Source: a virus. Taken from it: a stretch of 14,446 nucleotides of DNA. Position 1 is the stretch's first letter. Each line of letters starts with the position of its first letter. Location of the stretch: UHGV virus genome UHGV-1642993. One strand, written 5' to 3'. Below are positions 1-14,446 of this stretch, piece by piece. Under the pieces are notes generated by a model. The model had not been told where the DNA came from. It made no database searches and saw only the letters and a list, made by a program, of their open reading frames with translations. The position numbers were made by a program, and so were the translations under genes.

Positions 1-45
1 GGTGCTCTGCTCCCGTGGCGGGTTACTCTGCCTGCCTGACCAGCT

Positions 46-171
46 TCACTTCGTCAATACGGTTCTCACTGCACGCTTACGCTCATCAAACTGATCAAAG
101 AAGTTACCCTCTGCCGCTGGAGTTTCCGGTTGAGGGATGGCTTCATCAAATTGGTCGAAGAAATTCGCCAT
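46..171 (-). CDS. Small hypothetical protein (41 aa) with two perfect copies of the octapeptide NFFDQFDE; below the ORF-track size cutoff
   Basis: ATG at 171-169 sits 5 nt after a canonical SD (minus-strand TAAGGAGGGAGTA-ATG) that overlaps the stop of the upstream gene; TGA stop at 48-46. Translation: MANFFDQFDEAIPQPETPAAEGNFFDQFDERKRAVRTVLTK. The two repeat copies differ at 5 synonymous third positions and no nonsynonymous ones. Confidence 0.45.
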   Translation of the reverse strand: MANFFDQFDEAIPQPETPAAEGNFFDQFDERKRAVRTVLTK

Positions 172-181
172 TACTCCCTCC

Positions 182-1489
182 TTATGGGAGATAGCCGTAT
201 TTAGCTTTGAACTGAGACGCTAATGCCGGGTTTGCTTTCAGTGCCTGGATAGCTGCTTCCGGTGCTTGCCCTGTTGTGCCTGCCTTCTGCTGATCCTTCT
301 GTGATTTCCTTTCTGACACATATGTATCGTATCCCTGCGAGCTGTAGCCCATAGATTCAGCTTCGCGGGCCGCCACCTTTTGCAGTACAGAATATTGGCT
401 GCGAATTTCTCCAAGCTGCTTTTTCACCACGTCAGCTGGTTGTGTAACATCGAGGCGGGCGATCAGGTTTTCGAGCTTGCTTCCTTCTGCGTTCGAAAGT
501 GCTCCCAAGCCTCTGAGCATCTGAACGTTCTGAACGAAAGCGCCAGATTTCAGTTCCTCAATAGCGTTTCTGTTTTCCAGCCCTTCAGCAGAGGTCATGG
601 CGTCAGGGTAGCGACCTTCAACCCGACCGACGCCTGCCAGGTCTCCCTTGTTCATCAGAGAGTCAATCTTCTCGATCCCCCTCTCGCCAGTGATTAGCGC
701 TTCGTTATAGCCGTTATTTCCCTCGAGCCACTTTCTGGCCTGCCCCATTCGTGCTCCGGTTGCTGGCTTACCGGTTAAAGGGTCAATTCCTGTAGAGGCG
801 ATTTGAGAGTTTAACGACAGGGTGTCCATGTCCTGAACGTCGCCGTATTTTTTAAGCGCTGCCTGTGACTGCCTGTATACGTATTTATCGTGATTCAGAC
901 GAGCCATCTGAGCGCCATATGAGAGCTGCTGCCCCTGTCGCGTGGTGGCGTTCTGCATGTCAGCCTGGCGGGCGTCCTCCTTAAGTTCAGCTTCTTTCTG
1001 CTGCGCATCTACCTGCTTCTCAATAGGCATCGTTGCGTACATTGACGCTTTCAACAGGGAGCCGAACTGCTGCGGATCGTTATGAGCCATTTGAATGGCT
1101 TCCTGCGGATCAACCCCAAAGCTCATTAGAGCAGGCTTGTTTTGTTCTATCGCGGTCTGAATCATTGCCGGGTTGCCGGTTGCAGCCGCTATAGATATTT
1201 TGTTGAGCGCCTTATTAACAAACGTAGCGTGCTCGGCATCCTGAATGCCTATCTCTTTCTGGATGAGATCTGCAAACTCAGGATGCTGCATGCGCAGCGC
1301 TGGTAAATCCTCCGGCTTGGCATTCTGCAATGCTGTATATGCGGCCTGTTGCCGCTCCTGCTGCTGTGTCGCTGCATCCATCTCCTGAGAGGTTTGACGA
1401 ATTCCCTGAATTGCCCGCCCAGCAGTCAACCCCTGAAGCAACGCCCTGCCAGTTGATGCAGAGTAATCAATAGGTTCGACAACCATCAT
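182..1489 (-). CDS. Internal virion / DNA-ejection protein, P22 gp20-like by position and size (435 aa)
   Basis: Six-frame ORF with SD (GAGGTGA) before ATG-ATG at 1489; Q/A-rich, predicted helical; third gene after the tail needle, as in P22-like gene order 26-14-7-20-16. Assignment is by synteny and composition, not by recalled sequence identity. Confidence 0.6.
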   Translation of the reverse strand: MMVVEPIDYSASTGRALLQGLTAGRAIQGIRQTSQEMDAATQQQERQQAAYTALQNAKPEDLPALRMQHPEFADLIQKEIGIQDAEHATFVNKALNKISIAAATGNPAMIQTAIEQNKPALMSFGVDPQEAIQMAHNDPQQFGSLLKASMYATMPIEKQVDAQQKEAELKEDARQADMQNATTRQGQQLSYGAQMARLNHDKYVYRQSQAALKKYGDVQDMDTLSLNSQIASTGIDPLTGKPATGARMGQARKWLEGNNGYNEALITGERGIEKIDSLMNKGDLAGVGRVEGRYPDAMTSAEGLENRNAIEELKSGAFVQNVQMLRGLGALSNAEGSKLENLIARLDVTQPADVVKKQLGEIRSQYSVLQKVAAREAESMGYSSQGYDTYVSERKSQKDQQKAGTTGQAPEAAIQALKANPALASQFKAKYGYLP

Positions 1490-1502
1490 TCACCTCTAAT
1501 AT

Positions 1503-2099
1503 TTAGAAGAAGCCAGAGGCCACGCCACCAATTTGCATCAGCGAGTTGAAGCCAGATTGCGCCTTACCTGCTTTTGACGCGCCAATCTGGGCCATGTTAT
1601 TGCCATAGGCACTGGAGTAATCTCCAGCGGCGGCGTTGTTAGCACCTGCAGCTGACAGGCCGACGTTAGTCAGACCTAAAAGTTGCCCATACATATTATT
1701 CTGCTGATTGGTCATCATGTTCAGGTAGTTCTGTCCGAGTTGCGGCGCGATTGAACCGAGTAAATTACCCGTTGCCGTAGAGCCGAGACCTCCTGTTGCC
1801 TGTGCGGAGCGTAGAATGCTATTGCGAGCCTGATCTTCCTGCATCCGGTATTCTGGAGATGAAAAGTAATTAGACAAAGATAGATTTCTGTCGATTGGCT
1901 GACCAGCAATCCCCTGCAATCCCTTTAATCCAGAAAGACCAGCATTCAGGAATGGCTCATTTGTTTTTTTCTGATCCTGATAGATATTCCACGCCATTTG
2001 GTTGGAATCTCTCGCCGCACCAACCTGAGCGTCTGCGGCTTTATTGGCCCCGGTAATGCCGCCAACGACAGAATTTAGTGCTTTGCCGACAAAGCTCAT
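1503..2099 (-). CDS. Internal virion / DNA-ejection protein, P22 gp7-like by position (198 aa, Gly/Asn/Ala/Gln-rich)
   Basis: ORF start overlaps the upstream gene stop by 4 nt (2096-2099); low-complexity G/N/A/Q-rich sequence typical of ejection proteins; syntenic position. Confidence 0.55.
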   Translation of the reverse strand: MSFVGKALNSVVGGITGANKAADAQVGAARDSNQMAWNIYQDQKKTNEPFLNAGLSGLKGLQGIAGQPIDRNLSLSNYFSSPEYRMQEDQARNSILRSAQATGGLGSTATGNLLGSIAPQLGQNYLNMMTNQQNNMYGQLLGLTNVGLSAAGANNAAAGDYSSAYGNNMAQIGASKAGKAQSGFNSLMQIGGVASGFF

Positions 2100-2464
2100 A
2101 CGTACCTCACCATTTTAATTACGTTTGTTACGGTTCCATCGAGACGAGCGCCATCAAATTCGCATTCGTGCTCGAATCCCATTTTTCTTGCCAGGTTAGA
2201 GACGCGCCTGTATTGCTCTTCGATAAGCGCGTGAATTTCACGGTTACCGATTAATGCCAGCACATTAGAAACAGCATCCCGGCATCGGTGGCGTTCACCC
2301 GGTTTCATTGCCATGTGCAGGTCTACGTGGTCACCAAAATCCATACAGACGAAGACGCCGACGCCGTTCCAGAGCAGATGGTCACCTTCAACGAGGGGAA
2401 ACGATGGCACACCCCACAGGCGCATTAATCCCTGCCCGGTGAGAGCATCAATTTTTGTGAGCAT
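2096..2464 (-). CDS. Hypothetical virion-assembly protein in the gene-14 position (122 aa)
   Basis: ORF lies directly after the tail-needle gene (2-nt gap) and is coupled to the next gene by a 4-nt overlap; Cys/His-containing, no family recognised by eye. Confidence 0.5.
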   Translation of the reverse strand: MLTKIDALTGQGLMRLWGVPSFPLVEGDHLLWNGVGVFVCMDFGDHVDLHMAMKPGERHRCRDAVSNVLALIGNREIHALIEEQYRRVSNLARKMGFEHECEFDGARLDGTVTNVIKMVRYV

Positions 2465-2466
2465 GA

Positions 2467-3312
2467 TTACTGTTCCGCGATAATTTTGATGGTCGTGGCA
2501 GTGAATGCCGCGCCATTAGCCTTGATTGTTAACGTGCTGCCATTTGTTGCAAGGAAGCCGTTTTTATCAACGCTGAAGAATGTTGAAAGAAGGATATTGC
2601 TGGTAGTCGTTGCGGCATTTCTACTGTCTACCAACGTATCAGGAACCGCGCCAGAGAAGGTTAACTGCATTGATCGGTTAGTTGTTCCACCTGGGAATGT
2701 CCCAACGAGAGAGAGTTTAAAATTTAAAGTCTTGTTCTCGTTGTATACGATCATCTTGTCTGATGTAGTATTGAAGAATGGAGCAAGCGTTCCTGATGTA
2801 GGGGTTAACGCCTTAAGCATCGTAATCAGGTTTGTTGCGGTGGTAGGAATAACCTGTGATATTCCAGTGTAAATAACCTCCGATTTCTTACGTGTGGTGG
2901 CATACTCCAGAGCATCAATACGTGTTTCGTGATCAGCAACCTGTGTTTCAAGGCTAGTTACCCGTGTATCAAGCGATGATATGTTGCTCTCATTCTGGGT
3001 AATCCTAATCTCATGATCGGCTATCGAAACTTCAGCAGCACTAATGCGAGTTTCATGGTCAGCCAGTGTTACTTCTGCTGATGATATACGCTGCTCGTGA
3101 TCGGCAAGAGTGACATCCTGTTCATCGTTCTTAACCTGAGCGTCGTATGCCCCCTGACCAGCATCGTTGGCTTTATTGGCTACGTTGGTGAAGTCAAGCG
3201 CCTGAGACAGAATGTACTGCTGATAGGTTGGAGACAGGCCAATCGGTAGCGTTGATGCGCTAATCCTGATGGCGCTTACGCGAACCGGTGTTTTTAGTGA
3301 GTCATCAGCCAT
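2467..3312 (-). CDS. Tail needle protein (P22 gp26 family) with trimeric coiled-coil repeats and a C-terminal knob-like domain (281 aa)
   Basis: N-terminus (MADDSLKTPV..., KANDAGQGAYDAQVKNDEQDV) matches my recollection of P22 gp26; five tandem 14-residue repeats (VTLADHEQRISSAE-like) follow; a ~130-residue Thr/Asn-rich C-terminal extension is absent from the 233-aa P22 needle and resembles the knob of Sf6-type needles. Start shares 1 nt with the gp10-like stop. Confidence 0.8.
   Translation of the reverse strand: MADDSLKTPVRVSAIRISASTLPIGLSPTYQQYILSQALDFTNVANKANDAGQGAYDAQVKNDEQDVTLADHEQRISSAEVTLADHETRISAAEVSIADHEIRITQNESNISSLDTRVTSLETQVADHETRIDALEYATTRKKSEVIYTGISQVIPTTATNLITMLKALTPTSGTLAPFFNTTSDKMIVYNENKTLNFKLSLVGTFPGGTTNRSMQLTFSGAVPDTLVDSRNAATTTSNILLSTFFSVDKNGFLATNGSTLTIKANGAAFTATTIKIIAEQ
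2905..3114 (-). repeat. Five tandem 42-bp (14-codon) repeats encoding the coiled-coil shaft of the tail needle
   Basis: Protein repeats VTLADHEQRISSAE / VTLADHETRISAAE / VSIADHEIRITQNE / SNISSLDTRVTSLE / TQVADHETRIDALE; matching DNA periodicity (…cgtgatcagc…, …catgatcggc…, …catggtcagc…, …cgtgatcggc…). Confidence 0.6.
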
Positions 3313-4730
3313 TACTCAATCCTCACCGATAAACCGGAAAGCGTCACGGGCGACTTTGTTATCACCCTGAACTTAAAGGCGATGTTCTTTCTGACACGCC
3401 CTACATTTCGCCATATTGCCCGCTGGTCGTATCGGAATGGCGCATTCCATGGAATGAGTTGCTCACGACCAAAGTTGATACCATCCGTCATGGCAGAGAT
3501 AAACATTCGGTCTGCGGTCTGCGCTACTCCTGTTGCTGATTCAAGCTCAAGGTCAAACAACAATGCGTTATCGGCTTTGATAAGTGGCGTATACAACAGG
3601 TGCTCTTGTTGTTTTCCGTATTGACTACTTATTGCCGTATTCAGTTGCCCGGTCACCGCTTCCAGTTTGTCGCCGCAGGTTATCTGATTTCCTTCGAACA
3701 TAAAGTCGATGCCGCGATAAACATCATCATAAAGTCCGGTTTTCAGCACTGACCACTGCGGTCCGTTCTGGCTTGATGATGCGTCATATACGAGCACGTG
3801 ACGTGGAAGATGGATAATCAGCAATTCATGTGAGTCGAAGCGCAAAGGCTCCATAACTGCTGTTGCCAGTTCATCAGCCGTGTACTCACGCAGTGTCTTT
3901 TCAATCAGCGCGGTAGATATTGGCTTTGCTTCACCGGAATCAACGATACAGACAGAAGGTGCACCCGTTGCCTGGTTGGTAATAATTGCGAACGAGCCAA
4001 GGAATGCGCATTTGCAGAACATGCCCGCAATGCCTTTTGGTACCATGTACGCCGGGTTAGCAACGTAGATTGCGCCAGTCTGACCGTCATTTCCCGTCAG
4101 TGAGAAGTACTCGATGGTGGTCGTGCCAAAACAGACGATGAAATCACGCCACGCAGCAATTCCGACAATGCCATCTGGTTGGGACTCTGCCCGCATCATT
4201 GCGCCATAGCGATCCGGGTGTGACTCATCCTGAAGGTCGGAGATAAACCACGAGTCAGTGCCTGATTTCGTCCAGGCATAGTTACCCCGTGACTGACAAA
4301 TGTCACCTGCACTGCCTAATTCATATTGCAGATATCCGCTATTAGCAGGCCAGTTTGTTACCGTTTTAGTTGTGCCGTCATAGAGGTACTGAATCACCTG
4401 ACCGCCGACAACAACAGTCTGACTTGTCCGACTATGCGCCATCGGTACGCGACCGATTCCAGATACGCTGCCGACCTCAGCAGAGCCGCGATACAACTTG
4501 CCACCGCAGACGCGATATACAGCATTCTGAGAGGTGTTGTACTGCGCACCGCGCGATACTCCCGCCACATCTCCACGCTTCTCTATGCCCGGCATAGAGC
4601 GAAGATATCCAGACGCATTCATCACTTCTTTCGCTACTGCCAGCATATTGACTGGAAGCATGTCGATGTAATCAGCGTCTTTCGCGCTTTTACCAAGTCC
4701 ACGCATCAGTGGGATTTGCTGGGTTGGCAT
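3312..4730 (-). CDS. Tail hub / head-completion protein, P22 gp10 homolog (472 aa)
   Basis: Same length as P22 gp10 and extensive recalled similarity (NAVYRVCGGKLY, DSWFI.DL.DESHPDRY, HELLIIHLPRHVLVYDASSSQNGPQW, VITKSPVTLSG); syntenic between the gp4-like and needle genes. Confidence 0.9.
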   Translation of the reverse strand: MPTQQIPLMRGLGKSAKDADYIDMLPVNMLAVAKEVMNASGYLRSMPGIEKRGDVAGVSRGAQYNTSQNAVYRVCGGKLYRGSAEVGSVSGIGRVPMAHSRTSQTVVVGGQVIQYLYDGTTKTVTNWPANSGYLQYELGSAGDICQSRGNYAWTKSGTDSWFISDLQDESHPDRYGAMMRAESQPDGIVGIAAWRDFIVCFGTTTIEYFSLTGNDGQTGAIYVANPAYMVPKGIAGMFCKCAFLGSFAIITNQATGAPSVCIVDSGEAKPISTALIEKTLREYTADELATAVMEPLRFDSHELLIIHLPRHVLVYDASSSQNGPQWSVLKTGLYDDVYRGIDFMFEGNQITCGDKLEAVTGQLNTAISSQYGKQQEHLLYTPLIKADNALLFDLELESATGVAQTADRMFISAMTDGINFGREQLIPWNAPFRYDQRAIWRNVGRVRKNIAFKFRVITKSPVTLSGLSVRIE

Positions 4731-4738
4731 AAATTACC

Positions 4739-5200
4739 TCATGTTGCCGGGTCGTCTTTCTCGATGTAAAAACGGTTCCATGTGAATGCTGATTTGTTAC
4801 CTGAACCTCGAGGCATGTCGTTACGGCGTTCGAGTGGCGGAACGGTGATTAGAGCGATGCAGATTGTCTGATATGCGTCGTCAGCTGCGGTTAACAGGCC
4901 ATCAGGAGCAGGTCGCAGGTTGTCCATGCAGATTTGAACGGCGAGTTTCAGTGATACACCGTCGTTAGCCCACGCTGGAATGCCGGAATCATCATCTGGA
5001 TGTGGCATAACTCCATTTGCTGAGTCTGCAAACTGGTATCCAATTTCAATGCCTTTAACCTGCCACGCAGCCATCATGTCTTCGAGGTCGTTAATAGCAT
5101 CCTCTATAGACTGCGGCTCTGCATCGGTAAGCGTAGCTTTGGAATAAAGACCGGCTTTTCTCAGCGCTTTGAGGACTAAATCACCCTTTGTCTTCGCCAT
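4739..5200 (-). CDS. Tail accessory / head-completion protein, P22 gp4 homolog (153 aa)
   Basis: N-terminus KTKGDLVLKALRK...ATLTD.EPQS..DA..DLE.MMA.W and a C-terminal MPRGSGN motif resemble P22 gp4 as recalled; SD (AAAGGCGGA) before the ATG. Confidence 0.8.
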   Translation of the reverse strand: MAKTKGDLVLKALRKAGLYSKATLTDAEPQSIEDAINDLEDMMAAWQVKGIEIGYQFADSANGVMPHPDDDSGIPAWANDGVSLKLAVQICMDNLRPAPDGLLTAADDAYQTICIALITVPPLERRNDMPRGSGNKSAFTWNRFYIEKDDPAT

Positions 5201-5405
5201 TTTGTTCCGCCTTTGGTTTTGGCCCTGGCTTCTTCTTTGCTGCTGGCTCTGGCTCTGGCTCTGGCAGGACAGTATCGTCTGGATGCTTCACCCAGCCTTT
5301 ATCCAGATGCTCATCCACATCATCCTCATCAACAATGATGTAATCCAGCGAGTGAGGGCCGCAGGTTATCATCGAGCCAAGCTTATAAAGCATTATTTGA
5401 GACAT
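5181..5405 (-). CDS. Small acidic hypothetical protein with PEPEPEP and a Lys/Pro-rich tail (74 aa)
   Basis: ATG at 5405 preceded by GGGAG; sits directly after the coat-gene terminator hairpin; 3' end overlaps the gp4-like start by 20 nt. No recognisable domain. Confidence 0.5.
   Translation of the reverse strand: MSQIMLYKLGSMITCGPHSLDYIIVDEDDVDEHLDKGWVKHPDDTVLPEPEPEPAAKKKPGPKPKAEQNGEDKG
5243..5266. repeat. Hexanucleotide tandem repeat (CTGGCT)x3 plus one variant unit, in frame within the 74-aa ORF
   Basis: Plus strand ctggct-ctggct-ctggct-ctggca; encodes PEPEPEPA on the minus strand. Confidence 0.7.
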
Positions 5406-5416
5406 TGCGTTCTCCC

Positions 5417-5441
5417 AAAAAAGAAGGGGCCGAAGCCCCTT
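5417..5441 (-). terminator. Intrinsic terminator / attenuator directly after the coat gene
   Basis: Minus-strand transcript: AAGGGGC-UUCG-GCCCCUU (7-bp GC-rich stem, UUCG tetraloop) followed by CUUUUUU; begins 3 nt after the coat TAA stop. Confidence 0.65.
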
Positions 5442-5444
5442 AGA

Positions 5445-6704
5445 TTACTGGTTAGCCAGTACCAGGCCGGTAAACTCTGGAACCAATACACTTGCGCCAG
5501 CCAGCGTGGTGAATCGCGTCCACGTCTTACCTGCTTTGGCATCGAACTGGTAAGCCATGATGATGGTCGCCCCCTGCTCGGTAGTTGCCGTCATAACCTG
5601 CGGGCCCTGCCCGGTCGGGAATGCCAGCTTGCCGTACATCAGCTCTACAGAGCCCTCAGCAAAGAAGATGTTGGAAGCCGCAGCCTTCTTGTTGAGAATG
5701 GTGATCGCCGCGTTATTCGCCGGATTGGCGGTAACGTTCTGGTAAGGAATAGACGGCGCATCAGCGTTGTTTGGTGGCAGAATTTTCGGGCTGATGGTAA
5801 CGGTGGTGCCATTTACCGCCAGGACGCGGAATACCTGCGACTGGCCTGTATCCACCTTCTTGATCATGTGGACACTATTAACGCCTGCGATAGTGAATGC
5901 ATCACCAACAGCCAGCACGCCAGCAGTAGACACGGTGATGTCGCCCTGACGGTTATCAGTAGGTGCGCCGTTGGAGTCCATTGCGGTAACTTTATGCGCT
6001 ACTGCGCCACCAAGAGTTACGGCGGTGGCAGAACCTGCCTTCATCGCGCCAGCATAATCAACACGGAAGCTGTCGAAGGATGCCACAGGTGGGATCTGAG
6101 CTTTCTCATACGCCGTCAGCGTTGCGCCAACTGCATATGCGCGAGAGCCAAGCTCTTTAGCCAGGTCTTTGTAGTTGAACGGGTTGTAGAACGCTTTGCG
6201 CTGCCCACCCTGCGGCACACCAATAGAGAGCATCATTGCGTCAATGCCTGCAGATGCGTTCCAGAGGTCTTCGCCGAGAGTATTGCCGGTTGATGCCGAA
6301 CCAATGGTGACCATGTTGGTAGCGCGGGCGGCCACCTCATCGACGATCAGGTTATCAACCCACGCTGCCAGCTGACGACCCGCCGCTTTACCAGCTTGCT
6401 CCTTATGCCATGGATCGCGCATTTCTTTTGCGTCCAGCTCGTAGATAACGTTTTCTGGCTCGCGGAAACGCACAGGTACCTGACGCTGAACGAGTGAGTT
6501 TGCAGTTGCTGCGGTCAGATCTAGGCCGCTAACGGTTTTCAGATGGTAACCTTGAGGGCGATAAACTACGTCGCCTGCGCGTTGCATTTCAGTGTCGCCC
6601 GGGCGGAACTTGCTGCACTCACGGGATACTACGTTTGATGCCTCGAATCCATCAATGACGTTTTCAAATAGGATTTCAAGGTCTTTAGTTAACTGATTAG
6701 GCAT
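5445..6704 (-). CDS. Major capsid (coat) protein, P22-like phage of non-P22 sequence type (419 aa)
   Basis: Large ORF directly after the scaffold gene with SD (CGGAGC) and an A-rich leader, followed by a terminator; size fits Sf6/CUS-3-type coat proteins. Not similar to the P22 coat sequence as I recall it, so the call rests on synteny. Confidence 0.75.
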   Translation of the reverse strand: MPNQLTKDLEILFENVIDGFEASNVVSRECSKFRPGDTEMQRAGDVVYRPQGYHLKTVSGLDLTAATANSLVQRQVPVRFREPENVIYELDAKEMRDPWHKEQAGKAAGRQLAAWVDNLIVDEVAARATNMVTIGSASTGNTLGEDLWNASAGIDAMMLSIGVPQGGQRKAFYNPFNYKDLAKELGSRAYAVGATLTAYEKAQIPPVASFDSFRVDYAGAMKAGSATAVTLGGAVAHKVTAMDSNGAPTDNRQGDITVSTAGVLAVGDAFTIAGVNSVHMIKKVDTGQSQVFRVLAVNGTTVTISPKILPPNNADAPSIPYQNVTANPANNAAITILNKKAAASNIFFAEGSVELMYGKLAFPTGQGPQVMTATTEQGATIIMAYQFDAKAGKTWTRFTTLAGASVLVPEFTGLVLANQ

Positions 6705-6724
6705 ACTTTTTTAGCTCCGATGGA

Positions 6725-7621
6725 TTATTTTTTAGCTTTATTCTTCGCCGCTCGGTATGCGGTGTAATCACCGGTGGCGCGCGCTTTTTCGAGAAGTTTG
6801 TCGAGATTATTAATTGCAGCGCCATTGCTCCCTTTAACCTCAGGAGTGGTAGCGGCTGTTGTTTTTGCTTTAGGCATGATTCTGGCCTTTGATTCGATAC
6901 GTTCCAGCAGACGACCAATTGCTACGGGGTTGGTAGCTTCTGCCAGTTGCTTGCGCAGTTCAGCGTTGCGACCAAGCGCCAGAACAACGATTTCCGGCTT
7001 CTCTGACTCAAACAGGATCGAGTTTTGTGTCTCGATGGGGATTTCCTCGAGTACGGCCTGCTCAGCTTCCTGATAGCCAGGAACTTTGAGAGCCTTAACA
7101 CGTTGCTGATATTTGGATAATCGCTGTTGATAGGCAGCCTGAAGCTCCTGCTCCTTCTGCTTGCGAGCCATCTCCTGTTGCTGGTACTTGCCGTTATCCT
7201 CTGCCCACTTAGCCATGCGTTGCTGGTAGATTTCTTCATCGAAACCGATGTCCTCATCGTCCAGTTTTGGCATTCGCGGTGGTTGAGTGATTACCGGCTG
7301 CTGCTCGACGGGTTTCTGAGACTGACGCATCAGCTCTTTCAGCTCGCGGTCTTTCTCTTTAATCGTCTTGCGCAGGTGTTTTACCAGTCCATGCTCTGCG
7401 CTATCTTCGCTGGTTGGCGAATCCAGCTTTTCGTCACCAAAGTAGAATTCCTGTTCTGATTCGTCGTCATCAGTTTCAGTAGCTTCCTCTGCATCATTGC
7501 CAGAGGACTCACTGCCATCTTCTGTTTCGACTTCTTCAGCCAGTTCGACATCATCAGGAATCTGCTCTGACGCGTCGGTTTCGATTTCAACTTCTGGTGT
7601 GTTTTCTGCCATCTGTTCCAT
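6725..7621 (-). CDS. Scaffolding protein (298 aa)
   Basis: Between portal and coat genes; strongly acidic N-terminus, central charged helical/coiled-coil region (KEKDRELKELMRQ..., QQEMARKQKEQELQAAYQQRLSKYQQRVKALK), basic C-terminal helix-turn-helix-like end (GDYTAYRAAKNKAKK) resembling the coat-binding end of P22 gp8. Confidence 0.75.
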   Translation of the reverse strand: MEQMAENTPEVEIETDASEQIPDDVELAEEVETEDGSESSGNDAEEATETDDDESEQEFYFGDEKLDSPTSEDSAEHGLVKHLRKTIKEKDRELKELMRQSQKPVEQQPVITQPPRMPKLDDEDIGFDEEIYQQRMAKWAEDNGKYQQQEMARKQKEQELQAAYQQRLSKYQQRVKALKVPGYQEAEQAVLEEIPIETQNSILFESEKPEIVVLALGRNAELRKQLAEATNPVAIGRLLERIESKARIMPKAKTTAATTPEVKGSNGAAINNLDKLLEKARATGDYTAYRAAKNKAKK

Positions 7622-7711
7622 TTGTTACCCCTGTTTACTCGATGTTCAGCCCATCGGAAGGCAATAGGGTGCCAGGCCTCATAAAGACAGCCATTGCACG
7701 TTATGGGTTAA

Positions 7712-9916
7712 TTACTGCTGTGGTTGTTGCTGAGTTGATTTTTGCAGGATGCTGCTGATGTCCATGCGCTGCGCATGGCCCTGTGCCTGACTTTTCAGGA
7801 CAAGCTCTGCATCAGCACGGGCATTATCTCCTTGCTGTTGCTGGAACTGTCCGAGCAGTTTCAGCGCCTCACGGATATCAGATTTTTGCTGGCTATCGGC
7901 AGATGCGAGGATTTTCACAACATTTGCCGCAGCAACCTGAGCATCCGTCTGTGCCTGGAATGCTTTAACCTGAATGGCTGCTTGTTCGTTCTGCGCTTTC
8001 TGCAATTCAGCCTGACCAGCAAGAAGCTGACCTTGCGCAGCAACCATAGCCGGATCTGGCTGACTGGCCTGTTGTTGTTTCGCCTGCTCAACCATCTGCT
8101 GTTCTTCTGGTGTTCTCGGCTTAATAACGCCAGACAGAAGCAACTGATTGCGGTTGTATTCTTTAAGGTCGTCCATCCCTTCGCCGTCCATATTGTCGAG
8201 AATCATCGACGATACAAGGTCATGCTTCGGCGTTCCTGGCGGGATAAGTGCCAGCATGGAAAGCAACGACTTAACCGTTGCATCACGGCGAGTAGCGAAC
8301 GACTGACCGACATCGACAGTCACTTCATAGTTACCCTGCGAAAGGTCGTTAAGCGCGATAACCTTCCCTGTCTGACGGTCAACCACTTCACCAGTCATCA
8401 GCGCCACGTCATCGCTGCCATCCTCATTAACGATGCGCATTGGCGTATCGCTGCCATAGACTTCACGAGCCATAGAAAGCCACACGACGCCAGCACGGCG
8501 CATGGATTTAGCCATGTTGTCCATGTAGATATAGGACTGCGTGTCCATCCGGTTAAAGATGCTATCAACGGTATCGGTAGCGACGTTGCTCGGCATGTTC
8601 TCAAGCTGCGACGCACCTGTAATTTGCTGAATAGCCGTTCCGGTGTACTGCAATAGCCCGGCAAGAGCAGGAGGCATTTGTGTCGGAGGTGTCCAGCCAG
8701 CAACCTGAGCCTCTGAAATGACCGTTCCGTTTTTGTCCTTCTTGCTGGTCATGGGAAGAACTGCAGGTCTTTTCTTATTCCTCTCTGCCCAGTGATTCAT
8801 TAATGGACCGGGAATGAAATCAACATCCACGATAGGAATGCCATCACCGCCAGCCTGAGTAGCATTATCTGCAATCATGGAAACCATCAGGTTCTCAAGA
8901 CGCTGTGCATCCATCGCTTTTGCTGCGTGGCCTTCGATTCGCTCCTGATTATCAACAAATGAACGACGCCCATATACCGGGATGAGAGGAATATGTTCGC
9001 CCGGAATACGCTTCGGTTCTTCCAGCCATTCAGCGCCAGACAGAAGACCGCAATAAACTCGGCGTTTCTTCACCGTTCGCTCGCCAATCAGTTCGAATGC
9101 ACCATCGGTCAGCTCGTCGACAATATCTTTGATTTGCTCTTCATCATAGATTGCCGTTTCTCCGCTGACAGGGTTACGCCATGCTGTGAGCTTCACCTTC
9201 TCTATGCGGACTTCGTAGTAGCGTCCAACATAGATGGCATCAGGCGTTGACCAGTCATATTGAGTACCAGTGTCATCACGAGAAAGACTTGCCGCGATGG
9301 AATCAGGGTATTCAGCCTCGAACGCTTTATGCGTCATGGAGAACATTTCCATAGCCCACATAGCATCAGAGCGGTCATATTGCTTGCTGTCCTGATCGAA
9401 GAAAACGCATGTCGCTGGGTCGTAAACAGGAAGAAGGCTGATGCGTCGCTGCTCGTTACTCGGATCCATTTCATCTTCGTAATCGGCACACATGCGGAAA
9501 CAACCGAATCCGCCCGTTACAGCATCATCAAATGCGTTATCACACGCTTCGCCACCGGATGTTTCCTGATAGTCAGCGCGGAATTTGCCGTTCATCTTTT
9601 CGGCTAACGCTTCCGATGCCTTATCGTCCTTAGGCCTGAATTTAACGCTGATGCGATTCTGTCGATACTCGCCAATGATGCGATCACATTCACGGGCAAT
9701 CTTATTCAGTTCAAAGCGCGGGTAATGCTCAAACCTGCCTTCATCAAATGAGTAACCAGCGTTTGTGCTGCCTTCCCACTGTGCGCCGGACACCCGGACG
9801 AAACGTTGAGCCTCAATAATCTGCTCACGCATATCCTTCGTTGCTGACCAGGCATTATCAAAGTTGCACAGCACCTTGCGATGCCAGTCAGTCATCTTTC
9901 TATCATCAGCCATCAT
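7712..9916 (-). CDS. Portal protein (P22 gp1 family, diverged; about 734 aa)
   Basis: Motifs shared with the P22 portal as recalled (KRRRVY, GEHIP..PV.G, PRTPEEQQ, DPAMV.AQGQLLAGQAEL.KAQN helical barrel); the ATG at 9916-9914 overlaps the terminase TGA stop (ATGA) and is preceded by GGAG; the track's TTG at 9928 is less likely. Confidence 0.9.
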   Translation of the reverse strand: MMADDRKMTDWHRKVLCNFDNAWSATKDMREQIIEAQRFVRVSGAQWEGSTNAGYSFDEGRFEHYPRFELNKIARECDRIIGEYRQNRISVKFRPKDDKASEALAEKMNGKFRADYQETSGGEACDNAFDDAVTGGFGCFRMCADYEDEMDPSNEQRRISLLPVYDPATCVFFDQDSKQYDRSDAMWAMEMFSMTHKAFEAEYPDSIAASLSRDDTGTQYDWSTPDAIYVGRYYEVRIEKVKLTAWRNPVSGETAIYDEEQIKDIVDELTDGAFELIGERTVKKRRVYCGLLSGAEWLEEPKRIPGEHIPLIPVYGRRSFVDNQERIEGHAAKAMDAQRLENLMVSMIADNATQAGGDGIPIVDVDFIPGPLMNHWAERNKKRPAVLPMTSKKDKNGTVISEAQVAGWTPPTQMPPALAGLLQYTGTAIQQITGASQLENMPSNVATDTVDSIFNRMDTQSYIYMDNMAKSMRRAGVVWLSMAREVYGSDTPMRIVNEDGSDDVALMTGEVVDRQTGKVIALNDLSQGNYEVTVDVGQSFATRRDATVKSLLSMLALIPPGTPKHDLVSSMILDNMDGEGMDDLKEYNRNQLLLSGVIKPRTPEEQQMVEQAKQQQASQPDPAMVAAQGQLLAGQAELQKAQNEQAAIQVKAFQAQTDAQVAAANVVKILASADSQQKSDIREALKLLGQFQQQQGDNARADAELVLKSQAQGHAQRMDISSILQKSTQQQPQQ

Positions 9917-11409
9917 CCAACTCCGCAAGGTATGTTGTAGCTTGAGTAATCAATCTCTTTAGGATCTTTGATGTCTCGCATCTGTATTGCAAAACGCCTC
10001 ATCATGTAGCCATAGCGAACAGCAGAAAGGATGTCGTCATTTAGCTTGACGATCTTCCCGTTCTCATCGCGGTGATACAGACGAAACTCTTCAAAGAATG
10101 GCTCGCAGGTGTTAAATACCTTGAAACGACCGTCGAGCATCATGTCGCGTATCTCTGCTATCCCGGGTTCGACCGCATTACCTCCATCAGGCCATGTTGC
10201 ATGATCTGGCAACATGTCGAACCCAGCTTCGGCGTATTGTTCCTTGAGCTGAGCGCCGCCTCCCTTTTCGTGCTGATGCCCGTCATGAGGCCAAGCCGTA
10301 GGGGTGTTTTTGCTCCATGCTTTAACAGCACTCCATGCCTCTGTCGCCTTCTTCTGTTTGGCCTTCCAGACGCGAGAAAGATAAATCACGTCCTCGTCTT
10401 TATCCCACCAAAGCTGGATATGTGCCTGTGGGTGATCCCATCCGAAGTCCATTGCATTGATGACGTAGAAGTGATCAGGACACTCGAACGGCTGACACTT
10501 AATCGTCTCTTCCGGTATCTGGAAGATTCGACCGCTACCCATCGTAGGAATACCGCGAGCACGCGCCTCTCTCTCGTGCTCGGGATAGGATGCGATGATT
10601 TGCTCTTTCTGCTCGTCGGTATAGTGCTCAGCATCATAGATGGTCATGTTGACCACTTTCTGCGACTTGCTGGGATTCTTCAGGAACTTGGTAACAACGT
10701 CAGACATCCCCATCAGCGGGGTAAACGTCAGAATTGAGAATTGCCCGTATTTGTTGGTACGGGTAAGACCTTCGCCATAAATGCTGTATGGTGGCTCTTC
10801 GTCAAACCACACGCCGTGGATTGTGTCACCCTGCCAGCGAGCACGGCCTTGAGAGTATGGTTTGAAGTAGCAGATTGAAATGCCATCTTCAACGCCATCA
10901 GCCGTGTGATGCTTAACCAGAAGATGATCAACAAGGTTCGGAAAGAAAGGAGACTTCTTCCAGCTAATGATGTCCTCTTTCGGTATGGAACCGTAGCCAG
11001 GCTCGTCATTCTCTTCGATACGACCGCACAGGATGCGTTGAGTCGTTTTGGTTACAGTCTCGTTTGTCTCGCCACCAATCCAAAAGACAACAGGCTCATA
11101 GAAACGCTTACCTTTCCACTCACCGCCATATTTACCATCAGCAGGATAGCCTTTTGTGCCCGGATAACGCCCTGTAAGGTGAAACGCGACTTCAGCAGCA
11201 CCAGTAAATGACTTACCAAGCTGGTTACCAGCCATAAAACATCGCTCTGGATAGTCATGTCCGGCGTCGATGAACTCACGCTGTTTGCTGTATGGCGTAA
11301 ATTCATATAGCAGGTGTGTGTTCCGGTAGTTCTCTTCTTCTTCGAGTAGCTCGAGCAATTCGATTTGCTCTTCGTCGCTCAGGTTATCAAGAATCGCGTC
11401 CAGTTCCAC
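9913..11409 (-). CDS. terL: Terminase large subunit, P22 gp2-type (498 aa)
   Basis: N-terminus [37 protein letters not shown] and Walker A segment AGNQLGKS match P22 gp2 as recalled; GTG start at 11409 with AAGGAG upstream; overlaps terS by 23 nt. Confidence 0.95.
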
Positions 11410-11881
11410 GGTTGAATAGCTCCTTGATACGAGAGCGCCGCTTATCGCGATCTCCCTTATCAGGTGTCACGTCTTCAACTTGCGACTGCTCTTTGAGGCC
11501 CAAATCACGGGCGATGATGTTAGCGTTGAGAAGGTCAGCGGCTGCGCCAGAGAATTTCTGATCGTAGATGATGTCTTCCGCTCGTGATGTGACGTCAGAA
11601 AAACCTTCCATTGACCGGAAGGTTCCCCATGTTTGCCTGGTGATATCAAGGAAGGTACACAATCCTGAAATAGTCATGGCTCGCATCTTAGGGACATTAG
11701 CCTTAATTATTTCTCCCTGATATGAAAATACCTTGCCCTCCCATAGCGGGTTATCATCAGCCCACTCGAAGTATTCACAACAAGCAGCCCACAGCGCCTC
11801 AGGCGATTCGAATTTAGGGTTTCGCCCATGACTACTGCGGGCCTCCCAAAATCGGTTGCCCTTTGGTGCTGCCATATCCAT
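11387..11881 (-). CDS. terS: Terminase small subunit, P22 gp3-type (162-164 aa)
   Basis: [38 protein letters not shown]... and C-terminal [56 protein letters not shown] match P22 gp3 as recalled; two candidate ATGs (11881, 11875). Confidence 0.9.
11587..11608 (-). other. Candidate pac (packaging initiation) site inside terS, diverged from the P22 pac sequence
   Basis: Minus-strand GAAGGTTTTTCTGACGTCACAT (encoding EGFSDVTS) occupies the position where P22 gene 3 carries its pac site (recalled as GAAGATTTATCTGAAGTCGTTA, encoding EDLSEVV); 14 of 22 positions match. Contains the palindrome TGACGTCA. Confidence 0.4.
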
Positions 11882-11910
11882 CTCACTTATTTGTTATTTC
11901 AGGTTGAGCA

Positions 11911-12153
11911 TCATGCTCCGGTGGTGAACAGGTCTAACGCTTCCTTCGATTTACGTACCGCTTCGATAGTGCGGGTCGTGATATCTGAATTAGCGCCGCC
12001 TGACTGGAAGTGAATTTTGAATAGCTCAAGCTTCAACTCGTCAGTACCAATGAACTGAAATGCTTCCTCTGCGGCTGCGTTCTGGTTCATGACCAGTTTG
12101 TAAATCTCTAACTGGAATTTCTGTTCTTCAGTCATGGGAATAATCTCTGCCAT
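11911..12153 (-). CDS. Small hypothetical protein (80 aa) directly upstream of terS
   Basis: ATG at 12153 with GGAG 8 nt upstream; predicted helical, acidic; same position as the small conserved ORFs that precede gene 3 in P22-like phages. Confidence 0.5.
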   Translation of the reverse strand: MAEIIPMTEEQKFQLEIYKLVMNQNAAAEEAFQFIGTDELKLELFKIHFQSGGANSDITTRTIEAVRKSKEALDLFTTGA

Positions 12154-12256
12154 TGTTGGCTCCGTTTATCCGTTAAAAGGGATATCAGTTAAGTTATCCC
12201 GTGTAGGGTATAAGCCATTATCAAAGCCACTCTGTAGGGAATGGCTTTTGTAATAA

Positions 12257-12514
12257 CTACTTCGTTTTTGCTTCCGCTCTTTTACGGCGGCGCTCTTCTT
12301 TCTTCTCGGCGTTTGCCATGTCCATGAATGCCTGCATGATCGAGTTCCTCATCATGTAACTGACAAAGTGATGATTGACGCAGCCGTTGAGACGGAGTTG
12401 CTCGCCAAACTGATCAACCGAGGCCAGCACTTGCATCATGTCCTTCTCACCTTTCATGAACTCAGAGAAGTCGCGCCCCGCTCTGGAAGCGCATTCAATG
12501 ACGCGATTATTCAT
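12257..12514 (-). CDS. Small hypothetical protein (85 aa) with a basic C-terminal tail (KKEERRRKRAEAKTK)
   Basis: ATG at 12514 overlaps the upstream TGA stop (ATGA coupling); no recognisable domain. Confidence 0.45.
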   Translation of the reverse strand: MNNRVIECASRAGRDFSEFMKGEKDMMQVLASVDQFGEQLRLNGCVNHHFVSYMMRNSIMQAFMDMANAEKKEERRRKRAEAKTK

Positions 12515-13062
12515 CCTGGAAGCCCTGGGATCGTAATCTGCAGCTGGTTAGCCAGGGTATTAATCTCAGCGACCAATACAGGCTTCGTATAACGCCATGC
12601 AGCAAGTCCTTGTCCGCAGAAGCTCGCCATGTCCTTCTTCTGGTCAAACTCATGGCACTTCATGTTGAGCTGCGCACTTAAGCTGTTGCGATGCTGAAGC
12701 TCTCCGGTGAAGTAGTCATCGAGGACCTTATATGCCGCGTACTTGAAACCGGGGTTTAACCAGGCAGCATAATCGTAAGCAACAAACTTCCCGCCATAGG
12801 TTCCGCCGTGTACGCCGCGGGCAGTAAAAACCACAGATTCGTGGTTTTTCTCCAGCTCGGCCAGGAACTCTTTGGTCTGCTTGTTTCGCAGATAGTGGTA
12901 AGGCGATTCAGCATCACTTTTGCCACTGGCTTTCCACATATCGGTGAGGCAGATCATGCCGTCTTCTCCGACACGGATTGGTTGATTGAAGAGGGTTAAT
13001 GATTTCATTTCGCTGATACCTTTTGGTGGTTGAGCCTGTTCTCGTAGATATGGGCAGCCCAA
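12511..13062 (-). CDS. KilA-N-like domain protein (183 aa from TTG at 13062; 165 aa from the internal ATG at 13008)
   Basis: N-terminal segment IRVGEDGMICLTDMWKASGKSD....YLRNKQTKEFLAEL fits the KilA-N DNA-binding pattern as I recall it; first ORF after the lysis-cassette terminator. Confidence 0.5.
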   Translation of the reverse strand: MGCPYLREQAQPPKGISEMKSLTLFNQPIRVGEDGMICLTDMWKASGKSDAESPYHYLRNKQTKEFLAELEKNHESVVFTARGVHGGTYGGKFVAYDYAAWLNPGFKYAAYKVLDDYFTGELQHRNSLSAQLNMKCHEFDQKKDMASFCGQGLAAWRYTKPVLVAEINTLANQLQITIPGLPG

Positions 13063-13157
13063 GAGCGGTCAGCGTTACCACTGCCCTATCTCAAGCTCTA
13101 CCCCGAAAGGCTCTTGGTTGATATGCGCACGAGAATGCGCGGGTTTACTGCAGGCGT

Positions 13158-13181
13158 AAAAAAGCCCCGCTATTGCGAGGC
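13158..13181 (-). terminator. Intrinsic terminator at the end of the lysis cassette, overlapping the Rz1 stop codon
   Basis: Minus-strand transcript: GCCUCGC-AAUA-GCGGGGC (7-bp stem including one G-U pair; the Rz1 UAG stop lies in the loop) followed by UUUUUU. Confidence 0.5.
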
Positions 13182-13493
13182 TCTTGATGATTCGATTTTC
13201 CTGATTGCTGCCTTATCCAGATTGCACTGCCCTAGCGCCGTATAGAGCTGAGCGTTCAACTCCAGACTTGCCTGCCACGTGAACGGAACCGCCATTCCGG
13301 GGATCGGCGTGTCTGCTGTCAGGTCAGCGCTTATCGGCACCACCGGGGCCGGAACGTAAACTGTTTTCGTATTCCCGCAGGCTGTCAGCAGCGGCAGAAG
13401 GAACAAGCTGGTTAGCACACGGATCGCCTTCAAGCGCCTGCCTGATGTAGACAATGCGCGTCTCGCCTTTTTTGGCCAGTTCGTTCTTTGCAT
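13170..13493 (-). CDS. Rz1: Rz1-like o-spanin (outer-membrane lipoprotein), in the +1 frame overlapping the 3' part of Rz
   Basis: Lipobox LLPLLTAC followed by a Pro-rich mature region (VYVPAPVVPISADLTADTPIPGMAVPF). The ORF's ATG at 13493 would give a 39-residue leader; an in-frame TTG at 13433-13431 gives a typical 19-residue lipoprotein signal (MKAIRVLTSLFLLPLLTAC). Confidence 0.7.
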   Translation of the reverse strand: MQRTNWPKKARRALSTSGRRLKAIRVLTSLFLLPLLTACGNTKTVYVPAPVVPISADLTADTPIPGMAVPFTWQASLELNAQLYTALGQCNLDKAAIRKIESSRASQ

Positions 13494-13710
13494 TCTGGGT
13501 AGCCTGTGAGATGTCGCGGATGAGGTTCATCGTGGTGATCACGTTTCTGGTGATCGCCTCCGATGTGTCTGCCCTGACCGTCGCCTTATCGCGCTGGTCT
13601 TTGTAGGTGATGGCGTTGTCGCGGTAGTGGTTTACGAATAAAACCAGCACGCCGATTAACGCCAGCACCAGCAACTGTAGCCAGTAACGCTTAACCAGCG
13701 CGCCAATCAC
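13324..13710 (-). CDS. Rz: Rz-like i-spanin (128 aa)
   Basis: N-terminal signal-anchor TMD (WLQLLVLALIGVLVLFV) then a charged periplasmic helical domain; GTG start overlaps the lysozyme TGA stop (GTGA); directly downstream of the lysozyme gene. Confidence 0.75.
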   Translation of the reverse strand: MIGALVKRYWLQLLVLALIGVLVLFVNHYRDNAITYKDQRDKATVRADTSEAITRNVITTMNLIRDISQATQNAKNELAKKGETRIVYIRQALEGDPCANQLVPSAAADSLREYENSLRSGPGGADKR

Positions 13711-14147
13711 GACAGGAACAGAGCGCGCTCCGCCTCACGCCGACGGGTCAGCCCATTCAGGACCTTGCCACCTGCTTTATTCCAGCGCAGGAACTCATCG
13801 GCTGCGCCAGCGTAATCACCGGCGTTGAGTTTTCGCAGGAGAGTCGATGTCGATAAAGATCGGGCTCCGAGGTTATAGGTGAACGACACCAGGGCGTCGA
13901 ATTGCCCCTGAGTCAGACCAACTTTAACCAGGCGAGACACGTCGCTTTCGTAGCTGACAAGTCCGGTCTTCAACAGGCGCTCTGCCGTTTCCTGATTAAT
14001 TGTCATACCGGCACGGATCGGTTTACCGTCGACAGGCTGAGTCCAGCCATAGCCAATCGTCCACACTCCGACGCTGTCCTGGTACGCGGTAAGCTTGCAG
14101 CCTTCGAACTCTTTGATCAGGGCAATGCCTTTATCACTGGTTTGCAT
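13707..14147 (-). CDS. Endolysin, T4-type lysozyme (glycoside hydrolase family 24), P22 gp19-like (146 aa)
   Basis: Catalytic-region pattern LIKEFEGCKLTAYQDSVGVWTIGYG (Glu, Asp, Thr triad spacing) and C-terminal RRREAERALFLS match the P22 lysozyme as recalled; SD (GGGGA) before ATG; overlaps the holin stop by 14 nt. Confidence 0.9.
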   Translation of the reverse strand: MQTSDKGIALIKEFEGCKLTAYQDSVGVWTIGYGWTQPVDGKPIRAGMTINQETAERLLKTGLVSYESDVSRLVKVGLTQGQFDALVSFTYNLGARSLSTSTLLRKLNAGDYAGAADEFLRWNKAGGKVLNGLTRRREAERALFLS

Positions 14148-14439
14148 TCTTCATCCCCGTCAGACGTTCCCAGAAATAGGTCAGAGCCACGGAGCCCATC
14201 GCCCCGCTAATGCCTGACGTAACCAGAATCATGTAAAGGCTCAGCCCACTTTCAACGCTGATCAGTCCACCAATGAGACCGGTAAAGCCGGACACTGCAA
14301 TTTGTGCCAGCGCATTAATCCAGCTCCAGGTGGCTTTGTTCTGCTTAACGTCAATAAGGTATCGGACCAGGCCGCCCCAGCATGACAGAGCAAGGACAAT
14401 CAGCCATGACACTCCGGCAATGCTTTCTTTATCTTGCAT
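14134..14439 (-). CDS. Putative holin with three predicted transmembrane segments (101 aa; 5' end may lie beyond the window)
   Basis: Three hydrophobic stretches (IAGVSWLIVLALSCWGGLV, WSWINALAQIAVSGFTGLIGGLI, LSLYMILVTSGISGAMGSVALTYFW) and a short charged C-terminus; directly upstream of the lysozyme gene. The reading frame stays open to the window edge. Confidence 0.7.
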   Translation of the reverse strand: MQDKESIAGVSWLIVLALSCWGGLVRYLIDVKQNKATWSWINALAQIAVSGFTGLIGGLISVESGLSLYMILVTSGISGAMGSVALTYFWERLTGMKNANQ

Positions 14440-14446
14440 ACGTTTA

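Follow-up and report, generated by a model that had tools for sequence, protein, structure and literature searches.

A 41-codon reading frame behind gene 20 of a P22-like Escherichia coli prophage is almost certainly the stub of a gene 16 cut by an IS66-family insertion

Directly behind the gene for a gp20-like DNA-ejection protein, the virus genome UHGV-1642993 carries an open reading frame of only 41 codons, with a strong Shine–Dalgarno sequence and a perfectly repeated octapeptide in its product. A preliminary description, made from the sequence alone, took it for an unrecognised virion or ejection-associated peptide encoded between gene 20 and gene 16. Is this frame a small gene in its own right, or the remains of a larger one? 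The analysis reported here covers the whole stretch of 14,446 nucleotides (hereafter the window) and compares it with E. coli genomes, metagenome contigs and phage proteins. We conclude, with very little doubt, that the frame is a pseudogene stub: gene 16 of a P22-like E. coli prophage, interrupted by an element of the IS66 family after codon 30. The repeat that drew attention to it is nevertheless a genuine feature of intact gp16-type proteins, and it is considered in the last section together with the tail of the neighbouring gp20.

The reading frame, its repeat and its setting

The late region of a P22-like prophage makes up the window; all of its genes lie on the minus strand, in the order known from P22: holin, endolysin, Rz, terminase, portal, scaffold, coat, gp4, gp10, gp26, gp14, gp7, gp20 and the truncated gp16. 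Small and large terminase are both present, gp26 is the needle with its knob, the spanins are Rz-like and gp14 denotes the gene at the gp14 position. A regulator of the Rha-like or antirepressor type (183 aa; PHROG 129/518) is encoded at 12511–13062 on the minus strand, flanked by the lysis genes and the small terminase gene. The gp20 homologue passes the cut-off of its Pfam profile narrowly (30.7 bits against 29.7), is 53% identical to gp20 of HK620 and of CUS-3, and is the NCBI entry named 'phage DNA ejection protein [Escherichia coli]'. When positions 1–1600 were compared by megablast with 50,697 phage records, no match was found.

The features at the left end of the window are collected in Table 1. 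The frame starts 10 nt past the gp20 stop codon, and a 5-nt spacer, GAGTA, separates the AAGGAGG from the ATG; the same AAGGAGG is present in the two related loci that are described below, those of E. coli contig ABDAKN010000088 (L003) and of E. coli ET776 (L001). The two copies of NFFDQFDE differ at five of 24 nucleotides, and all five differences are synonymous changes at third positions (AAT/AAC, TTC/TTT, GAC/GAT, CAA/CAG and GAA/GAG). The codons concerned are all two-fold degenerate, so that only one in nine of their single-base changes is silent, and five silent changes out of five are therefore not expected from the neutral drift of a duplication. The pattern is explained by selection on a short linear motif, of which the intact protein has two copies. 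On these points the preliminary description was accurate, both in the frame with its Shine–Dalgarno sequence and spacer and in the synonymous-only repeat; its view that selection acts on the protein is supported by the five silent changes and by the recurrence of the motif on many ejection proteins. It was also right about the lack of a small gene here in P22: in P22, HK620, Sf101, Lumpael, phiv205-1 and JEP4 alike, gene 20 is immediately followed by gene 16 and nothing small is encoded between the two.

Searches with the product itself returned little. No Pfam or NCBIfam model matched the 41-aa product, and a phmmer search of the 41-mer against 1.84 billion representatives, for which a 7-residue motif is a poor query, gave the sequence itself and four weak matches, three of them internal to long proteins. 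A homologue search with the 46-aa N-terminus, in which the word prefilter is coarse for short queries, recovered the 41-aa ORF itself alone.

Table 1. Features at the gp20–gp16 boundary of the window
Feature	Position	Strand	Remarks
Right end of IS66-family insertion sequence	1..80		Terminal inverted repeat starts GTAAGCGTGCAGTGAGAACCG (minus strand from position 80)
3' end of tnpC (12 codons and stop), GALLPWRVTLPA	1-39	plus	Equals the C-terminus of WP_001000409 TnpC
41-codon ORF and TGA	171..46	minus	Product MANFFDQFDEAIPQPETPAAEGNFFDQFDERKRAVRTVLTK
Read-through codons 31-41 (RKRAVRTVLTK) and TGA	46..81	minus	Translated IS66 inverted repeat; the first base alone is native
Predicted 8-bp target site, TGATGAGC	81..88	minus	Expected to be duplicated at the other IS end; predicted from the ET5 copy and the 8-bp duplication of the IS66 family
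Native codons 1-30 of a gp16-family (P22 gene 16 type) DNA-ejection gene, MANFFDQFDEAIPQPETPAAEGNFFDQFDE	82..171	minus	DNA identity to L003
NFFDQFDE copy 2, codons 23-30	82..105	minus	Separated by 1 nt from the IS end, which begins at position 80
NFFDQFDE copy 1, codons 3-10	142..165	minus	
Shine–Dalgarno sequence AAGGAGG of gene 16	183-177	minus	Overlaps the gp20 stop codon TAA (184-182)
Conserved gp20 C-terminal tail, APEAAIQALKANPALASQFKAKYGYLP	185..265	minus	Varies together with the NFFDQFD head encoded by the next gene
gp20-like ejection protein, 435 aa	182-1489	minus	PF16928 Inj_translocase; EIH1067226.1
gp7	1503-2099	minus	PF25688

An intact gene 16 and the end of an IS66-family element

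The nature of the frame follows from a comparison with the uninterrupted locus. Contig ABDAKN010000088 of E. coli (L003; assembly GCA_020345525.1) is 99.9% identical to positions 81–11483 of the window, with six mismatches in 11.4 kb, and the identity ends exactly at position 81. This contig contains the exact 435-aa gp20, and the ORF that starts at the same ATG runs for at least 427 aa to the contig end; a precomputed assignment places its gene in PF26808, Phage_P22_gp16. It diverges from the window after codon 30, exactly at the IS end (GTAAGCG…). Since the ORF of L003 continues from the same ATG, the frame in the window is composed of codons 1–30 of gene 16, 11 codons derived from the IS and a stop. 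From codon 31 onwards the intact gene reads CAGCCAGCTCAACCG…, its remainder includes …CAGCCAGCTCAACCGCAAGAGCAG…, and residues 38–165 of the intact allele share 83.6% identity with P22 gene 16. Full-length forms of this gene have 582–583 aa (P0001, L013 and L014).

As a member of the P22 gp16 or 'DNA transfer protein' family (PF26808; PHROG 770), the stub shares the position after gene 20 in the gp7–gp20–gp16 cluster. Complete members are ORFs of about 580–730 aa that include the conserved body, whereas in the window codons 1–30 alone survive and the IS takes over from codon 31. A further difference lies in the N-terminal residues (about 35), which belong to another mosaic module: MANFFDQFD…NFFDQFD in the window, MKVTANGKTF… in P22 and MAKAWKDV… in HK620. 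That this module differs among PF26808 proteins indicates that it lies outside the conserved body. A local scan with the PF26808 profile missed even the intact homologue P0001, and the family membership of the stub is therefore based on its DNA identity to intact genes together with the precomputed PF26808 assignments.

A second relative with the same N-terminus is found in E. coli ET776, where a 424-aa gene occupies the same position after gp20; its megablast match to the window consists of the 3' half of gp20 and of the ORF only as far as position 84. In this prophage (L001, 2609–3300 and 4743–6235), gp7 is frameshifted, the body of the 424-aa gene at the gp16 position is unrelated to P22 gp16 and a gap of 218 nt follows it. 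The ET776 locus may be another decayed ejection module.

The sequence that replaces gene 16 in the window is recognizable from its matches. In a megablast of positions 1–1600 against complete E. coli genomes, positions 1 to about 100 match the ends of IS66-family elements in 444 genomes, mostly at 95% identity or more, and the sequence from position 80 downwards, GTAAGCGTGCAGTGAGAACCGTATTGACG…, is identical to such ends. The elements matched in E. coli carry tnpA, tnpB and tnpC, and in the window the 3' end of tnpC lies just inside the right inverted repeat, in the orientation expected for the family. A clean copy in E. coli ET5 was taken as the reference for the IS ends, the inverted repeats of a nested IS66 copy (L002) being uninformative; the ET5 copy is identical to the window over 80 nt, begins with GTAAGCG at both of its ends and is flanked by the 8-bp duplication GGTTGAGT. 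Members of the IS66 family produce 8-bp target-site duplications. The element at the window end thus agrees with the family in its terminal 80 nt, in the GTAAGCG start of its inverted repeat and in the orientation of the tnpC 3' end, and differs only in that a single end, 80 nt of the element, is visible. It also accounts for the GGGAG at 32–28, which had been proposed as the Shine–Dalgarno sequence of a gp16-like gene starting to the left of the window: this GGGAG lies inside tnpC.

The junction between gene and IS recurs outside the window. The exact 41-aa product is present on seven ENA metagenome contigs, and the six of them that were listed come from six samples and two assemblers (with k141_ and NODE_ names), all have the same IS junction and all stop 20–95 nt past the ORF. 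One contig is 100% identical to positions 1–10171 of the window and reaches 130 nt into the IS66 element, where it is still identical to the ET5 copy. Because the same junction occurs on independent contigs, it is real and recurrent and not a single mis-assembly, and the window includes no more than 80 nt of the IS because a repeated element interrupts short-read assemblies. The other end of the IS and the 3' remainder of gene 16 are absent from the window and from all matching contigs, all of which end inside the IS, and it is for this reason that we infer the 8-bp duplication and the completeness of the element at this site from the reference copy and the habits of the family. The exact junction had no match among the GTDB species-representative genomes.

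On this evidence, an IS66-family element has almost certainly landed in gene 16, the gene of the third DNA-ejection or 'pilot' protein, immediately after codon 30, leaving the native Shine–Dalgarno sequence, the ATG and the first 30 codons in place, and translation would run for 11 codons into the terminal inverted repeat before meeting the TGA. The insertion is probably recent, as only six mismatches in 11.4 kb separate the window from the intact prophage. In P22, gene 16 is essential for DNA delivery, and virions without gp16 are non-infectious; the prophage is thus probably defective for DNA delivery and would probably be unable to make infectious particles unless gp16 were supplied in trans. 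With its Shine–Dalgarno sequence and ATG intact, the stub may still give rise to the 41-aa peptide during transcription of the late operon.

The preliminary description had itself allowed that the frame might be part of the ejection-protein gene, and the comparison with L003 essentially bears this out; the cause that it had in mind, a sequencing error at the TGA, is replaced by the IS66-family insertion after codon 30. Of its proposal of an unrecognised virion or ejection-associated peptide, the association with ejection stands and the separate small gene does not, the frame being the 5' end of a gp16-family gene. A false 'new small gene' is thereby removed in favour of an IS66-disrupted gene 16 of the known gp16 family, and the case illustrates that a truncated gene may pass for a micro-ORF when a contig breaks off within an IS.

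Other readings of the stub

Three other explanations were weighed. An artefact of sequencing or assembly, whether a chimeric end of the contig or a faulty TGA in an otherwise intact gene 16, would be in keeping with the position of the junction, 80 nt from the window end, since contig ends are error-prone. We regard it as very unlikely. What is seen is no point error; it is a switch, placed exactly at GTAAGCG, to a stretch of 80–130 nt that is identical to the canonical IS66 end, and the same junction was assembled independently, by different assemblers, from at least six ENA samples.

It could also be supposed that the stub, although a pseudogene by origin, has had its product co-opted to act in soluble form as a decoy, sequestering the gp20 tail, or any other partner that binds the motif, of related superinfecting phages. 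The intact Shine–Dalgarno sequence and ATG would permit this, and viral contigs (L089, L107, L131, L150, L180 and L115) encode small proteins, secreted or membrane-bound, that have one NFFDQFD each, which suggests that free-standing copies of the motif can be functional. These natural small proteins are exported, however, whereas the 41-mer has no signal peptide, and its 11-residue tail is arbitrary IS sequence. The late operon is, moreover, silent in a lysogen, and the insertion, with six mismatches in 11.4 kb, looks too recent to have left time for selection. Co-option of the peptide is accordingly hardly to be expected.

The least credible reading is the one from which the question arose, a stand-alone small gene for a virion or ejection-associated peptide of 41 aa between gp20 and gp16, for which a strong Shine–Dalgarno sequence, an ATG, a repeat conserved at the protein level and the identical product called on seven metagenome contigs could be cited, but which is refuted by the empty-site comparison, the near-isogenic prophage having a long gp16 ORF from the same ATG, and which is contradicted besides by the IS66 inverted-repeat origin of the last 11 codons and the stop, by the same IS junction in all six listed contigs and by the region to its left, which is tnpC and contains no gene start. 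The relatives examined with this N-terminus (at least 55 in one set and at least 87 in another) are all large proteins. Related phages do not conserve a separately terminated ORF at this point of the gene order; in every relative with this N-terminus the frame opened by the same start is long, from 329 to more than 3000 aa, and none is of 41 aa. Disruption of gene 16 by the IS thus remains by far the best explanation of the frame.

The gp20 tail and the gp16 head

Among close gp16 homologues the N-terminal 35–60 residues are mosaic, and the MANFFDQFD…NFFDQFD type is rarer than the types of P22 and HK620. A scan of IMG/VR with the N-terminal peptide gave at least 55 loci, and an any-frame scan for NFFDQFD gave at least 111 unique ORFs. 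Among the matches listed, the motif begins within six codons of the start in 87 of the 111 ORFs, and in 75 of these 87 the first 260 residues contain at least two copies. The copies are spaced by 12–35 residues, or by about 110–190 where a domain is inserted between them, for example a lytic-transglycosylase-like domain or one marked by 'GNIDIHNRPVV'. The proteins with the N-terminal motif that were listed range from 431 to 3176 aa, have unrelated bodies and come from contigs of 36–69% GC; some match PHROG 770, 'DNA transfer protein', and most match nothing. Among species-representative genomes, prophages of Alpha-, Beta- and Gammaproteobacteria carry the module. The tandem N-[FP]-F-D-Q-F-D is thus a genuine feature of the extreme N-terminus of intact gp16-type ejection proteins.

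The gene directly upstream shows a matching feature at its other end. In 75 of 83 non-redundant loci by regular expression, and in about 80 by eye, among the matches listed, it ends in a tail of about 30 aa of the form P-x-A-A-I-x-A-L-[KR]-x-N-P-x-L-A-x-Q-F-[DK]-A-K-Y-G-(YLP or xGAAxxLG). The reverse scan, starting from QFDAKYG, gave at least 78 unique ORFs that bear this motif C-terminally, and among those listed the next gene starts with N-[FPYVL]-F-D-[QKR]-F-D in 59 of 78, the commonest head variant being NPFDQFD. Of the listed loci, 52 were new to the reverse scan; 34 of them pass the automatic test and at least 11 more do so on inspection.

Three types of junction can be distinguished in P22-like phages and prophages. 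In P22 (type A) the gp20 tail ends …GIKFTVE and the gp16 head is MKVTANGKTF; in HK620, phiv205-1 and JEP4 (type B) the corresponding sequences are …NFSSLWGD and MAKAWKDV…; and in the window and ET776 (type C) they are …KAKYGYLP and MANFFDQFD. The gp20 body with …NYNQQYNVNVG… and the gp16 body with …AEQAGRGLVNIPFDVLQGG… are each found with all three types, which argues that tail and head are exchanged as one unit straddling the gene boundary. The mosaicism of P22-like ejection proteins as such is well known (PMC10883804; PMC8954989); neither the NFFDQFD motif nor the gp20 tail that goes with it was found described in the full-text literature searched, in Pfam or in NCBIfam.

It is quite possible, and we propose it tentatively, that tail and head form a hitherto undescribed two-gene junction module, exchanged together across phages and prophages of Alpha-, Beta- and Gammaproteobacteria, through which the tunnel protein and the inner-membrane protein dock onto each other in the periplasm. 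The C-terminal motif of gp20 and the N-terminal motifs of gp16 would then be a docking pair within the trans-envelope ejection channel, as their co-variation and the analogy with T7 suggest. The genetics of P22 show that gp20 and gp16 must match: gp16 of Sf6 is assembled into P22 virions, but it functions there only if gene 20 of Sf6 is present too (PMC10883804). In T7, the N-terminal region of gp16, comprising the transglycosylase domain and a 'molecular tape' (residues 157–228), binds the C-terminal domain of gp15 within the periplasmic tunnel and stabilises it (PMC8954989). The two systems agree in that an N-terminal part of the third and largest ejection protein is paired with a C-terminal part of the second, in gene order, and in the peptidoglycan hydrolase domain that lies beside or between the motifs in many relatives. 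They differ in that no sequence similarity is detectable, a 7-residue motif is here repeated in a disordered-looking linker and the binding is suggested here by co-variation only.

Alternatively, a third partner could bind the two motifs, be it one involved in encapsidation or a host envelope protein. Short N-terminal targeting peptides are known from phage internal proteins, for example those of T4, and are common to otherwise unrelated internal or ejected virion proteins. The capsid targeting sequence of T4 is present in a single copy and is cleaved by the prohead protease, whereas the motif considered here is tandem and co-varies with the tail of the neighbouring protein. Its presence on exported small proteins as well points to a periplasmic role rather than to one in encapsidation. 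An RNA-level basis of the conserved junction, such as translational coupling, was considered and rejected, because the conservation is at the protein level and synonymous positions vary freely across contigs of 36–69% GC.

If tail and head do form such a docking pair, the small exported prophage proteins that end in NFFDQFD could act as decoys and prevent superinfecting phages from assembling their channel. The motif and its matching tail offer a concrete, mutable handle on the recognition between gp20-type and gp16-type proteins, conserved in very divergent phages, and suggest a possible route to superinfection exclusion by mimicry. The IS66 insertion point lies 1 nt past the last codon of motif copy 2 (window 81–88), so that the stub retains the whole gp16 half of the junction module and nothing else; that exactly this half was retained is probably a coincidence.

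Several further observations concern the distribution of the motif. The 730-aa gp16 of E. coli (P0084 and P0104–P0109) and the proteins of L075, L077, L085, L120 and L126 contain an inserted domain of about 100 aa (…GNIDIHNRPVVKN.DGSISTVRS…VLIPTVSDDGRIMSDDEA…), which sits between two NFFDQFD copies or after a head of the HK620 type and has no Pfam match. In Lumpael gp16 (L190, 4096–7083), MANIFDQFD is followed by an SLT domain and then by GGNVFDQFGD. In Sf101 gp16 (L189, 4060–6795) the SLT domain precedes a tandem DPNNPFAQ[LI]E, which has probably diverged from the motif, and the gp20 tail motif is degenerate in both phages. The small proteins encoded at L089 (2191–2613, minus strand), L107, L131, L150 and L180 (3005–3364, plus strand) have about 113–140 aa, contain cysteines and a signal peptide and end in …(P)NFFDQFDPP; in L180 the small gene shares its locus with that of a large protein bearing the N-terminal tandem motif. 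Multi-transmembrane proteins with a single NFFDQFD were also seen, L083 and L170 being listed alongside L115. The 189-aa protein of L115 (4564–5256, plus strand) has hydrophobic segments at both ends and, between them, the stretch PWKDVIVKPEFRALTLQQQTTARQQYFDQVVAP…AQFFSAYP together with one NFFDQFD. This stretch resembles the N-terminus of HK620-type gp16, a hint that the heads of the HK620 type and of the NFFDQFD type may be functionally related.

Follow-up and report, generated by a model that had tools for sequence, protein, structure and literature searches.

Assembly from several phage lineages is ordinary in P22-like phages. Among the described genomes, P22 (AF217253) and CUS-3 (CP000711, type phage of its own branch) both share the gene order of the locus reported here, and each resembles it in a different part. 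The likeness to P22 lies in the terminase: TerS is 82% identical, 311/312 aligned residues of TerL 1–317 are the same, and the TerL nuclease domain belongs to the same family at 77%. P22 differs in the tail of TerL (IPAPIRPVRRGR), in the portal (34%) and the coat (29%), in a scaffold with no BLAST match, in a needle lacking the knob, and in a gp14 from a different family than the 122-aa ORF found here. The likeness to CUS-3 lies in the portal (96.7%), scaffold (95.5%) and gp4 (85.6%, all as amino acids), whereas its terminase is of another family (Terminase_3, with an Sf6-type TerS) without BLAST similarity to the one found here, and its coat is 67% identical. According to PMC5290284, P22 gp2 no longer binds the procapsid portal once residues 483–499 are deleted, and this basic C-terminal tail (IRKPKEKKIPAPIRPVRR) is described there as conserved throughout the P22-like phages.

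The whole stretch of DNA analysed here (the window) is the 14,446-nt sequence UHGV-1642993, in which every gene lies on the minus strand. Per-gene amino acid identities are from tblastn against P22, CUS-3, Sf6 and HK620, and seams were mapped by sliding-window identity (100-nt windows) together with exact mismatch maps. We interpret the window as the late region (lysis, packaging, head, ejection) of a P22-like prophage, and the best explanation as a whole, of which this forms part, is given a joint probability of roughly 0.78.

A P22-like late region of mixed descent

The ORF map and Pfam matches show collinearity with the P22-like late operon, TerS-TerL-portal-scaffold-coat-gp4-gp10-gp26-gp14-gp7-gp20(-gp16), in a single direction of transcription; gp16 falls outside the window, yet is found in sibling contigs. 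Each gene but gp14 has a tblastn homologue in P22, CUS-3, Sf6 or HK620, and the P22-family portal (PF16510) and coat (PF11651) matches are both above the curated cut-offs. The 122-aa ORF at the gp14 position (2096–2464; phrog_17333) is 99% identical to a Citrobacter protein and has no Pfam match, DUF2824 included, and no tblastn match to any reference gp14. As this is one accessory gene, membership of the P22-like group is unchanged.

The mosaic structure and the positions of its seams are evident directly from the identities. A preliminary description, made from the sequence without database searches, had proposed a P22-type terminase beside a portal, scaffold and coat that are not of P22 type, and both the per-gene and the sliding-window comparisons bear this out, with TerS and TerL at 81.7% and 91.8% to gp3 and gp2, and the portal, scaffold and coat as far from P22 as given above. 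Identity to CUS-3 changes abruptly, from about 99% over 6900–9899 to nothing alignable past 9951. The same description called the procapsid module 'Sf6/CUS-3-like', of which the CUS-3 part stands and the Sf6 part does not: identity to Sf6 is 56% in the portal and 33% in the scaffold, and the coat has no tblastn match to Sf6 at E<=1e-3.

At least four sources would have been joined by homologous and illegitimate recombination. The first is a P22-type terminase cassette (TerS and the TerL body), running from the conserved DUF2560 gene to 13 codons before the terL stop, and the second a CUS-3/E212-type segment that covers the TerL tail, the portal gene and the scaffold gene as far as codon ~250. 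The third, a coat block, takes in the last ~49 scaffold codons, the coat gene and some of a 74-aa ORF, and the fourth is a Citrobacter-type block with head-completion and ejection genes. Neither of the two best-mapped seams falls on a gene boundary; each lies shortly before the 3′ end of the upstream gene and so leaves a C-terminal peptide attached to the gene downstream. In P22, the corresponding peptide is known to contact the product of that downstream gene (the portal for the TerL tail, the coat for the scaffold end).

The terminase cassette and the tail of TerL

The cassette is flanked upstream by a gene that offers homology to all comers: orf80 (11911–12153, minus strand; DUF2560, PF10834) is 94–100% identical in P22, CUS-3, Sf6 and HK620 irrespective of the terminase type, and alignments to all four begin at 11909–11913. 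TerS (11387–11881) is of the P22 gp3 type (PF16677 GP3_package, E=8.6e-31), with a divergent middle (~11550–11750; 60–78% nucleotide identity to P22) between flanks at 92–100%. For TerL we used the domain limits of P22 gp2 (PMC11728703). Residues 1–317 (10459–11409), comprising the N-terminus, ATPase domain and linker, match PF03237 Terminase_6N at E=1.3e-47 and are the part that is nearly invariant relative to P22; the nuclease domain (~residues 318–485; 9955–10458; PF17289 Terminase_6C, E=1.7e-26) is a diverged allele of the P22 family, 77% identical in amino acids and about 62–88% in nucleotides. Neither TerS nor TerL has a detectable tblastn match to the terminases of CUS-3, Sf6 or HK620. 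The exact TerL protein is present on 323 contigs.

The preliminary description placed the breakpoint in the overlap of terL and the portal gene, at 9913–9930. Alignments to P22 and IME10 end at 9954–9956 and that to CUS-3 reaches 9951, so that the seam lies at 9951–9956, 13 codons inside terL and about 25–40 nt from the proposed position. The shift matters because the last 12 terL codons belong with the portal type and not with the P22-type enzyme body. This C-terminal tail of 12 residues (9913–9951 with the stop codon) is of the type that accompanies CUS-3-type portals: 11/12 residues agree with those of the otherwise unrelated CUS-3 TerL, and the P22 tail (IPAPIRPVRRGR) is unlike it. The endings compared are …QPDYSSYSIPCGVG in CUS-3, …KKIPAPIRPVRRGR in P22 and …ETEIYVPSSSGW in Sf6 and HK620. 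Across residues 483–499, the basic tail of P22, the window TerL is identical at only 5/17 positions. With a body of P22 type and a tail of CUS-3 type, it is a chimera.

The association of tail type with portal type is likewise a matter of observation, and it holds in ~270 loci across three families of TerL body. CUS-3-type portals occur with a DYS tail on 25 P22-family and 70 Terminase_3-family bodies, P22-type portals with an IPAPIRP tail on bodies of the P22 family (60) and of a third type (14), and Sf6-type portals with a YVPSSSGW tail in 81 loci. Two loci seem to break the pattern, but L046 carries an IS21 insertion and L291 is a frameshifted contig; related DYS tails also accompany more distant CUS-3-branch portals. 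These raw counts overstate the support, since the loci sampled for each portal type are close relatives, and the independent exchange events beneath them are few, roughly 4–6. IME10 (NC_019501) serves as the key control: over 485 aa its TerL body matches that of the window at 94% identity and has the same nuclease-domain allele, yet the tail is of P22 type, as are the portal (78% to P22) and coat (72%). With bodies this similar but another tail and another portal, the pair singles out the tail as the part that changes along with the portal.

From this association and the published P22 deletion, the ~12-residue tail of TerL is likely to be a portal-docking peptide, and on the same grounds it would set portal specificity. 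A broader proposal is advanced tentatively, as one that we judge possible but would not yet favor: that the last ~12 residues of TerL form a portable, portal-type-specific docking peptide swapped independently of the body across three TerL families, and that mosaic seams are as a rule shifted into the 3′-terminal part of the preceding gene, which would keep interacting partners together; scaffold C-terminus and coat would be a second case. The docking types may number three or more: IPAPIRPVRRGR, DYSSY(N/S)IPCGVG and EIYVPSSSGW. If this docking-peptide reading is true and not yet described, it corrects the published statement that every P22-like phage conserves the basic tail; if true, it also provides a simple sequence rule that predicts terminase-portal compatibility. 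These boundaries may already have been described by Casjens & Thuman-Commike in 2011.

Could the seams instead be neutral accidents, crossovers placed by short similarities or by the point where homology to the resident prophages gives out? The linkage of TerL tail to portal and of scaffold end to coat would then reflect shared ancestry and not selection for matching protein contacts. The small number of independent events behind the tail and portal counts is in keeping with this explanation, which we nonetheless consider unlikely. First, the tail fits the portal in three TerL body families that are unrelated or very distant, and it does so in both IME10 and the window, the bodies of which are 94% identical. 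Second, 9/12 tail codons differ synonymously between the window and CUS-3 (13/39 nucleotide positions) and 11/12 amino acids are kept, which indicates purifying selection on the tail peptide. Third, there is the loss of portal binding when the P22 tail is deleted (PMC5290284).

Alternatively, the last terL codons may follow the portal because they hold its ribosome-binding site or couple its translation, the constraint then acting on nucleotides and not on the peptide. Indeed, the stop codon of terL and the start codon of the portal gene share bases (ATGA), and GGAG is present within the last four terL codons. However, a ribosome-binding site explains about 4 codons, not 12–14, and the nucleotide differences from CUS-3 just noted have accumulated while the amino acids are conserved; this alternative is very unlikely.

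The scaffold-coat seam and the left block

The portal (7712–9913; PF16510 P22_portal, E=6e-170), whose start overlaps the terL stop, is of CUS-3 type and has a divergent internal patch at about 8650–8800. The scaffold body (~residues 1–250; 6873–7621) is of CUS-3/E212 type, at 95–100% nucleotide identity to both. The assignment of portal and scaffold to the CUS-3 type reflects 93–100% nucleotide identity over 6900–9899, except in two 100-nt windows at the portal patch (~8700–8900), and the last near-identical scaffold stretch to CUS-3 and E212 stops at 6872–6890.

A second seam lies here, inside the scaffold 3′ end at about 6860–6890; left of 6870, identity to CUS-3 and E212 falls to about 63–82%. 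The last ~49 codons (6725–6872, minus strand), ending …NNLDKLLEKARATGDYTAYRAAKNKAKK, align with the coat-binding C-terminal segment of P22 gp8, the one part of the scaffold in which the preliminary description had seen a likeness to P22. Together with the coat, this end is 100% identical in all sibling contigs, and the scaffold C-terminal variant matched the coat subtype in 93/93 loci, in which the scaffold bodies are 63–100% identical. The coat-binding end of the scaffold is thus, on these sequences, apparently inherited together with the coat block. The block edge falls at ~6800–6890 in three sub-lineages, those of the window, of the EC6622 type and of locus L293. The last has a coat 98% identical to that of the window but a third scaffold C-terminal variant, with Leu at the residue aligned with P22 R293, and this argues for linkage of a block and not for strict residue covariation. 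The coupling of scaffold to coat is weaker than that of TerL tail to portal, and the neutral explanation gains most at this seam: a coat of the same type tolerates a different scaffold C-terminus in L293, and all siblings break at ~6872–6890, where E. coli CUS-3-like homology ends. The ~6870 seam may also simply mark where homology to the pool of E. coli prophages runs out.

The major coat protein (5445–6704; PF11651, E=8e-71) is a member of the P22 coat fold family. It is 95% identical to that of the E. coli EC6622 prophage and 97.6% to that of Citrobacter sp. Cf097, and appears to be a separate subtype within the CUS-3 branch, with its own scaffold C-terminus; the nearest coats are those of Citrobacter and of a minority of the E. 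coli prophages. Directly 3′ of the coat stop is a terminator-like hairpin with a T-run (5424–5441, minus strand), and terminators are annotated at the equivalent position in Sf6 and HK620.

A further seam is located inside the 74-aa ORF (5181–5405, minus strand; phrog_1175) at about 5290–5330, where the coat block, which E. coli prophages share, has its left edge. Megablast matches to EC6622- and VR50-type prophages end at 5287–5326, no match in the E. coli genome search reaches left of about 5287, and the homologue of the ORF in these prophages is 59.5% identical in amino acids. Beyond it, the head-completion and ejection genes (182–5200, minus strand) form a Citrobacter-type block, ~70% identical in nucleotides to known phages (~68–70% against all references), and positions 1–6700 of the window have no megablast match in the phage collection. 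This block includes gp4 (4739–5200), gp10 (3312–4730; 98% to a Citrobacter protein), the needle (2467–3312), the 122-aa ORF described above, gp7 (1503–2099) and gp20 (182–1489). The needle, of 281 aa, is the only Sf6-like protein when set against the procapsid module; its Sf6-type knob (PF16532), correctly recognized from the sequence, is part of a full-length match to Sf6 gp9 at 72%.

The preliminary description also had the sequence break near coat/gp4 and become P22-like again from gp10. Taken as a whole, with its other break at the terL/portal boundary, that account agrees with the P22-like terminase, the non-P22 portal and the 71% identity of gp10 to P22, but we find it barely credible. 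The gp10 protein is 70.6–71.5% identical to P22, CUS-3, Sf6 and HK620 alike, being equally conserved in all P22-like phages, and the apparent return to P22-like sequence is therefore an artefact. Likewise gp4 is 86% identical to CUS-3 versus 41.5% to P22, and no break returning to P22 type occurs between coat and gp4, the seams lying inside the scaffold gene and the 74-aa ORF. Per-gene identities and alignment ends, including those of P22/IME10 and CUS-3 at the terminase seam, thus refute these breakpoints and the gp10 return in their details.

Distribution of the joins and comparison with known phages

The same terminase-portal join is present in E212, EC.P3, JEP4 and many E. coli prophages at 95–100% nucleotide identity, and in many E. 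coli chromosomes a single 95–97% piece covers 6538–12261. Being common to isolated phages and many prophages, the join is inherited and not peculiar to the window; it is old and widespread, and the ~6870 seam is the recent one in this lineage. Siblings with identical gp10 and a 100%-identical block from ~1000 to 6870 carry either a P22-type or a CUS-3-type terminase, and in those with the other terminase the unaligned segment is exactly 9952–11915; the stretch from ~1000 to 5200 is 100% identical in the sibling contigs. Right of ~6870 there would be free recombination with a large pool of E. coli CUS-3-like prophages, and left of it the block, without a close partner in that pool, would stay clonal.

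Exact copies of the coat protein turned up only in contigs of metagenomic origin (ENA and Logan), as would be expected if the window were an assembly chimera of two co-occurring prophages. The chance of this is close to negligible: four independent contigs from different samples (L008–L011) are 99–100% identical across the seams, over 81 to ~11400 an NCBI assembly contig (L021, GCA_020345525.1) differs only at three single bases beside the scaffold seam, and the terminase-portal join is also found in complete genomes and isolated phages.

E212 (MZ043897), EC.P3 (PQ657771) and JEP4 (MT740315) have the same P22-type TerS and TerL (98.8–100% amino acid identity) with a CUS-3-type portal and scaffold. 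E212 is 93–100% identical in nucleotides over 6900–12260, save for two 100-nt windows in the portal patch (~8700–8900; 63% and 88%). All three differ in having a CUS-3-type coat (67% amino acid identity to that of the window) and the CUS-3 scaffold C-terminal variant, and, unlike the window, a needle without a full-length match to the Sf6-type knob; left of about 6870 they are only ~70% identical in nucleotides. Outside the P22-like phages, it is an established principle that the large terminase subunit has its prohead/portal-binding specificity at the extreme C-terminus, which work on hybrids of lambda and phage 21, by Frackman, Siegele & Feiss in 1984 and Wu, Christiansen & Feiss in 1988, is reported to have shown genetically. 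Both papers are among the references of PMC4669245. Those are cos phages studied through hybrid genetics, whereas the present case concerns natural chimeras among headful-packaging P22-like phages, known from sequence alone.

Gene content and affinities of the late region

The substantial genes of the window are all on the minus strand, and together they constitute the late region of a P22-like prophage. The lysis cassette (13170–14446, minus strand) encodes a holin (14134–14439; phrog_785), an endolysin with 49% identity to P22 gp19 (13707–14147), and overlapping Rz/Rz1-type spanins (13324–13710 and 13170–13493). Its G+C content is 55–58%, compared with about 50% in the remainder of the window, and since it is without a close counterpart among the reference phages we regard it as a further module of separate origin. 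It is followed by a KilA-N-like ORF (12511–13062), an 85-aa ORF (12257–12514) and the DUF2560 gene, orf80 (11911–12153), and then by the genes for TerS (11387–11881), TerL (9913–11409), portal (7712–9913), scaffold (6725–7621) and coat (5445–6704). A terminator-like hairpin, GC-rich and followed by a T-run, lies on the same strand at 5424–5441, 3 nt past the coat stop codon, and both Sf6 and HK620 have annotated terminators at this same place. Beyond it are a 74-aa ORF (5181–5405), gp4 (4739–5200), gp10 (3312–4730), the needle with its knob (2467–3312), a 122-aa ORF (2096–2464; phrog_17333, of unknown function), gp7 (1503–2099) and gp20 (182–1489). The 122-aa ORF sits where P22 has gene 14. 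It resembles none of the gp14 proteins (DUF2824) of P22, CUS-3, Sf6 and HK620, lacks a Pfam hit, and appears to be a non-homologous substitute for gp14.

Comparison of the window proteins with those of the four P22-like reference phages (P22, CUS-3, Sf6 and HK620) bears out the proposal of the preliminary description, made without database searches, that a P22-type terminase adjoins a non-P22 procapsid module. TerS and TerL are 81.7% and 91.8% identical to their P22 counterparts, with no hit in CUS-3 or Sf6, and the terminase likewise has no hit in HK620. The procapsid module had been called Sf6/CUS-3-like, but only the CUS-3 part of this label holds: the portal and scaffold are 96.7% and 95.5% identical to those of CUS-3 but only 56% and 33% identical to those of Sf6 (the portal is 34% identical to that of P22, and the scaffold has no P22 hit). 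The coat is indeed not of P22 type (29% identity) but represents a separate subtype, 67% identical to that of CUS-3 and with no hit in Sf6. Gp4 is 85.6% identical to CUS-3, 44% to Sf6 and 41.5% to P22, and the needle aligns along its whole length with Sf6 gp9 at 72% identity. A return to P22 likeness at gp10 is not seen, as all four references conserve this protein equally well (71.4% in P22, 70.6% in CUS-3, 71.5% in Sf6 and 71.4% in HK620).

The scaffold seam and the origin of the left half

Within the 3′ end of the scaffold gene, at about 6860–6890, identity to both CUS-3 and phage E212 drops from about 99% to about 65–70%. Sibling contigs from several unrelated samples (L016–L022) match the window at 100% between about 1000 and 6870, encode exactly the same gp10, and differ from the window by 2–5% across 6870–12260. 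The first mismatches fall at 6872–6890 in every sibling, with the exception of a lone mismatch at 6770 in L021 and L022, and the scaffold body of L019 is only about 70% identical to that of the window. At the other side of the coat gene, similarity to EC6622 and VR50, E. coli prophages with the same coat subtype, ends inside the 74-aa ORF at about 5290–5330. A seam within the coat N-arm was also considered and was ruled out by blastn: megablast alignments had ended at 6484, 6538 and 6574 through X-drop extension into sequence of about 70% identity, and the high-identity edge is really at about 6870. Megablast of 1–6700 against the phage collection reported "No match", though another megablast against it had matches down to 6538.

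The left half is poorly represented among sequenced genomes. There is no match above about 70% nucleotide identity to 1–5290 in the phage collection, no megablast match in 5,426 complete E. coli genomes reaches left of about 5287, and no carrier was found among the species-representative genomes scanned with the coat. A few E. coli draft genomes do encode the left-half proteins, but the E. coli coat variant is only 93–94% identical to that of the window, and the closest named relatives are from Citrobacter (97.6% for the coat, 98% for gp10 and 99% for the 122-aa ORF). The source of EIH1067222.1 is one E. coli isolate with the prophage. Host information for the coat was taken from cluster membership, and further coat-bearing loci came from a scan of IMG/VR with the window coat. 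Given the Citrobacter relatives and the lack of a close match in the complete E. coli genomes or the phage collection, the left half is read as Citrobacter-type, and the most likely reading of the window is a join, inside the scaffold gene, between a Citrobacter-type block running from coat to ejection genes and an E. coli segment (terminase, portal and scaffold) like that of E212. The sibling contigs suggest that the left block is clonal and recently introduced, and the window illustrates a Citrobacter-type structural block staying clonal after entering E. coli prophages while the adjacent E. coli-type segment recombines freely with the resident pool.

The last 22 or so residues of the scaffold align with the C-terminus of P22 gp8, a segment that forms the coat-binding helix-turn-helix. 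Scaffolds ending in …LLEKAR(A/D)TGDYT(A/E)YRAAKNKAKK are always accompanied by a window-type coat (18 loci, with scaffold bodies 63–100% identical), and those ending in …KAKALETGDWTPYFAAKKAKK by a CUS-3-type coat (75 loci). In three sub-lineages, represented by the window, the EC6622 type and the locus L293, the diverged block has its nucleotide-level boundary within the 3′ end of the scaffold gene, at about 6800–6890. The coat of L293 is 98% identical to that of the window but its scaffold has a third C-terminal variant; this weakens the case for strict residue-level covariation between helix-turn-helix and coat, and we therefore interpret the association as linkage of the block. Placement of the seam could also be neutral, a possibility that applies mainly here, since sibling breakpoints near 6870 are expected if homology to the abundant E. 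coli CUS-3-like prophages ends at that point.

Edges and internal mosaicism of the terminase cassette

The upstream edge of the terminase cassette is at 11909–11913, just past the DUF2560 gene, which is 94–100% identical across all references regardless of terminase type. At the downstream edge, alignments with P22 and phage IME10 end at 9954–9956 and the alignment with CUS-3 reaches 9951. This puts the seam 13 codons into terL, and not at the terL/portal overlap (9913–9930) where a breakpoint had been placed. The siblings provide a natural experiment on exchange of this cassette, with a P22-type terminase in L016, L018 and L020–L022 and a CUS-3-type terminase in L017 and L019, in which the segment failing to align to the window is exactly 9952–11915. 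Independent contigs are identical across the seams, and on this ground we reject the explanation that the mosaic is an assembly chimera.

The terminase-portal join is not particular to the window. First, phages E212, EC.P3 and JEP4 match it from 6538 or 6574 to 12232 (JEP4 to 11875) at 95–96% nucleotide identity in megablast against the phage collection, and E212 is 93–100% identical from 6900 to 12260 in all but two 100-nt windows. Second, 6538–12261 is present as one single piece of 95–97% identity in many complete E. coli chromosomes. Third, the exact TerL protein is on record in 323 contigs. As the join is already present in sequenced phages, the mosaic as originally described adds little; the description was correct yet ordinary, with imprecise breakpoints, and it is the displaced seams that provide a testable detail.

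There is further mosaicism within the genes. TerS is 92–100% identical to P22 at the nucleotide level in its flanks but only 60–78% in its middle (about 11550–11750, minus strand; residues 44–110 approximately). The P22 pac site is inside gene 3, and the divergent TerS allele may thus differ in packaging-site specificity. Up to about 11400, L021 and L022 hardly differ from the window; at 11601–11800 their identity to it is 72%, and they have an extra 162-aa ORF upstream of TerS. In the portal, a patch at about 8650–8800 (minus strand; approximately residues 372–421) is only about 63% identical in nucleotide sequence to CUS-3, E212 and VR50, 78–79% (200-nt window) in L016–L020, and 100% in the EC6622 prophage, L021 and L022; it is a mosaic patch in a gene that is otherwise 93–100% identical. 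In TerL, residues 1–317 (ATPase and linker) match P22 at 311 of 312 positions, the nuclease domain is 77% identical and the tail is unrelated; the first of these switches falls where the nuclease domain is reported to begin, at residue 313 (PMC11728703).

The TerL tail and portal type

The window TerL has a body (ATPase and nuclease) of the P22 family and a tail, the last 12 or so residues, of CUS-3 type. The P22 protein, with a body of the same family, ends in …PKEKKIPAPIRPVRRGR; that of CUS-3 has a Terminase_3 body with no BLAST similarity to the window TerL and ends in …QPDYSSYSIPCGVG, and those of Sf6 and HK620 have the same body as CUS-3 and end in …ETEIYVPSSSGW. For every one of the three portal types we gathered 80 loci from IMG/VR, and then classified their terminases. 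CUS-3-type portals are accompanied by DYS tails on bodies of both the P22 family (25) and the Terminase_3 family (70), P22-type portals by IPAPIRP tails on 60 P22-family bodies and 14 of a third kind without a Pfam hit, and Sf6-type portals by YVPSSSGW tails on 81 Terminase_3-family bodies. The tail therefore tracks portal type across unrelated terminase families. The cleanest control is IME10, whose TerL body is 94% identical to that of the window, yet whose tail and portal are both of P22 type. Related DYS tails occur farther out in the CUS-3 portal branch as well, among others in Murrayvirus phages, whose portals have about 52% identity to that of CUS-3, and in L290 and L292 (79%).

Two apparent exceptions were dismissed. 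L291 is a contig with a frameshift, and its actual tail is of CUS-3 type. In L046 (IMGVR_UViG_2541047701_000005) an inserted gene for an IS21-family IstB-like ATPase terminates roughly 100 nt before the portal gene begins, occupying the normal place of the terL 3′ end, and the packaging region of this prophage is probably disrupted. The third large-terminase body, found in L104, L106, L114 and 11 more loci of IMG/VR, all having P22-type portals, is about 486 aa long, has no Pfam-A hit at E≤0.01, keeps an SPNxADAL motif near its C-terminus and has the P22-type tail end IPAPIRPVRRGR.

The window and CUS-3 tails are identical at 11 of 12 residues but 9 of the 12 codons differ synonymously, so that the exchange is old and the peptide itself under purifying selection. 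We considered whether a ribosome-binding site, and not the peptide, is what is being conserved, but retention of the peptide despite these synonymous differences argues against this or any purely nucleotide-level constraint. Published experiments are in keeping with this: P22 gp2 lacking residues 483–499 no longer binds procapsid-form portal (PMC5290284), and in the natural chimeras the TerL body gives way to the tail only a few codons from where this segment begins. Beyond the mosaic structure, seam positions and tail/portal association evident in the data, the tail would be a specificity element for portal docking, and selection for compatible contacts would hold the seam upstream of it. The basic tail has been stated to be conserved in all P22-like phages (Lokareddy et al. 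2017; PMC5290284); among the loci examined here the P22-type basic tail is present only beside P22-type portals, and the published statement is thus qualified as holding only for phages with such portals.

Mosaic late operons, with terminase exchange among their features, are well known in P22-like phages (reviewed in Casjens and Thuman-Commike 2011, as cited in PMC8022706), TerS domain exchange has been noted (PMC4669245), and the mosaic itself is textbook phage biology. Among the papers searched, a phrase search for portal-type covariation returned only ones on the liver portal. The useful part is the location of the seam, with the TerL body/tail switch near the segment required for portal binding in P22, and the tail/portal association yields a rule for motor-portal compatibility that can be tested directly, for instance where hybrid phages or packaging systems are engineered. 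That prohead specificity resides at the extreme C-terminus of the large terminase is a classical idea from lambda and phage 21.

Follow-up and report, generated by a model that had tools for sequence, protein, structure and literature searches.

The pac site of phage P22 is a 22-bp asymmetric site inside gene 3 (PMC9611059; PMC8022706), which these papers and PMC11260489 trace to Wu, Sampson, Parr & Casjens (2002), used here as relayed by them. The site, GAAGATTTATCTGAAGTCGTTA, was located in the P22 record AF217253, and PMC4837284 is consistent with this sequence. A degenerate expression for sites accepted by P22 terminase in vivo, AA[GC][AG][TC][AT][AT][ATC][TC][TC]T[GT][ACG][ACG][ACG]TC, has been derived from host pseudo-pac sites (PMC11226127), and nine host pac-like sites have been reported alongside native pac and a four-base wobble mutant that is defective (PMC11260489). 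In the plasmid assay of the latter paper, the purF site transduces about 10,000-fold over the empty vector and about 10-fold below native pac. On the protein side, chimeras of the small terminase (TerS) in P22-like phages put DNA specificity in the N-terminal part (PMC9026076), and the same packaging specificity is expected, as a rule of thumb, above 90% TerS identity (PMC2629481). The way in which TerS reads pac has yet to be settled (PMC9611059).

The DNA analysed here (the window; UHGV virus genome UHGV-1642993, 14,446 nucleotides) carries a P22-like (Lederbergvirus) phage late operon on its minus strand, with terS and terL followed by portal, scaffold, coat and head-completion genes. The terS product was matched to Pfam GP3_package (PF16677; E=8.3e-31, above the gathering score) and is 82% identical over 162 aa to crystallised P22 gp3 (PDB 3P9A). 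terL and terS overlap by 23 nt, and the P22 record shows the same 23-nt overlap. A second in-frame ATG at 11881, six bases upstream of the P22-equivalent ATG at 11875, would give a 164-aa TerS; public records of the same allele begin terS at either ATG (query offsets 1, 5 and 7). Directly upstream of terS, 11911-12153 (minus strand) encodes an 80-aa DUF2560 protein (P22 ORF80 equivalent) that is kept in relatives. An AlphaFold single-sequence model of TerS had a mean pLDDT of 49.6, too low to be of use. Residues 78-89 were assigned to a putative DNA-recognition helix from the general TerS model, in which this segment would fall in the N-terminal helix-turn-helix DNA-binding region. Coordinates are collected in Table 1.

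Table 1. Features of the terS region in window coordinates, with the basis of each assignment.
Feature	Position	Strand	Basis
pac-site equivalent, 22 bp	11587..11608	-	direct reading; position as in P22 and ε34; 15/22 identical to P22
17-nt functional core AAGGTTTTTCTGACGTC	11591..11607	-	sole match to the pseudo-pac expression in the window; PWM 23.4 bits
Palindrome TGACGTCA, 8 bp, probably incidental	11590..11597		one occurrence in the window
terS (small terminase, P22 gp3 type), 162 aa	11387..11875	-	ORF list; Pfam; PDB 3P9A
Mosaic cassette inside terS, gene nt 116-315, aa 39-102	11561..11760	-	comparison with P22
Codons 78-89, putative DNA-recognition helix, directly upstream of pac	11609..11644	-	alignments; helix from the general TerS helix-turn-helix model
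terL (large terminase)	9913..11409	-	ORF list; Pfam Terminase_6N and Terminase_6C

Read directly on the minus strand (11608→11587), the reverse complement of the site is GAAGGTTTTTCTGACGTCACAT. It lies in frame (codon phase 0) within the minus-strand ORF 11387-11881, at nt 268-289 of terS counted from the P22-equivalent ATG, and its codons 90-97 encode EGFSDVTS. P22 pac occupies the identical positions of gene 3, where the peptide is EDLSEVVT, and the record of phage ε34 annotates pac there too. The original prediction had placed a pac equivalent inside a P22-type terS at this point; the PF16677 match, the gene position, the ε34 annotation and the wobble selection described below all bear this out. 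It had also relied on the correct P22 pac site, and had counted 14/22 matches to it where the alignment gives 15/22, with mismatches at 22-mer positions 5, 9, 15 and 19-22. Three of these fall at core positions 4, 8 and 14 (A>G, A>T and A>C from P22 to the window), and at 22-mer positions 19-22 the GTTA of P22 is replaced by ACAT. The similarity of GAAGGTTTTTCTGACGTCACAT to P22 pac is read as homology, with no role for chance, since the published pseudo-pac expression has a single match in the 14.4-kb window, both strands included, and that match is this site on this strand.

The divergence that had been predicted for the site was confirmed by alignment with P22 gene 3, and it extends to a larger segment. 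All 29 amino acid differences between TerS and P22 gp3 fall within aa 39-102, which carries pac, as do 68 of the 71 nucleotide differences within gene nt 116-315; nucleotide identity to P22 is 0.98 over nt 1-105, 0.67 over nt 106-300 and 0.97 over nt 301-489. Judged from these alignments, aa 39-102 (55% identical to P22) is a classical mosaic cassette in an otherwise P22-identical gene, with pac near its 3' edge. The putative helix next to pac has R80/Q81/G84 where P22 has L80/E81/R84, and the TerL-binding tail (aa 140-162) is identical to that of P22.

The same cassette is widespread. terS is 99% identical at the nucleotide level to terS of IME10, E212, Bas106 (CurroJimenez), Louie, Dewey, HZ41 and EC.P3, of which Bas106, Dewey, Louie, E212 and IME10 are viable phage isolates, and a match at 95% identity or more is present in about 152 records of complete E. 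coli genomes. The same TerS protein (99-100% identity) was present in 80/80 viral contigs taken from 505 relatives in the collection, and the 22-mer was invariant in these 80 contigs; the absence of polymorphisms, against 1.8 expected, is not significant by itself. By sequence, the window site belongs to a common natural allele, here called the IME10 type, which combines the Q81/G84 helix with GAAGGTTTTTCTGAC. The helix, TRQTWGTFR, recurs in a sister cassette (Emek type), whose pac reads GAAGGCTTTTCTGACATCACCA. The papers on Bas106 and E212 were searched for packaging data, and none were found.

Beyond terS, the best matches among phage records and complete E. coli genomes span only about 5300-12260 of the window, at 92-96% identity, and none of these records covers at least 80% of the window. 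This limited span indicates that the head-completion and ejection genes on the left (1-5300) and the lysis-side genes on the right (12300-14446) are other mosaic modules than those of the nearest relatives. Two metagenomic contigs were also recovered in the homologue search: one binned as a Cellvibrionaceae genome (L095, JAUVQU010000080.1) has a terS 100% identical in protein and 99% identical in nucleotides to the window allele, and one binned as 'Bacillota' (L116, JAEWTL010000052.1) has a terS resembling that of Xenorhabdus. Mis-binning of phage contigs is the probable explanation for both.

In pairwise comparison with P22, pac is not singled out: the 22-mer is 68% identical against a cassette background of 67%, and synonymous codon identity (3/3 in pac vs 9/20 in the rest of the cassette; p about 0.09) is too weak a signal alone. 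Since the 22-mer was no better conserved than its cassette, the comparison was widened to distant homologues. Forty-one loci of the gp3 family were taken from species-representative genomes, spanning Enterobacterales to Paracoccus, Dyadobacter and Rikenella, and were codon-aligned with phage alleles; wobble positions were analysed in 43 homologues, down to 54% nucleotide identity. Codon 95 (GTC/ATC/CTC; Val/Ile/Leu) has a wobble C in 43/43 and ranks first of 124 degenerate codons; codon 90 (GAA) ranks third and codon 91 (GAT/GGT) sixth. The six stretches of six codons with the lowest wobble entropy, out of 122, all begin at codons 90-95. Codon usage in these genes was used as a control. Within pac, Val is encoded by GTC in 27/27 cases, Phe by TTT in 32/32 and Glu by GAA in 31/31, against 20%, 32% and 50% of the respective codons elsewhere; for codon 95 the naive probability under codon usage is about 1e-25, a value not corrected for phylogeny. 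The resulting family-wide DNA motif is GAAG[AG][TC]TT[TA].....[GA]TC, and the window retains all of it. Because wobble conservation is highest in pac and codon usage fails to explain it, the pac equivalent is, on this comparative evidence, selected as DNA beyond coding constraint.

The fit of the window core to sites used by P22 terminase was scored with a position weight matrix (PWM) built from the nine host sites alone, which assumes additivity and describes the tolerance of P22 TerS, not the preference of this TerS. On this scale the window core scored 23.4 bits, native P22 pac 21.2 and the pac-wobble mutant 8.9; functional sites left out one at a time ranged over 12.6-21.2 bits, which the window core exceeds, and the next best 17-mer of the window reached 8.9 bits. 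Each of the bases by which the core departs from P22 (G4, T8 and C14) occurs in several functional host pseudo-pac sites. Two of these bases, G4 and C14, also occur in the purF site, which is identical to the window core at 15/17 positions, as is P22 pseudo-pac site 6 (AAGACTTTTCTGACATC). The four 3' mismatches (22-mer positions 19-22) lie outside the core, where functional host sites share nothing. Eleven of the 12 bases designated important by Wu et al. are kept, as far as the underlining in Table 1 of PMC11260489 can be recovered from plain text, with A>G at core position 4 as the exception; four functional pseudo-pac sites have this G as well. As DNA, the core appears not to be functionally diverged and lies near the consensus of P22 terminase sites.

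With 82% of its residues identical to P22 gp3 over the full length and 55% within aa 39-102, TerS lies below the 90% of the rule of thumb (PMC2629481), so the same specificity cannot be assumed from the protein. At the level of the site, every family-constrained base is kept and the core lies within the sequence envelope used by P22 terminase; for these reasons its specificity probably overlaps that of P22, whose terminase would be expected to use it. From the position, homology, DNA-level constraint and motif fit observed for the site, we infer packaging from it and its cross-recognition by P22. The main reading of the locus is the combination of a functional pac with a specificity overlapping that of P22, to which a probability of roughly 0.65 is assigned.

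Phages Sf6 and ES18 are reported to start packaging without a precise site. A similar state could be imagined here, with the pac equivalent as a relic, packaging starting elsewhere or without a precise site, and the homology to P22 pac persisting merely as coding sequence; that binding of P22 TerS to pac oligonucleotides in vitro has never been demonstrated (PMC8022706) would speak for such a state. It is considered highly improbable, given that in 43 homologues no stretch of wobble positions in the gene is better conserved than that in pac, a pattern for which coding constraint cannot account, that nothing else in the window rises above 8.9 bits, and that TerS and TerL form a pair of P22 type. 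The 22-bp site is, with high confidence from the comparisons above, the functional pac of an E. coli phage or prophage of the P22-like (Lederbergvirus) kind, placed in its own terS.

By homology with P22, a TerS ring would recognise the asymmetric site and would recruit TerL through the C-terminal tail that is identical to that of P22. TerL, a nuclease/ATPase, would then cut within roughly 120 bp around the site, and headful packaging would proceed 5'→3' on the AAGG...TC strand, that is, towards terL, portal and lower window coordinates.

Co-variation between the putative helix and pac was assessed over terS codons 78-97 of gp3-family loci (L095-L134). Across 44 homologues, the bases at the centre of pac co-vary with residues 81 and 84, and do so independently of the backbone of the protein. 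GATTTATCTG is carried by 8/10 alleles that have the P22 residues E81/R84 ('ETWR') and by 0/34 of the others (Fisher 2.5e-7, uncorrected for phylogeny), and the Leu and Ser codons of this class are TTA TCT even in GC-rich Paracoccus, where TTA is rare. The Paracoccus locus L127, only 65% identical to P22, combines E81/R84 with TTATCTG as P22 does; L129 and L130, which are 84-85% identical to L127 outside aa 78-97, have R81 or S81 and other central bases. The window falls in a second class, with Q81/G84 and GG[TC]TTTTCTGAC. Mutations of P22 that give high transduction (HT) map near residue 81. On these alignments, helix and pac centre move or evolve jointly and without dependence on the backbone, which makes a shifted recognition optimum for the cognate TerS plausible; a modest, quantitative shift in preference is possible. 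The co-variation may also stem from linkage within one cassette or from protein-internal coupling, the latter being conceivable because pac itself encodes aa 90-97.

A stronger interpretation would make the IME10-type cassette a co-evolved specificity module, pairing the Q81/G84 helix with GAAGGTTTTTCTGACGTCACA, whose terminase discriminates against P22-type pac, possibly with the converse also holding. The cassette does join the putative recognition helix and pac, at 55% amino acid and about 67% nucleotide identity to P22, and the skew of GATTTATCTG towards E81/R84 alleles (again uncorrected for phylogeny) and the departure of L127 from its close relatives at residue 81 and in the central bases would fit such a module. 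The TerS chimeras, which locate DNA specificity N-terminally (PMC9026076), and the terS-derived pac copies of E. coli islands (described below), which are mostly like the window type (GAAGGTTTTT), point the same way. We nevertheless regard discrimination of this kind as unlikely: the window core has all that P22 terminase is known to need, one natural P22 pseudo-pac site is identical to it at 15/17 positions and to the Emek-type site at 16/17, and the co-variation is open to the explanations by linkage or internal coupling just given. More doubtful still is the general form of the idea, in which residues 80/81/84 of the helix would be matched with the bases at the centre of pac, the pairs defining discrete specificity classes across the gp3 family, E81/R84 with GATTTATCTG and Q81/G84 with GGTTTTTCTGAC. 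If such pairs were real, the window phage and P22 would discriminate each other's DNA, and a widespread family of P4-like E. coli islands, equipped with ejection-protein genes and a window-type pac copy from terS, would exploit exactly the class of the window.

Overlapping specificity with P22 remains the preferred reading. The original prediction had proposed that the otherwise P22-type TerS may recognise a different sequence; the diverged cassette and the co-variation of residues 81 and 84 make a shifted optimum conceivable, but a different recognised sequence is not supported, because the core differences all occur in host sites that P22 uses, the core fits the published expression, and its PWM score exceeds that of native P22 pac. 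The proposed bearing on packaging and transduction is likewise doubtful: the allele is common, its core bases are ones used by P22, and nothing suggests unusual packaging or transduction. The element is well known and this allele of it is ordinary and common; the site is unlikely to mark a change in either process.

The predicted palindrome, TGACGTCA, is present inside the site and occurs once in the window. As a perfect 8-bp palindrome that also recurs in a Tatumella allele (L099), it could be taken for a functional element superimposed on pac, such as the site of a dimeric regulator or a restriction target. This was rejected as extremely improbable on comparison with the sister allele: Emek-type alleles, which encode the nearly identical peptide EGFSDIT, read TGACATCA there. 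P22 pac, moreover, is asymmetric (PMC8022706), the window contains 28 perfect 8-bp palindromes, and this one is the direct outcome of the codons TCT GAC GTC ACA (S-D-V-T). Given its absence from the sister allele, the asymmetry of P22 pac and the number of such palindromes in the window, it is probably incidental.

A terS-derived segment of 107 bp was found in about 484 of 5,426 complete E. coli genomes (about 9%). It covers only terS nt 274-380 of the 495-nt ORF, and the first base of the 22-mer is the exact start of the homology (L082:8001-8107, L083:8001-8107, L138:6100-6210, and about nt 250-360 in L136-L141). The segments sit in islands, often at thrW, with P4-like markers: an integrase, an AlpA-like HTH regulator, an AntA/B antirepressor, a DUF4222 protein, an Ash-domain ORF and a TOPRIM/DUF927 primase. 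Their pac copies read CGAAGGTTTTTGTGGAGTCAC, or in some islands GAAGATTTTT or GAATGTTTTT; they keep the family-wide outer motif and GAAGGTTTTT...GTCAC, and score 14-19 bits on the PWM, within the range of functional pseudo-pac sites. Downstream of the pac-like bases the copies are mosaic, with parts from the window allele (GCGGAAGACATC), the P22 allele (GCAGAACAGGTC) and a third allele (GCAGAGAAAGCC) (L082, L083, L138-L141), which suggests repeated gene conversion or recombination with terS of resident or infecting helper phages. The terS-derived piece runs antisense to an N-terminal extension of the annotated Ash ORF; as the Pfam domain of that ORF covers only aa 124-232, the piece is probably non-coding. 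The idea that a 38-aa ORF, on the plus strand and in the frame of terS, might encode a TerS-mimic peptide was rejected, as the ORF is short and has a GTG start and a stop upstream.

The islands are without psu, delta and sid, and in two strains distant homologues of P22-like ejection proteins follow directly after the primase (L083:1-2300 / L142:14752-18323; L143:3891-9059 in E. coli NC101). These comprise a gp7-like protein (41% identity), a gp20-like protein (27-32% over the N-terminal ~125 aa) and a large protein in the position of gp16, which in one case carries a lytic transglycosylase domain. The same synteny with different alleles in the two strains makes the ejection-like module seem to belong to the island. 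In the described satellites, a PICI and its helper have a segment of 258 bp in common at cos (PMC10111431), and packaging is redirected by Rpp (PMC9026076); a 107-bp terS segment that begins at pac is analogous to such mimicry of a helper packaging signal. By this analogy the island piece may be a pac copy for riding Lederbergvirus (P22-like) helpers. A search of the accessible literature returned no description of such islands. That their homology starts exactly at the 22-mer is an independent hint that the window site is pac.

If overlapping specificity is right, P22-type and IME10-type phages would be predicted by the motif to mobilise each other's DNA and to use the same pseudo-pac sites, which would bear on lateral and generalized transduction in E. 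coli. For the open question of how TerS reads pac (PMC9611059), the wobble conservation and the co-varying pairs offer residues and bases that can be swapped.

Among the known systems, the Salmonella pseudo-pac sites of P22 (PMC11260489 Table 1; PMC11226127) are chromosomal decoys for P22 TerS, whereas the window site is a cognate phage site paired with a different TerS allele; the window core is nonetheless nearer to their consensus than P22 pac is. The pac copies of the P4-like islands have GTGGA where the window has CTGAC. The Emek type shares the Q81/G84 helix and GAAGG.TTTTCTGAC with the window; its pac differs by a C at position 6 and an A at position 16 of the 22-mer, and has no palindrome. 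The pac of the ST64T/ε34 type is a further variant, the ST64T type being only two bases off P22; like the Emek type, it represents natural allelic variation at this one position, and all of these alleles match the functional expression. P22 pac itself shares with the window site the gene family, the position at nt 268-289, the reading phase, the outer elements (GAAG..TT. and.TC) and the central TCTGA, together with the terS-terL overlap and the TerL-binding tail; it differs at core positions 4, 8 and 14, in the four 3' bases, in the encoded peptide and in the helix residues beside it.

Follow-up and report, generated by a model that had tools for sequence, protein, structure and literature searches.

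In phage HK620 three genes, hkbK, hkbL and hkbM, lie between Rz and the gene for the small terminase (Clark et al. 2001; NC_002730). The corresponding slot of P22 contains, in this order, rha (orf201), orf25, pid, orf80 and orf59c, and in HK97, HK022, the mEp and the Stx phages a KilA-N gene is paired with a gene for a small protein downstream of Rz. Moreover, a structured RNA directly upstream of an antirepressor-class gene is known from the immI region of phages P1 and P7, where the c4 antisense RNA (Rfam C4, RF01695) controls icd-ant. The three genes described below were already catalogued with the genome papers on HK620, P22 and Sf6, so finding them matters little in itself.

The window, i.e. 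the whole stretch of 14,446 nucleotides analysed here (UHGV virus genome UHGV-1642993), carries all features of the locus on its minus strand and has the same gene order as HK620. Both share the ATGA coupling of the first two genes, the leader and the hairpin termed A; HkbK is 95% identical to its HK620 counterpart, HkbL 91% over residues 1-66, and HkbM 100%. However, HK620 contains an insert of about 250 nt with an orf25-like ORF between two copies of hairpin A, the additional gene hkbN and a different type of small terminase, whereas in the window hairpin A occurs once, hkbN is missing, the terminase is of the P22 gp3 type and the lysis cassette also differs. P22 resembles the window in orf80 (98.8% amino acid identity of the proteins) and in the leader, which is located upstream of rha, and its Rha protein shares the ORF11CD3 domain and the position with HkbK. 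In contrast, the N-terminal DNA-binding domain of Rha is Phage_pRha and not KilA-N, hkbL is absent from P22, and the oppositely oriented moron pid is found where the window has UAUCCC/GGGAUAA units. In the HK97-like group the cassette follows the order terminator, leader, KilA-N gene, hkbL and hairpin A as in the window, but a C-terminal P63C domain replaces ORF11CD3, HNH/cos-type packaging genes follow, and of orf80 only the first 28 codons remain. In line with the preliminary description of this stretch, the lysis-to-packaging junction is thus a variable slot, in which P22, HK620, Sf6, epsilon34, SPN9CC and the window all differ.

The preliminary description had regarded the three genes as a single cluster. 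Their distribution speaks for another arrangement, since hkbK-hkbL and orf80 assort separately: around 90% of the loci carry hkbK-hkbL without orf80, a full DUF2560 gene is found nearby in only 4 of the 80 viral hkbL loci, and P22, Sf6, epsilon34 and SPN9CC contain orf80 without hkbKL. In the window the joint is directly visible. Upstream of the hkbL stop codon the sequence matches Enterobacter and E. coli prophages with other head genes, and from hairpin A onward it is identical to Sf6. We therefore consider it likely that the stretch combines, as a mosaic, two ordinary and widespread lambdoid late-operon accessory modules and does not represent one novel cargo cluster. The first module (13181-12216) is a self-contained cassette consisting of terminator, leader RNA, hkbK, hkbL and a 3′ boundary hairpin. 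The second is orf80, which encodes a very strongly conserved acidic four-helix protein of the DUF2560 type and precedes the packaging genes in P22-like phages. Two modules that assort independently and meet at a defined joint imply that hkbK together with hkbL, and orf80 alone, are the appropriate units for deletion. The positions of all features are given in Table 1.

Table 1. Features of the slot and its edges in the window, listed in the direction of late transcription.
Feature	Position	Strand	Basis or remark
Predicted intrinsic terminator	13158..13181	-	GCCUCGC-AAUA-GCGGGGC then U6
Structured leader RNA of about 112 nt, crossing helices H1, P0, P1, PK; candidate alternative helix P5	13031..13142	-	covariance model and covariation
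hkbK, 165-aa KilA-N + ORF11CD3 protein, Rha/Ant type	12511..13008	-	Pfam, PHROG, identity to HK620
hkbL, 85-aa three-helix protein with basic tail	12257..12514	-	phrog_875, AF2
Boundary hairpin A, CAUUAca-AAGCCA...UGGCUU-ga-UAAUG	12216..12256	-	at the mosaic joint 3′ of hkbL; covariation
Two UAUCCC-loop-GGGAUAA hairpin units, then orf80 ribosome-binding site GGAG	12154..12215	-	recurrence across loci
orf80/hkbM, 80-aa acidic DUF2560 protein	11911..12153	-	Pfam DUF2560; near-identity to P22 Orf80
P22 gp3-type small terminase; bounds the slot downstream	11387..11881	-	GP3_package 8.6e-31, phrog_606 1.3e-71

All three ORFs are real genes as judged from purifying selection (dN/dS 0-0.1), with values of about 0.07 for hkbK, about 0.09 for hkbL and 0-0.03 for orf80, where 7-12 synonymous differences stand against 0-1 nonsynonymous ones. 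The mechanically called KilA-N ORF (13062-12511, 183 aa) begins with TTG, and 13062 had accordingly been taken as the gene boundary. The true start of hkbK is almost certainly the ATG at 13008, which is preceded by AAAGG and yields a protein of 165 aa. The earlier boundary lies 54 nt too far upstream, because these nucleotides belong to the conserved structured non-coding leader and the HkbK homologues in HK620, RefSeq and metagenome gene calls comprise 165 aa throughout.

The three proteins had moreover been described as not recognisable, yet profile searches return KilA-N with ORF11CD3, phrog_875 and DUF2560, respectively, with E-values from 1e-13 to 1e-51. For HkbK, Pfam confirmed the proposed KilA-N domain (PF04383; 55.8 bits, cut-off 23.8, E = 4.7e-15, residues 28-119 of the 183-aa ORF) and added ORF11CD3 (PF10549; 50.3 bits, cut-off 25, E = 2.9e-13), and the PHROG profile search assigned the protein to phrog_129, 'transcriptional regulator' (E = 3.9e-60). 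Over its C-terminal 68 aa, HkbK shares 35% identity with the C-terminus of P22 Rha (E = 1e-8), in which ORF11CD3 scores 96.7 bits. The Pfam search gave no match to Phage_pRha (PF09669) in HkbK. To judge from these profiles, HkbK resembles Rha by position, leader and C-terminal domain but is placed outside the Rha family. A sequence search of the PDB with HkbK returned nothing meaningful.

The start codon of hkbL overlaps the hkbK stop codon in an ATGA, an arrangement of translational coupling. In agreement with the preliminary description, HkbL is a protein with a basic tail (KKEERRRKRAEAKTK; pI 9.4). It matches phrog_875 over profile positions 1-85 of 85 (E = 8.6e-51), a very small family for which 1.84 billion proteins yield 22 representatives at 50% identity. 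The AF2 model (pLDDT 92.8) predicts helices at residues 3-20, 26-42 and 48-84; C45 is invariant, and C8, H48 and H49 are nearly so. In all 98 of 98 loci hkbL is located directly 3′ of a gene encoding KilA-N+ORF11CD3, KilA-N+P63C or Rha+ANT, and epsilon34 gp68 and two further proteins combine an HkbL-like domain with T5orf172 in one chain. HkbL thus appears to be a module of the KilA/Bro/T5orf172 domain-shuffling network. As a hint from context at a possible antirepressor function, hkbL of Rouxiella stands in an Arc/Ant immI-like region, behind the gene for a Rha+ANT protein.

The predicted terminator has the 7-bp stem, the 4-nt loop and the U6 tract expected of a Rho-independent terminator, and the wider stem-loop comprises 10-11 pairs, with a folding energy of -18.2 kcal/mol (z = -3.0). 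The terminator overlaps the stop codon of Rz1 and, as a conserved element, bounds the hkbK-hkbL cassette on its 5′ side: in 13 of the 14 leader copies examined a terminator whose stem varies but still pairs is located 15-25 nt upstream of the leader, whatever gene precedes it. A moron in the sense of Juhala et al. 2000 is said to be a gene with its own promoter and its own terminator, taken here as a sigma-70 promoter on the upstream side and an intrinsic terminator on the downstream side. The terminator of the cassette is located upstream and not downstream, and no promoter-like site was found on the minus strand between 11300 and 13800.

Downstream of the terminator, an Rfam 15 scan of 11300-13800 (E <= 1; C4, ribozymes and riboswitches included) assigned no family to the leader. 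The sole matches, RsmY (18 bits against 57) and mir-598, were at chance level and off the leader, and the RsmY match at 13161-13269 was rejected as an artefact of the terminator. A plain scan for the longest helix was not significant by itself, as shuffled sequences yield 6-bp helices about 70% of the time, and MAFFT with RNAalifold missed the long-range helices of the leader because the sequence types are out of register. Since both approaches proved inadequate, we employed a covariance model, termed R1, together with a test comparing helices formed with a type's own partner segment and with that of another type. R1 scores 146.6 bits at the leader of the window and places further copies ahead of genes of the KilA-N/Rha type in loci that include those of HK97, P22, epsilon34 and Klebsiella; one weaker copy stands before a tail-tip-like gene. 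In SPN3UB the KilA-N gene behind the leader adjoins Arc/Ant genes, a further contextual hint at a possible antirepressor function.

Compensatory changes were observed in 6 of 6 pairs of helix P0 and in 7 of 8 pairs of P1, each helix being paired to 92.7% as compared with at most 54% in slid controls; these counts lean towards structure because P0 and P1 are part of the model used for aligning, and the approximately 10-12 sequence types allow for only a limited number of independent compensatory events. Helix PK is only 67% paired in the unfitted alignment and draws its support mainly from a register set by hand and from the own-versus-cross test, in which own-partner helices of P0, P1 and PK outscored those with cross-type partners. 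The minimum free energy of the leader corresponds to z = -3.3 on the sense strand as compared with -0.6 on the antisense strand. Its 3′ end is located about 22 nt before the hkbK start codon, with no obvious occlusion of the Shine-Dalgarno sequence. These results point to a conserved, covarying RNA element and a candidate for a new RNA motif.

At the other end of the cassette, the intergenic region 12154-12256, hairpin A included, has a folding energy of -35 kcal/mol (z = -4.5 relative to shuffled sequences), so that fold energies and z-scores bear out both structured elements named in the preliminary description. Hairpin A directly follows the hkbL stop codon in 84 of 98 loci, with 96% of cells paired (at most 49% in slid controls) and compensatory changes in 8 of 14 pairs, and its wobble pairs are confined to the late-sense strand. 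It is not a canonical terminator because it lacks a U-tract. The copy of the window is identical to that in the intergenic region of Sf6 genes 66-67. The UAUCCC/GGGAUAA units, with conserved stem and variable loop, recur after hairpin A before different downstream genes. Several other assignments were discarded. Hairpin A is not the terminator of the P22 pid moron, whose own terminator (AAAAAAGCCGCTTACTTAGCGGCTT on the late strand) is located inside the insert; the GATAAT after hairpin A is not a -10 box, being the 3′ arm of the outer stem that pairs with CATTA and having no suitable -35 sequence; and matches of the TTATCC/GGATAA units to DnaA boxes or IHF sites are inconsistent between loci.

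Leader and hairpin A might instead have no function at the RNA level and be mere boundary sequences, DNA palindromes or terminator remnants that serve homologous recombination. The homology between loci indeed stops right after the GATAATG of hairpin A, and in HK620, epsilon34 and P22 an insert is flanked by two hairpin-A copies. PMC3029335 credits Clark et al. 2001 with the proposal of short conserved boundary sequences in lambdoid phages, and the Sf6 annotation includes such sequences. However, recombination substrates require sequence identity and not compensatory changes, whereas both elements keep their pairing despite sequence change; wobble pairs are tolerated on the transcribed late strand only, and significant folding is seen on the sense strand and not on the antisense strand. 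We thus consider a purely recombinational role unlikely.

Beyond a covarying RNA element, the leader may represent an undescribed class of cis-regulatory RNA that gates Rha/KilA-N antirepressor-class genes in many enterobacterial temperate phages, perhaps by switching to helix P5, with the type-specific complementarities of P0 and PK possibly conferring specificity between phages in a c4-like manner. We put this forward tentatively, at somewhat less than an even chance, for late operons and immI-like regions alike (P22, HK97, HK022, HK620, epsilon34 and Stx phages). By analogy, the c4 RNA of P1 and P7 and the leader would both have two short complementarities between a loop and a downstream segment that are type-specific yet matched. 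In contrast to c4, the leader gives no match to Rfam C4 at E <= 1, its complementary segments occur in a different order, and its pairings fit an intramolecular fold with crossing helices. If the leader is such a cis-regulatory RNA, the annotated start of P22 rha would be wrong as well, because the annotated gene runs through the element.

A possible course of events can be outlined for the cassette. Q-modified late transcription would read through the Rz1 terminator; the leader, in its knotted or an alternative fold, would then set the level of hkbK-hkbL translation or the processing of the message and hold a potentially harmful Rha/KilA-type regulator low. We infer that HkbL is a helical partner of HkbK, made by translational coupling, and hairpin A at the 3′ end would stabilise or delimit the message and serve as a short conserved sequence for module exchange. 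According to PMC4936722, citing Henthorn & Friedman 1995, Rha of P22 and phi80 blocks phage growth in the absence of IHF, and IHF regulates rha, which supports the idea that genes of this class need tight control. HkbK is thereby linked to the Rha phenotype of P22 and phi80, which has long been known and still lacks an explanation. Leader and boundary hairpin can be tested in model phages, and could explain how potentially harmful late genes are restrained and how modules are exchanged at fixed points.

As stated in the preliminary description, the product of the third gene is acidic (pI 4.7) and predicted to be helical, with four helices in the AF2 model (pLDDT 78.6). It matches DUF2560 (PF10834) over profile positions 1-72 of 72 with 147.7 bits (cut-off 25, E = 1.1e-43), and its amino acid sequence is 100% identical not only to HkbM but also to Sf6 gp67 and to the CUS-3 and epsilon34 gp69 proteins. 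According to the comparisons, orf80 is the gene that constantly precedes packaging genes of the P22-like type. Orf80 might therefore be an accessory factor for DNA packaging or head assembly rather than the product of a free-standing accessory gene: it is always encoded upstream of P22-like packaging genes, in the window directly before the small terminase gene and elsewhere with no more than one or two small genes in between (orf59c/hkbN, gp70, Dec), and it is under extreme purifying selection. Yet orf80 is found with different terminase types, e.g. HK620 gene 3 as compared with P22 gp3, and it persists only as the 28-codon remnant in the HK97-like phages. Fold searches returned only generic helical bundles and were uninformative for Orf80. 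To our knowledge, classical P22 genetics revealed no essential gene between gene 15 and gene 3, which likewise counts against a packaging factor, and we regard such a role as quite unlikely.

The preliminary description had considered that the three proteins might be ordinary conserved ORFs of this position in P22 without distinct domains. This applies to orf80, because the 80-aa protein is P22's own Orf80, and in part to hkbK and hkbL, which belong to the usual conserved ORFs of HK620, HK97 and Stx phages yet carry distinct domains. It had favoured host takeover, anti-defence or regulation, and a single cargo cluster of three genes acting together in such a role could be suspected from the hypervariability of the slot across P22-like phages, from the P22 pid moron, which reprogrammes the host dgo operon, from small proteins without assigned function, and from a weak, partial PADLOC match (31.6 bits) between the KilA-N region and the candidate defence family PDC-S22. 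This was the sole PADLOC match, with nothing for HkbL or Orf80, and NCBIfam profiles gave no match. The two small proteins thus lack an assignment in either collection, and we found no support for host takeover or anti-defence. Moreover, orf80 assorts independently of hkbKL and is near-invariant in phages of three host genera, unlike fast-evolving counter-defence genes, which renders a joint cargo cluster improbable. A literature search covering DUF2560, hkbK/L/M, orf80 and the KilA-N gene of this slot brought up no functional or experimental study, and the papers on the evolution of epsilon34 and Sf6 do not take up these genes.

Equally improbable is a toxin/antidote-like pair for abortive infection or phage exclusion, in which a small co-translated HkbL would neutralise a harmful KilA-type protein (compare P1 KilA and the Rha phenotype): the strict adjacency and ATGA coupling of the small protein to KilA/Rha-type genes in the 98 loci, the block of phage growth reported for Rha in the absence of IHF, and a terminator and structured leader that suggest tightly limited expression would fit, but P22 rha and several other leader-preceded genes lack hkbL, the HkbL domain of epsilon34 is fused to T5orf172 and not paired with a KilA protein, the minus strand offers no promoter-like site for expression from the prophage (11300-13800), and PADLOC matched no known defence system.

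In the assembly collection, 263 blocks contain the exact hkbL sequence, and about half of the complete E. coli genomes have matches to the region.

Profile searches assign a family to each of the three genes between the lysis and packaging genes, which the preliminary description had held to be unrecognisable by eye. ORF1 (HkbK) contains KilA-N (E = 4.7e-15) and ORF11CD3 (E = 2.9e-13) domains and also matches phrog_129 'transcriptional regulator'; ORF2 (HkbL) matches phrog_875 (E = 8.6e-51) and ORF3 (Orf80) the Pfam family DUF2560 (E = 1.1e-43), both over their full length. At the DNA level the window matches hkbK-hkbL-hkbM of HK620. Orf80 is 100% identical to HK620 HkbM, Sf6 gp67, CUS-3 HkbM and epsilon34 gp69, and 98.8% identical to P22 Orf80. 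Residues 1-66 of HkbL share ~91% identity with HK620 HkbL and with proteins of Stx phages, HK97, HK022 and mEp phages, the exact HkbL sequence is present in 263 blocks of a public assembly collection, and 2639 of 5426 complete E. coli genomes match some part of the 1.7-kb region. Because differences between homologues are mostly synonymous (7-12 synonymous versus 0-1 nonsynonymous for orf80; dN/dS ~0.09 in hkbL and ~0.07 in hkbK), all three are genuine, selected genes. They are already catalogued, ordinary members of lambdoid genomes; what goes beyond existing annotation is the anatomy of the modules, a covarying boundary hairpin and, above all, a candidate leader RNA.

All genes in the lysis-to-packaging part of the window are encoded on the minus strand, the large terminase gene following that of the small terminase. 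The designation of the first gene as KilA-N-like holds, but its start does not: hkbK almost certainly begins at the ATG at position 13008, which is preceded by AAAGG and gives a protein of 165 aa. Every annotated HkbK homologue in HK620, in RefSeq and among metagenome gene calls has this length, and the extra 54 nt of the mechanical ORF, including its start, lie inside the conserved, structured, non-coding leader. Only 29 nt (11882-11910) separate orf80 from the small terminase gene, and the small gene located between the two elsewhere (P22 orf59c, HK620 hkbN, Sf6 gene 68) is absent from the window; the E. coli prophage PK8241 (L007) shows the same compact arrangement.

Features of the lysis-to-packaging part of the window and helices of the leader RNA
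Feature	Position	Strand	Remark
Holin	14439-14134	minus	
Endolysin	14147-13707	minus	
Rz	13710-13324	minus	
Rz1	end at 13170	minus	
Terminator	13181-13158		GCCUCGC-AAUA-GCGGGGC-UUUUUU
Leader RNA	13142-13031	minus	helices H1, P0, P1, PK; possible alternative P5
H1			GCGCA/UGCGC
P0			H1 loop UUCUCG with CGAGAA about 95 nt downstream
P1			CCAAGAGC/GCUCUUGG
PK			GGGCAG in P1 loop with CUGCCC just 3' of P1
Mechanical KilA-N ORF	13062-12511	minus	183 aa
hkbL	12514-12257	minus	85 aa
Gap hkbL/orf80			103 nt
Two UAUCCC-loop-GGGAUAA hairpin units	12154-12215	minus	ahead of orf80 ribosome-binding site
orf80	12153-11911	minus	80 aa
Small terminase	11881-11387	minus	

The three genes had been taken for a single cargo cluster, a view that did not survive the comparison of 98 loci with an HkbL relative, which were gathered and re-annotated by tblastn. 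In all 98 the gene directly before hkbL belongs to the KilA/Rha/Ant class and is joined to it by an ATGA overlap or a spacing of a few bases. This gene encodes KilA-N+ORF11CD3 in most loci and KilA-N+P63C in HK97/HK022-like and Klebsiella phages. A Rouxiella prophage has Phage_pRha+ANT instead, and there the pair resides within an Arc/Ant immI-like region adjoining the tailspike gene; in the Klebsiella phages the pair is located among tail genes. The head and packaging genes 3' of the pair differ widely from locus to locus. Moreover, a full DUF2560 gene is found nearby in only 4 of 80 viral hkbL loci, and two further viral loci retain only its first 28 codons. Correspondingly, orf80 occurs without hkbKL in P22 (rha-orf25-pid-orf80-orf59c-3), Sf6 (65-66-67-68), epsilon34 (67-68-69-70-Dec) and SPN9CC (a Rha-type gene, then DUF2560, Dec and gp3). 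Given this strict adjacency and the independent occurrence of orf80, hkbK-hkbL and orf80 assort apart as two modules, the former a portable two-gene cassette and the latter a constant gene before P22-like packaging genes. The cassette runs from the terminator through leader, hkbK and hkbL to the hairpin, and is followed by the independent orf80.

In HK97 (L004, 2501-2584), HK022, HK75 and mEp phages orf80 is cut to its first 28 codons (92-96% identical), which lie downstream of hkbL just before the HNH/cos region; the mosaic joint of these HK97-like phages falls inside the orf80 coding sequence.

The terminator proposed upstream of the cassette is present, with the Rz1 stop codon in its loop. 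When ~250 nt upstream of hkbK were aligned from 31 distinct loci, similarity started at this terminator irrespective of the upstream lysis or tail gene and extended over a conserved leader of ~112 nt; about 22 nt lie between its 3' end and the start codon. In the window this leader falls partly beyond and partly within the interval first described. Its helices cross twice (H1 with P0, and P1 with PK), and the folding z-score is -3.3 for the sense strand versus -0.6 for the antisense strand. A covariance model, built from window-type and Klebsiella-type sequences only and comprising P0 and P1, detected the leader before KilA-N+ORF11CD3 genes of other sequence types, KilA-N+P63C genes in HK97 and Klebsiella, epsilon34 gene 68, P22 rha and, with one weak match, a gene of the tail-tip type. 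BLAST added copies at the SPN3UB KilA-N gene adjoining Arc/Ant genes and at an Erwinia phage Rha gene. None of the records with matches annotates the leader as an RNA, and it corresponds to none of the Rfam 15 families. A weak RsmY-like Rfam match (13161-13269, minus strand; 18 bits against a gathering score of 57) spans the Rz1 end and the terminator and was judged a terminator-driven chance hit.

In the model-derived alignment, which is fitted to P0 and P1, double changes were observed in 6 of 6 P0 pairs and 7 of 8 P1 pairs, each helix being 92.7% paired, and the whole structure is 87% paired versus at most 54% when slid. PK, which is out of register in this alignment, is 67% paired; located by hand, its partners are all complementary (GGGCAG/CUGCCC, GGACGG/CUGUCC, GGGCGG/CCGUCC, GCCGU/GCGGC, GCCGU/ACGGC, ACCAG/CUGGU, GUCAG/CUGAU, GUCAG/CUGAC, CCGGC/GCCGG). 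In addition, 5' segments were combined with 3' segments of their own or of a different type, and the helices were longer with own than with cross-type partners for P0 (6.25 versus 4.32 bp), P1 (7.0 versus 4.9 bp) and PK (6.75 versus 4.67 bp). The helix P5 (GAGCCU/AGGCUC changing to GAACCU/AGGUUC), which overlaps P1a and contains one covarying pair, may mark an alternative conformer. We regard the leader, of which only about 10-12 sequence types exist, as a candidate RNA common to KilA-N/Rha-type genes, P22 rha included, with a predicted function.

In P22 (NC_002371.2) the leader lies at 2007-2122 of locus L003, about 39506-39621 of the record, and overlaps the GTG-start N-terminal extension of Rha (VLASLGGLVSCAAKVHFKEEGNA...). 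Because of this overlap the annotated rha start is probably wrong, the true start being the ATG 23 codons downstream (MNELIANH...). Two loci (L052 and L053, 4369-4461) harbor a second, shorter and weaker leader copy (27-31 bits) about 1.1 kb downstream of hkbL, without an upstream terminator; the gene after it encodes a 257-aa protein bearing fn3 and tail-tip-fibre domains.

The structured intergenic region reported between hkbL and orf80 was likewise borne out (-35 kcal/mol, z = -4.5 versus shuffled sequence). Directly 3' of the hkbL stop codon, 84 of the 98 loci contain a hairpin of the type CAUUAca-AAGCCCA-loop-UGGGCUU-ga-UAAUG (hairpin A), which has no U-tract, and locus-to-locus similarity stops right after GATAATG at its end. 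In a set of 22 variants, pairing holds for 96% of cells, compared with 83% in shuffles and no more than 49% with slid partners; compensatory double changes affect 8 of 14 pairs, and the only wobble pairs are G-U on the late-sense strand, which argues for a hairpin at the RNA level. Hairpin A of the window and the next 62 nt match the Sf6 gene 66-67 intergenic region without a difference, and for the window hkbL there are copies of 100% identity in prophages with unrelated head genes, a comparison that places a recombination joint at the hairpin. Short conserved boundary sequences have been proposed for lambdoid module junctions (Clark et al. 2001, as cited in PMC3029335) and are annotated as features at module junctions in the Sf6 record; the HK620 record contains no annotation of hairpin A as such a sequence.

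In HK620, epsilon34, P22 and others a ~250-nt insert with a small orf25 frame separates two copies of hairpin A, and it looks as if it had been gained or lost by recombination between them. The orf25-like insert (MAKKILCGGGLMERHRLLQRPF...) lies at 3246-3598 in HK620 (L001), 2254-2500 in epsilon34 (L100) and 2682-2870 in P22 (L003); the window and Sf6 show the 'empty' single-hairpin form. P22 differs further in carrying the oppositely oriented pid moron where the window has the two UAUCCC-loop-GGGAUAA units. The arms of these units are also able to cross-pair (GGGAUA...UAUCCC, then UUUU), and at other loci hairpin A is likewise followed, before unrelated genes, by units of this kind whose stems are conserved and whose loops vary. 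A protein-binding repeat is one possible reading of them, an attenuator-like arrangement another.

The last 68 residues of HkbK share 35% identity (E = 1e-8) with the C-terminus of P22 Rha, including the terminal IPGL. Since Rha is composed of Phage_pRha and ORF11CD3, HkbK is, judged by position and C-terminal domain, its counterpart with a swapped N-terminal DNA-binding domain, and not a member of the Rha family. According to PMC4936722 (citing Mozola & Friedman and Henthorn & Friedman), Rha is a late-operon product that blocks phage growth if IHF is missing, and rha is regulated by IHF; in that account the protein is known only by this IHF-linked late-operon phenotype.

HkbL is confidently predicted to form three helices (pLDDT 92.8), the last of which (residues 48-84) reaches into the basic tail. 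Among homologues, C45 is fully conserved and C8, H48 and H49 almost so, and these residues could constitute a metal site. The family is tiny, with 22 representatives at 50% identity among 1.84 billion proteins. Over its first ~65 residues HkbL shares 34% identity (E = 5e-12) with the N-terminus of epsilon34 gp68, the remainder of which is a T5orf172/MUG113 domain; the same fusion is found in two other distant relatives (P0223 and P0226). In epsilon34 the fusion gene (L100, 1768-2253) is located directly behind the leader RNA.

We did not find a sigma-70-like promoter on the coding strand, and HK620 and P22 have a pR'-qut-tR' arrangement upstream. The cassette would be transcribed as part of a Q-antiterminated late operon, in which the Rz1 terminator would stop unmodified polymerase, the leader would set the translation or processing of hkbK, and HkbL would be made through translational coupling. 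HkbK and HkbL may represent a DNA-binding regulator of the Rha/Ant class and its small helical partner, and hairpin A may delimit or stabilise the message and serve as the exchange point. Orf80 is predicted to be an acidic four-helix protein (pLDDT 78.6). A conserved late role, possibly connected with packaging, is suggested by how little the protein varies and by the constant position of its gene ahead of the packaging genes.

Follow-up and report, generated by a model that had tools for sequence, protein, structure and literature searches.

The last two genes of the lysis cassette of the virus genome UHGV-1642993 encode a spanin pair, the i-spanin Rz and the o-spanin Rz1, whose reading frames overlap. 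This pair closes a canonical holin-endolysin-spanin cassette in the late region of a P22-like prophage, and it is an ordinary one: family, layout and function have been catalogued before, and the databases contain close copies. The identity of the genes, their architecture, the start of Rz and the pattern of evolutionary constraint are directly supported. For Rz1 several in-frame start codons compete, and comparison of natural variants suggests, with about even chances, that the TTG codon at 13433 is the main start. Whichever start serves, the mature o-spanin stays the same and only the length of the precursor and the expression are affected.

The window, that is the whole stretch of 14,446 nucleotides analyzed here, carries the lysis genes on the minus strand, contiguous and head to tail in the order holin, lysozyme, Rz and Rz1 (Table 1). 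The initial annotation had placed an Rz/Rz1 spanin pair at 13170-13710, and the matches to phrog_214, phrog_456 and PF23793 bear this out. Both ORFs are real genes and not chance open frames. A search of NCBIfam gave no match for either spanin.

Table 1. Features of the lysis cassette and of the candidate starts of Rz1 (positions in the window; start candidates are numbered in codons from the lipobox Cys)
Feature	Position	Strand	Evidence
Holin, 101 aa, LydA-type, first gene of the cassette	14439-14134	minus	Pfam PF16083 E 2e-21; phrog_785 E 2e-38
Soluble T4-type (GH24) endolysin/lysozyme, 146 aa	14147-13707	minus	PF00959 Phage_lysozyme E 1e-50; phrog_7 E 2e-72
i-spanin Rz, 128 codons/aa, GTG start	13710-13324	minus	phrog_214 'Rz-like spanin' E 5e-35
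o-spanin Rz1, ORF from the most upstream ATG, 107 codons	13493-13170	minus	Pfam LysC PF23793 52.6 bits; phrog_456 E 3e-24
Upstream ATG -38, 38-residue leader	13493-13491	minus	83/83 clade members; Shine-Dalgarno weak, -2.5 kcal/mol
Second TTG -25, minor candidate, 25-residue leader MSTSGRRLKAIRVLTSLFLLPLLTA	13454-13452	minus	Shine-Dalgarno -4.6 kcal/mol
AGGCAGG, Shine-Dalgarno-like, 4-10 nt upstream of TTG 13433	13443-13437	minus	partly made of the Rz Arg codon AGG
TTG -18, favoured Rz1 start, 18-residue leader MKAIRVLTSLFLLPLLTA then Cys	13433-13431	minus	TTG in 81/83 clade members; Shine-Dalgarno -5.9 kcal/mol
Dual-coding stretch, 110 nt, Rz 3' end and Rz1 5' end (TTG start)	13433-13324	minus	codon-position diversity and pN/pS switch
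Lipobox LTAC, Cys codon 13379-13377, Gly at +2	13388-13377	minus	read directly
Intrinsic terminator	13158-13185	minus	11-bp stem, Rz1 TAG in the loop, then six U

Outside the lysis cassette the window has the make-up of a P22-like late region, with a KilA-N/Rha-like gene, terminase, portal, scaffold, coat, adaptor, needle and ejection proteins. The KilA-N gene, which also has an ORF11CD3 domain and is Rha or anti-repressor-like (minus strand, 12511-13008), separates, together with two small ORFs (12257-12514 and 11911-12153), the lysis cassette from the small terminase gene; the three form a moron-like insertion within the P22-like late operon. In the ORF listing the portal gene (7712-9928) begins with TTG and the large terminase gene (9913-11409) with GTG, both on the minus strand. 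The TTG of the portal gene has no Shine-Dalgarno match (+0.1 kcal/mol) and the true start is therefore probably an internal codon.

Direct folding of the terminator hairpin at the end of Rz1 gave an MFE z of -2.0. A consensus terminator scan did not pick up this site and reported only weak sites within coding sequence. The segment 13102-13183 (80 nt with the Rz1 stop codon and the terminator) is about 90-93% identical to the lambdoid phages HK97, HK022, HK75 and those of the mEp type, and in some of the records of these phages a terminator is annotated at the equivalent of 13102-13183. These phages have nothing else in common with the lysis cassette of UHGV-1642993.

The GTG codon of Rz (13710-13708) lies on the TGA stop codon of the lysozyme gene (13709-13707), a GTGA overlap that can be read directly, and the reading frame ends with the stop codon at 13326-13324. 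It had been proposed that Rz starts at this GTG, and the homologues support it. Of 35 distinct homologues with the same Rz N-terminus, 21 have GTG and 14 have ATG at the aligned codon, and in all of them the start reads RTGA across the lysozyme stop; for the lysozyme the G/A switch is silent, its codon being Ser in either case (TCG or TCA). Since the alternation of GTG and ATG is a classic signature of a start codon, the start of Rz at GTG 13710 is well supported. The Shine-Dalgarno match of this codon is weak (-1.9 kcal/mol), which agrees with translational coupling to the lysozyme stop. The translation shows an N-terminal hydrophobic segment, YWLQLLVLALIGVLVLFV, as an 18-residue stretch after KR, and a single periplasmic Cys in the motif GDPCAN. 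Against PF10828 (DUF2570) Rz scored 16.4 bits (E 0.0095), below the gathering score of 26.6; the DUF2570 label is nonetheless given by PGAP to closely related E. coli copies of Rz.

The putative N-terminal transmembrane segment of Rz (13620-13710, compared with L001, L006 and others) is a swapped module: homologues carry either VIGALVKRYWLQLL... or MSRLTAIICAFVICLL... at this place. The breakpoint lies directly before the conserved NHYRDNAI, and each type is paired with a different upstream lysozyme junction. We read this swap as mosaic recombination within the gene.

Relative to Rz, Rz1 uses the +1 reading frame (13710-13433 = 277 = 3x92+1), and its TAG stop codon is found at 13172-13170. All candidate starts (13418-13493) lie inside Rz and the end of Rz1 lies beyond it, which makes the pair an overlapped one; Rz1 reaches 154 nt past the Rz stop, close to the 150 nt first estimated, and is thus not embedded as in lambda. 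The mature lipoprotein from the Cys (13379) to the TAG comprises 69 aa. As initially noticed, the leader from TTG 13433 ends in an LTAC lipobox (MKAIRVLTSLFLLPLLTA directly followed by the Cys). This sequence agrees with the consensus [LVI][ASTVI][GAS]C with a residue other than Asp at +2 (PMC6139136). All aligned homologues have the Cys, and the lipobox is nearly invariant among them. The Gly, not Asp, at +2 leads us to expect sorting of Rz1 to the outer membrane. The periplasmic Cys of Rz1 sits in GQCN, one per mature subunit.

The match of Rz1 to the LysC profile PF23793 is well above the gathering score of 27 and covers profile positions 2-67 of 69. SpaninDB places o-spanins in one family at an identity of at least 40% across at least 40% of the periplasmic domain (PMC6139136). 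With 51% over 68 of 69 residues to the Mu protein and 56-59% to those of SfV and SfIV, Rz1 can be assigned to the 'Mu' o-spanin family of SpaninDB; in the same comparison the APSE phages reach 46-49% and ENT47670 39.7%, just under 40%. RefSeq names the homologues Rz1-like lysis system protein LysC and DUF2570 protein. Copies of the mature o-spanin at 85-100% are abundant in IMG/VR contigs and in genomes of Enterobacter, Klebsiella, Kosakonia, Citrobacter and E. coli, and near-identical copies are common in prophages of Enterobacter, Klebsiella and E. coli.

Four in-frame codons are candidates for the start of Rz1, namely ATG -38 (13493), TTG -25 (13454), TTG -18 (13433) and GTG -13 (13418). 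By a simple duplex calculation the clear genes of the window have Shine-Dalgarno duplexes of -5.2 to -7.8 kcal/mol, and the value at TTG 13433 lies inside this range. At ATG 13493 the Shine-Dalgarno sequence is degraded to ACAGG in the clade of the window. TTG is a weak initiator. It is the sole start codon possible in the +1 frame at position -18, because the Rz residue there is hydrophobic (codon xTT). Lipoprotein signals following a rule of the PROSITE PS00013 type have the Cys at positions 15-35 and a Lys or Arg among residues 1-7. The starts 13433 and 13454 pass under this rule and 13493 and 13418 fail.

The GTG at 13418-13416 was rejected as a start; its leader would be only 13 residues long and without charge, and the codon is present in only 22 of the 83 clade members. 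We also rejected a Tat signal in the stretch SGRRLK. The twin Arg arises incidentally from the Rz motif YIRQA and is absent in the SfV-like clade, and we take the residues after it not to match the Tat consensus. No conserved RNA structure was found across the region from the ATG to the TTG, where the fold is no better than that of shuffled sequences (z = -0.38).

For the analysis of natural variation 138 loci were gathered, anchored on the Cys and analyzed in both reading frames, the clade of the window comprising 83 distinct sequences. In this clade the leader between the ATG and the TTG has a pN/pS (Nei-Gojobori) of 0.23 in the Rz frame and of 1.23 in the Rz1 frame, bearing in mind that pN/pS is confounded in overlapping frames and that the sequences share ancestry and recombine. 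The latter value is close to the 1.68 of a non-coding control (+1 frame upstream), and diversity peaks at the third positions of Rz (0.155 vs 0.148-0.237 in the Rz-only part). The leader between 13493 and 13433 thus evolves as Rz-only DNA in the clade, which supports TTG 13433. The part encoding the signal peptide is under dual constraint (pN/pS 0.45 in the Rz and 0.62 in the Rz1 frame), and in the mature overlap Rz1 dominates (4.28 in the Rz frame vs 0.09 in the Rz1 frame). The C-terminal tail of Rz, ...LRSGPGGADKR (13324-13376), evolves freely where mature Rz1 is tightly conserved, in agreement with a published remark on i-spanin C-termini diverging within shared DNA.

At synonymous positions of Rz the diversity falls from 0.277 at -32 to -27 to 0.063 from -26 on, lower than in every 8-codon window of the Rz-only region (minimum 0.092). 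The ATG at 13493 lies in a second island of 11 codons (-43 to -33), where the Rz-synonymous diversity is 0.052 against a background of 0.188 and a null minimum of 0.106; both islands are short (8-11 codons). In IMG/VR, 102 contigs with both flanks of TTG 13433 exact have the TTG and none has a different first or second base. This invariance does not discriminate between the readings of the start, because both rivals predict constraint there.

The TTG at -18 is missing in only two lineages of the clade, and each of them has gained an ATG. In the Kosakonia sequence (L097) the site reads TGC ATG, with the ATG at -17 arising through an E-to-H change in Rz; in the Pseudocitrobacter sequence (L093) both the Shine-Dalgarno element and the TTG are lost and a new ATG is found at -31. 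An Enterobacter kobei lineage has TTG ATG at the start site. The TTG at -25, on the other hand, is lost in four clade members (TTA twice, TCG and TTT) with no compensating start, and all four keep the TTG at -18. In the Entomohabitans sequence (L113) the frame is interrupted by stop codons at -41, -33 and -18, and the sole start is an ATG at -16 preceded by AGGAG; a leader of 16-18 residues is therefore sufficient in this o-spanin family. Relatives with the Rz motif VYIRxA have a start at -15 to -18 when the Arg codon is AGG (the clade of the window, L100, L114 and L110), and none there when it is CGN (L117, L102 and L137). This co-occurrence, four against three lineages, is suggestive only.

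In a sister clade around SfV the long leader is of a different kind. In 17 sequences (L101-L128; also L140:793-909, SfIV) the 20-residue extension homologous to 13493-13434 contains the motif RSHW[ST]HREPR. From -35 to -25 the Rz frame has a pN/pS of 4.42, as against 0.14 for the Rz1 frame, and a change of Rz from ESQR to DASG costs the Rz1 frame only an S to T exchange. The ATG at -38 is preceded by GGAGG with a 9-nt spacer. These comparisons clearly argue that the long leader of the SfV-like clade is translated and selected. Here the n-region of a signal peptide is more strongly selected than the i-spanin codons that overlap it. In GenBank, SfV and SfIV are annotated with the long form (ATG -38). 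In SpaninDB the lengths for SfV (112 aa) and APSE-1 (109 aa) correspond to 38-residue leaders and that for SfIV (93 aa) to an 18-residue leader, the length and the coordinates of the SfIV entry disagreeing with each other.

A first rival to TTG 13433 has the ATG at 13493 as the only or the main start of Rz1, with a 38-residue leader and a long, highly basic n-region, the TTG being a mere Leu codon. The ATG is retained throughout the clade; in most of the diverged relatives, too, it is kept as xAT|G although the Rz dipeptide changes (NA, HA, DA, HG, DD, DE, ND, HD). The low synonymous diversity around it and the selected, GGAGG-preceded leader of the SfV-like clade point in the same direction, as do the sequence L117, which has no other canonical start, and the fact that most leader polymorphisms in the clade of the window are K/R exchanges. 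Calling this leader implausible, as was done initially, was therefore too strong. In the clade of the window, however, the leader is without constraint at the protein level, the Shine-Dalgarno sequence is reduced, and the new ATGs in the lineages without the TTG would be needless if the ATG at -38 sufficed. Moreover, the Cys falls outside the PROSITE range, and the curators of SpaninDB mark leaders of 35 residues as 'too long'. We consider this reading unlikely. Possibly both starts are used, giving a long precursor (ATG 13493) and a short one (TTG 13433) from one mRNA and an identical mature lipoprotein. This would account for the separate island of synonymous constraint at each site with freely varying codons in between and for the conservation of both codons in the clade, and the SfV-like clade likewise keeps the ATG at -38 and one or more ATGs at -16/-15. 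But the support is purely comparative and comes from short islands, a benefit is not obvious with identical mature products, and the spanin literature searched held no precedent, so that we regard dual initiation, too, as rather improbable.

A start at TTG 13454 would give an acceptable leader with two Arg in the first seven residues and the Cys at position 26, and the synonymous constraint begins almost exactly there (-26/-25). Yet the uncompensated losses of this codon in clade members that keep the TTG at -18 and the Shine-Dalgarno duplex, weaker than at 13433, speak against it, and the constraint from -26 to -19 can equally be the initiation region of TTG 13433; we judge this start very unlikely. 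TTG 13433 as the probable start, as it had been put forward, thus stands as the best single guess given its Shine-Dalgarno element, the unconstrained upstream leader and the compensating ATGs. It is not proven, and the codons TTG 13454 and GTG 13418 had been overlooked. The literature was also searched for TTG starts of Rz1, and no relevant precedent came to light. The clade of the window looks like a lineage whose ancestral long-leader start has lost its Shine-Dalgarno sequence and the constraint on the peptide, the internal Shine-Dalgarno sequence plus TTG now doing the work. The ATG at 13493 may still be firing, and the extension of the n-region could be translated and yet evolve almost neutrally. 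A wider proposal, which we hold to be quite unlikely, is that this o-spanin family has two conserved initiation sites, an ATG at -38 for a long and a site at about -18 for a short leader. The motif in the SfV-like clade would then suggest a sequence-specific role of the extension, e.g., in the timing or throttling of export, and the clade of the window would be in transition, with the role lost and both forms made.

The annotated starts of Rz1 are no guide to the true start because the database calls are inconsistent. Homologues of the o-spanin are annotated from at least six different codons with lengths of 57 to 167 aa. The lysC gene of E. coli MLI104K1 (PGAP, L003:1918-2091, 57 aa) starts with a GTG after the lipobox and encodes neither a signal peptide nor the lipidated Cys, and an NCBI cluster of 87 aa already begins at the TTG equivalent to 13433. 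The practical value of our analysis lies in annotation, as in some entries for this o-spanin the signal peptide is missing and in some even the lipidated Cys. The selected leader of the SfV-like clade is a small testable lead on the export or regulation of spanins; it is only mildly new and lies outside the window.

For the function of the pair we propose the following scheme, in which the membrane steps (anchor, export, lipidation and pairing) follow established spanin biology (PMC6139136). [quoted passage not shown] Rz1 is read in the +1 frame from within Rz, in the clade of the window most likely from TTG 13433 via AGGCAGG with a canonical 18-residue leader. After export by Sec it is predicted to be lipidated on the Cys at 13379-13377, cut by signal peptidase II and sorted to the outer membrane. 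[quoted passage not shown]

Among the 528 spanin pairs of SpaninDB 182 are embedded, 228 overlapped and 118 separated (PMC6139136). The comparison with curated spanin architectures, which had been suggested as a check, therefore places the layout found here in the largest class. The contrast drawn with lambda is correct in so far as Rz1 of lambda is fully embedded in Rz and that of the window is not, but it is not noteworthy, since the overlap of lysB and lysC in P2 has been the textbook arrangement for decades (PMC3091744). With lambda the pair shares the +1 frame and, as predicted, the function and the topology of the subunits, an inner-membrane protein with a transmembrane domain and an outer-membrane lipoprotein; no sequence similarity between the spanins of the window and the lambda families was detected. 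The lysC gene of P2 begins within lysB, in the +1 frame, and continues past the end of lysB (PMC3091744). The family PF23793 matched by our Rz1 is named after LysC, and the likeness to P2 noted here consists of the layout and this family name. In contrast to Rz1 of the window, which ends in a terminator, lysC of P2 runs into the tail gene R.

Enterobacter phage vB_EclS_CobraSix (gp78/gp77, L001) is 95% identical at the DNA level in the spanin region and has the same TTG, ATG and Shine-Dalgarno sequence. It differs by a mosaic exchange of the putative N-terminal transmembrane module of Rz, and its RefSeq o-spanin (L001:2727-2963, 78 aa) starts at a TTG 9 codons before the Cys with only LFLLPLLTA as leader. 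SfV, SfIV and related enterobacterial prophages encode an o-spanin of the same family with the same geometry of overlap and with the ATG at -38 and the TTG at -18 at homologous positions (SfV/SfIV), and Rz of SfIV is 33% identical to Rz of the window over 110 aa. Unlike the clade of the window, the SfV-like clade has its leader motif under strong purifying selection and a GGAGG Shine-Dalgarno sequence at the ATG. Mu (also D108) has the same overlapped +1 layout downstream of the endolysin, and the identity to its o-spanin (Mu_55) extends across the whole mature lipoprotein. The i-spanin gp23 of Mu shares the C-terminal motif around the Cys (46% over 35 aa), the rest being not detectably similar. 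In contrast to the window, Mu has a SAR endolysin and a releasin, and its annotated o-spanin (MMQKKK...) begins with an ATG located 28 codons upstream of the Cys.

Follow-up and report, generated by a model that had tools for sequence, protein, structure and literature searches.

A terminator-like hairpin at the border between lysis genes and a conserved leader in the late operon of a P22-like lambdoid phage

Introduction

In lambdoid phages the Q-modified RNA polymerase ignores intrinsic terminators. Accessory genes can stand between the conserved genes of these phages as morons, i.e. as a promoter, a gene and a terminator inserted together, a definition that reportedly goes back to Juhala et al. 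2000. It is paraphrased in PMC2629481.

The late operons of P22-like phages contain internal terminators whose roles Casjens and co-authors stated to be unknown; for the terminator of phage L two ideas, both unproven, were put forward, namely partial attenuation and the stopping of transcription begun without antitermination (PMC8022706). The effect of translation on an intrinsic terminator is documented for lambda tR2. When the upstream gene's stop codon was moved from 28 to 5 bp ahead of tR2, termination in vivo fell from about 90% to less than 10%; it was regained when translation was removed, as a ribosome that follows the polymerase closely keeps the hairpin from forming (Li et al. 2016, PMC4824070).

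The element analyzed here belongs to an already known kind, with a standard terminator annotation in related phages, and its novelty is low. P22, HK97, HK022, phi80 and epsilon34 carry the same hairpin after their lysis genes. Six phage records (HK75, mEp235, mEpX1, HK106, phi80 and epsilon34) annotate it as a Rho-independent terminator or simply as a terminator; these annotations are predictions, none of which cites an experiment. In P22 it reads GCCUCGC AGAU GCGGGGC GUUUUU and lies about 40 nt after gene 15; it is present in the sequence of the P22 RefSeq record without annotation. We compared with these systems the corresponding hairpin of the virus genome UHGV-1642993, using a stretch of 14,446 nucleotides referred to below as the window.

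Results

The hairpin follows the lysis cassette and precedes the accessory and packaging genes

Every gene of the window is encoded on the minus strand, and the genes follow one another in the P22-like order (Table 1). The layout is that of the late operon of a P22-like lambdoid phage. Pfam gave matches for its proteins, whereas NCBIfam had none for Rz1, Rz, KilA-N, orf85 and orf80. The hairpin separates the lysis cassette from the accessory and packaging genes (KilA-N, DUF2560, TerS and TerL). The accessory gene that stands between the leader downstream of the hairpin and the packaging genes is KilA-N here, Rha or an antirepressor elsewhere.

The window ends at the start of the holin gene; the late promoter, the qut site and Q are known from relatives. 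In the closest complete E. coli genome, which carries the MLI104K1 prophage (97.6% identity over the junction), Q lies upstream of the holin; PR', qut and Q are also annotated in HK75, mEp235, epsilon34 and phi80. Since the Q gene occupies this place in the closest relative for which upstream sequence is available, antitermination read-through of the hairpin is expected for late expression. At the threshold of the scan, no sigma-70-like promoter was found on the minus strand from 13157 to 13009, i.e. between the hairpin and KilA-N, so that KilA-N and all the later genes depend on this read-through.

Table 1. Features of the window around the hairpin, and terminators annotated in related phages (positions in the window unless an accession is given)
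Feature	Position	Strand	Basis or remark
Holin	14439..14134	minus	PF16083
Lysozyme	14147..13707	minus	PF00959
Rz-type i-spanin gene	13324..13710	minus	ORF table; Pfam DUF2570 match weak and under the cutoff; relatives annotate DUF2570 or a Rz-like spanin
Rz1 / LysC-type o-spanin gene	13170..13433	minus	overlaps Rz in a different frame; start uncertain; Pfam PF23793 LysC E = 4.5e-14; LLTAC lipobox
Rz1 stop TAG	13172..13170	minus	T and A end the loop, G opens the 3' arm; ORF table, sequence
Intrinsic-terminator-like element	13158..13181	minus	sequence, folding, strict scan, covariation, annotated orthologous elements
Hairpin 5' arm GCCUCGC	13181..13175	minus	sequence
Hairpin loop AAUA	13174..13171	minus	sequence
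Hairpin 3' arm GCGGGGC	13170..13164	minus	sequence
Hairpin U6 tract	13163..13158	minus	sequence
Conserved structured leader, 149 nt	13009..13157	minus	between U-tract and KilA-N ATG; homology, 26-sequence alignment, consensus fold
KilA-N / ORF11CD3 gene	12511..13008	minus	Pfam PF04383 E = 3.6e-15, PF10549 E = 2.4e-13; first gene dependent on hairpin read-through
Genes after KilA-N, in order: small ORF, DUF2560 gene like P22 orf80, TerS (PF16677), TerL		minus	
Second strong terminator-like site, AAGGGGC UUCG GCCCCUU then CUUUUUU	5417-5441 (hairpin 5441..5424)	minus	-12.1 kcal/mol; strict scan
Annotated terminator, epsilon34	NC_011976 41071-41094		
Annotated terminator, phi80	JX871397 43609-43631		
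Annotated terminator, HK75	NC_016160 35368-35396		
Annotated terminator, mEp235	NC_019708 35488-35510		

The hairpin has the sequence-level properties of an intrinsic terminator

The initial annotation had placed an intrinsic terminator, with its hairpin and U-tract, at 13158-13181; the element occupies exactly these positions, on the minus strand. It reads GCCUCGC-AAUA-GCGGGGC-UUUUUU, i.e. a 7-bp stem made of six G-C pairs and one G:U pair, a tetraloop and a U6 tract. The 24-mer folds at -12.0 to -13.2 kcal/mol (z = -4.9 at -13.2) and none of 200 shuffles is as good. In a 41-nt context the fold is more stable, at -17.0 kcal/mol (z = -3.4, no shuffle as good), because the upstream AAGA pairs with four of the U's. 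In a fold of 101 nt the terminator hairpin is the sole content of the centroid structure. The folding energy, a calculation that the initial annotation had proposed, is thus not weak.

We then scanned both strands (2 x 14.4 kb) for perfect stems with a dG of at most -10 kcal/mol, after which the following 7 nt contain five or more T. This strict scan returned three sites in the window, all on the coding strand, among which the hairpin at 13158..13181 ranks best. Sixty dinucleotide shuffles gave a mean of 0.27 sites, and none of the 60 reached the quality of this hairpin. The second strong site (Table 1) is found 4 nt past the stop of the coat gene, ahead of a small ORF and of a gp4-like tail accessory gene.

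A consensus promoter and terminator scan of the window does not list the hairpin. It was probably overlooked because the stem is extended greedily, A:U and G:U pairs consuming the T-tract; the consensus scan thus misses the strongest terminator of the window, and absence from its list is not evidence of absence. At the gathering score no Rfam family matched in the window. A permissive search returned partial hits only, to the terminator parts of the RsmY, Phe-leader and Leu-leader models, which scored 17-18 bits where the cutoffs are 50-57. Judged from its letters and predicted fold, the element has every sequence-level property of an intrinsic terminator.

Another inverted repeat was noted on the minus strand at 11603-11623, about 260 nt into the small-terminase gene: ACCUUCCG GUCAA UGGAAGGU followed by UUUUCUG, with a perfect 8-bp stem and -10.4 kcal/mol. 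The pac site of P22 is located within gene 3.

The structure is conserved on the coding strand

As the stem sequence is of a generic kind that recurs in many unrelated settings, covariation was counted only at leader-anchored loci. Variation was sampled through viral contigs that carry a conserved block about 25 nt downstream, the hairpin itself being no criterion of selection. About 77 of the 85 distinct loci obtained in this way have a 7-bp GC-rich hairpin followed by T5-7, 12-57 nt upstream of the anchor. Their loops vary freely (AATA, GAAAA, GAT, TTCG, ATCC, TTACT and others) and their stems include GCCUGAC/GUCGGGC, GCCUUGC/GCAGGGC and GCCUUGC/GCGAGGC. In the 23 distinct hairpins 98.8% of the cells are paired, where controls with a slid 3' partner reach 39-54%; two pairs are changed on both sides. 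The value is 98.4% of the stem cells in the 26-sequence alignment. More divergent phages have the stems GCCUCGG/CCGGGGC (Klebsiella RAH1) and GCCUCAC/GUGGGGC (Hafnia Pocitis76); by inspection, RAH1 provides a third pair changed on both sides, the independent events being few overall.

The G:U pair of the stem is retained in 21/23 and 26/26 sequences. In the U-tract of the 26 relatives, four T columns are invariant and two more are nearly so. The hairpin of the coding strand is more stable than its complement in all of the 33 distinct variants (mean -11.6 versus -7.7 kcal/mol), which indicates that selection acts on the RNA of the minus (coding) strand.

The stem GCCUCGC/GCGGGGC followed by U5+ occurs in 106 distinct viral-contig loci, about one quarter of which carry the leader. 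The unrelated contexts include the neighbourhood of a tRNA gene and sites ahead of genes starting MSFFHGVT. Part of the apparent conservation of the stem could thus be convergence on a generic design; in the leader-anchored set the shared flanks argue for homology.

A proposed back-stop against unmodified polymerase

We consider that the hairpin is probably a constitutive Rho-independent terminator of canonical form, placed where the lysis genes meet the leader with its accessory gene and acting as a back-stop against unmodified polymerase, and that its overlap with the Rz1 stop is incidental. The strand-specific structural conservation, the statistical excess, the position and the co-occurrence with the leader are the observed part of this explanation. 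During lytic growth, RNA polymerase modified by a Q-type antiterminator would start from the late promoter, ignore the hairpin and transcribe the lysis, accessory and packaging genes as one transcript. Unmodified polymerase, coming from leak-through at tR' or from spurious or accessory-gene promoters upstream, would stop at the hairpin. The KilA-N and terminase genes would thereby be kept strictly Q-dependent. We infer the actual termination, the read-through by Q and the insulating role from established lambdoid biology, and we prefer, with moderate confidence, such a back-stop or insulator to partial attenuation. A study of P22 small RNAs, which reports no RNA ending at the hairpin, speaks against termination there, although transcripts with this end would be too long for its method (PMC13397905).

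A conserved structured leader follows the hairpin

Conservation of the 149 nt between the U-tract and the KilA-N gene extends to at least 26 diverse phage loci, in which they precede KilA-N, Rha, antirepressor-like and other genes. Expression of rha was reportedly tied to IHF by Henthorn & Friedman 1995, and the leader may contain an ATCAA core. No Rfam family exists for the leader. Its helices were evaluated on the 26 sequences with RNAalifold and explicit pair counts; since the alignment was not guided by structure, the figures are rough. Overall 88.7% of the cells are paired, against 37-57% in slid controls, and 20 pairs are changed on both sides, against 6-11.

The predicted structure comprises a hairpin GCGCA-loop-UGCGC (GCGC-box), the helices GAGC(C/U)U : AGGCUC and GAGA : UCUN, and an inner hairpin. 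In addition, a helix CCUUU : AAAGG (93% paired) involves the Shine-Dalgarno region of the next gene. It is crossed by the helix CCAAGAG : CUCUUGG, in which 7/7 pairs change on both sides and only 72% of the cells are paired; this would be either a pseudoknot or an alternative pairing.

In the ES18-like phages Oslo, a Salmonella phage, and SPN3UB, the hairpin, the leader and KilA-N are found after a DUF6246 gene (ES18 gp17-like) of the structural region, not after lysis genes. The three thus move as one cassette. We put forward, tentatively, a wider reading in which the hairpin is the 5' end of a mobile cassette made of the terminator, the leader of about 150 nt and a gene of the KilA-N, Rha or antirepressor type. 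The leader would be an undescribed cis-regulatory RNA masking the Shine-Dalgarno sequence, the terminator would limit the leader and its gene to antiterminated late transcripts, and translation of the LysC-type Rz1 would add a ribosome-dependent read-through.

Neither the consensus scan nor the strict scan found a terminator-like site on the minus strand from the KilA-N gene to TerS. The classical moron model was rejected, as the accessory gene has no promoter of its own and no terminator downstream.

The leader also bears on a role of the hairpin in RNA stability. A P22 small RNA, P22F, was located at 21,301-21,389 of P22, its 3' end 6 nt before the start of rha, in a 2026 study (PMC13397905). 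Its position falls within the P22 version of the leader. A stable RNA at this place implies processing or differential stability near the junction, and the hairpin could accordingly be mainly a stabiliser of mRNA 3' ends or a barrier to processing: after cleavage in the leader it would shield the lysis message from 3'-to-5' exonucleases and would set the relative stability of the operon segments, the stopping of polymerase not being its main role. A link between terminator strength and upstream mRNA stability is investigated in PMC11696848, and a terminator has little to do during the lytic growth of a Q-antiterminated operon. Yet the invariant U-tract directly after the stem is a hallmark of termination that an exonuclease barrier does not need. 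We regard stabilisation as the main role as unlikely. A stabilising role is compatible with that of back-stop, the two not being exclusive.

The Rz1 stop codon falls within the hairpin

The first base of the Rz i-spanin stop codon lies 145 nt upstream of the hairpin foot. The Rz1 frame continues into the hairpin and ends AGA GCC UCG CAA UAG, so that its last residues, RASQ, are encoded by AGA, the 5' arm and the loop. The Pfam LysC match ends about 5 residues short of the C-terminus and the RASQ tail is outside the domain. From the TTG at 13433, Rz1 would start with a signal peptide, MKAIRVLTSLFLLPLLTAC, that holds the lipobox. The initial annotation was right to call this ORF Rz1, as the LysC match and the lipobox indicate (Table 1). 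It located the Rz1 stop in the loop, which is true of two-thirds of the codon (T and A), the G belonging to the 3' arm. It also had the hairpin and the U-tract overlap the last Rz1 codons; the 5' arm and the loop do so (Ala-Ser-Gln-stop), whereas the U-tract lies wholly after the stop.

Existing annotations of the Rz1 start conflict (window 13343-13493): the E. coli RefSeq annotation gives 57 aa and that of the Enterobacter phage CobraSix 78 aa. The former starts past the lipobox and the latter leaves only about 10 residues before the lipobox Cys. The TTG at 13433 would yield a normal lipoprotein signal, while both of these calls start too far downstream for a complete one.

In the 85 loci, the last long ORF ahead of the hairpin has its stop anywhere between -150 and +9, counted from the foot of the stem. 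Lambda-type Rz genes, which end ...QCLK*, stop 5-114 nt ahead of the hairpin, which is intergenic in most relatives. The +9 position is found with LysC-type overlapped Rz1 only, the tails RKIESS-, RQAEKK- and NCQKEN- all finishing R(A/T)SQ*. In the Erwinia phage Midgardsormr38 the LysC-type Rz1 ends at a UGA in the 5' arm (AGA GCC UGA C) of a GCCUGAC variant; this stop in a different stem indicates that reading into the hairpin is typical of LysC-type Rz1. Conversely, the homologous Rz1 of the Klebsiella phage RCIP0114 has no hairpin and has another tail (...EEGRRSTLQ*), and several unrelated ORFs end ...ASQ* or ...ASH* in a generic GCCUCGC-loop-GCGGGGC-U5+ hairpin. From these comparisons the overlap looks incidental: Rz1 enters the sole open frame of the 5' arm and runs until the TAG. 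It does not appear to be a conserved property of the terminator, and a designed coupling is not supported. The suggestion of the initial annotation that transcription and translation terminate together at this site, taken as a designed feature, is thus not upheld, since the hairpin is intergenic in most relatives and is overlapped only by LysC-type Rz1.

By analogy with lambda tR2, the overlap should make the operon parts less well separated, not better. The terminator would be suppressed by a ribosome that translates Rz1 and follows the polymerase closely, and untranslated transcripts would terminate; the extent of this suppression depends on how often the overlapped, out-of-frame Rz1 is translated near the polymerase. 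The terminator may therefore be leaky at this locus even in the absence of Q. The separation of lysis genes from accessory and packaging genes unless antitermination reads through, as initially proposed, agrees with the position of the hairpin and with Q in the relative, but the overlap with the stop is expected to make it less tight (PMC4824070).

The same effect could be the function of the element, i.e. a translation-gated attenuator in which the ribosome that ends Rz1 blocks folding and couples the read-through into KilA-N and the packaging genes to Rz1 translation. The loss of termination at tR2 (PMC4824070) supports this, as does the fact that every LysC-type Rz1 joined to the hairpin ends inside it, with three different preceding tails and, in Midgardsormr38, with a TGA in the arm of another stem. 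But the last stop lies 5-114 nt upstream in most relatives, so that the element as such is not gated. The position of the RASQ tail outside the LysC domain, the other tail of a homologous Rz1 without hairpin and the ASQ* and ASH* ends of unrelated ORFs also argue against it, and the overlapped Rz1, out of frame with Rz, is probably little translated. As for an attenuator of the leader-peptide type, no conserved competing antiterminator pairing was found upstream of the hairpin, the upstream sequences of the lineages being unrelated. We therefore think gating by Rz1 translation improbable, and retain the constitutive back-stop.

The hairpin is a joint between modules

Megablast showed how the junction is assembled. 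CobraSix matches the Rz/Rz1 region at 96% and its match ends at the last T of the U-tract; in HK97, HK022, HK75 and the mEp phages the match starts at the foot of the stem and extends across the intergenic leader into the next gene. From these alignments the hairpin is, as far as sequence tells, a mosaic joint: it appears to travel with the downstream leader and gene, various lysis cassettes being fused to it.

Such a block at a module boundary could be a linker for recombination with no important role in expression. The breakpoints of two donor lineages coincide exactly with the two ends of the element, through which no fewer than five or six unrelated upstream sequences are linked to the same leader. 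Nevertheless, pairing kept through compensatory changes and a freely varying loop are not expected of a pure DNA linker, nor are the retained G:U pair, a mismatch on the other strand, and the constant U-tract. A role as linker alone is thus very unlikely.

A hairpin arisen by chance, or a terminator serving the plus strand, for which the A6 run ahead of the hairpin on that strand draws the outline of a bidirectional terminator, is hardly credible and was rejected, given the 0/200 and 0/60 shuffles, the plus-strand fold (a C:A mismatch in the stem, -11.7 kcal/mol, z = -1.26) trailed by TCTTGATG without a T-tract, the 33/33 variants that favour the coding strand and the lack of any plus-strand gene leading into the hairpin.

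Discussion

Read as a constitutive back-stop, the hairpin would add one more well-supported case of strong intrinsic terminators at module boundaries inside the single-promoter, antiterminated late operons of lambdoid phages, and the strand-specific selection on its structure argues that such intra-operon sites have a role. On a translated RNA, a stop codon inside a terminator hairpin would more likely lower termination than make an operon boundary sharper. The leader is a more interesting lead than the terminator: it appears to sequester the ribosome binding site of diverse KilA-N and Rha-type genes, and it could explain how accessory regulators of this kind, which are often toxic, are held in check.

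Compared with morons, the unit described here likewise places a variable accessory gene between conserved modules of the late operon and is mobile, as its other position in Oslo and SPN3UB indicates. It differs in that the terminator is upstream of the gene, no promoter of its own was detected, and a structured leader stands in the place of the promoter. The resemblance to lambda tR2 lies in an intrinsic terminator within reach of the ribosome that ends at an upstream stop (PMC4824070). The tR2 case is an engineered reporter, with a highly translated gene and a stop 5 bp before the terminator, whereas here a natural overlapped gene has its stop inside the hairpin.

With phage L the locus shares a predicted intrinsic terminator at a module boundary, in an operon that here probably also has a single antiterminated promoter. 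The terminator singled out in that work is the one after the procapsid module, not the hairpin at the end of the lysis genes, and its counterpart in the window is the site at 5441..5424 (PMC8022706). The closest likeness is to the terminators annotated in epsilon34, phi80, HK75, mEp235, mEpX1 and HK106, with which the present element shares the GCCUCGC/GCGGGGC stem, the U-tract, the position after the lysis genes and the downstream leader. In these six phages the hairpin has other loops and an intergenic position, some 30-35 nt past Rz or another small ORF, whereas here a LysC-type Rz1 enters it.
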